Source: Candidatus Omnitrophota bacterium (GTDB taxonomy: Bacteria; Omnitrophota; Gorgyraeia; Tantalellales; Tantalellaceae). Taken from it: 39,878 nucleotides of DNA. The translations under genes were made by a program, and so were the position numbers. The DNA lies in contig DAOVKF010000001.1 in the NCBI GenBank assembly GCA_030631915.1, forward strand, positions 1-39,878, given 5' to 3'. The notes beneath the pieces are model-generated. The model was not told where the DNA came from and did not search any database. It saw only the letters and a list, made by a program, of their open reading frames with translations. Every line of letters begins with the position of its first letter. The first letter of the stretch is position 1. Positions 1-39,878 of the stretch are shown one piece after another.

Positions 1-2
1 AC

Positions 3-548
3 CTTTCCGAGACGGCCCAAAAGTATATTGCCGGGATATTGAAACATGCGCCGGAGATAACGTTCGTGTGCAACCAGTGGGTGAACTCATACAAGCGTCT
101 GGTGCCGGGGTATGAAGCGCCTGTTTATATATGCTGGGCGCAGCGCAACAGGAGTTCCCTGGTAAGGGTGCCGATGTATAAGCCGGGCAAGGAAAAGGCT
201 ACAAGGATTGAATTCCGCTCGCCCGACCCGGCCTGCAACCCGTACCTTGCTTTCGCGTGCATGCTCGCCGCTGGTTTTAAGGGGATGGAAGAGAAAAGTT
301 CTCTTGCTGAACCGATGGAAAGGGACGTTTATCATCTTGCGCCGGAAGAATTGAGCGAACTGGGCGTGGGATGCCTTCCCGGAAGCCTGATCGAGGCGAT
401 CGAGATCGCGGAAGGGAGCCGGTTGTTAAAAGACACCCTGGGCGACCATATATTCAACAACCTTCTCAAGAGCAAGAAGATAGAGTGGGATGAGTATCGC
501 CAAAGGGTGCATGGATACGAAATAGCGACGTATTTACCCGTACTATGA
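3..548 (+). CDS. glnA: glutamine synthetase type I, C-terminal part (5' end lies outside the window)
   Basis: The frame is open from position 3 (LSETAQKYIAGILKHAPEITFV...). It carries GS-I motifs: NRSSLVRVP, KATRIEFRSPDPACNPYLAF. Stop is TGA at 546-548. Confidence 0.9.
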   Translation, partial: LSETAQKYIAGILKHAPEITFVCNQWVNSYKRLVPGYEAPVYICWAQRNRSSLVRVPMYKPGKEKATRIEFRSPDPACNPYLAFACMLAAGFKGMEEKSSLAEPMERDVYHLAPEELSELGVGCLPGSLIEAIEIAEGSRLLKDTLGDHIFNNLLKSKKIEWDEYRQRVHGYEIATYLPVL

Positions 549-1264
549 GTGCTATGAGCAGTAAGAGATCCGGAAAAGATTATCTGGAAACGTTGAACAG
601 GATAAGCAGGGCCATAACCTCTGATCTTTACCTGGAGGATATCCTGAAGCTCATCGTGAATTTGACCGCCAATGTCATGAACGCCAAGATATGTTCTCTG
701 TGGCTACTGGACACAGAGACCGGTGAACTCAGGATAAGGGCGACGCAGGCGATGAGCAGGGAATATCTGAAGGAGAGAACGTTAAAAGTGGGGGAAGGCA
801 TCGTCGGAATGGCCGCGCAGGAGAAGAAGCCGGTGGTTATTCCCGACGTCCTGAAAGACAAACGGTATAAAGAAAAGACCCTTGCGGAAAAAGAGAACCT
901 GGTCTCAATGCTCAGCGTCCCGATGATCGAGAAAGACAGGGTCATGGGAGTTATAAACACATATACGGTCAATGAGCATAAGTTCACGAAGAGCGAGATC
1001 GAACTTTTAAGCATTGTGGCGGACCAGGCCGCAGTGGCCATTAAGAACACGGAACTGCTTGTGCAGACAAAAGTGATACAGGAAGAACTCGAGACCAGGA
1101 AAAAGGTGGAAAAGGCGAAAGGCATGCTGATGAAAGAACAGGATCTGTCGGAAGAGGAAGCGTATAAACTGATAAGAAAAGCCAGCATGGACAAGCGTAT
1201 CTCAATGAAAGAGATCGCCGAGGCCATAATACTTTCTTCCGAGATCAGCGGCAAAAAAGGATAA
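545..1264 (+). CDS. GAF-domain + ANTAR-domain RNA-binding (antiterminator-type) regulator
   Basis: ATGA start/stop overlap with glnA. The N-terminal part looks like a GAF domain (ICSLWLLD...GEGIVGMAA...VPMI..DRVMGVIN). The C-terminal part looks like ANTAR (KVEKAKGMLMKEQDLSEEEAYKLIRKASMDKRISMKEIAEAII). Confidence 0.85.
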   Translation: MSAMSSKRSGKDYLETLNRISRAITSDLYLEDILKLIVNLTANVMNAKICSLWLLDTETGELRIRATQAMSREYLKERTLKVGEGIVGMAAQEKKPVVIPDVLKDKRYKEKTLAEKENLVSMLSVPMIEKDRVMGVINTYTVNEHKFTKSEIELLSIVADQAAVAIKNTELLVQTKVIQEELETRKKVEKAKGMLMKEQDLSEEEAYKLIRKASMDKRISMKEIAEAIILSSEISGKKG

Positions 1265-1371
1265 ACAGAATATACCCGGGACAGAGGCTGTTACAAAGGA
1301 CGATGACGCCCGAGCCGTAAAACGGGTTCTTATTCAGCGCCCGGTGAAGCGAGCGCGACATTAAGGCACAG

Positions 1372-1415
1372 ACGCCCTTTTTAAGCATTGAAAGCTTGAA
1401 AAGGGCGTTTTTTTT
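1372..1415 (+). terminator. strong intrinsic terminator between the GAF-ANTAR gene and the sigma gene
   Basis: A 15-bp stem (ACGCCCTTTTTAAGC / GCTTGAAAAGGGCGT) with a 7-nt loop, followed by T8. Its 5' arm is overlapped by a small hairpin AAGGC-ACAGAC-GCC(c)TT at 1363-1379. Confidence 0.8.
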
Positions 1416-1434
1416 CAAGGGGAGGGGGAGCCGC

Positions 1435-1959
1435 ATGGAATATGAAAATCTGGTAGACAGGCTGTCGCCTAAAATAAAGGCCATATCAAGAAAAGTTAAC
1501 AGGAGATATTCGTACTGCGATGAGAATGATTTTTACCAGGAAGCTATTCTGCATCTCTGGATGCAGTTCCAGCAGGGCGGACTGAGGGAAAAGACGGACA
1601 GTTACATCCTCCAGGGGTGTTATTATTTCCTGAAGAATTATATCCGGAAGTTATGCAAAAGCGTCGATAACAATTCGGTCAGCATTTACAGCGTGATCGA
1701 TGAAAACGGCCTTACTATCGAAGATACCATCGCCTCCGGCGCCTATATTGCGGAAACCGAATCCGTGGAAATTTATCTGCTCCTGGACGAGTCCGAGGAA
1801 CGGTTTACGGAAAGGGAAAAGAATATTTTTTACTATCAGCTGGAAGGCTTTACCACAAGAGAGATAGGCGAAAAGATCGGGGTCTCCCATGTCATGGTCG
1901 TAAAGACCGGGAGCAGGATCCGGCAGAAATGCACGGCGCTCAGGGAAGAGCTTATTTGA
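1435..1959 (+). CDS. sigma-70 family (ECF-like) RNA polymerase sigma factor
   Basis: ATG at 1435 is preceded by GGGGAGGGGGAG. The ORF-track start at 1396 lies inside the terminator. Region-2-like YQEAILHLW and region-4 HTH EREKNIFYYQLEGFTTREIGEKIGVSHVMV are present. Confidence 0.75.
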   Translation: MEYENLVDRLSPKIKAISRKVNRRYSYCDENDFYQEAILHLWMQFQQGGLREKTDSYILQGCYYFLKNYIRKLCKSVDNNSVSIYSVIDENGLTIEDTIASGAYIAETESVEIYLLLDESEERFTEREKNIFYYQLEGFTTREIGEKIGVSHVMVVKTGSRIRQKCTALREELI

Positions 1960-2187
1960 TCGGCGGCAGGGGGTTACCAAAAGACGAAGATCTTTACTTG
2001 TAGTATTGGAACACAGTGATGTGAAAAAAGAAAAGCGGTCCTGAAAGAAATGCCGCTGTTTTTGACGCAGGCGTCTTAAAATCCTGAGAAGGATCATAAG
2101 GCGCCTTTTTGTCTTAATGGCCAAAGGACTAGGAGAGATCCGGACGAAAGTTTTTGAAAGGATCGGTAAAAAGAAAAGGAGGGGAAA

Positions 2188-3000
2188 ATGGGCAGGACAA
2201 AAAGGACGATCGTTTCGGCGGTCTTGACGGCAGTTATGGCTGTCGTTGTTTCCGCGGGCCCCGGCGCTTCTTATGCGCTGGATCTTAACGGGGAATGGCT
2301 GCCGGAAAAGCCGGAATGGGCTCCGGATATTTCTTTCAGCACCACGTTTCTTACAAAGTATATCTGGAGAGGGCAGAATCTCGGGGATGACCCGGTGATG
2401 CAGCCTGATCTTTCCATGTCCAAATGTGGCCTTACCCTGGATATCTGGGGAAGTTATGATACGGGGACGGGAGATGAACTGACCGAACTGGACTATACGA
2501 TAGACTACACCTTTAATGTCGGTGAAATGGCGGAAAAACTGGATATGGGGAGTATGGGAGTTCTGGATCCCTTGAGCCTTTCCGCGGGTTATACATATTA
2601 TACTTTTCCGAATGTGGACTGGGACAGCGAGGGGTTTGATACGCACGAGGTCTATCTGGGGTGCGCCTATGATATCCTTCTGCAGCCGTCTTTCACCTGG
2701 TACTGGGATGTTGACACAGGCCATGGCTGTTATTATACGGCCGGCATAGGGCACACGTTCGAGTTTGACGGAGGCATTTCCGCGGGGCTTGGCATGACAG
2801 CCGCGTATAATGACGAACAGTGGACGGACAGGTCCGGGTGGAGCGACATGGTTTTTTCCGGTGACGTCACTATCCCGTTCTTCACTTATTTTACGGTCAC
2901 ACCGAGCGTCGCGTATTCGGTCGTGCTGGACAGGGACACCTATAATGACGCGCAAAGCAATGAATTTTACGGAGGAGTTTCCATAGGTTTCGCGTATTGA
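2188..3000 (+). CDS. secreted outer-membrane beta-barrel porin-like protein (resembles TorF/Gcw_chp-type putative porins)
   Basis: RBS AAAGGAGGGG. Signal peptide ...VVVSAGPGASYA. YIWRGQNLG motif, alternating aromatic/Gly-rich strands, and a C-terminal ...GVSIGFAY. The family call is from memory of motifs only. Confidence 0.6.
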   Translation: MGRTKRTIVSAVLTAVMAVVVSAGPGASYALDLNGEWLPEKPEWAPDISFSTTFLTKYIWRGQNLGDDPVMQPDLSMSKCGLTLDIWGSYDTGTGDELTELDYTIDYTFNVGEMAEKLDMGSMGVLDPLSLSAGYTYYTFPNVDWDSEGFDTHEVYLGCAYDILLQPSFTWYWDVDTGHGCYYTAGIGHTFEFDGGISAGLGMTAAYNDEQWTDRSGWSDMVFSGDVTIPFFTYFTVTPSVAYSVVLDRDTYNDAQSNEFYGGVSIGFAY

Positions 3001-3030
3001 GCGTGAATGGTCCAATGAAAGGAGGATCTA

Positions 3031-4386
3031 ATGGGGTTGTTGAAAAAGACATTAAAAATACTCCCCTTGCTGGCGGTCGGGACCTCGGCCGCGGCATGGG
3101 GGGATGAACCGACTGCCGCGAGTAACGCAGTGGCGATAGATACTGTGTGGACGCTGGTGGCGGCATTCCTTGTATTCTTTATGCAGCCCGGGTTCGCGAT
3201 GGTCGAGACCGGTTTTACAAGGGCGAAGAACGCGGCCAACATCCTGATGAAGAATCTTATGGATTTCTGTATAGGGTCGATCGCTTTCTGGCTGGTCGGG
3301 TTCGGCATAATGTTCGGAGCAAGCGCTCTGGGTCTTTTTGGAACGAACGGATTTTTCTTAAGCAGCGCGAATGCTTCTACGGGTGACGGATTGTGGCAGT
3401 TCGCTTACTGGATGTTCCAGGTGGTCTTCGCTGCCACAGCGGCGACGATCGTTTCCGGGGCAATGGCTGAAAGGACAAAGTTTCCCGCGTATCTGATCTA
3501 CTCGTTCTTTATCTGCGCTTTGATCTATCCCATAGTGGGCCACTGGATCTGGGGAGGCGGATGGCTTGCGGGTAAGGGCATGGTGGACTTTGCCGGTTCC
3601 ACGGTGGTCCACTCCGTCGGCGGATGGGCAGGCCTGGCAGGCGCGATAGTCCTCGGGCCGAGGCTGGGAAAATATAATAAGAACGGAAGCTCCAACGCTA
3701 TACCCGGGCATAATATACCTTTAGCCGCTTTAGGCGTGTTTATCCTCTGGTTTGGATGGTTTGGCTTTAACGCGGGCAGCACTACGTCCGGCACGAATCT
3801 GAGCATTGCCGTCATCGCGGTGACCACCAATCTGGCGGCGGCGGCGGCAGCCATTACTGCCATGTTCACGGCCTGGGCAAGGTTCGGGAAACCGGATACC
3901 AGCATGGCTTTGAACGGCGCTCTGGCCGGGCTTGTGGCTATAACCGCGCCCTGTGCGAGCGTTTCTCCTTTGAGCGCCGTTATCATCGGTGCCATAGCGG
4001 GGGTAATCGTCGTTCTCAGTGTCGAGCTTCTGGACAAAGTGTTTCATATTGACGATCCTGTGGGCGCGATATCGGTTCACGGGGTTTGCGGCGCGTTCGG
4101 AACGCTTTCCGTGGGCCTTTTTGCCGAAGCAGTGTATGGAGAGGCCAGCGGAATCGGGGCTGTCAACGGGCTCTTCTTTGGAGGCGGATTATCGCAGTTT
4201 TTCACACAGTTATTAGGCGTGGTGTCGGTATTCGCCTGGGTGTTCGGCACGGCCCTGCTCCTTTTTCACGTTATCAAAAAGACCGTGGGGCTCAGGGCTT
4301 CCGATGAAGAGCAGTTAAAAGGACTGGATATCGGTGAGCACGGCATGGAGGCGTATGCCGGATTCCAGATATTTACCACGCAGTAA
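3031..4386 (+). CDS. amtB: ammonium transporter (Amt family) with signal peptide
   Basis: Typical Amt motifs: [57 protein letters not shown]. Confidence 0.95.
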
Positions 4387-4457
4387 TACAGACGCGGATA
4401 TACGCGGATATACCGGTAACACCTGCGGGAATCTGCGTTTCAAAAAGGAGGGATACG

Positions 4458-4799
4458 ATGAAGCTTGTAATCGCGATGATTCAACCGCACAAGCTGCCGG
4501 ACGTGAAGAAAGCGCTTTATGACGCTGAAGTTTACAAGATGACAGTTACCAATGCCCTGGGCTGCGGACAGCAGAAAGGTTTTTCCGAAACCTATCGCGG
4601 GGTGGTCACGGAAGTGAATCTTCTAAAGAAGATAAGACTGGAGGTCGCGGTAAACGAGGATTTTGTCCAGCCGGCAATAGAGGCGATCATAAACGGCGCG
4701 AGGACAGGCAAGATTGGCGACGGAAAGATCTTTGTCCTGGACCTTCCGGAATGCGTAAGGATAAGAACCGGTGAAAAAGGATCCGCGGCGATCGGCTAA
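4458..4799 (+). CDS. glnK: P-II nitrogen regulatory protein, full-length T-loop
   Basis: 112 aa, RBS AAGGAGGGA. T-loop is [16 protein letters not shown] with a Tyr. C-terminal motif [11 protein letters not shown]...RIRTGE. Lies immediately downstream of amtB. Confidence 0.9.
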
Positions 4800-4888
4800 G
4801 AATAAGATAAAAGCCGGGGAGAGGAAAGGTGTCCTCTTGTCCAGAGAGCGGAGAGAGGACGCCTTTGTCATTCATGGGAGGAATGAAG

Positions 4889-5209
4889 ATGAAAAAGATC
4901 GAATGCATAATCCGTTCAGAGATGCTGAAAGGACTGAAAGAGGCCTTGAGACTGGCCGGTGTCGGGGGGATGACCATTACCGAAGTCAAAGGATTCGGAA
5001 GCGAGGCTACACGGCCGGATGCTTATCTGTTCCTGCCCAAGACCAAGGTTGAAATATATGCCGCTGATGAACAGGTGCAGGAGCTGGCCGCAGCGGTTAT
5101 TGATACCTGCCGCACGGGTGAATTAGGTGACGGCAAGATCATTGTTTCGCCGATGGATGAATGTATCCGGATAAGGACGGGCCAGAGAGGTGACGAGGCG
5201 ATATTTTAA
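4889..5209 (+). CDS. P-II family paralog with shortened, divergent T-loop
   Basis: MKKIECII... start is 6 nt after GGGAGGA, so the ORF-track start at 4829 is an upstream extension. [17 protein letters not shown] replaces the canonical [37 protein letters not shown] is retained. Confidence 0.8.
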   Translation: [106 protein letters not shown]

Positions 5210-5264
5210 CCCCGGGTGTTCAGATGGAGGTATTCGCCTTTCCTGAAGAGCGGGAGCGATAAAA

Positions 5265-6095
5265 ATGCGGATCAGGCATATGGTGGAAAGCGACCTGCCG
5301 GCTGTTTTGCGCATGGCGTCCGGGGAGGGATGGGTATCCGACATAACCGAGTTCCGGATCTTTATAGAGTTTAATCCATTTGGCTGTTTCATCTGTGCGA
5401 TGGACGGACGGATCCTCGGTTCCATTATGACGTTCTGCCATGCCGAAAGCGCCTGGGTAGGCAACTTTATTGTTTCTAAAGAGTATCGAGGGAGAGGCAT
5501 CGGCAGGAGACTTCTATCGCAGGCGATCGAATATCTGGACAAAAAGAAGAAACAGATCTATGTGAATGCTGCGGATGACGCAAGAAAATTGTACAAAAAA
5601 TTCGATTTCAAGGACGTTATATCGGTGGATCGATGGCAGGGTAAAGCGGTGAAACCCGCCGGGGATACGGAAAATCCCCGGGAAGCCATGTCCGACATTC
5701 TGAGCTTTATCGAGCTGGACGCGCGCATATGGGGGGATGAAAGGTTTGCCCTTATTTCGCGACTTTCATCATTGCGCCATTCTCGGTCATATTTCGGGCT
5801 TCCCGGATTTTTAATGTACGGTAATACGGGGGACAGTATCACTATCGGACCGTGGGAAGTAAAAGGCGGGGACGAAGAGATAGCGGAAAAACTGCTCATT
5901 TCCGGATTATCCGGACTAAGGCCTGGAAGTAAGATCCTTTTAGATGTTCCGGCAGTAAATGAAAAGGCGGCGAGGATCCTGGCCAGACATAAGTTCGAGA
6001 CCGTTGGGTCCACAATGTTTATGTGCCGCGGGAAATCGCCGCGGATCCATTTTAAAGAGATTTTCAGCCTTGCCACAATGGGTTCGATGGGGTAA
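5265..6095 (+). CDS. GNAT family N-acetyltransferase with C-terminal YitH-like extension
   Basis: Acetyl-CoA motif VSKEYRGRGIGRRLLSQAIEYL, and the length is typical of two-domain GNATs. Confidence 0.7.
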   Translation: MRIRHMVESDLPAVLRMASGEGWVSDITEFRIFIEFNPFGCFICAMDGRILGSIMTFCHAESAWVGNFIVSKEYRGRGIGRRLLSQAIEYLDKKKKQIYVNAADDARKLYKKFDFKDVISVDRWQGKAVKPAGDTENPREAMSDILSFIELDARIWGDERFALISRLSSLRHSRSYFGLPGFLMYGNTGDSITIGPWEVKGGDEEIAEKLLISGLSGLRPGSKILLDVPAVNEKAARILARHKFETVGSTMFMCRGKSPRIHFKEIFSLATMGSMG

Positions 6096-6134
6096 ATCAA
6101 ATAACCCGATAAAGCTACATAATTCTGTATAATG

Positions 6135-6163
6135 TTGACAAATCGGGCAGGAAGTGATAAACT
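6135..6163 (+). promoter_or_regulatory. sigma-70-type promoter candidate for the gltB leader
   Basis: TTGACA (6135-6140), 17-nt spacer, TAAACT (6158-6163). Confidence 0.5.
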
Positions 6164-6184
6164 TAATAGTGTTAGGCAATGAGG

Positions 6185-6218
6185 CCCCTGGATACTGTGC
6201 AGTTCCAGGGGTTTTTTT
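6185..6218 (+). terminator. intrinsic terminator T1 in the GNAT-gltB spacer
   Basis: CCCCTGGA...TCCAGGGG stem followed by T7. The hairpin GGC-AATGAG-GCC (6175-6186) overlaps its 5' arm. Confidence 0.75.
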
Positions 6219-6247
6219 ATGCTTCGCCTCCCAAGGGGGATGAAGCA

Positions 6248-6291
6248 GCTCCAGGGACGGCGCAGGACCGGTAAAGGCAAAGAAGCCCTTT
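6248..6291 (+). promoter_or_regulatory. candidate ANTAR-type dual hexaloop hairpin (P1 6248-6263, P2 6273-6291)
   Basis: P1 is GCTCC-AGGGAC-GGCGC with one internal mismatch. P2 is AAAGGC-AAAGAA-GCC(c)TTT. Both loops have A at position 1 and G at position 4. The P2 3' arm is part of the terminator T2 5' arm. Confidence 0.4.
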
Positions 6292-6330
6292 TGAAGCTAA
6301 GAACAAGCTTTGAAGGGCTTTTTTTGTTTT
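6283..6330 (+). terminator. intrinsic terminator T2 about 50 nt upstream of gltB
   Basis: AAGCCCTTTTGAAGCT / AGCTTTGAAGGGCTT stem with a 7-nt loop, followed by TTTTTTTGTTTTT. The sequence is related to the terminator at 1372-1415. Confidence 0.75.
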
Positions 6331-6379
6331 TCAGGCGGCGGTATCCGGGGACGGGTGAGTTCGGGATCTGATATAACAG

Positions 6380-9300
6380 GTGCGCGAAATGAAGAACAAT
6401 GGTTTACCGGAAAAACAGGGCCTTTATGATCCGCGGTTCGAACACGACAGCTGCGGCGTGGGGTTTGTCTGCGATGTAAAGGGTAAAAAATCCAATGAAA
6501 TAATAAGGAAAGCTATAGAGGTCCTTGAAAACCTGAGCCACCGCGGCGCGGTCGGCGCTGATCCAAAGACGGGCGACGGCGCCGGGATACTGTTCCAGAT
6601 ACCGCATGAGTTCTATCTCCGCGTATGCGCTGATACAGGTATTGACCTGCCCCCTTCCGGCAGATATGGCACGGGACTCGTGTTCCTGCCGGCTGATGCC
6701 GGGGAACGCCGGTTCTGTGAAGATACTTTTGGGCGCGTGATCAGAGAAGAGGGACAGTTTTTGCTCGGGTGGCGCGCAGTGCCGGTAGACGATTCGATCA
6801 TAGGTAAAGGCGCAAGAGACACGCAGCCTGTGATAAAACAGATCTTCATCGCCCGGGACAAAGGGATCGACGAGCAGCTTGTTTTCGAACGTAAACTTTA
6901 TGTTATCAGGAAGAGGGTGGAGAATACGGTCCGTTCTTCGAGGATCCGACAGAAGAGTTTTTTCTATATCACCAGTGTTTCGTCAAGGACGGTCAGTTAC
7001 AAGGGGCTGTTAATGCCGGGCCAGGTGAAGCAATATTATCCTGATCTCCGGGACAAGGGGATAAAAAGCGCGCTCGCGATGGTACATTCGCGATACAGCA
7101 CCAATACGTTCCCAACCTGGGACCTGGCCCAGCCGTTCCGATTTCTCGCGCATAACGGGGAGATCAATACTTTAAGGGGGAATATTAACTGGTTCCGCGC
7201 GCGGGAAAGGCTGCTGGAAAGCAGGCTTTTCGGCGATGACATACGGAAGATCAAACCCGTTATCGTCGAAGGTGGCAGCGATTCCGCTATAATCGACAAT
7301 GTTTTCGAGCTTCTGGTCCTCTCGGGCAGATCACTTCCGCACGCGATGATGATGCTTATACCCGGCGCCTGGGAACACGACAGACTCCTGGACGAGGAGG
7401 TCCGGGATTTTTATAAATACCATGCCTGTTTCATGGAACCCTGGGACGGCCCCGCGGCCATAGCTTTCACTGATGGAAGGAGCATAGGGGCTGTGCTGGA
7501 CAGGAACGGCCTTCGTCCTGCGCGTTACATTGTAACCAAAAAGGGCTTTGTCGTAATGGCTTCTGAGGCCGGGGTGCTGAATATCGATCCGTCCGATATC
7601 AGGCTTTCCGGAAGACTGGAGCCGGGCAAAATGTTTTTGATCGATACCGGGACCGGCCGCATTGTCGATGACACCGAGATAAAAAAAGAAGTTTCCACCC
7701 GCCGCCCTTACGGCATGTGGAACAAAGAGAACATGGTTGAACTCGATGGTCTTCCTGACGCGGGGAAAGATTCCCCGGGAATACCGGATATTTTTACTTA
7801 TTTGAAAGCGTTCGGTTATTCCCGTGAGGACCTGAAAATGATCATCGGTCCCATGGCTGAACACGGGACAGAACCGACCGGGTCAATGGGCAATGACATG
7901 CCTCATGCTTTTCTGTCCAAAAAACCCCAGTTGCTTTATAATTATTTCAAGCAGCTGTTCGCGCAGGTCACAAACCCCGCTATTGACCCCATCAGGGAAG
8001 AGATGGTCATGAGTGTTGAAAGTTATGCCGGCGCTCAGAGAAATGTCCTGGATGAAACTCCCCGGCATTCCCGTAAGTTAAAGATAAAGAACCCGATCCT
8101 TTGTGATGAACAGCTTGAAAAGATCCGCGCTATCGATGAAAACGGGTTTAACACAAAGACCATTTCCCTGCTTTTCAGTGTCTCCGACAAGGAGGAGTTC
8201 ATTAAAACACTGGATAGAGTATGTGAAGACTCTGTTTCCGCGATACAGCAGGGATATACTTTTATAATCCTGAGCGACCGCGGCGTAAATGATAAACTCG
8301 CGGCCCTGCCCGTTCTTCTGGCCACAAGCGCGGTGCACCATCATCTTGTGAGGAACGGGATGCGGACGCAGATAGGCATAATGGTTGAAAGCGCGGAACC
8401 CCGAGAAGTACACCATTTCGCTCTTTTATTCGGCTATGGCGCGGACTGCGTGAATCCGTATCTTGCTTATAAAGCGGTCGAGTATCATGTAAAAGAGGGA
8501 CAGGTGCGGCTGGATACTGAAACAGCTCTGAAAAATTACAAAAAAGCCGTGGATAAAGGGATCTTGAAGATACTTTCGAAAATGGGTATATCGACTCTGC
8601 GGAGTTACAGGGGGGCCCAGATATTCGAGGCCCTTGGGCTGAACGAAGACGTTGTTAAAAGGTATTTTACCGGAACGGTATCCAGGATCGGCGGCGCGGG
8701 CCTGGACGTGATCGCAAAAGAGACGGTTTCCAGGCACAAAGAAGCGTATCCTGAGAACAAGAACCGGGAGAAACCCGGTCTGGCCACGGGCGGTATATAC
8801 CAGTGGAAACGGGACGGTGAGTTCCATTTGTGGCGGCCCGAAAGCATTGCCGCGCTCCAGGATTCTGTCAGAAAAGGGGATTACGAACGGTATAAAGAAT
8901 TCGCGCGGCTCATCAACGATCAAACGGGAAACCCCGCGACGTTACGGAGTTTACTTAAATTCAGGAAAACAGACCCCGTGCCGCTTGAAGAGGTCGAACC
9001 GGTCGAGGAGATCGTCAAACGGTTCGCCACCGGCGCCATGAGTTTCGGGTCCATAAGTAAAAGCGCGCATGAATCAATAGCTATCGCGATGAACCGGCTC
9101 GGGGCGAGGTCCAATACAGGTGAAGGCGGCGAGGATCCGGCGCGTTTTGCCGCGCTCCCGAACCATGACTCCGCGCGGAGCGCGGTAAAACAGGTCGCTT
9201 CGGGAAGGTTCGGCGTGACCACGAACTATCTTGTCAACGCCGATGAAATTCAGATAAAGATAGCCCAGGGCGCGAAACCGGGCGAAGGCGGCCAGCTTCC

Positions 9301-10921
9301 CGGCCACAAGGTAAGCGCTATAATCGCGCGCACGCGCTATACGACCCCGGGGGTAACATTGATCTCGCCTCCGCCTCATCATGATATTTATTCGATAGAG
9401 GACCTCGCGCAGCTTATTTTTGACCTGAAAAACGTTAATCCGCGCGCCCGTATAAGCGTTAAACTGGTATCTGAGACAGGCGTGGGGACTGTCGCCGCAG
9501 GAGTCGCCAAGGGACACGCTGACATGATACTTATATCAGGGGGGGACGGAGGGACAGGAGCGTCTCCCAGAAGCTCGATCAGGCACGCGGGGCTTCCATG
9601 GGAGCTGGGCCTTTCAGAAACACATCAGACGCTTGTGTTGAACGATCTTCGGGGCAGGGTGCGCCTGCAGACTGACGGGCAGATGCGCACGGGCAGGGAC
9701 GTGGCCATAGCGGCTTTCCTCGGGGCTGAGGAGTACGGGTTCTCCACTTCTGTCCTGGTCACGCTGGGCTGTGTGATGCTCAGACACTGCCACCTTAACA
9801 ACTGTTCCCTCGGAGTGGCCACACAGGACGAGATGCTCGAGAAAAGATTCCGGGGCAGGCCCGAGTATGTGGTAAATTACATGCGTTTTGTCGCGCGGGA
9901 ATTACGCGGGATCATGGCGGAACTGGGAGTGAGGAGCGTCGATGAGATGATCGGCAGGACAGATCTGCTGGAGGTCAATACGGATCTTGTTCCGGAAAAA
10001 GCGAAAGGGGTTGATTTTGCGCGGATCCTCTATAAACCCGTAGTCCCTGAAAGCACACCCGCGCGCTGTGTCATGTCGCAGGACCACGGTATCGACGACG
10101 TGCTTGACAGAAAGATCATTGAACTTGCCGGAGCGGCGATAGAACAAGCGGAACCCGCGCGGCTCGAGCTTTCCATAAACAATACCAACAGGACCACAGG
10201 CGCGATGTTAAGCGGTGAGGTATGCCGATCGCACGGAGAAGAAGGGCTTCCTGAAGATACCATCCGTTGCAGGTTCACGGGTGTCGCCGGGCAGAGTTTC
10301 GGGGCGTTTCTGGCAAAGGGTATAACCTTTGAACTCGAGGGTATGGCCAATGATTATGTGGGTAAAGGCATGTCCGGCGGCAGGATCGTCATATACCCCG
10401 GCAAGAAAGCCGCTTATAAAGCCGAAGAAAATATTATTATAGGGAATACTGCTTTTTACGGAGCCATATCCGGTGAGGCCTATGTCAGAGGGGTGGCGGG
10501 AGAAAGGTTCTGTATAAGGAATTCCGGGCTCTACGCTGTTGTGGAAGGAGTGGGGGAGCATGGATGCGAATATATGACGGGTGGAAGAGTCGTCGTGCTG
10601 GGCAGGACGGGGAGAAATTTTGCCGCTGGCATGTCCGGCGGTATCGCGTATGTTTACGATGAGGAAGGGATATTTAAGGATAGATGCAATAAGGACATGG
10701 TGCAGATGGAAGAACTTAACGACGACGACAGGACGACGGTCTATGATCTGGTGCATAGCCACCACAAATATACCGGAAGTCCTTGTGCGGAGAAAGTATT
10801 AAGCGCTTTTAACGAAAAAGTGAAAAAATTTATCAAAGTTATGCCCATGGAATACAAGCGTGTTCTGGAAGGTAAGAAGGTAGAAGCCCGCTTAGACCTT
10901 CTGGAGGTGTCTGATGGGTGA
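6380..10921 (+). CDS. gltB: glutamate synthase large subunit
   Basis: About 1510 aa. Has a propeptide then CGVGFV (Ntn Cys), FMN-domain GGDGGTGASP, and a C-terminal GXGXG domain. Start is GTG 6380 or ATG 6389. Confidence 0.95.
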   Translation: MREMKNNGLPEKQGLYDPRFEHDSCGVGFVCDVKGKKSNEIIRKAIEVLENLSHRGAVGADPKTGDGAGILFQIPHEFYLRVCADTGIDLPPSGRYGTGLVFLPADAGERRFCEDTFGRVIREEGQFLLGWRAVPVDDSIIGKGARDTQPVIKQIFIARDKGIDEQLVFERKLYVIRKRVENTVRSSRIRQKSFFYITSVSSRTVSYKGLLMPGQVKQYYPDLRDKGIKSALAMVHSRYSTNTFPTWDLAQPFRFLAHNGEINTLRGNINWFRARERLLESRLFGDDIRKIKPVIVEGGSDSAIIDNVFELLVLSGRSLPHAMMMLIPGAWEHDRLLDEEVRDFYKYHACFMEPWDGPAAIAFTDGRSIGAVLDRNGLRPARYIVTKKGFVVMASEAGVLNIDPSDIRLSGRLEPGKMFLIDTGTGRIVDDTEIKKEVSTRRPYGMWNKENMVELDGLPDAGKDSPGIPDIFTYLKAFGYSREDLKMIIGPMAEHGTEPTGSMGNDMPHAFLSKKPQLLYNYFKQLFAQVTNPAIDPIREEMVMSVESYAGAQRNVLDETPRHSRKLKIKNPILCDEQLEKIRAIDENGFNTKTISLLFSVSDKEEFIKTLDRVCEDSVSAIQQGYTFIILSDRGVNDKLAALPVLLATSAVHHHLVRNGMRTQIGIMVESAEPREVHHFALLFGYGADCVNPYLAYKAVEYHVKEGQVRLDTETALKNYKKAVDKGILKILSKMGISTLRSYRGAQIFEALGLNEDVVKRYFTGTVSRIGGAGLDVIAKETVSRHKEAYPENKNREKPGLATGGIYQWKRDGEFHLWRPESIAALQDSVRKGDYERYKEFARLINDQTGNPATLRSLLKFRKTDPVPLEEVEPVEEIVKRFATGAMSFGSISKSAHESIAIAMNRLGARSNTGEGGEDPARFAALPNHDSARSAVKQVASGRFGVTTNYLVNADEIQIKIAQGAKPGEGGQLPGHKVSAIIARTRYTTPGVTLISPPPHHDIYSIEDLAQLIFDLKNVNPRARISVKLVSETGVGTVAAGVAKGHADMILISGGDGGTGASPRSSIRHAGLPWELGLSETHQTLVLNDLRGRVRLQTDGQMRTGRDVAIAAFLGAEEYGFSTSVLVTLGCVMLRHCHLNNCSLGVATQDEMLEKRFRGRPEYVVNYMRFVARELRGIMAELGVRSVDEMIGRTDLLEVNTDLVPEKAKGVDFARILYKPVVPESTPARCVMSQDHGIDDVLDRKIIELAGAAIEQAEPARLELSINNTNRTTGAMLSGEVCRSHGEEGLPEDTIRCRFTGVAGQSFGAFLAKGITFELEGMANDYVGKGMSGGRIVIYPGKKAAYKAEENIIIGNTAFYGAISGEAYVRGVAGERFCIRNSGLYAVVEGVGEHGCEYMTGGRVVVLGRTGRNFAAGMSGGIAYVYDEEGIFKDRCNKDMVQMEELNDDDRTTVYDLVHSHHKYTGSPCAEKVLSAFNEKVKKFIKVMPMEYKRVLEGKKVEARLDLLEVSDG

Positions 10922-12359
10922 TCCTCAGGGTTTTCAGAAAGTCGGGAGGCAAACGTCGGAAGGCAGACCGGTTCGCGAGCGCCTCAGGGATTACAGAGAG
11001 GTCCCGGTCATGCGTAAAGACGAACAGTCAAAGGAGCAGGCATCGCGCTGTATGGACTGCGGCACGCCTTTCTGCCACTGGGGATGTCCTCTCGGGAATT
11101 ATATCCCCGAATGGAACGATTTCATGTTTGACGGTCACTGGGAAAAGGCTTTTGAATTATTACAGGCAACTAACGATTTTCCGGAGTTTACGGGTAGGGT
11201 ATGTCCGGCAACCTGCGAATACGCGTGCGTGCTGGGCATAAATGACGATCCTGTGACCATACGCGAGAACGAACTCGCCGTAATAGAATACGCGTTCAGG
11301 AACGGGATGATAAAACCCCGGCCGCCCGTAACACGGACCGGGAAAAATGTCGCTGTTATAGGTTCAGGTCCGGCCGGGCTTGCCTGCGCAGCGCAGCTTA
11401 ACAGAGCGGGCCACAACGTTGTCGTATATGAAAAGGACGATAAGATCGGCGGCATTCTCCGTTACGGCATACCGGATTTCAAGCTTGAGAAAGGGGTCAT
11501 TGACAGACGTCTCTCCCTGATGAGGGAAGAAGGGATAAAGTTCGAGGCATCCGTCAACGTGGGCATGGATTACGACGCGCGGACATTACTGAAGGAATAC
11601 GACGCGGTGTGCCTCGCCGGAGGTTCCCGCGTACCGCGCGATCTCACAGTCGAAGGTCGCGGTCTGGAAGGCATATATTTCGCCATGGATTATCTGACGC
11701 AGTCGAACAGAAGAATATCCGGCGGGAGAATACCCGCAGACCGGCTTATAGACGCCGGGGGCAGGAAAGTCGTCGTGATCGGGGGAGGAGATACAGGTTC
11801 TGACTGCGTTGGGACCGCCGGCAGGCAGGGCGCTTTGAGCGTGACGCAGATCGAACTTTTGCCGAAGCCCCCGGAAAGCCGCGCCGAAGATCAACCCTGG
11901 CCGGTATACCCGGTGCTTCTGAAAACCTCGACCAGTCATGAGGAAGGAGGAGACAGGATATGGTCGGTCAGGACAAAGAGATTCGCCGGCGAAAAAGGCC
12001 GTGTTAACAAACTCGGATGTGTACGCGTGGAATTTGTCAGGACAGATGAAAAAGCTCCTCCCGTGATGAAAGATATCCCTGGCAGCGGGTTTGAGATAGA
12101 AGCGGACCTTGTTGTTCTCGCTCTGGGTTTTATCCGTCCCGAACATGGCGGCCTACTCACGGAGCTGGGCGTCGAATTGGATGAACGCGGGAATGTCAGG
12201 ACCGGCGAAGGGCTCATGACCTCTGTCAGCAAAGTCTTTTCCGCCGGAGACATGAGGCGAGGCCAGTCGCTTGTCGTATGGGCGATCTCAGAGGGCCGCA
12301 GGGCCGCGCATTCCATTGACGTTTTTCTGACGGGACAAAGCAACCTTCCTTATATGTAG
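10914..12359 (+). CDS. gltD: glutamate synthase small subunit (NAD(P)H-dependent)
   Basis: 8-nt overlap with gltB. Cys clusters CMDCGTPFCH and CPATCEYAC. Dinucleotide folds VAVIGSGPAGLA and VVVIGGGDTGSD. Confidence 0.95.
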   Translation: MGDPQGFQKVGRQTSEGRPVRERLRDYREVPVMRKDEQSKEQASRCMDCGTPFCHWGCPLGNYIPEWNDFMFDGHWEKAFELLQATNDFPEFTGRVCPATCEYACVLGINDDPVTIRENELAVIEYAFRNGMIKPRPPVTRTGKNVAVIGSGPAGLACAAQLNRAGHNVVVYEKDDKIGGILRYGIPDFKLEKGVIDRRLSLMREEGIKFEASVNVGMDYDARTLLKEYDAVCLAGGSRVPRDLTVEGRGLEGIYFAMDYLTQSNRRISGGRIPADRLIDAGGRKVVVIGGGDTGSDCVGTAGRQGALSVTQIELLPKPPESRAEDQPWPVYPVLLKTSTSHEEGGDRIWSVRTKRFAGEKGRVNKLGCVRVEFVRTDEKAPPVMKDIPGSGFEIEADLVVLALGFIRPEHGGLLTELGVELDERGNVRTGEGLMTSVSKVFSAGDMRRGQSLVVWAISEGRRAAHSIDVFLTGQSNLPYM

Positions 12360-12375
12360 TCCAATCCTTTTTTTC

Positions 12376-12404
12376 TTGACTAATCGTTCGAACTTCGAGA
12401 TAAT
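12376..12404 (+). promoter_or_regulatory. sigma-70-type promoter candidate for the nuoE-like operon leader
   Basis: TTGACT (12376-12381), 17-nt spacer, GATAAT (12399-12404). Confidence 0.55.
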
Positions 12405-12433
12405 TACCGGGCTGACACGCTGTTTGCGTCAGC

Positions 12434-12482
12434 AGGGAACAAAGACGTTCTTTCCTGCGGAGGGAGGAGTGTCTTTTTTTTT
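12434..12482 (+). terminator. leader attenuator: hexaloop hairpin (12434-12453) overlapping an intrinsic terminator (12441-12482)
   Basis: Terminator: 13-bp GACGTTCTTTCCT / AGGGAGGAGTGTC stem (with G-U pairs), GCGG loop, T9. Competing hairpin: AGGGAAC-AAAGAC-GTTCTTT, 7 bp with a hexaloop (A1, G4). Confidence 0.65.
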
Positions 12483-12548
12483 GATCAAAAACTCATGACC
12501 GTCCTTTTAGGCGGTCTCAGAGAATGAGAACCAGGAGCAAAAAAAAAG

Positions 12549-13040
12549 ATGACGACCGCAGACGCGAAAAGAGTCGATACTATACTAAAAGGCAGAGAAG
12601 GCGCTTCCGGCGAATTGATCGAGGCGCTGCAGGATATCCAGGATGCCTTTAAGTACCTTCCGGAAGAGGCGCTGAGAAGTGTGTCGGAAAAGATGGCAGT
12701 GCCCCTTATCGAAGTATTCAGAGTTGCGAATTATTATAAGGCGTTTACGCTTCAGCCGCGCGGCAGGCATCTCCTTACGGTCTGCATGGGGACCGCGTGC
12801 CATGTGAGAGGAGCGCCCAGGTTCCTGGATGAGGTCCTCGGCCAGCTTGACATCAAACCCGGAGAGACTACCGAAGACGGCGACTTTACCGTGGAAACGG
12901 TAAACTGCCTCGGCGCGTGCGCTTTAGGCCCGGTCGTGGTGCTTGACGGAAAATATCATGACCATATGACCGCCGGGAAATTACGCGCTTTGATCCAGGG
13001 GACCCTCTCTAAGAAGGCAAAAAAAACAGGTGATAGATGA
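12549..13040 (+). CDS. NuoE/HoxE-like thioredoxin-fold [2Fe-2S] ferredoxin subunit
   Basis: CMGTACHVRGA ... VNCLGACALGPVVVLDG motif set. Confidence 0.85.
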   Translation: MTTADAKRVDTILKGREGASGELIEALQDIQDAFKYLPEEALRSVSEKMAVPLIEVFRVANYYKAFTLQPRGRHLLTVCMGTACHVRGAPRFLDEVLGQLDIKPGETTEDGDFTVETVNCLGACALGPVVVLDGKYHDHMTAGKLRALIQGTLSKKAKKTGDR

Positions 13041-14890
13041 GAACCATAGCTTGCATGGAAGATCTGGAAAAACTGGCCGAGCAAAAGAGAAAAGAAAACC
13101 GTGGATACAGCAGGACAGTTACTCTCTGCGCAGGCACCGGATGTTGCGCGTCAGGATGCCTTTCAGTGATAAAAGCGTTACGTGAAGAGCTGGAGCGTTT
13201 GAAATTAAAGGAAAAGATCAAGATCAGGGCTACCGGTTGCCACGGTTTCTGCGAACAGGGGCCGCTCATGGTCATAGAACCCGGGAATATTTTTTATTGC
13301 CGGATCAAGCCCGAGGATATCCCTGAGATCGTTGCCGAGACATTGCAGAAGGACCGGCTGATAGAAAGGTTAATGTATACCGACCCTTCTTCGGGCAGAA
13401 AGATCGCCTGTGAGGCGGAGATCCCTTTTTATAAAGCGCAGGACCGGACAGTACTGGGCCAGAATAAACTGGTTGACCCGTGCGCGGTCGGGGATTATAT
13501 AGCGAATGGCGGCTATTCCGCGTTAGTCAAGGTCCTGACATCCATGAAGCCCGAAGAGGTGATAGACGAGATCAAACGGTCCGGGCTCAGGGGCAGGGGC
13601 GGCGGCGGGTTCCCTGCCGGTAGACAATGGGAGTATTGCAGACAGGCCGAGGGTGAACCCAAGTATGTTATCTGCAACGCGGACGAAGGCGACCCCGGCG
13701 CTTACATGGACAGGAGTGTTCTCGAGGGCAACCCTCATGTCGTTATCGAGGGCATGCTTATCGGAGCGTTCGCCATCGGCGCGAAGCATGGTTTTATATA
13801 CGTCAGGAATGAATATCCGCTCGCGGTGGAACATTCAAAGATCGCGGTCGAGCAGGCCGGGAAGCTGGGGCTCCTGGGAACGAATATCCTCGGGACGGAT
13901 TTTTCGTTTGACATAAAAATAGCCAGAGGCGGCGGCGCGTTCGTGTGCGGCGAGTCGACCGCGTTAATGGCCTCTCTGGAAGGCATGGTCGGTGAGCCCA
14001 GGCCAAAGGATATCCATACGACGGACAAAGGGTTTAAGGACCTGCCGACAAATCTGAATAATGTTGAGACCTGGGCCAATGTGCCTTTTATCATCAATAA
14101 GGGGTCTTCCTGGTTCGCCTCAAAAGGCACCTCCGGGAGCAAGGGAACAAAGATCTTTGCCCTGACCGGACAGATAAGAAATACCGGGTTGGTCGAGATC
14201 TCCATGGGGACCACTCTGCGGGAGATCATATATGATATAGGCGGCGGATCCGCTACGGGGAAAAAGATAAAGGCGGTCCAGACAGGCGGGCCGTCCGGGG
14301 GCTGTCTTCCCGAGGAACTCTTTGATCTGCCCGTGGATTTCGAGGCGTTGGCCGAAGCGGGTTCAATGGTGGGTTCAGGCGGGATGGTGGTAATGGACGA
14401 GGATACCTGCATGGTCGATGTCGCCAGGTATTTTCTGGAATTCCTTCTGGACGAATCATGCGGTAAATGTGTTCCGTGCAGGATCGGCCTGAGCCGCATG
14501 CTGGAAATAATAAAAGATATCACGGAAGGCAGGGGAACGGAAGAAAAACTGGAACTCCTGAAAGACACGGCTGAAACCGTATCCGTGGCTTCATTATGCG
14601 CTTTGGGCAAAACAGCCCCTAACCCGGTGCTATCCACGATCAAATATTTCCGGTCCGAATACGAAGCACATATAAAGAAAAAACAATGTCCCGCCGGGGT
14701 GTGCAGGGAATTGATACATTATTCCATTGACCGGGACAAATGCACGGGCTGCGGCGTTTGTTTAACGGCCTGTCCCCATGAGGCCATTACGGGCGAAAAA
14801 GGAAAGGTTCACAGGATCGAGGACGATAAATGCCGGAAATGCGGTATTTGCGGGGAAGCGTGTAAATTCGGCGCGATCAAGCTGTCATAG
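13037..14890 (+). CDS. NuoF/HydB-type NAD(H)- and FMN-binding flavoprotein with N-terminal [2Fe-2S] and C-terminal 2x[4Fe-4S] domains
   Basis: ATGA overlap with the previous gene. GLRGRGGGGFPAG, ICNADEGDPGAYMDR, ESCGKCVPCR, and C-terminal CTGCGVCLTACP / CRKCGICGEAC. Confidence 0.9.
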   Translation: MRTIACMEDLEKLAEQKRKENRGYSRTVTLCAGTGCCASGCLSVIKALREELERLKLKEKIKIRATGCHGFCEQGPLMVIEPGNIFYCRIKPEDIPEIVAETLQKDRLIERLMYTDPSSGRKIACEAEIPFYKAQDRTVLGQNKLVDPCAVGDYIANGGYSALVKVLTSMKPEEVIDEIKRSGLRGRGGGGFPAGRQWEYCRQAEGEPKYVICNADEGDPGAYMDRSVLEGNPHVVIEGMLIGAFAIGAKHGFIYVRNEYPLAVEHSKIAVEQAGKLGLLGTNILGTDFSFDIKIARGGGAFVCGESTALMASLEGMVGEPRPKDIHTTDKGFKDLPTNLNNVETWANVPFIINKGSSWFASKGTSGSKGTKIFALTGQIRNTGLVEISMGTTLREIIYDIGGGSATGKKIKAVQTGGPSGGCLPEELFDLPVDFEALAEAGSMVGSGGMVVMDEDTCMVDVARYFLEFLLDESCGKCVPCRIGLSRMLEIIKDITEGRGTEEKLELLKDTAETVSVASLCALGKTAPNPVLSTIKYFRSEYEAHIKKKQCPAGVCRELIHYSIDRDKCTGCGVCLTACPHEAITGEKGKVHRIEDDKCRKCGICGEACKFGAIKLS

Positions 14891-14898
14891 GAGAATAA

Positions 14899-15612
14899 AT
14901 GAGTGAATATGTAACCCTTACAATTAACGGCGCTAAAGTAAGGGCGCCTCGAGGTACATCAGTATTGGACGCCGCGCTGGATTACGGGATATGCATACCG
15001 CACCTCTGTCACATGCAGGGGGTGATCCCCACGGGTGTCTGCCGTCTGTGTATCGTGGAGGTTATTGAAAAAGGCAGGTCAAAAGTTACTACCTCCTGCA
15101 CTCTTGAAGCGGAGGAAGGGATGGTAATTTTAGCTCATACGGACAAGATCCTTAAGGCGAGGAAGAATATCGCCGAGATGCTGGTAGCCGAAGCGCCTAA
15201 TTCACGCGCCATCCAGGACATTGCTCTCAAGTGCGGCGTTAAAGACGTCCGGTATCCTTTCCGCAATAAGGATTGCGTTTTATGCGGACGATGCGTCAGA
15301 GCCTGCACCGAGATATGGCGGTCCAGGTCCCTGGGTTTTGTGGGGCGCGGAGAACAGCGGCATGTCGCCCTTCCGTTCGACGAACGTCCGGAATTCTGTA
15401 AAAGATGCAATGCCTGTATCGATCTCTGTCCCATGACCATTACTCCGTGTGACGGGCCCATGAAAAAAGGCGAGGAATATTTTTGCGGGAAATGCGAGTC
15501 TCAACTGTCAATGTCGGAAGATTTTGTGGATAGTTGCGTGTGGTGCAGACTGGGAGAAGGGTTTGACGTGACAGGCAGACACGCCGGAAGAAAACAGGAG
15601 GATAAAAGATGA
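14899..15612 (+). CDS. NuoG/HydA N-terminal-like [2Fe-2S] + [4Fe-4S] ferredoxin (no catalytic domain)
   Basis: ITLTINGAKVRAPRGTSVLDAALDYGICIPHLCH, CRLCIVEV, CVLCGRCVRAC, CKRCNACIDLCP. Confidence 0.8.
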   Translation: MSEYVTLTINGAKVRAPRGTSVLDAALDYGICIPHLCHMQGVIPTGVCRLCIVEVIEKGRSKVTTSCTLEAEEGMVILAHTDKILKARKNIAEMLVAEAPNSRAIQDIALKCGVKDVRYPFRNKDCVLCGRCVRACTEIWRSRSLGFVGRGEQRHVALPFDERPEFCKRCNACIDLCPMTITPCDGPMKKGEEYFCGKCESQLSMSEDFVDSCVWCRLGEGFDVTGRHAGRKQEDKR

Positions 15613-17195
15613 ATTTGCAGCAGCCGAATGCTAACGACGTAACACAGACAGCGAACAGGTCCCGGAGCGTTGTTCCCGGGTCGGGATTATGCACGCGGTG
15701 TATTGACGGGTGCCGCGGGAATTGCGAAGTGTTTAAAGCGACCTTCAGGGGCCGCGAAGTGATCTATCCCGGCCCGTTCGGCGAGATCTCGGCCGGCGGA
15801 GACAAAGAATACCCGGTGGATTATTCACATCTTAACATACAGGGATACGCCATGGGCGCCAAAGGGCTTCCCGAAGGCGTGGAGGCCGGCCCGGACACCG
15901 CAACCTTTCCCGCTGTGAACACCGAAACCGGATACGGATGGGATAAAAAGGTAAAGATGAGGGTCCCGGCTTTTACAGGGGCGCTCGGCTCCACGGAAAT
16001 AGCCAGAAAGAACTGGGAGCATTTCGCGATCGGAGCGGCTATTTCCGGCGTTACTCTGGTCTGCGGAGAGAATGTTTGCGGCATTGACCCGGAATTGGAA
16101 CTGGACCCAAAGGGAAAGATCAAAAAAGCCCCTGACATGGACAGAAGGATAGAAACCTATAAGAAATTTCATGAGGGCTACGGAGAGATACTGGTCCAGA
16201 TGAACGTCGAAGACACCCGTTTGGGCGTCGCGGAATATGTAAGAAAGAAACACGACCTGGAGACCATTGAGCTTAAATGGGGACAGGGGGCCAAGTGTAT
16301 CGGAGGAGAGATCAAGGTCAAGAGCCTGGAAAGGGCGCTGGAACTTAAAAAAAGGGGATATATCGTTACTCCTGATCCGACGCTCAAGGCGGTCCAGAAC
16401 GCCTATAAAGCCGGAGCTATCAGGGAATTTGAACGCCATTCCCGCCTTGGATTCGTGACGGAAGAGGCTTTCTTCCAGGAGATCAAGCGTCTCAGGGATC
16501 TGGGGTTTAAGAGGATAACCCTGAAGACCGGCGCGTATCCGATGAGGGAACTTGCCATGGCCGTTAAATATTCGTCAATGGCCGGGATAGATCTTCTCAC
16601 GATAGACGGGGCTCCGGGCGGAACCGGGATGAGTCCGTGGAGGATGATGGAAGAGTGGGGGGTCCCGACGTTCTATCTCCAGTCCATGACTTATGAGATA
16701 TGTGAAAAACTAACGAAGAAAGGGATGCGGGTCCCGGACATCGCGATCGCGGGAGGGTTCTCCACCGAAGACCACATCTTCAAGGTGCTGGCCATGGGAG
16801 CGCCTTACGTGAAGGCGGTCTGCATGGGAAGGGCATATATGATCCCGGGCATGGTCGGCAAGAATATCGGATACTGGATCGATGGCAAGGACCTGCCTTC
16901 AACGGTTTCCCGATACGGCAAGACCCCGGAAGAGATATTTGTATGCTATGACGAGCTTGTCGAGAAATACGGAAACAGGATGAAAGAGATCCCCCTCGGC
17001 GCGATAGGGATCTACAGCTTTGCGCAGAAACTGAAAGTCGGGCTTCAGCAGCTCATGGCCGGGAGCAGGAATTTCAGGCTGGATACCATATCAAGGAAAG
17101 ACCTCATGTCCTTAACGGAAGAAGCCGCGAAAGTATCAGGCATTCCTTACGTGATGGACGCTTACAGGGAAGAGGCGGAAGCGGTACTTGGATAA
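15609..17195 (+). CDS. stand-alone glutamate synthase FMN-domain (GltS synthase-domain) protein with N-terminal Cys cluster
   Basis: ATGA overlap with the ferredoxin gene. CTRCIDGCRGNCEVF cluster. LTIDGAPGGTGMSP parallels ISGGDGGTGASP of gltB in this window. No Ntn glutaminase domain and no GXGXG domain. Confidence 0.85.
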   Translation: MNLQQPNANDVTQTANRSRSVVPGSGLCTRCIDGCRGNCEVFKATFRGREVIYPGPFGEISAGGDKEYPVDYSHLNIQGYAMGAKGLPEGVEAGPDTATFPAVNTETGYGWDKKVKMRVPAFTGALGSTEIARKNWEHFAIGAAISGVTLVCGENVCGIDPELELDPKGKIKKAPDMDRRIETYKKFHEGYGEILVQMNVEDTRLGVAEYVRKKHDLETIELKWGQGAKCIGGEIKVKSLERALELKKRGYIVTPDPTLKAVQNAYKAGAIREFERHSRLGFVTEEAFFQEIKRLRDLGFKRITLKTGAYPMRELAMAVKYSSMAGIDLLTIDGAPGGTGMSPWRMMEEWGVPTFYLQSMTYEICEKLTKKGMRVPDIAIAGGFSTEDHIFKVLAMGAPYVKAVCMGRAYMIPGMVGKNIGYWIDGKDLPSTVSRYGKTPEEIFVCYDELVEKYGNRMKEIPLGAIGIYSFAQKLKVGLQQLMAGSRNFRLDTISRKDLMSLTEEAAKVSGIPYVMDAYREEAEAVLG

Positions 17196-17216
17196 ACAGG
17201 GGAACACCCTGTTTTT
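17196..17216 (+). terminator. intrinsic terminator after the GltS-FMN gene
   Basis: ACAGGG-gaaca-CCCTGT followed by T5, directly after the TAA stop at 17193-17195. Confidence 0.6.
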
Positions 17217-17230
17217 AAGGGCATTGGCCC

Positions 17231-17269
17231 GTCCAGCAGTAGCGGCATGTCTTTTCTTCAGGCAGGCCG
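17231..17269. repeat. left copy of the 39-bp direct repeat (duplicate of the purF' 3' end)
   Basis: GTCCAGCAGTAGCGGCATGTCTTTTCTTCaGGCAGGCCG matches 18664-18702 at 38/39. On the minus strand it reads GLPEEKTCRYCWTG, then QCP-stop. Confidence 0.85.
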
Positions 17270-17337
17270 GTTCGTGAAGGCTTCGCGTGAACCTTACCTT
17301 ACAATGTAAATAGAGTCCCGCGGAGTCTGAGCACAAT

Positions 17338-17393
17338 AATTACAACATATAAGTTGTAATTTATTTGACAATACGACATATATGTTGTATAAT
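17338..17393 (+). promoter_or_regulatory. cassette promoter with two operator-like palindromes
   Basis: TTGACA (17365-17370), 17-nt spacer, TATAAT (17388-17393). Inverted repeat AATTACAAC-N6-GTTGTAATT at 17338-17361 and ATACGACAT-AT-ATGTTGTAT at 17371-17390. Confidence 0.6.
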
Positions 17394-17402
17394 TGTTCTA
17401 CA

Positions 17403-18122
17403 ATGAAAAAAGAGAAAATTTCAAGGTATCAGGACACGGTGCTCAGGGTTTTGGCGAACAAGATAGATGACTTCTATCTTGCCGGCGGCACCGCACTCTC
17501 TTTGTTTTATTTTCAACACAGATTATCTGTCGATCTGGATTTTTTTACTCCACATTTCTCATATAAGAGAATAGAAGAGATCGTTAGATATCTGGAAGGC
17601 GCTTTAGTGAAAGAAATTAAACTTATTGGACAAACGCTGGAAAAGGATAAGGCGAGGGTGCGGATCTATAATATATATTTCACGAAAAGAGATACCCTGA
17701 AAGTCGATTTTATCGAGGATCTTTTCAAACTCATTAAGCGGCCGAAAATAGTAGATGGCGTAAAAATATTATCTTTAGAGGATATATATCTGAGAAAACT
17801 GTATGCTATCGCCGGCATGATCCCTTTTCAGGACATAACAGGGAAAGAACGGTTTTTAGGCGGCAGGATAGAAGCAAAAGATTTTTATGATGTTTATTTC
17901 CTTTCGAGCACATTTATGTCTCTTTCGAGATTCGCGGAAAAATATACCGATAATACCGTAAAAGAAGGATTGATCAATTGGTTCCGCACTTATGACAGGA
18001 TGACCATGATGGACGATCTTTTAAGCTTGAATATAACTGAAAAAATAGACTATAAAAGCATGGATAAACATTTTAATGAAGAAATAGACAAGATCATCCA
18101 AAGGTATATAGAAAGAATATGA
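17403..18122 (+). CDS. nucleotidyltransferase, AbiEii/AbiGii (DUF1814)-type toxin family
   Basis: GGTALSLFYFQHRLSVDLDFF motif. The ATG at 17403 is about 10 nt after the -10 box, so the mRNA is probably leaderless. The ORF-track start at 17382 lies inside the promoter. Confidence 0.8.
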   Translation: MKKEKISRYQDTVLRVLANKIDDFYLAGGTALSLFYFQHRLSVDLDFFTPHFSYKRIEEIVRYLEGALVKEIKLIGQTLEKDKARVRIYNIYFTKRDTLKVDFIEDLFKLIKRPKIVDGVKILSLEDIYLRKLYAIAGMIPFQDITGKERFLGGRIEAKDFYDVYFLSSTFMSLSRFAEKYTDNTVKEGLINWFRTYDRMTMMDDLLSLNITEKIDYKSMDKHFNEEIDKIIQRYIERI

Positions 18123-18637
18123 AAAAAGACTGGTTATGGGACAGAAAAATAAGTCTTAGCGGGGCAAAAAAGATCCTCAGGGACTTTCAGGATAAAAAGT
18201 TCATTTTACTTGCCTCATTACTTTTGACACGAAAAAATGACCCCGAAGAGGTTTTCAGGGAATATATTGATCCGATCATGTTCTGCAAGAGCTGGCCTAA
18301 AATTAAGAAGAACATGCGTAAAAACAAATGGAGCGATAAACGGATCATTTTCTGGCAGGCCGTGTATGAGAAGCTCATGGAAAAATACCGCGGGGAAGGG
18401 ATCAGATTTAGGGAGAAGAAAGAGATAGCAATAGAGGAGATAAGCAGAAAGACAGGTGATCAAATACGAAGGATCAGAAGAGAGCAGGGGTTGTCCCAGA
18501 AGGAATTAGCGAAAAAAATGGGGGTTTCTCAACAGCAGATTTCCCGCATTGAAAAAGGCAAAGAGAATGTATCCCTGACAACGCTCACCGGTATTATGAA
18601 AGCCTTGAATAAAACAGTGAATATTACTTTTGGGTAG
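18119..18637 (+). CDS. XRE-family HTH protein (putative cognate antitoxin/regulator) with uncharacterised N-terminal domain
   Basis: ATGA overlap with the NTase gene. C-terminal HTH: IRRIRREQGLSQKELAKKMGVSQQQISRIEKGKENVSLTTL. Confidence 0.8.
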   Translation: MKKDWLWDRKISLSGAKKILRDFQDKKFILLASLLLTRKNDPEEVFREYIDPIMFCKSWPKIKKNMRKNKWSDKRIIFWQAVYEKLMEKYRGEGIRFREKKEIAIEEISRKTGDQIRRIRREQGLSQKELAKKMGVSQQQISRIEKGKENVSLTTLTGIMKALNKTVNITFG

Positions 18638-18647
18638 AAGCCGGGCA

Positions 18648-20045
18648 CTACGGGCTTTTGCCTGTCCAGCAGTAGCGGCATGTCTTTTCTTCGGGCAGGC
18701 CGATGGCTTCGACCATATCGTCAATGGTCTGATACCGCAAGGTGGTTACGTCAAGGTCCCGGGCGATCCATTCCACCATTTTACGGTATTTGCCGGAATC
18801 ATGGTCACAGTATTCCGACACGTCCTCTATGTCGTGCCCTTCCAGGCTTCGGATGGCTTTCCGGGCGGCCAGTTCATGGATGCTCCGCGTGGACAGACAG
18901 AATTTGCAGGGGAACATGAGCGGCGGGCACGCGGGCCTGACGTGAACCTCTTTGGCCCCGCATTCCCACAGTTTGGTCACCGTGAAATTCTTTAACTGCG
19001 TCCCTCTTACTATGGAATCCTCGCATACGACGATCCTGTTGCCCTCAATTATGTCCTTTATGGGGATGAGTTTCATGGTCGCGATCAGGTCGCGCGTTCC
19101 CTGCGACGGCGGCGTATAGCTCCGGCCGTATCCGGGCGTGTATTTTACCAGCGGCCTCCTCAAGGGTTTTCCGGACTCCATGGCATATCCCAGCGCGTGC
19201 GCGACCCCGGAATCGGGTATCCCGGCAACCAGGTCCACCTCGATGTCTTTATCTTTCCGCGCCAGGGACCTGCCGCATTTCTCGCGCACGGTCTCCACGT
19301 TGATGCCTTCATAACTCGAGGCGGGGAACCCGGTATATATCCAGAGAAAAGCGCAGATCTGGTTGTTTTTACCTCCCGGTCTTTTCTGCGCCATGCCCCG
19401 CTCGTTGAGCATGACTATTTCTCCGGGTTCCAGGTACTTTACCGTCTCGAACCCGTTATTCGGAAAAGCGCTGGTCTCGGAAGTGACTGCCCAGGCGTCT
19501 TCCCGTTTGCCTACGATAAGAGGCGTATATCCCAGGCGGTCCCTGGCGGCGTACACCCCGTCTTTATTCAGCAGCAGAAGGGAGCAGGAACCGTCGATCG
19601 CCTGGAACATTTTTTCTATGCCGTCTATGAGGCTGGTCCCCTGATTGATAAGTTTTGCCATCAGTTCCGTCACATTGACCGTCGCTGCGCTCATCTCGCT
19701 GAAAGAGATCCCCTTATCAAGAAGCGCTTCAGCCAGTTTTTCGGAGTTTTCTATGAGCCCGCTGGTGACGATACAGAACGGGCCGAACCTTGAATTAAGG
19801 AAGATCGGCTGTTCGTTACTGTCGCTGATAACCCCGATACCCTTGTTACCCGTCATCCGTCTGCAATCTTCATGGAATTTGGACTTGAACTGACTCTGGC
19901 TGATCTCATGGATCTGGCGCTGAAACACCTCTCCAAGGACCGCTATGCCCCCGTATTCCGTCCCCAGATGGGAGTGGTAATCCGTGCCGTATAACAGAAT
20001 GTCCGTACAATTTTCCCTGGAAACCACACCAAATATCCCGCTCAT
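18648..20045 (-). CDS. amidophosphoribosyltransferase (PurF) paralog with degenerate glutaminase site (Ser replaces the N-terminal Cys)
   Basis: RBS AAGAGGAGA, then a 6-nt spacer, then ATG AGC GGG (MSGIFG). The PRTase motifs are retained ([27 protein letters not shown]), as are the Fe-S Cys positions. The glutaminase motifs are lost. Confidence 0.85.
   Translation of the reverse strand: MSGIFGVVSRENCTDILLYGTDYHSHLGTEYGGIAVLGEVFQRQIHEISQSQFKSKFHEDCRRMTGNKGIGVISDSNEQPIFLNSRFGPFCIVTSGLIENSEKLAEALLDKGISFSEMSAATVNVTELMAKLINQGTSLIDGIEKMFQAIDGSCSLLLLNKDGVYAARDRLGYTPLIVGKREDAWAVTSETSAFPNNGFETVKYLEPGEIVMLNERGMAQKRPGGKNNQICAFLWIYTGFPASSYEGINVETVREKCGRSLARKDKDIEVDLVAGIPDSGVAHALGYAMESGKPLRRPLVKYTPGYGRSYTPPSQGTRDLIATMKLIPIKDIIEGNRIVVCEDSIVRGTQLKNFTVTKLWECGAKEVHVRPACPPLMFPCKFCLSTRSIHELAARKAIRSLEGHDIEDVSEYCDHDSGKYRKMVEWIARDLDVTTLRYQTIDDMVEAIGLPEEKTCRYCWTGKSP
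18664..18702. repeat. right copy of the 39-bp direct repeat (inside the purF' 3' end)
   Basis: 38/39 identical to 17231-17269. Encodes GLPEEKTCRYCWTG of the intact gene. Confidence 0.85.
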
Positions 20046-20057
20046 CTTTCATCTCCT

Positions 20058-20104
20058 CTTGAGTGTCATCCCTGCTTGAGAGTCATCCCCGCGAAAGCGG
20101 GGAT
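20058..20104 (-). repeat. tandem 17-nt repeat plus GAAA-loop hairpin spanning the carB1 stop and the carB1-purF' spacer
   Basis: CTTGAGTGTCATCCCTG (20058-20074) and CTTGAGAGTCATCCCCG (20075-20091). Hairpin ATCCCCGC-GAAA-GCGGGGAT at 20085-20104. Confidence 0.6.
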
Positions 20105-23100
20105 CTATCCGACTGATGATATTCCTGAAGCGCCTTTGGCAGTAATTTACGTGTTTTGACGGCTTCAATGCCCGTAATACTCGCTTCAGCGGCTGCGATC
20201 GACGTGACATACGGGGTTTTTCGCTGTATCGCCATCATGCGGATATAACTGTCGTCGTATTTGCTGTCACGCCCTATAGGTGTATTGATAATGAGCTGCA
20301 GGCCGTCATTTTTGATCGCGTCAGAGATATTGGGCCTTCCTTCATGCAGCTTGTTGATCCGGACGTTATTTATTTTGTTCTTGTTCAAGAACTCACTTGT
20401 CCCTTTTGTGGCGTAGATAGTGAACCCGAGCGCCACGATCTTTTGCGCGATGGGTAGCAGCGCCGGTTTGTCCTTATCGGTGACCGTCAGCAGCACATTC
20501 CCTTCGACCGGGAGTTTTGATCCAGCCGCTTCCTGGGCCTTGTAAAAAGCGAGCTCGAACGAATCCGCGATACCCATCACTTCACCGGTGGCTTTCATTT
20601 CCGGGCCGAGGAGCGGGTCGACCTCCGGGAACATATTGAACGGAAAAACGGCTTCTTTCACCCCTACGTAGGGCAAATGACGGGTCTTTAATTCAGGAAA
20701 ATCGCTTAACTTTTTTCCCAGCATGACCTGTGTCGCGACCCTGGCTATGGGCATGCCTGTCATTTTAGACACAACAGGGACGGTGCGGGACGCGCGCGGG
20801 TTCGCTTCAAGGATATAAACCATATCGTCACAGATAGCGTACTGTATATTCATGAGCCCGACGACTTTGAGTTCCTTCGCGATGATCGCGGTATATTTTT
20901 CAATTTGCTCAAGATGTTCTTTCTTTATGGTCCGGGTCGGGATGGAGCACGCGGAGTCGCCCGAATGAACTCCTGCCAGCTCGATATGTTCCATGACAGA
21001 AGCGATAAACGTTGCTTCGCCGTCGGATAACGCGTCAACCTCCGCTTCAACCGCTTTTTCAAGGAACCTGTCGATGAGCATGGGGTGTTCAGGGCTGACC
21101 CGGATAGCCTCGACCGCGTATTTTCTGAGCGATCCTTCGTCGTAAATGATCTGCATGCCCCGGCCGCCAAGAACGTAGGAGGGCCGCACCATGAGCGGGT
21201 AGCCGATCTTTTCCGCGATACTCAGGGCTTCCTCAAGTGACCGCGCTGTATCGCTCTCCGGCTGCGGGATCCCGAGCGCGATCATTTTCTCGCGGAACCG
21301 CTCTCGGTCCTCGGCGAAATGGATGCTTTCCGGCGATGTCCCCAGGATCCTGACACCGTTATCTTTCAGCTCCCGGGCTATGTTAAGGGGCGTCTGGCCC
21401 CCGAACTGGACTATAACACCTTCGGGTTTTTCTTTTTCATAAATGGACAGGACGTCCTCAACGGTCAACGGTTCAAAATAGAGTTTATCGGATGTGTCAT
21501 AATCGGTCGATACTGTTTCAGGGTTGCAGTTGACCATGATCGATCCATACCCTTCGTCGCGCAGGGCGAACGCGGCGTGAACGCAGGCATAGTCGAACTC
21601 TATCCCCTGCCCGATCCTGTTCGGCCCGCCGCCGAGGATCATGACTTTTCTGCTTGCGGAAACCGGGCTCTTGTCTTCAATGCTTTTATACGTTGAATAA
21701 TAATACGCGGCATTCTCCACACCGCTTACAGGAACAGCCTCGTAACGGGCCGTTTTCCCGATGGAGATCCTTTTATCCCGCACTTCTTTTTCGGCGACAT
21801 TAAAGAGCCCTGAGAGATATCTGTCGGAAAATCCCCACTCCTTCGCTTTCGCGAGTTCGGCATGGGGAAGGTCCTTCCACGCGCGGGAGAGCAGTTCTTC
21901 CTCAAGATCAACGAGCTCTTTTATCTCATTGATGAACCAGCGTCCGATATAGGTCAGGCTGTGAAGTTCGTCCACGCCCATGCCTTTACGCAACGCTTCA
22001 TACATCAGAAAGACGCGTTCACTCGAGGGAAAAGCAAGTTTTTGTTTCAGTTCGTTCAGTGAAAGTTCCTTGAAGTTCTTAGCGCCGCCCAGGCCGTAAC
22101 GGTTGATCTCCAGGGAGCGGATGGACTTCTGGAAAGACTCCTTGAAGGTTTTTCCGATACTCATGACTTCGCCGACGGCTTTCATTTGCGTGCCCAGGAT
22201 ATCAGTGGATTGGGAGAATTTTTCAAACGCCCATCGCGCGAATTTAACGACGACATAGTCACCGCACGGCGAGTATTTTTCAAGTGTCCCGTCCCTCCAG
22301 TAGGGGATCTCGTCCATGGTTAACCCGGCCGCGAGTTTTGTCGAGATGCGCGCGATAGGAAAACCGGTCGCCTTTGAAGCAAGCGCGGAAGAACGGGAAG
22401 TTCTCGGATTGATCTCAATGACCACCACTCTGCCGTCTTCCGGATTATGGGCGAATTGGATATTGGTCCCGCCGACGACCCCGATCGCGTCAACGATCTT
22501 ATAAGAGATATCCTGCAGCCGTTCCTGCAGCTCCGGAGGGACGGTCAGCATAGGGGCGGTGCAGAAACTGTCTCCGGTATGCACGCCCATGGCGTCGACA
22601 TTTTCAATAAAGCACACCGTGATCTTCTGGTTTTTCTCGTCTCTTACGACTTCAAGTTCCAGTTCTTCCCATCCCAGGACAGACTCTTCGACCAGGACCT
22701 GATGGACAAGGCTTGCGGCCAGGCCCCGGGTGACGATCGTTCTCAGCTCTTCCACATTGTAAGCCATGCCGCTGCCGGTCCCGCCCATAGTGTACGCGGG
22801 CCTGAGCACAACGGGATAACCGAGCTTTTCGGCTATTTTTTCAGCTTCCTCGACAGAATGACAGGGTTCGGATGCGGGAAGACCGAGGCCCAGGCCTATC
22901 ATGGTCTTTTTGAATTCGGTCCGGTCTTCGCCCCGCTCAATGGCTTCCGGCTTGACGCCGATCATCTCTACCCCGTATTTTTTTAAAAACCCGGACTTAT
23001 AAAGGCTGGAGGAAAGGTTAAGCCCTGTCTGTCCCCCTAAATTAGGGAGCAGTCCGTCAGGCCGTTCTTTTTCAATGATCGCCTCAAGGCTCTTGACAGT

Positions 23101-23307
23101 AAGCGGTTCTATGTAAGTTTTATCAGCCATGCCGGGATCCGTCATTATCGTGGCCGGGTTTGAGTTGACCAGCACAACTTCATAACCTTCTTCTTTTAAC
23201 GCCTTGCACGCCTGGGTGCCGGAATAGTCGAATTCACAGGCCTGTCCGATAATAATGGGGCCGGAACCGATTATAAGAATTTTGCTCAAGTCGCTGCGTT
23301 TTGGCAT
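20083..23307 (-). CDS. carB: carbamoyl-phosphate synthase large subunit, paralog 1 (no adjacent small subunit on its strand)
   Basis: 1074 aa, full two-ATP-grasp architecture. [42 protein letters not shown]. Confidence 0.95.
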   Translation of the reverse strand: MPKRSDLSKILIIGSGPIIIGQACEFDYSGTQACKALKEEGYEVVLVNSNPATIMTDPGMADKTYIEPLTVKSLEAIIEKERPDGLLPNLGGQTGLNLSSSLYKSGFLKKYGVEMIGVKPEAIERGEDRTEFKKTMIGLGLGLPASEPCHSVEEAEKIAEKLGYPVVLRPAYTMGGTGSGMAYNVEELRTIVTRGLAASLVHQVLVEESVLGWEELELEVVRDEKNQKITVCFIENVDAMGVHTGDSFCTAPMLTVPPELQERLQDISYKIVDAIGVVGGTNIQFAHNPEDGRVVVIEINPRTSRSSALASKATGFPIARISTKLAAGLTMDEIPYWRDGTLEKYSPCGDYVVVKFARWAFEKFSQSTDILGTQMKAVGEVMSIGKTFKESFQKSIRSLEINRYGLGGAKNFKELSLNELKQKLAFPSSERVFLMYEALRKGMGVDELHSLTYIGRWFINEIKELVDLEEELLSRAWKDLPHAELAKAKEWGFSDRYLSGLFNVAEKEVRDKRISIGKTARYEAVPVSGVENAAYYYSTYKSIEDKSPVSASRKVMILGGGPNRIGQGIEFDYACVHAAFALRDEGYGSIMVNCNPETVSTDYDTSDKLYFEPLTVEDVLSIYEKEKPEGVIVQFGGQTPLNIARELKDNGVRILGTSPESIHFAEDRERFREKMIALGIPQPESDTARSLEEALSIAEKIGYPLMVRPSYVLGGRGMQIIYDEGSLRKYAVEAIRVSPEHPMLIDRFLEKAVEAEVDALSDGEATFIASVMEHIELAGVHSGDSACSIPTRTIKKEHLEQIEKYTAIIAKELKVVGLMNIQYAICDDMVYILEANPRASRTVPVVSKMTGMPIARVATQVMLGKKLSDFPELKTRHLPYVGVKEAVFPFNMFPEVDPLLGPEMKATGEVMGIADSFELAFYKAQEAAGSKLPVEGNVLLTVTDKDKPALLPIAQKIVALGFTIYATKGTSEFLNKNKINNVRINKLHEGRPNISDAIKNDGLQLIINTPIGRDSKYDDSYIRMMAIQRKTPYVTSIAAAEASITGIEAVKTRKLLPKALQEYHQSDRSPLSRG

Positions 23308-23337
23308 CTCCTCTCCTCTTCGTTCCTTTCAGCGCGA

Positions 23338-23410
23338 CTGCCCGGGTATCCTCGAGCTGAGGGAACGGTCGTTTGCCATGCTCCTACCAGGGCCTCTTTG
23401 CCCGGAGCAG
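23338..23410 (-). repeat. conserved structured noncoding element, copy A (in the carB1 5' leader)
   Basis: The minus strand reads CTGCTCCGGGCAAAGAGGCCCTGGTAGGAGCATGGCAAACGACCGT...GGATACCCGGGCAG. It is closed by a CTGC(t)CCGGG / CCCGGGCAG stem and is homologous to 39669-39730. Confidence 0.6.
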
Positions 23411-23419
23411 GCACCTTTC

Positions 23420-23447
23420 ATAATATCAATTTTAGAATACTTTTCAA
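23420..23447 (-). promoter_or_regulatory. promoter candidate for carB1-purF' (minus strand)
   Basis: Minus strand: TTGAAA, 16-nt spacer, TATTAT. Confidence 0.45.
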
Positions 23448-23471
23448 CTGTTTTCTGTGATGGTAAGGGTG

Positions 23472-23500
23472 TTTACAACCCGGGGCACTTCCTGTATAAT
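23472..23500 (+). promoter_or_regulatory. promoter candidate for the carA operon
   Basis: TTTACA (23472-23477), 17-nt spacer, TATAAT (23495-23500). Confidence 0.55.
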
Positions 23501-23554
23501 ACATAGAATATTAATAGTGCGGTTAAAAAATTTCTGTATAGCGGGTTTTCTGAG

Positions 23555-24637
23555 ATGAAAGCGGTTTTAGTGTTAGAAGACGGGGCAGTATTTAACGGCC
23601 ATGCGTTCGGAGCAATAAAAAAAGATACGTATGGCGAGATCGTCTTTAACACCAGCATGTCGGGTTACCAGGAGATCATCACGGATCCTTCCTACAAGGG
23701 GCAGATAGTCGCCATGACCTATCCTCTTATAGGGAATTACGGTATCAACGACGAGGACGTGGAGTCCGCAGGGCCGCGGGTCGAAGGGTTGATAATAAGA
23801 GAACTGTGCGCGGTCCCGAGCAATTTCCGGTCAAAGATGTCCCTTGACGAATATCTGAAAAAGCATGACGTTATGGGCATTACTGACGTTGACACAAGGG
23901 CTGTCACGCGCCATATCAGGACACAGGGCGCCATGAAAGGGGTTATTTCAACGGCAACGGAAAACGCGGCCGAGCTGGCCGACAGGGTAAAAGCTTCACC
24001 CGGGCTCATAGGCATGGACCTTGTAAAAGAAGTGACCTGTGATAAGGCGGTTAAATGGAACGAAGACGGGGCCATGAGGGTCGCTGTCCTGGATTGCGGC
24101 GTGAAGTACAGCATATTGAGAAATCTGGAGAAAAGGGGCTGCGCGGTGACGCGTTTCCCCGCAGGAACGGATGCCGCGACGATCTTGAGGACGAAACCTC
24201 ACGGGGTCCTTTTGTCAAACGGTCCGGGCGATCCGGAAGGCGCTCCGTATGTTTTTAAGACTGCCAGGGAGCTTCTCGGAAAGGTTCCGATCTTCGGTAT
24301 TTGCCTTGGCCACCAGATGCTCGGGCTGGCTCTCGGGGGAAAGACCTATAAACTCAAGTTCGGACATCATGGCGGCAACCATCCTGTCAAGGACCTTTGC
24401 TCGGAAAAAGTCAGTATTACGGCGCAGAACCACGGGTTTTGCGTGGACTTTGATTCAGTAAGATCAAAAGGGGCCAGAATAACCCATATAAATCTTAACG
24501 ATAACACGGTCGAAGGCATGGAAAGTGACGAGCTCAGGTTTTTCAGTATCCAGTTCCATCCTGAGGCAGGACCGGGTCCCAACGACGCGGTGTATATGTT
24601 CGATAAGTTTATCGATAACATGCGGAAGGGCGTTTAG
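23555..24637 (+). CDS. carA: carbamoyl-phosphate synthase small (glutaminase) subunit
   Basis: MKAVLVLEDG..., triad GATase motif PIFGICLGHQML, and HGGNHPV. Confidence 0.95.
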   Translation: MKAVLVLEDGAVFNGHAFGAIKKDTYGEIVFNTSMSGYQEIITDPSYKGQIVAMTYPLIGNYGINDEDVESAGPRVEGLIIRELCAVPSNFRSKMSLDEYLKKHDVMGITDVDTRAVTRHIRTQGAMKGVISTATENAAELADRVKASPGLIGMDLVKEVTCDKAVKWNEDGAMRVAVLDCGVKYSILRNLEKRGCAVTRFPAGTDAATILRTKPHGVLLSNGPGDPEGAPYVFKTARELLGKVPIFGICLGHQMLGLALGGKTYKLKFGHHGGNHPVKDLCSEKVSITAQNHGFCVDFDSVRSKGARITHINLNDNTVEGMESDELRFFSIQFHPEAGPGPNDAVYMFDKFIDNMRKGV

Positions 24638-24679
24638 GGGGGGCAAGGGGCAAAAGCGGGATGCGGGAGTTAAGAAAAT

Positions 24680-27600
24680 ATGCCGAAGAGGGATGATATA
24701 AAAAGTATTCTCATAATAGGGTCCGGGCCGATCGTTATCAGCCAGGCTTGTGAGTTCGACTATTCCGGCACGCAGGCGTGCAAGGCCTTGAGAGCGGAAG
24801 GTTATAAAGTCATTCTTGTCAATTCAAACCCGGCCACGATAATGACGGATCCGGAAATGGCAGACAGGACGTACGTGGAACCGATAACCCCGGAAGTTGT
24901 GGCAGGGATAATCGAAAAGGAAAGGCCGGACGCGCTCCTCCCCACGCTCGGCGGTCAGACAGGGCTCAATACAGCCATGAAACTGCATGAGATGGGGGTC
25001 CTCGACAAATTCGATGTCAGGATGATAGGCGCGGACTATGAGACGATCAAGAAAGCGGAGGACAGGGAAGATTTCAAGGCGGCAATGCAGAGGATCGGTC
25101 TGGACCTGCCTGAAAGCGGGCTGGCCCGCAACATGGAAGAGGCCGTTGAAGCCGCAGACAGGATCGGCTTGCCCCTTATCATCAGGCCGAGTTTCACTCT
25201 CGGAGGCACAGGCGGCGGTGTAGCCCGTGACATGAAGAAGTTCAGGGAAGTCGCGTCACTGGGTCTCCGTAACAGCATGACAAGCGAGATCCTTATCGAA
25301 GAATCGATCACAGGGTGGAAGGAATATGAACTCGAGGTCATGCGCGATAAAAAAGACAATGTGGTTATTGTCTGTTCCATAGAAAACCTCGACCCCATGG
25401 GCATACATACAGGGGACAGCATCACCGTTGCTCCGCAGCAGACCCTTTCGGATAAAGAATATCAGAGGATGAGGGACGCGGCGATCGCCATAATCCGGGA
25501 GATCGGGGTCGAGACCGGAGGTTCGAACATCCAGTTTGCCGTGAACCCTGCCAACGGCAGGATGGTCGTTATAGAGATGAACCCCAGGGTTTCCCGCAGT
25601 TCCGCCCTGGCGAGTAAGGCTACCGGGTTCCCCATTGCCAAGTTCGCGGCCAAACTGGCAGTGGGATACACTCTGGACGAGATCCCCAACGATATAACCA
25701 GAGAGACACCGGCTTCGTTCGAACCGGCCATCGACTATTGTGTCGTGAAGATCCCCAGGTTTACTTTTGAGAAGTTTCCCAAAGCCGATCCGACCCTGGG
25801 TATTTCCATGAAATCCGTGGGCGAGACAATGGCGATAGGCCGGACGTTCAAAGAAGCCTTTCAAAAAGGGCTCAGGGGACTGGAGACAGGCAGGACAGGG
25901 CTGAATTATCCAAAGGATCCGGGGTCCGTAAGCGAGGAACGGCTGAACGGTTTTCTGAACCAGCCCGGGCCGGACAGGATATTCTATTTGAAGGAATCTT
26001 TCAGGCGGGGATATGATGTCCCGCGCCTTTTTGAATTGACGGGGATAGACCCGTGGTTCCTGCGTAATATCAGGGAGATCATCGATCATGAGAACGGACT
26101 CAAGGAAAAACTCAAGGGCATCGACCTGACCGCGTCCGTAAATGACAGGGATATCTGTGAAAACGTGAAAAAAGCAAAGAAGTTCGGGTTCAGTGATCCA
26201 CAGCTGGCGGACATGGCCGGTTGTGATGAGATCGCTTTCCGGGCGTTCCGAAAAAAAGCGGGGATCATAGCCGCCTATAAACTCGTTGATACCTGTGCCG
26301 CTGAATTCGAGGCGTACACGCCGTATTATTACTCGACATATGAGGATGAGTGCGAGGCCGGAAGGTCGGATAAAAAGAAAATAATGATCCTGGGCGGCGG
26401 CCCGAACAGGATAGGCCAGGGCATAGAGTTTGATTACTGCTGCTGCCATGCTTCGTTCGCTCTTAAAGAAGCGGGATTTGAGACTATCATGGTGAATTCC
26501 AACCCGGAAACGGTCAGTACGGATTATGATACCTCTGACAAGCTTTATTTCGAGCCATTGACGTTTGAGGACGTGATGAACATCGTGGATAAAGAGAAAC
26601 CCGATGGTGTCATTGTCCAGTTCGGGGGCCAGACGCCCCTCAACCTGGCGGACAGGCTCTGGAAAGAGGGGGTGCCTGTTATAGGCACGTCCGTGGAATC
26701 AATAGCGCTGGCCGAGGACCGTGAACAGTTCAAGCGCCTTCTTCATTCTCTGGGACTTAGACAACCGCCGAACGATACGGCCAACTCCGCCGGAGAGGCC
26801 ATGCGCAAGGCGGAGAAGATAGGATACCCCGTGGTGGTGAGGCCGTCTTATGTGCTCGGCGGCCGGGCCATGAGGATCGTCTATGACAGGGAGACTCTCG
26901 AAGAATATATAAAAGAAGCGGTCGATGTCTCCTCCGGCCATCCGGTGCTTCTGGATAAATTCCTTCAGAACGCGATCGAGGTGGACGTGGACGCGCTGGC
27001 CGACGGTGATGATGTGGTCATAGGCGGGATAATGGAACATATCGAGGAAGCCGGCATTCATTCAGGCGACTCCGCGTGTACGCTTCCGCCGCATACTTTA
27101 TCCGGGGACATCATGGACAAGATAAAAAGGCAGACGAAAAAGCTTGCCATGGCGCTGGATATTAAAGGTCTTATGAACGTCCAGTATGCTGTCAGGGACA
27201 GCGAGATATTTATATTGGAGGTCAACCCGCGGGCTTCCAGGACCGTTCCCTTTGTATCCAAAGCCACGGGCGTACCCATGGCTAAAGCCGCTGCAATGAT
27301 CATGGCGGGGAAGAAGATCAGGGACATGGGCGTGAAGGACCCCATGGAAACATTGAATTATATAAGCGTCAAGGAATCCGTCCTTCCTTTTTCAAGATTT
27401 TCCGGGGTAGATATTATCCTCGGCCCGGAAATGATGTCCACCGGCGAGGTCATGGGGATATCCGGGGATTTCGGCAGTGCTTTTGCCAGGGCCCAGTCCG
27501 GCGCCGGACAGGCGTTACCCCTGGAAGGCAGGGTTTTTGTTTCCGTGCAGGACAAGGATAAGCGCAATATCGTGTTCCCGGCGAAAAAACTGTATGACCT

Positions 27601-27934
27601 CGGGTTCGAGCTTATCGCTACCGAAGGCACCGCGAAAACACTGCAGAACAACAACATACAGGTCGATGTAGTGAAGAAAATGCATGAGGGAAGCCCGAAC
27701 GTCCTGGACATGGTCAAAAGCGGCGGGGTAGCGCTTATCATAAATACCCCTTCCGGTAAAAAGCCGCATAAAGACGGCGCTGTTATAAGGAGCGCGGCGA
27801 TCATGCGGGGGATCCCGTGTATAACCACTCTTGCCGGCGCTCAGGCGTCAGTGAACGGCATAGAGTCGATGATGAAGATGGGTATAGCCGTCAAATCTCT
27901 TCAGGAATATTATGACACCCGGACCAAGGGATAA
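24680..27934 (+). CDS. carB: carbamoyl-phosphate synthase large subunit, paralog 2 (co-oriented with carA)
   Basis: 1084 aa. Collinear with paralog 1 but clearly diverged throughout. Confidence 0.95.
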
Positions 27935-29315
27935 AAAAGAAAAGTGCGGTGTCTTCGGCATTTACGGCCATGAACTTGCCGTTGATCTGACGTATCTGGG
28001 GCTGTATTCCCTGCAGCATAGAGGCGAAGAATCATGCGGTATCGCTGTTTTTAACGGAAAGAAGCTGTGCCAGCTGGTCGATATGGGGCTTGTTTCGGAT
28101 GTTCTTAGAAAAAACAGATTAAAAGGGCTGAAAGGCCGGACCGCGATAGGGCATGTCCGGTATTCCACAACCGGTTCCAGCATATTGAGGAACGCGCAGC
28201 CTTTTGTCATAAGTCATAACAGGATATCCTTTTCCATAGCCCATAACGGCAACCTGACGAACGCCGTAAAGCTCAGGAGAGAGCTTGAACAGGACGGCGC
28301 CATTTTCCAGACGACAATGGACTCCGAGATGGTCATGCATCTCTTGGTCCGGTCAAAGAAAGAACTTTTCGAGGAAAGGCTCATAGACGCGTTGAGACAA
28401 TGCGAAGGCGCTTTCACCATGCTTTGCCTGACCGGGGACAGTCTCATAGGGGTCAGGGACCCCCATGGTTTCCGCCCTTTATGCCTGGGGAAAAAGGACG
28501 GAGCTTATGTTCTCGCGAGCGAGACCTGTTCCCTTGACCTTATCGACGCCGAATTTATCCGGGAGATAGAACCCGGAGAGGTTATCATTATTTCCGAACA
28601 GGGGATCGAATCGAAAAAGCCTTTTGACCGAAGGACCGTGTCGCCGTGTATTTTCGAATTTATCTATTTCGCGCGTCCTGACAGCCGCATCTTCGGGGAC
28701 AGTGTCTACCGGGTGCGTAAAAACCTGGGCAGGAAACTCGCCCGGGAGCATCCCGCTGAGGCGGACATGGTCATGTCGATACCGGATTCAGGAAATTACG
28801 CTGCCCTGGGATATTCGGAAGAAAGCGGTATACCGTTCGAATTCGGGATGGTAAGGAACCATTATGTGGGCAGGACGTTTATCCAGCCGTCGCAGGAGAT
28901 GCGGAAACACGGGGTGAAGATCAAGCTCAACCCGATCAAAGATGTCCTGAAAGGGAAACGGGTCATAGTCGTGGAAGACTCGATCGTCAGGGGCACGACT
29001 ACGGGCGGCAGAATAAAAGCTCTCAGGGAGGCGGGCGTCAAAGAGATCCACATGCGGATAAGCTGCCCCCCGATCAGGTTCCCGTGTTTTTACGGGATAG
29101 ATTTTCCGAGCAGGAAGGAGCTGATAGCCAACCAGCTTCCATCCATAGAAGAAATAGCGAAGTTCATCGGCGTGGACAGCTTGAAATATCTCAGTCTCGA
29201 GGGGATGCTGGAAACCGTGAGGAACAAAGAGAACGGGTTTTGCGCCGCCTGTTTCAGCGGGGACTATCCTACGAAAGTAGGCAGGAAAGCGGTCAAGACG
29301 CCTTTTGAGCGTTGA
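27912..29315 (+). CDS. purF: amidophosphoribosyltransferase (canonical, with propeptide and Fe-S Cys ligands)
   Basis: [19 protein letters not shown] (11-residue propeptide before the Cys). [39 protein letters not shown]. Overlaps the carB end by 23 nt. Confidence 0.93.
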
Positions 29316-29329
29316 TAAACGGATAATTG

Positions 29330-29386
29330 TCCGTCATCGTGAGGAGGGCCGACCCGATCCGTCATTGCGAGGGAGACAAAGCGATC
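29330..29386 (+). repeat. two tandem about 28-nt units of a TCCGTCAT...GAT(C) short repeat in the purF-pyrG spacer
   Basis: TCCGTCATCGTGAGGAGGGCCGACCCGA followed by TCCGTCATTGCGAGGGAGACAAAGCGATC. Confidence 0.45.
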
Positions 29387-29412
29387 TTTATAAGAACGAT
29401 AAAAGGAGCAGT

Positions 29413-31026
29413 ATGGCCAAATATATTTTTATAACCGGTGGGGTCGTTTCCAGTCTCGGCAAGGGCATAGCTTCAGCCTCTATCGGGAAAGTTCTGGAAT
29501 GGAACGGTTATAAAGTCGCTCTTGTGAAATGTGATCCTTATATCAACGTCGACCCCGGGACAATGAATCCTTACCAGCACGGAGAGGTCTATGTCACGGA
29601 TGACGGAGCCGAGACCGACTTGGACCTCGGCCATTATTACCGGTATACCGCCTCACCGCTTTCCCGGATAAGCAACGTAACCACGGGAAAGGTGTACCAG
29701 AAGGTGATAACAAAAGAACGCCGCGGGGATTTTCTCGGAGGCACCGTCCAGATAATACCGCATATAACGAACGAGATCAAGAATGAGATCCGTCAGGTCG
29801 AGAAAAAGCACAACGTGGATATAGTGCTTGTCGAGATCGGCGGGACAGTAGGCGATATTGAAAGTCTTCCCTTTCTGGAATCCATCCGTCAGATGAAAAA
29901 TGAGGAAGGCCCGGCCAACGCGATCAACATCCACCTTACGCTTGTCCCGTTCATCAAAGCCGCCGGCGAGATCAAGACCAAACCCACCCAGCATTCAGTG
30001 GGCAAGCTCAGGGAAATAGGTATCCAGCCCGAGATCCTCATGGTGCGCACGGAAAAGCCTCTTACCGCCGCCGCCAAGGCCAAGATCGCTCTTTTCTGTA
30101 ATGTCCGGGAGGATTGCGTTATAGAAGCCAGGGATGTCAATGATGTCTATGAAATACCGGTTATGTTCAAGAACAACGGCATGGACAAAAGTATCCTTGA
30201 GAAATTGAATTTGAAACAAAAAAAAGGCAGCGGGGCGAAAAGATGGAAAAAGCTCGTGGAAATAAGGAAATCCACGAAGAAAACGGTCAGGATAGGGGTT
30301 GTGGGGAAATATATAACCCTGCAGGACGCTTACAAATCTATTGACGAAGCCCTGAAGCACGGGGCCATAGCCAACAGGGTGAAACTGGATCTCGTGAAGA
30401 TAGAATCCGGCGTTATTGAGAACAAGACGCCGGGAGATATTAGAGACGTTTTCAAGGGCATAGCAGGCGTGCTGGTCCCCGGAGGTTTCGGCGTGAGGGG
30501 AATAGAGGGAAAACTCGCGGCCGCGCGGTACGCCAGGGAGAACGCTCTTCCGTATTTCGGGATATGCCTTGGCATGCAGATAGCCGTGATCGAGTTTGCG
30601 CGTAACGTGTGCGGCATGAAAAGCGCGAATTCAACGGAGTTTAACGCCAGGACAAAGCACCCGGTGATCTCGCTCCTGTCCGAGCAAAAGAAGGTGAAAT
30701 GCATGGGCGGCACAATGCGGCTCGGGGCGTACAGATGCAAACTGAGCCCCGGCACTCTTGCGAGAAAGATCTATGGCACGGACCAGGTGATGGAGAGGCA
30801 CCGGCATCGTTACGAGTTCAACAACACGTTCAGGGACAGGTTCCGGAAGCACGGCATGGTGTTCAGCGGGACACATCCAAAGGGCAACCTGGTCGAGATA
30901 GTGGAATTAAAGGACCATCCCTGGTTCCTGGCGGTCCAGTTCCATCCGGAATTCCGGTCCAAACCCGACAGGGTCCATCCCCTGTTCAGGGGGTTTGTGA
31001 AAGCCGCGATCGCGAAGGAGACTTAA
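29413..31026 (+). CDS. pyrG: CTP synthase
   Basis: MAKYIFITGGVVSSLGKG start after AAGGAG. The ORF-track start at 29305 reads through the repeat and is rejected. GATase motif FGICLGMQ. Confidence 0.95.
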   Translation: MAKYIFITGGVVSSLGKGIASASIGKVLEWNGYKVALVKCDPYINVDPGTMNPYQHGEVYVTDDGAETDLDLGHYYRYTASPLSRISNVTTGKVYQKVITKERRGDFLGGTVQIIPHITNEIKNEIRQVEKKHNVDIVLVEIGGTVGDIESLPFLESIRQMKNEEGPANAINIHLTLVPFIKAAGEIKTKPTQHSVGKLREIGIQPEILMVRTEKPLTAAAKAKIALFCNVREDCVIEARDVNDVYEIPVMFKNNGMDKSILEKLNLKQKKGSGAKRWKKLVEIRKSTKKTVRIGVVGKYITLQDAYKSIDEALKHGAIANRVKLDLVKIESGVIENKTPGDIRDVFKGIAGVLVPGGFGVRGIEGKLAAARYARENALPYFGICLGMQIAVIEFARNVCGMKSANSTEFNARTKHPVISLLSEQKKVKCMGGTMRLGAYRCKLSPGTLARKIYGTDQVMERHRHRYEFNNTFRDRFRKHGMVFSGTHPKGNLVEIVELKDHPWFLAVQFHPEFRSKPDRVHPLFRGFVKAAIAKET

Positions 31027-32579
31027 TGGCAGAACAGGACGGACGAAAAGGCATACTGGTCGTTGATTTCGGGTCACAGTATGTCCAGCTTATCGCGAGA
31101 CGCGTGAGGGAGAACCGCGTGCGTTCCGTCGTGGAGTCGCCCGCGGTATCCGTTGAAAGGATAAAAGAGATCAATCCCCGCGGCATCATATTCTCCGGCG
31201 GGCCGTCAAGCGTCTATGATAAGGGCGCTCCGGGGCTTGACCGCCGCATACTTGACCTCGGCATCCCGGTCCTCGGCATATGTTACGGGATGCAGGTCAT
31301 CGGGAAACTGGCCGGAGGCAGGATCAGAAAAAGCGGCCGGAGAGAATACGGCCGCGCAATAGTGCGCTTCCGCGGAAAGGATCCGCTGTTTACGGGGATA
31401 GCCCCTGAAAGCGTGACCTGGATGAGCCATCGTGACAAGGTAGAGACGCTCCCGAAAGGGTTCCGTTCCATTGCGCGCAGCGAGAACACTCCGTGCGCGG
31501 CGTTCTATAACCCGGAAAAGAACGTCTACGGTGTCCAGTTCCATCCCGAGGTCGCGCATACGGCAGACGGCGGGAAAATGGTCAGGAACTTTCTTTTTAA
31601 CATATGCGGGTGCAAAAGGACCTGGACCATGAGATCCTTTATAAAAAAGAAGGTCACGGACATACGGGAGCAGGCAGGCGGCCGGGACGTTGTGCTGGGG
31701 CTGTCCGGAGGGGTCGATTCCACTGTATGCGCCGTTCTCCTGCACAGGGCCCTGGGGAAAAGGCTTCATTGTGTGTTTGTGAATAACGGGCTTCTGCGCA
31801 GGAACGAGGCTGAAAGGGTGGAGCGGCTGTTCAGGAAGAATATCAGGCTGGATCTCAGGGTCGTGGACGCTGAAAAAAGGTTCCTGAAAGCCCTTAAAGG
31901 AGTGGAAGACCCTGAGAAAAAGAGGAAAATAATCGGCAGGACGTTTATCCGCGTTTTTGAGGAGAGCGCCGGAAAGATAAAGAACGCGGTATTTCTGGCG
32001 CAGGGGACCCTCTATCCGGATGTGATCGAGTCCCGGTCCTTTTTCGGCGGGCCGAGCAAGACCATAAAATCACATCACAATGTGGGGGGCCTTCCCCGCA
32101 AGATGGGGCTTAAGCTGATGGAGCCCCTCAGGGACCTGTTCAAGGACGAGGTCAGAGAAGTGGGCAGGGAGCTGGGCCTGGCAAGAGAGGTCACTGACCG
32201 GCAGCCGTTCCCCGGCCCGGGCCTCGCGGTAAGGATAATGGGAGAGGTTACCGGGGAAAGGCTGGATACGCTCAGGGCCGCGGACTGGATTATCATTGAT
32301 GTGGCTAAAAAGAGGAATATTTATTACAGGACCTGGCAGATCTTCGGTGTTTTTCTTCCGGTGAAAAGCGTGGGCGTGATGGGTGACAGCCGGACATATG
32401 AGGATACGATCGCGATACGCGCGGTGACCAGTGTCGACGGTATGACCGCTGATTGGGCCAGGGTCCCCTACGATGTGCTTGAGGAGATGTCAGGCAGGAT
32501 AATCAATGAGGTAGAGGGGGTCAACAGGGTGGTTTTTGACATAAGTTCCAAACCGCCGAGCACTATAGAGTGGGAGTGA
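31026..32579 (+). CDS. guaA: GMP synthase (glutamine-hydrolysing)
   Basis: TAATG stop/start overlap with pyrG, with AAGGAG 8 nt upstream. ILVVDFGSQY, GICYGMQ, and the P-loop LGLSGGVDS. Confidence 0.95.
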   Translation: MAEQDGRKGILVVDFGSQYVQLIARRVRENRVRSVVESPAVSVERIKEINPRGIIFSGGPSSVYDKGAPGLDRRILDLGIPVLGICYGMQVIGKLAGGRIRKSGRREYGRAIVRFRGKDPLFTGIAPESVTWMSHRDKVETLPKGFRSIARSENTPCAAFYNPEKNVYGVQFHPEVAHTADGGKMVRNFLFNICGCKRTWTMRSFIKKKVTDIREQAGGRDVVLGLSGGVDSTVCAVLLHRALGKRLHCVFVNNGLLRRNEAERVERLFRKNIRLDLRVVDAEKRFLKALKGVEDPEKKRKIIGRTFIRVFEESAGKIKNAVFLAQGTLYPDVIESRSFFGGPSKTIKSHHNVGGLPRKMGLKLMEPLRDLFKDEVREVGRELGLAREVTDRQPFPGPGLAVRIMGEVTGERLDTLRAADWIIIDVAKKRNIYYRTWQIFGVFLPVKSVGVMGDSRTYEDTIAIRAVTSVDGMTADWARVPYDVLEEMSGRIINEVEGVNRVVFDISSKPPSTIEWE

Positions 32580-32614
32580 CATCTGACTTTTGAAACTTAT
32601 CGGTTTCTACGATC

Positions 32615-35497
32615 ATGAAATACGCGAGAATAGAAGTAAGAGACAGAAAGGGCATCTTTGACGCGGTGGCCGGGGGCCTGAAAAAAGATATCAGGGATCT
32701 CGGCGTAAAGGGCGTTAAGGATATCGAGTATATCCGGGTATACTCGGTCCGCGGGGACTTTTCCGGCAGGGATCTGCGCCGTATCGCCGAGGATATTCTT
32801 ACCGACAGGGTATCTCAGGAGTGCGGGTATCCCGGCGGGTTCGGGACGAGAAGTTCTAAGAACGCTCATGTGGTGGAGGTCGCGTATAACGCCGGTGTTA
32901 TGGACCCTGTCGAAGAGAGTGTGATAAAAGCCGTAAAGGACTCGGGGCTGACCGGGGTAAATTCTGTCACGACGTCAAAGAGATACGTTATCAAGGGCGC
33001 TCTCTCCGCGGGGCAGATCGATAAGATAACCGACAGGCTTCTTTATAACAGGGTCATACAGCATATCGTTACCCGCAGAGAGGACGAGAAGGCGGCCGCG
33101 CCTTACAGGTTCCGGCGCAGGGAGATCGACCTTATAAGCGCTGATGACAGGATCCTTCAGGGCATCAGCGCCCAAAGGCAGCTTTATCTTAGCCTGGCGG
33201 AGATGAAGGCCGTTCAGAAGCACTTCAAAAAGCTCGGCAGGAATCCCACGGACTGCGAGATCGAGACGCTCGCGCAGACATGGAGCGAACATTGCAAGCA
33301 TAAGACCATGATGGGGGCCGTCCGGTACAACGGCAGGAAGATAGGGAATCTCCTTAAAGAGACGGTGATGAAGGCGACCCGCGAGCTGGACAGGCCCTGG
33401 TGTGTTTCCGTGTTCAAGGATAACGCCGGTATTATCAGGTTCGATCCGGGGCACGATATCTGTTTCAAGGTAGAGACGCATAACCATCCTTCCGCGCTTG
33501 AACCGTATGGAGGCGCGGAAACAGGCATAGGCGGGGTGATACGCGATACCATGGGGACCGGACGAGGCGCCAGGCCCATTATCAACACGGATGTTTTCTG
33601 TTTCGGCGTTCCGGACATGCCGCTGTCGTCCGTCCCGAAAGGCGCGCTGCATCCCAAAAGGGTCCTTAAGGGCGTGGTAAGCGGTGTGCGTGATTACGGC
33701 AACAAGATGGGCATCCCCACGGTGAACGGAGCGGTTTGTTTTGACGGAAGATATACCGGTAACCCGCTGGTCTTCTGCGGTAACGTCGGGATCTTGCCCC
33801 GCAGGTTCTCCACGAAAAAAGTTTCACCGGGCGATCTTATCGTGGCCGTCGGCGGAAGGACCGGCCGGGACGGCATTCACGGCGCGACATTCTCCTCCGC
33901 CGAACTTACCGTTGAGTCTGAGGCTGTTTCCGGGACGGCCGTTCAGATAGGGAACCCCATCACTGAAAAAAAGGTGGTGGACACGCTGCTGAAGGCGCGC
34001 GATCTCGGGCTTTACGCGGCTATTACCGACTGCGGCGCCGGAGGCTTTTCGAGCGCGGTAGGTGAGATGGGCAAGGATACAGGGGCCGAAGTGCATCTCG
34101 AAAAGGCGCCTCTCAAGTACAGGGGCCTGGAACCATGGGAAATATGGGTATCCGAAGCCCAGGAAAGGATGGTGCTCGCCGTAAAGAGGAAGGACCTGAA
34201 GCGGCTGATGAACGTTTTCCGGAGTGAGAACGTGGAGGCTACCGTTATCGGGAAGTTCACGAATACCGGAAAACTGCGCATCTATTTCAGGCGGCACTTA
34301 ATAGCCGATCTGGACATGTCTTTCATGCATGAAGGCCTTCCGCGTGTTACCCGTAAAGCCGTATGGAAACGCGGGAAAGAGGATAAAAGCATCCTTCCTC
34401 CGAAAAGGGCGGACCTGACACCGGATCTTTTGAACTTACTTTCAAGCTGGAACGTGTGCAGCAAGGAATGGATCATAAGGCAGTATGACCACGAAGTGCA
34501 GGGTGGAAGCGTGCTCAAGCCGCTCGTAGGGGTCAATAACGACGGCCCGTCCGACGCGTCGGTGACCAGGCCCCTGTTTGACAGCAATAAGGGGATCGCG
34601 CTGGCCAACGGGATCAATCCCTGTTACGGGGATATAGACCCTTACTGGATGGCAGCCGGCGCTATTGATGAAGCCCTGCGCCAGATCGTCGCGGTCGGGG
34701 GTACAGTGGAAAACATCGCGCTTCTTGACAATTTCTGCTGGGGCAATACGGAAAATCCCGACCAACTGGGGGGTCTTGTCCGCGCTTCACTGGCGTGTTA
34801 CGACATGGCAAAAGTATACAGGACACCGTTCATATCCGGTAAGGACAGTCTTAATAACGAGTTTAATACGGGGACAAAGACCGTATCCATACCGCCGACA
34901 TTATTGATATCAGCCATTGGTGTCATAGATGACGTTCGCAGGACGATCTCCCCTGATGTCAAGGGACCCGGCAGCCTGATCTATGTCGTCGGCAGGACCT
35001 TCCAGGAGATGGGAGGGTCGCAGTATTTCCGGGTAAAAAGGAAAAAGGGCGGTATGGTCCCGCGCGTCAGGCCGCATGGTTCACTGAGACTTATGAAAAA
35101 AGTAGCATCCGCCATAAAGGCGGGACTCGTTGCCTCGGCGCATGATTGTTCCGAGGGGGGTATTGCTGTCTGTTTAGCGGAGATGCTTTTTGCCGGCGGC
35201 TACGGCGCGGAGGTCTCACTTGAAAGGGTCCCTCGCGAGAGGTCCATAGACAGGGACGATGTGCTTCTTTTTTCAGAGTCAAACTCAAGGTTTGTGATAG
35301 AAGTCCCCGCGGAAAAGCAAAAAGCGTTTGAGGGTGCCATGAAAGGGGTCCCGTCAGGCCGGATCGGCCGTGTTTCAGAGGGCCGGGGACTGGTTATCAG
35401 GGGGCTCGGAGGCGGGAACGTTGTTAAAACGGATTGCGGCACGCTCAGGAACAGGTGGAAAAAACCGTTTGAGAGATTGATGCATGAACAAAGTTAA
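32615..35497 (+). CDS. purL: FGAM synthase II fused to two N-terminal PurS-like modules (PurS-PurS-PurL)
   Basis: Two PurS-like segments of about 85 aa (ARIEVRDRKGIFDAVAG...; VEVAYNAGVMDPVEESV...). These are followed by PurL motifs TLAQTWSEHCKHK and VETHNHPSALEPYGGA. Confidence 0.88.
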   Translation: MKYARIEVRDRKGIFDAVAGGLKKDIRDLGVKGVKDIEYIRVYSVRGDFSGRDLRRIAEDILTDRVSQECGYPGGFGTRSSKNAHVVEVAYNAGVMDPVEESVIKAVKDSGLTGVNSVTTSKRYVIKGALSAGQIDKITDRLLYNRVIQHIVTRREDEKAAAPYRFRRREIDLISADDRILQGISAQRQLYLSLAEMKAVQKHFKKLGRNPTDCEIETLAQTWSEHCKHKTMMGAVRYNGRKIGNLLKETVMKATRELDRPWCVSVFKDNAGIIRFDPGHDICFKVETHNHPSALEPYGGAETGIGGVIRDTMGTGRGARPIINTDVFCFGVPDMPLSSVPKGALHPKRVLKGVVSGVRDYGNKMGIPTVNGAVCFDGRYTGNPLVFCGNVGILPRRFSTKKVSPGDLIVAVGGRTGRDGIHGATFSSAELTVESEAVSGTAVQIGNPITEKKVVDTLLKARDLGLYAAITDCGAGGFSSAVGEMGKDTGAEVHLEKAPLKYRGLEPWEIWVSEAQERMVLAVKRKDLKRLMNVFRSENVEATVIGKFTNTGKLRIYFRRHLIADLDMSFMHEGLPRVTRKAVWKRGKEDKSILPPKRADLTPDLLNLLSSWNVCSKEWIIRQYDHEVQGGSVLKPLVGVNNDGPSDASVTRPLFDSNKGIALANGINPCYGDIDPYWMAAGAIDEALRQIVAVGGTVENIALLDNFCWGNTENPDQLGGLVRASLACYDMAKVYRTPFISGKDSLNNEFNTGTKTVSIPPTLLISAIGVIDDVRRTISPDVKGPGSLIYVVGRTFQEMGGSQYFRVKRKKGGMVPRVRPHGSLRLMKKVASAIKAGLVASAHDCSEGGIAVCLAEMLFAGGYGAEVSLERVPRERSIDRDDVLLFSESNSRFVIEVPAEKQKAFEGAMKGVPSGRIGRVSEGRGLVIRGLGGGNVVKTDCGTLRNRWKKPFERLMHEQS

Positions 35498-36278
35498 GAC
35501 GATCATACTGCGCACTGCCGGCACGAATTGCGACAGGGAAACCGCTTACGCGTTCCGCGCCGCGGGAGCTGAAGCGGACCTCGTGCATATAAACACTTTG
35601 CTGAAACAAAAGGCCGCTCTTGCGGAGTATCACATACTGGCCATACCCGGCGGGTTCACATACGGCGATGATGTGGCCAGCGGCAAGGTCTTCGCGAACG
35701 AGCTGAAGGCCGGCTTAAAGGAACAACTGTCCGGGTTCCTCGCCGAAGGCAGGCTTATCATCGGGATCTGTAACGGGTTTCAGGTGCTTGTAAAGATGGG
35801 GCTTTTGCCGGGTGCCAAGAAAAGGCAGGGCTGTAAAATAGAGGCCACGCTCAGCCTCAACGATTCGGGCAGGTTCGAGGACAGATGGGTATATCTTAAA
35901 AGGCCGGGCCGCGATATTTGCGTTTGGACCAGGGGCCTTCCGGAGGCCATATATGTTCCGGTGGCCCATGCCGAAGGTAAGTTCATACCAAAAGACGCCG
36001 GTGTGCTTGAAGCCCTGCGGAAGAACGGCCAGATAGTGTTCCGCTACGCGCGTAAGGAAGGAGGATCGCCCGGTTATCCCGGGAATCCCAACGGTTCAGT
36101 GGACGATATAGCCGGTGTTTGCGATCCCACCGGAAGGATACTCGGGTTGATGCCGCATCCCGAACGGCATGTGACGTATGTGCAGCATCCCAACTGGCGG
36201 CGTTTCGGCCGGAAGACGGAAGAAATGGGCATAGGCCTGAGGATCTTCGAGAACGGCGTGAAATTCGCGCGTGGTTAG
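35484..36278 (+). CDS. purQ: FGAM synthase I (glutaminase subunit)
   Basis: 14-nt overlap with purL. GICNGFQVL catalytic Cys and MPHPER. Confidence 0.9.
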   Translation: MNKVKTIILRTAGTNCDRETAYAFRAAGAEADLVHINTLLKQKAALAEYHILAIPGGFTYGDDVASGKVFANELKAGLKEQLSGFLAEGRLIIGICNGFQVLVKMGLLPGAKKRQGCKIEATLSLNDSGRFEDRWVYLKRPGRDICVWTRGLPEAIYVPVAHAEGKFIPKDAGVLEALRKNGQIVFRYARKEGGSPGYPGNPNGSVDDIAGVCDPTGRILGLMPHPERHVTYVQHPNWRRFGRKTEEMGIGLRIFENGVKFARG

Positions 36279-36308
36279 GATCAGTGATCCGCCCCCTCAA
36301 AAAAACAA

Positions 36309-36337
36309 GTTGAAAAGTGCGGGGCTATTTTGTAAAA
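36309..36337 (+). promoter_or_regulatory. promoter candidate for tRNA-Glu and downstream genes
   Basis: TTGAAA (36309-36314), 17-nt spacer, TAAAAT (36332-36337). Confidence 0.55.
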
Positions 36338-36374
36338 TATAGCTCCGGAAAATATGTAAATTACTGACTTGCGC

Positions 36375-36452
36375 GACCCCATCGTCTAGTCAGGTCTAGG
36401 ACATCAGATTTTCATTCTGACGACCGGGGTTCGAATCCCCGTGGGGTCGCCA
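36375..36452 (+). tRNA. tRNA-Glu (anticodon UUC), CCA encoded
   Basis: Cloverleaf folded by hand. Acceptor GACCCCA/TGGGGTC, anticodon stem TCAGA/TCTGA with loop TTTTCAT, T-arm CGGGG-TTCGAAT-CCCCG. Closely resembles E. coli tRNA-Glu. Confidence 0.9.
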
Positions 36453-36472
36453 TAATTAGCCGGATTGGAACC

Positions 36473-37003
36473 ATGGATATAGAACAACTCTGGGAAAAGG
36501 CAAAAGAGAAGACAGAAGTCGTCAGGGGAAGGGTAAAAGGCCTTTCCACTTTCAGCCAGACAGATGTCCCGTATGTCTTCCTGGCCGAATCCGCCGTGAA
36601 CGAGGGCAATACAGTGGTCCGGAGGGGCAAGGTCCTTGTCGAAAGACCCATGGTCATTCTTCCGCAGGACATGCCGCAGTTCGAGGGCTTTGATTTTGAG
36701 GAAGACCTGGACATCAGCCAGGAACTTATCCAGACATTTTTCCTGATGAGAGGCATACGCTTCCCGTCGCTCAAATACAATAATATTGTGCAGGAGATCG
36801 ACGTGGACGAAAGAGCGCTTTCAAAATGTGTCGAAAAACACAAAAAACACCTTGAGAGAGCAGAAGATGTCAGCACGGCTCTTGTGCTGGGCCCGGAGGA
36901 TTGCTGGCAGTTCTCCCTGCTTTTCTATATGGCGTCCCTTGTGGGACGGTGCGCCCGAACGGATATCATGAACCTGTTGAACAGGATGAATAAGGACGAA
37001 TAG
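36473..37003 (+). CDS. hypothetical protein, no family recognised
   Basis: 176-aa ORF with a protein-like composition. Starts 20 nt after the tRNA 3' end and ends 19 nt before glmS. No motif I can name. Confidence 0.55.
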   Translation: MDIEQLWEKAKEKTEVVRGRVKGLSTFSQTDVPYVFLAESAVNEGNTVVRRGKVLVERPMVILPQDMPQFEGFDFEEDLDISQELIQTFFLMRGIRFPSLKYNNIVQEIDVDERALSKCVEKHKKHLERAEDVSTALVLGPEDCWQFSLLFYMASLVGRCARTDIMNLLNRMNKDE

Positions 37004-37022
37004 GCCGCGGGAGGGGAAAAAC

Positions 37023-38879
37023 ATGTGCGGGATCATAGGCTATACGGGCCGGAGAAATGCCGAGCAGGTCCTTGTCAAGGGGTTGTCCCGCCTGGAATAC
37101 CGGGGATACGATTCAGCCGGGATAGCTGTCATAAACAAGGGAGATATCCAGATAAGGAAAAAACAGGGCAAACTTTCCGTTTTAATGGATGAGCTGAGCC
37201 ATAACCCGGCGAAAGGGACGACAGGCATAGGCCACACGCGCTGGGCTACCCACGGGGTGCCGAATGACGTGAACGCGCACCCGCATGTCGACTCCGGCAG
37301 GAATATCGCGATAGTCCACAACGGGATCATCGAGAACTATAAGGAGATCAGGAAAAGGCTCCAGGCGAAAGGGTATGAGTTTGTTTCGGGAACAGACAGT
37401 GAGAACATCGCGCATCTTGTTTCAGATTGTTACGCGGGCGATCTTTACAAAGCGGTAAAAAAAGCCGTAAGCATGCTGAAGGGCTCTTTTGCGATAGTCG
37501 TTATTCACCGGGAAGAACCGGGAAGGATAGTGGGAGCGAGGAAGGACAGCCCCCTGGTCGCAGGGCTCGGAGACGGTGAATATTTTCTCGCCAGCGATAT
37601 CCCCGCGGTCCTGGAATATACCAGGGACGTCATTTATGTTGAGAACGGGGAGATCGTGGACATAAAGGACGGGGGCATCACGATATACGGATCCGGAGGA
37701 AAAATAGAGCGAAGGGACCCGACGGCCATCAAATGGGATATATCCCAGGCCGAAAAAAAAGGTTATAAGCATTTTATGCTGAAAGAGATATTTGAGCAGC
37801 CCGGTATAATACGCAATATGCTTGCCGAAAGGGTAAGAAAAGGAAAAATAAAGTTTGAAGAACTGGCGATACCGGAAAAGGATCTGAAAAGAATAAAGAG
37901 GATCTCTGTGGTAGCCTGCGGCACAGCCTATCATGCCGGATTGATCGGAAAGTATCTTATTGAAAAGATCGCGAGGGTCCCTGTCTGGGTGGATCAGGCA
38001 AGTGAGTTTCGTTACCGGGATCCGCTGGTGGACAAGGATACGCTGGTAATAGTCATATCCCAGTCAGGGGAGACAGCGGATACCCTGGCGGCATTGAGGG
38101 AGGCAAAGAGAAAGGGGGCCGCGGTCCTGGCCGTGTGCAACGTTCTTGGCAGTTCCATCGCCAGGGAAGCCGACGGCGTGATCTATACTCACGCGGGACC
38201 GGAAATAGCGGTTGCGTCGACAAAGGCCTATACGGCGCAGATCGCGATACTGCATCTCTTTACGTATTTTTTTGCCGGGATAAAAGGGACAGTAGGCAAA
38301 GAGGAAAAGGGTTTTTTAAGGGAATTCAGGAAATTGCCCGGAAATCTGGACAAACTGCTGGGGCCGTATCACTCCGCGAAGAACAGGCTTGCCGGGTATG
38401 CCGCGGAATTCCACGAATATTATCTTGCAAGAAACAATAAGAGCTGTTTTCTTTATCTTGCCAGGAACATTAACTATCCCAATGCCCTGGAAGGGGCGTT
38501 GAAACTGAAAGAGATATCATATATCAGCGCTGAGGGGTACCCGGCCGGGGAGATGAAGCACGGCCCCATTGCATTAATAGACGAAAACCCCTGGGTGGTC
38601 TGCGTTGCGACCAACGCGCAGACGCATGAGAAGATGCTATCCAACATCCAGGAGATCAAGGCAAGGGGCGGTATAGTGATCGCAATAGTCTCTGAAGGAG
38701 ACGACCTGCTCCGGGATGAAAGCATTAACTACGCCATCGAGATACCCCGTGTTCCCGAAATATTCTCTCCCGAACTGGTCGCTGTTCCGTTACAGCTTCT
38801 GGCGTACTATGTGGCCGGTGAGTTCGGGTACGACATAGACAAGCCGCGCAACCTGGCCAAGTCGGTGACCGTCGAGTAA
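37023..38879 (+). CDS. glmS: glutamine--fructose-6-phosphate aminotransferase
   Basis: MCGIIGY N-terminus, two SIS domains, and a C-terminal ...LAKSVTVE. Confidence 0.95.
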   Translation: MCGIIGYTGRRNAEQVLVKGLSRLEYRGYDSAGIAVINKGDIQIRKKQGKLSVLMDELSHNPAKGTTGIGHTRWATHGVPNDVNAHPHVDSGRNIAIVHNGIIENYKEIRKRLQAKGYEFVSGTDSENIAHLVSDCYAGDLYKAVKKAVSMLKGSFAIVVIHREEPGRIVGARKDSPLVAGLGDGEYFLASDIPAVLEYTRDVIYVENGEIVDIKDGGITIYGSGGKIERRDPTAIKWDISQAEKKGYKHFMLKEIFEQPGIIRNMLAERVRKGKIKFEELAIPEKDLKRIKRISVVACGTAYHAGLIGKYLIEKIARVPVWVDQASEFRYRDPLVDKDTLVIVISQSGETADTLAALREAKRKGAAVLAVCNVLGSSIAREADGVIYTHAGPEIAVASTKAYTAQIAILHLFTYFFAGIKGTVGKEEKGFLREFRKLPGNLDKLLGPYHSAKNRLAGYAAEFHEYYLARNNKSCFLYLARNINYPNALEGALKLKEISYISAEGYPAGEMKHGPIALIDENPWVVCVATNAQTHEKMLSNIQEIKARGGIVIAIVSEGDDLLRDESINYAIEIPRVPEIFSPELVAVPLQLLAYYVAGEFGYDIDKPRNLAKSVTVE

Positions 38880-38946
38880 AAAGAGTCAAAGAGTCAGGGC
38901 ATCAGAGTAAGGTGCCTCGTTGGCTCGGGCCAGTAAGACGAAGAAA

Positions 38947-39609
38947 ATGACAGGTACGCTTTTTGTTATCAGCACGCCGATAGGAAATCTTGAAGATATC
39001 AGCCTGAGAGCCATACGGGTGCTGAAAGAAGCGGATATGATCGCCGCTGAGGACACCAGACGGACAAAGGGGCTGCTCGGCGTATACGGGATCAAAACCC
39101 CTGTTACCAGCTTCCATTCCCATAACAGCAGGAAGAAGACTCCGGGGATCGTCAGGCTCTTGCGCGCCGGAAAAGACATAGCCCTTGTTTCGGATTCCGG
39201 AACGCCGGGAATATCTGATCCGGGCCATGTTCTTGTAAAAGAGTGTATCAGGGAAAAGGTGCCTTTAACGGCTGTCCCCGGCCCCGCGGCGCTTATCGTC
39301 GCGCTGGTCTTATCCGGAAGGCCCACGGGTAAATTCGTTTTTGAAGGGTTTCTGTCGAACAAAGGCGCCCGCAGGCGGAAACAGCTGGAAAAACTTGCGG
39401 AGGAGCAGAGGACGGTTATCATTTATGAATCCCCCCACAGGATAGAGGCGTTTTTAAGAGATTTTACGGTTGTCGCGGGAGAGAGGGAGATCGTGCTGGC
39501 AAGGGAGCTGACCAAGAAATTCGAGGAAACAAGGCGGGGAACCGCAGAAGAACATCTTAAACATTTCGCGAAGAACAAACCCAGGGGCGAGTTTATCGTA
39601 GTGTTTTAA
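38947..39609 (+). CDS. rsmI: 16S rRNA (cytidine1402-2'-O)-methyltransferase
   Basis: GTLFVISTPIGNLEDISLRAIRVLKEADMIAAEDTR, a tetrapyrrole-methylase-fold motif. An alternative TTG start lies at 38920. Confidence 0.88.
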   Translation: MTGTLFVISTPIGNLEDISLRAIRVLKEADMIAAEDTRRTKGLLGVYGIKTPVTSFHSHNSRKKTPGIVRLLRAGKDIALVSDSGTPGISDPGHVLVKECIREKVPLTAVPGPAALIVALVLSGRPTGKFVFEGFLSNKGARRRKQLEKLAEEQRTVIIYESPHRIEAFLRDFTVVAGEREIVLARELTKKFEETRRGTAEEHLKHFAKNKPRGEFIVVF

Positions 39610-39636
39610 GGTAACTACTCAGGTAACCGGTGATGA

Positions 39637-39730
39637 GATCGTTTGCCATGTTCCGTACAGGGAGGATCCACACCGGGCGGAGGGGCCCTGGTAGGAATAT
39701 GGCAAACGATCGTCGGGGATACCCGATCAG
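39637..39730 (+). repeat. conserved structured noncoding element, copy B, with an inverted partial copy forming a long hairpin
   Basis: GATCGTTTGCCAT (39637-39649) pairs with ATGGCAAACGATC (39699-39711), and further pairs extend the stem. Positions 39669-39730 align with the carB1 leader element (CCGGGC..GCCCTGGTAGGA..ATGGCAAACGA.CGT..GGATACCCG..CAG). Confidence 0.6.
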
Positions 39731-39795
39731 TCACTTTTTGAGTTTGATGAAGAGGATATGACGATAGTGTAACATATTGTGGGCACTTTCGAGGT

Positions 39796-39833
39796 GTCAT
39801 CCTGAGCGAGGGCGAAGCCCGAGTCGAAGGATC
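39796..39833 (+). repeat. GTCATCC...GGATC short palindromic-type element
   Basis: GTCATCCTGAGCGAGGGCGAAGCCCGAGTCGAAGGATC. ATCCT/AGGAT forms the outer stem and GGGC-gaa-GCCC the inner stem. Same GTCAT..GATC flavour as 20083-20106 and 29330-29386. Confidence 0.4.
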
Positions 39834-39878
39834 TGGAATAAGTTCTTTGACAGCATGAAAAACATGGCATACCCTAAT

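What the first reader, a model, noticed from the sequence alone, without database searches (positions are those of the whole stretch)
18648..20045. PurF paralog with Ser in place of the Ntn catalytic Cys and other glutaminase motifs lost
The start is well supported: AAGAGGAGA, a 6-nt spacer, then ATG AGC GGG, giving MSGIFG instead of (M)CG(V/I)FG.

Aligned by eye to the canonical purF at 27912:
- [12 protein letters not shown] becomes YHSHLGTEYGGIA.
- [10 protein letters not shown] becomes GVISDSN, with a deletion.
- AHNGNLTN becomes VTSGLIEN.

The PRPP/PRTase motifs ([17 protein letters not shown]) are conserved. So are the Cys residues at the positions of the PurF [4Fe-4S] ligands (CAFLWIY, PACPPLMFPC, CRYC).

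This looks like a pseudo-glutaminase fused to an apparently functional PRTase, co-transcribed downstream of the extra carB.
Basis: seen in the sequence. Interest (0 to 1): 0.75.

Follow-up and report, generated by a model that had tools for sequence, protein, structure and literature searches.

The report
Cysteine-less PurF paralog, probably ammonia-dependent
This gene encodes a widespread, highly conserved copy of the first purine-synthesis enzyme that has lost its glutamine-splitting site and, judging from its recurrent neighbours, most likely makes phosphoribosylamine directly from free ammonia.

Summary
ORF 18648-20045 (-) encodes a 465-aa PurF homolog starting MSGIFG. The Ser is not a sequencing error: none of 245 family members has Cys there (Ser 165, Gly 71, Thr/Ala/Asn/Ile 9).

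Five of the six glutamine-site positions are lost, including an 8-residue loop deletion. The PRPP loop, the flexible loop and all four [4Fe-4S] cysteines are kept. The AlphaFold model (pLDDT 92) superposes on B. subtilis PurF (TM 0.84).

The protein belongs to a deep clade with the motif YGTDYHSHLGT, found in at least 599 species across many anaerobic bacterial and archaeal phyla.

The "extra" carB is a distinct CarB2 lineage. It sits beside this paralog, never with carA, in Omnitrophota, Desulfobacterota, Lentisphaerae and Elusimicrobiota. In several genomes DUF1846/PyrJ, an experimentally shown ammonia-only CTP synthase, lies inside the same module. Elsewhere the paralog sits in pur operons, often next to canonical purF.

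Best reading: an ammonia-dependent PRPP aminotransferase, part of a glutamine-independent nucleotide module that mirrors carA-carB-purF-pyrG.

A Cys-less "PurF'" was noted in Crenarchaeota in 2011 with the same untested hypothesis. No biochemistry was found.

The parts
18648..20045 (-). purF' ORF: 465-aa Cys-less PurF paralog
   Evidence: TIGR01134 purF scores 205 bits, below the cut-off of 350. Pfam finds GATase_7.
20040..20042 (-). AGC codon for Ser2, at the position of the Ntn catalytic Cys
   Evidence: family-wide this position is S165, G71, T5, A2, N1, I1 and C0, out of 245.
20052..20060 (-). Shine-Dalgarno AAGAGGAGA, 6 nt before the ATG. An in-frame TGA lies between it and the ATG.
19371..20045 (-). 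N-terminal Ntn-fold domain (about residues 1-225). Glutamine-site residues are lost: Cys1 to Ser2, Arg26 to Leu27, the Arg72/Tyr73 loop deleted, Asn102 to Ser95, Asp127 to Val125. Gly103 is kept as Gly96. Family motifs are YGTDYHSHLGT and QFKSKF.
18648..19370 (-). Type-I PRTase domain plus C-terminal region
19092..19148 (-). PRTase flexible loop VKYTPGYGRSYTPPSQGTR (residues 300-318). K301, R308, S309 and R318 are invariant; Q315 is nearly invariant.
18996..19025 (-). PRPP-binding loop [10 protein letters not shown] (residues 341-350). The family-specific invariant Gln350 replaces the canonical Thr.
19353..19355 (-). Cys231, aligned with [4Fe-4S] ligand Cys236 of B. subtilis PurF
18906..18908 (-). 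Cys380, aligned with ligand Cys382
18669..18680 (-). Cys456-x-x-Cys459, aligned with ligands Cys437 and Cys440
18771..18869 (-). Family-specific insertion of about 24 to 33 residues (residues 393-425), absent from canonical PurF
20083..23307 (-). carB2: full-length carbamoyl-phosphate synthase large subunit of a distinct lineage, with no cognate carA on its strand. It lies immediately upstream of purF' (37-nt gap).
23420..23447 (-). Sigma-70-like promoter (TTGAAA-16-TGnTATTAT) facing carB2-purF'
   Evidence: This is a consensus match only.
23472..23500 (+). Divergent sigma-70-like promoter (TTTACA-17-TATAAT) facing carA-carB1-purF
   Evidence: This is a consensus match only.
23555..31026 (+). 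Glutamine-dependent counterparts on the opposite strand: carA (23555-24637), carB1 (24680-27934), canonical purF (27912-29315), pyrG (29305-31026)

Best explanation
The gene encodes a PurF' enzyme: a [4Fe-4S]-type PRPP amidotransferase homolog that can no longer hydrolyse glutamine. It most likely catalyses PRPP + NH3 -> 5-phosphoribosylamine + PPi directly with free ammonia.

Shown:
- The two-domain PurF fold is kept.
- The PRPP loop, the flexible loop and the four cluster cysteines are conserved.
- The nucleophile and the glutamine-binding residues are absent throughout the clade.
- The gene recurs in pur operons.
- It recurs in tight operons with a CarA-less CarB2 and with PyrJ, a biochemically proven NH3-only CTP synthase.

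Inferred:
- The PRTase site is catalytically active with NH3.
- The conserved N-domain serves as the entry, gate and channel for NH3/NH4+ and as an oligomer interface. The small residue 2 (Ser or Gly) would allow Met removal and leave a free alpha-amine.
- CarB2 makes carbamoyl phosphate from NH3 without a glutaminase subunit.
- Together, CarB2, PurF' and (in relatives) PyrJ form a glutamine-independent route into pyrimidines/arginine, purines and CTP. This route works beside the glutamine-dependent carA-carB1-purF-pyrG set encoded divergently in this window. It would spare the ATP cost of glutamine synthetase when ammonia is plentiful, or keep nucleotide synthesis going when glutamine is scarce.
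For: Fold and motifs:
- The best PDB match is B. subtilis PurF 1ao0 (E 2e-56).
- The AF2 model has pLDDT 92 and TM 0.84 to 1ao0.
- The PRPP loop, the flexible loop and the four Cys are invariant or nearly invariant in alignments A1 and A2.

Loss of the glutaminase:
- Residue 2 is never Cys in 245 members.
- Arg26, the Arg-Tyr loop, Asn102 and Asp127 are replaced or deleted.
- E. coli PurF Cys1-to-Ser/Ala mutants lose glutamine activity but keep NH3 activity, as summarised in PMC3261824.

Selection:
- PurF' is 73-77% identical between genomes whose canonical PurFs are 49-55% identical.
- N-domain column identity is 0.81 against 0.89 for the PRTase domain.

Gene context in 80 species-level loci:
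- CarB2 is adjacent in 9, with gaps of 4-21 nt and variable gene order.
- All these CarB proteins are 65-73% identical to window CarB2 and 49-52% to CarB1.
- carA is adjacent in 0.
- PyrJ/DUF1846 is adjacent in 5.
- Canonical purF is adjacent in 5.
- Other pur genes are adjacent in 6, including purL-purQ-purF'-purM with no canonical purF nearby (L022, L023).

Reciprocal look-ups from CarB2 homologs found purF' beside 3 of 5, two of them with PyrJ in between. A fourth CarB2 sits in a pyr operon without carA.

PyrJ (DUF1846) converts UTP to CTP with ammonia but not glutamine (bioRxiv 10.1101/2024.09.24.614635).

In L082 the pair is embedded between GDH and glnA. The window itself is a nitrogen-assimilation supercluster.
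Against: - No enzyme of this clade has been assayed. NH3-dependence rests on guilt by association and on mutant behaviour of a distant homolog.
- In about 60 of 80 loci the neighbours are uninformative.
- Strong conservation of the dead N-domain is not predicted by a simple loss-of-function model.
- Co-transcription with canonical purF in L013, L018 and L066 fits a hetero-oligomer or regulatory role as well as a parallel isozyme.
- CarB2 could still borrow the single CarA encoded 250 bp away.
- The channel-lining loop is more polar than in canonical PurF (RSYT against RTFI), so the nucleophile route may differ.
- This window has no pyrJ.
Confidence: 0.55

Rival explanations
1. PurF' is a non-autonomous partner of canonical PurF. 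It would be a catalytically modified subunit that assembles with PurF (normally a homo-oligomer) to tune its activity, feedback inhibition or stability. Alternatively, it would be a PRPP or nitrogen sensor for the pathway.
For: Canonical purF and purF' are adjacent in five phyla, including Asgard archaea (L013, L018, L066, L038, L071). This was also reported for Crenarchaeota (PMC3261824). The N-domain, which contributes to PurF interfaces, is very conserved despite having no catalytic residues. Both copies coexist in this window.
Against: All PRTase catalytic motifs and the Fe-S ligands are invariant, which is unnecessary for a pure regulator. Most loci have no canonical purF within 8 kb, and three pur operons carry purF' in the purF slot alone. 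The association with CarB2 and PyrJ points to chemistry with ammonia rather than regulation of PurF.
Confidence: 0.18
2. The enzyme has new chemistry. One possibility is that the remodelled N-domain accepts a different nitrogen donor, for example carbamate or carbamoyl phosphate handed over by CarB2, or another amide. Another is that the PRTase domain transfers ribose-phosphate to a nucleophile other than ammonia, so the product or the donor is not that of PurF.
For: There are family-specific invariant or near-invariant residues in the N-domain: C13, D22, Y23, H24/H26, H46, F53, K54, F57, S74, N124, E127. There are family-specific changes at the PRTase site: RGTQ for RGTT, YTGFPAS for YF(A/S)RPDS, and a 24-33-residue insertion. 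Operons with CarB2 are translationally tight.
Against: No nucleophile is available at position 1, since Gly occupies it in 29% of members. Placement inside pur operons between purQ and purM argues for the PurF reaction. The third module member, PyrJ, simply uses free NH3. There is no evidence for a CarB2-PurF' complex.
Confidence: 0.12
3. Ser2 acts as an alternative N-terminal nucleophile, as in Ser-Ntn hydrolases, so the protein is still a glutamine-dependent or other amide-dependent amidotransferase.
For: Ser is the residue in 165 of 245 members and in 115 of the 116 closest homologs whose N-terminus could be read. Ser and Thr are bona fide Ntn nucleophiles in other families (general knowledge).
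Against: Gly, Ala, Asn or Ile occupy the position in 75 of 245 members of the same clade, with otherwise identical motifs. The glutamine-binding Arg, Asn and Asp and the Q-loop are gone. The E. coli PurF C1S mutant has no glutamine activity (PMC3261824).
Confidence: 0.04
4. Artefact or decaying pseudogene: a TGC-to-AGC sequencing error, or a degenerating duplicate of purF.
For: None beyond the single-codon difference that prompted the question.
Against: The reading frame is intact. A 96-100% identical protein is found in other assemblies. The same N-terminus occurs in hundreds of independent genomes. Conservation is stronger than for canonical PurF. GC content is the same as in the surrounding genes.
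Confidence: 0.01

Closest known systems
Glutamine PRPP amidotransferase PurF, [4Fe-4S] type (B. subtilis; PDB 1AO0, 1GPH)
   Same: It has the same two-domain Ntn + type-I PRTase fold (TM 0.84). It has the same four cluster cysteines, PRPP loop and flexible loop. It occurs in purine operons.
   Different: There is no N-terminal Cys and no propeptide. Arg26, the Arg-Tyr Q-loop (8-residue deletion), Asn102 and Asp127 are lost. There is a 24-33-residue C-terminal insertion, and RGTQ replaces RGTT. Identity is about 30%. It falls below the NCBIfam purF equivalog cut-off (205 against 350 bits).
PurF' of Crenarchaeota, and Mlab_0150 of Methanocorpusculum (Brown et al. 2011, Biol Direct 6:63, PMC3261824)
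   Same: These are PurF paralogs lacking the N-terminal Cys (Ser in Mlab_0150). They are encoded near purF and pur genes and were hypothesised to be ammonia-dependent.
   Different: Crenarchaeal PurF' mostly has Ala or Val at that position, whereas this clade has Ser or Gly. Whether they are the same lineage or independent losses was not tested here. The 2011 paper does not describe the bacterial breadth, the DYHSHLGT signature or the CarB2/PyrJ module.
PyrJ (DUF1846/UPF0371), ammonia-dependent CTP synthase (bioRxiv 10.1101/2024.09.24.614635)
   Same: It has the same logic: a glutamine-independent enzyme doing the job of a glutamine amidotransferase (PyrG), and it coexists with that enzyme. 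It is physically encoded between or beside carB2 and purF' in L011, L069, L093 and L094, and beside purF' in L012, L055 and L081.
   Different: It has an unrelated fold (P-loop ATPase + deaminase-like). It is not a degenerate homolog of PyrG. It is absent from this window.
Carbamoyl-phosphate synthetase I (ammonia-dependent CPS of ureotelic animals)
   Same: It retains a glutaminase-like domain that is catalytically dead, and it uses only free ammonia (NH3 use: PMC6022934). The Cys-to-Ser change in its glutaminase domain is from my own knowledge.
   Different: It belongs to a different enzyme family (class-I triad GATase fused to the CPS synthetase). It needs N-acetylglutamate. It is eukaryotic.
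E. coli PurF Cys1 to Ser/Ala mutants (Mei and Zalkin 1989, as cited in PMC3261824)
   Same: They have a Ser at position 1, lack glutamine-dependent activity and retain NH3-dependent activity.
   Different: These are laboratory point mutants in an otherwise intact glutamine site. Here the whole site is remodelled and the change is fixed by evolution.

Membership tests
PurF, glutamine PRPP amidotransferase (EC 2.4.2.14) | Two-domain architecture: N-terminal Ntn (class II) amidotransferase fold plus C-terminal type-I PRTase | tested here: met
   Pfam finds GATase_7. The whole length aligns to 1ao0. The AF2 model has TM 0.84 to 1ao0/1gph.
PurF, glutamine PRPP amidotransferase (EC 2.4.2.14) | N-terminal catalytic Cys, exposed by Met or propeptide removal | tested here: not met
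   Residue 2 is Ser. There is an in-frame stop upstream. Cys occurs in 0 of 245 clade members.
PurF, glutamine PRPP amidotransferase (EC 2.4.2.14) | Glutamine-site residues Arg26, Arg73/Tyr74 loop, Asn101-Gly102 and Asp127 (E. coli numbering; residue roles from my own knowledge of the PurF structures) | tested here: not met
   These positions read Leu27, loop deleted, Ser95-Gly96 and Val125. Only the Gly is kept.
PurF, glutamine PRPP amidotransferase (EC 2.4.2.14) | PRPP-binding loop (D/E)DSIVRGT and PRTase flexible loop K..GR(T/S)..PSQ..R | tested here: met
   The protein has EDSIVRGTQ and VKYTPGYGRSYTPPSQGTR. D343, S344, R347, K301, R308, S309 and R318 are invariant.
PurF, glutamine PRPP amidotransferase (EC 2.4.2.14) | Score above the curated equivalog threshold (NCBIfam TIGR01134, 350 bits) | tested here: not met
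   It scores 205 bits. The canonical purF of the same window scores 528.
PurF, glutamine PRPP amidotransferase (EC 2.4.2.14) | Glutamine-dependent synthesis of phosphoribosylamine | not testable with these tools
   This needs an enzyme assay.
[4Fe-4S] subclass of PurF (B. subtilis type) | Four Cys ligands equivalent to Cys236, Cys382, Cys437 and Cys440 | tested here: met
   Cys231, Cys380, Cys456 and Cys459 align to them. Three are invariant and one is at least 90% conserved in A2.
PurF' (Cys-less PurF paralogs, Brown et al. 2011) | PurF homolog lacking the N-terminal Cys, distinct from the organism's true PurF | tested here: met
   A canonical purF lies in the same window.
PurF' (Cys-less PurF paralogs, Brown et al. 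2011) | Encoded close to purF or other purine-synthesis genes | tested here: met
   It is 7.9 kb from purF in the same cluster. It is directly adjacent to purF in L013, L018, L066, L038 and L071, and in pur operons in L022, L023 and L031.
PurF' (Cys-less PurF paralogs, Brown et al. 2011) | Same phylogenetic cluster as the crenarchaeal PurF' sequences | not tested
They carry Ala or Val rather than Ser or Gly. At least one further Cys-less group exists (MAGLFGL..QQHLGEE).
CarB2 / PyrJ / PurF' glutamine-independent module (proposed here) | purF' adjacent to a CarB2-lineage carB without carA | tested here: met
   Window: 37-nt gap. Nine of 80 related loci and 3 of 5 reciprocal loci show it. CarB2-type identity is 65-81%. 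There are no carA hits.
CarB2 / PyrJ / PurF' glutamine-independent module (proposed here) | pyrJ (DUF1846) in the module | tested here: not met
   There is no DUF1846 homolog in the window (tblastn). It is present in relatives L011, L069, L093 and L094.

The most novel reading that the evidence does not exclude
PurF' is not just a PurF that lost its glutaminase. Its strongly conserved, remodelled N-domain would have a new function, such as capturing and deprotonating NH4+ or receiving nitrogen from CarB2-made carbamate or carbamoyl phosphate. PurF', CarB2 and PyrJ would then act as a physically or kinetically coupled ammonia-only nucleotide-synthesis system. In some anaerobes this system would replace the glutamine-dependent enzymes altogether.
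Probability: 0.15. Interest if true: 0.9.

Novelty: new variant of a known kind. Interest (0 to 1): 0.68.

Why it matters
Textbook purine synthesis begins with a glutamine-dependent PurF. A dedicated, ancient and very widespread ammonia-using form would add a second entry point of inorganic nitrogen into purines. This form occurs in at least 599 species representatives across Omnitrophota, Planctomycetota, Desulfobacterota, Clostridia, Bacteroidales, Verrucomicrobiota/Lentisphaerae, Asgard and other archaea.

This would parallel the 2024 discovery that PyrJ is an ammonia-only alternative to PyrG.

The recurrent operon CarB2-(PyrJ)-PurF' suggests that many anaerobes carry a coherent glutamine-independent set for carbamoyl phosphate, CTP and purines. 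That has three consequences:
- It changes how nitrogen and ATP budgets are modelled for low-energy anaerobes.
- It affects metabolic reconstruction, because these genes are all annotated simply as "amidophosphoribosyltransferase" or "carB".
- It gives a directly testable function for thousands of database entries.

It may also bear on the classical ammonia requirement of gut and rumen Bacteroidales. That link comes from my own recollection and is a lead only. Prevotella, Alistipes and Muribaculaceae do carry the Gly form.

Tried and rejected
- **Sequencing error or mis-called start:** rejected.
- **Ser as a nucleophile:** rejected because Gly occupies the same position in 29% of the clade.
- **carB adjacency as a local accident:** this was suggested at first by five close homologs with unrelated neighbours. 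It was overturned by the 80-locus survey and the reciprocal look-ups.
- **Apparent carB2::purF' fusion ORF in L063:** a frameshift artefact.
- **362-aa gene upstream of carB2 in L091:** not a divergent CarA.
- **Regulatory RNA or sites in the 247-bp divergent region and the carB2 leader:**
  - No Rfam hit, even at E<=1.
  - The leader fold is not better than shuffles (z = -0.9).
  - There are no inverted repeats.
  - Sigma-54 -24/-12 matches are below the chance expectation.
- **Literature:** nine searches found no biochemical characterisation of a Cys-less PurF and no description of the CarB2/PyrJ/PurF' association.
- **Could not be done:**
  - Inspecting model coordinates (not exposed).
  - Placing crenarchaeal PurF' in the tree.
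  - Analysing the CarB2 surface that would contact CarA.
Full report
**1. The observation**

The minus-strand ORF 18648-20045 is intact and encodes 465 aa beginning MSGIFGVVS.
- The Shine-Dalgarno AAGAGGAGA lies at 20060-20052, followed by a 6-nt spacer and the ATG at 20045-20043.
- An in-frame TGA two codons upstream excludes a longer protein with a hidden Cys or propeptide. That was the error found for some archaeal purF genes by Brown et al..

The protein is 31% identical (E 2e-64) to the canonical purF at 27912-29315. It hits the NCBIfam purF equivalog at only 205 bits (cut-off 350), whereas the canonical copy scores 528.

**2. What is lost and what is kept**

I aligned the protein to B. 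subtilis PurF (PDB 1ao0, E 2e-56) and to the canonical copy.

| B. subtilis PurF position | Window protein |
|---|---|
| Cys1 | Ser2 |
| Arg26 | Leu27 |
| Gly27 | Gly28 |
| Loop carrying Arg72-Tyr73 | 8-residue deletion |
| His101-Asn102-Gly103 | Thr94-Ser95-Gly96 |
| Asp127 | Val125 |

The roles of these residues in glutamine binding and catalysis are from my own knowledge of the E. coli and B. subtilis PurF structures.

The following are conserved within the family:
- the PRPP loop EDSIVRGT(Q);
- the PPi motif PDSG;
- the flexible loop VKYTPGYGRSYTPPSQ..R;
- the four cluster ligands, where Cys231, Cys380, Cys456 and Cys459 correspond to Cys236, Cys382, Cys437 and Cys440.

An AlphaFold2 model built on 22 family sequences is confident (mean pLDDT 92, pTM 0.89). 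Its best structural matches are PurF structures over the whole length (TM 0.84 to 1ao0 and 1gph).

**3. Not an error and not a relic**

A search of 5.8 billion proteins returned more than 8000 hits. The 120 best are 77-100% identical, and where the N-terminus is present nearly all begin MSG(I/V)FG.

A search against 50%-identity representatives showed a much wider clade at 35-68% identity. Its signatures are YGTDYHSHLGT and QF(K/R)(S/T)KF, and its N-termini read MSG.., MGGFFG.., MTG.. or MAG...

Across 245 members with a recognisable N-terminus, residue 2 is Ser 165, Gly 71, Thr 5, Ala 2, Asn 1, Ile 1 and Cys 0. Ser is therefore a subclade habit, not a replacement nucleophile.

In a neighbour-joining tree the DYHSH clade separates from the canonical Cys-containing PurFs. 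At least one further Cys-less group exists.

The family is under strong constraint:
- Between this window and a Phycisphaerae genome, PurF' is 77% identical while the canonical PurFs are 49% identical. Against an Omnitrophota genome the figures are 73% and 55%.
- The catalytically dead N-domain is almost as conserved as the PRTase domain, with column identity 0.81 against 0.89.
- GC content of the gene equals that of its surroundings.

**4. Distribution**

A pattern scan of one genome per species found at least 599 species encoding a relative.

The best 80 loci span Omnitrophota, Planctomycetota, Clostridia, Desulfobacterota/Syntrophia, Elusimicrobiota, Gemmatimonadota, Acidobacteriota, Verrucomicrobiota/Lentisphaerae/Kiritimatiellae, Bacteroidales, Spirochaetes, Anaerolineae, Altiarchaeota, Methanobacteriota, Thermoplasmatota and Asgard archaea.

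**5. Neighbours**

The first five close homologs had unrelated neighbours. Clustering all ORFs of the 80 loci gave clear recurrent partners.

(a) **A carB gene** is adjacent in 9 loci from Omnitrophota, Desulfobacterota, Lentisphaerae (Victivallis) and unclassified bacteria.
- Gaps are 4-21 nt in several loci, and both gene orders occur.
- All these CarB proteins are 65-73% identical to the window's CarB2 and only 49-52% to CarB1.
- No carA is present in any locus.

(b) **DUF1846** is adjacent in 5 loci. In L011 the order is DUF1846-purF'-carB2, and in L069 it is carB2-DUF1846-purF'.

(c) **Canonical purF** is adjacent in 5 loci from five phyla (L013, L018, L066, L038, L071).

(d) **Other pur genes** occur in 6 loci. 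These include the Omnitrophota operons purB-purL-(LOG)-purQ-purF'-purM...purD-purE, with no canonical purF within the flanks (L022, L023).

(e) **Glutamine synthetase** is next to the pair in L060 and L082. In L082 the order is Glu-synthase-like FMN protein, a PPDK_N/response-regulator protein, GDH, a small ORF, purF', carB2, glnA, then a sigma-54 activator.

Reciprocal look-ups starting from CarB2 homologs (a tight family, 79-84% identical among the top 120) gave five loci:
- carB2-x-purF' in Elusimicrobiota, starting MSGIFG;
- carB2-x-DUF1846-purF';
- purF'-DUF1846-carB2;
- carB2 inside a pyrR-pyrBI-pyrC...pyrK operon without carA;
- one isolated carB2.

CarB2 itself is full-length, 52% identical to CarB1, and above the carB equivalog cut-offs.

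**6. The key outside fact**

DUF1846/UPF0371 (S. pneumoniae Spd_0310, renamed PyrJ) is synthetic-lethal with pyrG. The purified protein converts UTP to CTP with ammonia but not glutamine (bioRxiv 10.1101/2024.09.24.614635). That paper mentions neither purF nor a carB association, and I found no later paper linking them.

The module around purF' therefore contains one proven ammonia-only replacement of a glutamine amidotransferase (PyrJ for PyrG). It also contains a CPS large subunit that consistently lacks its glutaminase partner.

In this window the arrangement is a mirror image. On one strand lie purF' and carB2. Then comes a 247-bp region with back-to-back sigma-70-like promoters. On the other strand lie carA, carB1, purF, pyrG, guaA, purSL and purQ.

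The window as a whole is a nitrogen-assimilation supercluster. It holds a glnA fragment, a GAF regulator, an ECF sigma factor, amtB, PII, gltB, gltD and glmS.

**7. Mechanism**

Shown:
- The PurF fold is retained.
- The PRTase and Fe-S machinery are intact.
- The glutaminase machinery is absent.
- The gene is linked to purine genes and to glutamine-independent nucleotide enzymes.

From the literature: E. coli PurF with Cys1 replaced by Ser or Ala loses glutamine-dependent activity but keeps ammonia-dependent activity (Mei and Zalkin 1989, as summarised in PMC3261824).

Inferred:
- PurF' catalyses PRPP + NH3 -> phosphoribosylamine.
- With the Q-loop deleted, the former glutamine pocket is an open entry to the interdomain channel.
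- The small residue at position 2 guarantees Met removal and a free alpha-amine, which might help deprotonate NH4+.
- CarB2 uses NH3 directly.

I put this at about 0.55.

The main rival (0.18) is that PurF' works only with, or on, canonical PurF. Its frequent adjacency to purF and its conserved N-domain fit that too.

A more novel rival (0.12) is a new nitrogen donor or acceptor, possibly linked to CarB2. It is motivated by the unexplained family-specific conserved residues and the altered PRTase motifs (RGTQ, YTGFPAS, and a 24-33-residue insertion).

Ser-nucleophile and artefact readings are essentially excluded.

**8. Comparison with the known**

The protein fails three defining features of PurF proper: the N-terminal Cys, the glutamine site and the equivalog score. 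It should not be annotated as a glutamine amidotransferase, although it very probably works like the NH3-dependent half-reaction of PurF.

It fits the definition of "PurF'" given by Brown et al. 2011 for Crenarchaeota: Cys-less, near purF, hypothesised to be ammonia-dependent. Common ancestry with those sequences, which carry Ala or Val at position 1, was not tested.

Functional analogues are PyrJ and CPS I, which uses ammonia only. That the glutaminase-like domain of CPS I carries Ser in place of the catalytic Cys is from my own knowledge.

I found no biochemical study of any Cys-less PurF in the searchable literature.

**9. Verdict**

The finding is real and correctly read. The gene is a member of a large, ancient, uncharacterised variant of PurF.

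The new elements from this analysis are:
- the clade-wide absence of any nucleophile;
- the unusually strong conservation;
- the conserved CarB2-(PyrJ)-PurF' module, which turns a 2011 hypothesis into a well-supported and directly testable one.

Novelty: new variant of a known kind. Interest: 0.68.

Noticed in passing
window 12549-17195 (+), and L082 888-2471: NuoE-like, NuoF-like and ferredoxin-like genes are followed by a 528-aa protein that has only the FMN 'Glu_synthase' domain. It has no Ntn glutaminase domain, carries an N-terminal CxxCxxxCxxxC motif and has no NCBIfam hit. It lies next to a complete gltB/gltD. A 70%-identical homolog lies upstream of GDH-purF'-carB2-glnA in a Desulfobacteraceae genome. 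This may be another glutaminase-less, ammonia-using relative of a glutamine amidotransferase.
   Followed up: partly
window 17382-18637 (+): An AbiEii-type nucleotidyltransferase toxin gene and an HTH gene overlap by 4 nt. Their GC is 0.42-0.45 against 0.51-0.55 around them. This is probably an inserted toxin-antitoxin/abortive-infection pair, ending 10 nt from the convergent purF' stop.
   Followed up: partly
window 1-39878: The whole window is a nitrogen supercluster: glnA C-terminal fragment (3-548), GAF-domain regulator (545-1264), ECF sigma factor (1396-1959), amtB (3031-4386), PII (4829-5209), GNAT (5265-6095), gltB, gltD, then nearly every glutamine amidotransferase of nucleotide and amino-sugar synthesis (carAB, purF, pyrG, guaA, purSL, purQ, glmS) in one direction.
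   Followed up: partly
window 27912-27934: The canonical purF start overlaps the end of carB1 by 23 nt, so carA-carB1-purF look translationally coupled. carB is therefore next to a purF-type gene on both strands.
   Followed up: no
L011 6456-12713; L069 1-4190; L093 8001-15149; L094 4858-11201: Three-gene modules combine pyrJ (DUF1846), purF' and carB2 in different orders, with 9-140-nt gaps. pyrJ also lies beside purF' alone in L012 (Pirellulales), L055 (Acidobacteriota) and L081 (Lentisphaerae). This extends PyrJ well beyond the Firmicutes and Actinobacteria noted by its discoverers.
   Followed up: yes
P0229, P0240, P0246, P0247, P0257, P0269: A second Cys-less PurF-like group of about 445-466 aa begins MAGLFGL/MVGLCGL and has QQHLGEE in place of LQHRGQE. 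One member is from Patescibacteria and is named a hypothetical protein. It branches apart from the DYHSH clade, which suggests repeated loss of the nucleophile.
   Followed up: partly
window 32615-35497 (+) and 36375-36449 (+): purL carries an N-terminal PurS domain, making a PurS-PurL fusion. A tRNA gene sits between purQ and glmS.
   Followed up: no
L063 7303-8001: The carB2 3' end is frameshifted in this long-read MAG, which creates a spurious ORF that reads from CarB into purF'. It is not a real fusion.
   Followed up: yes
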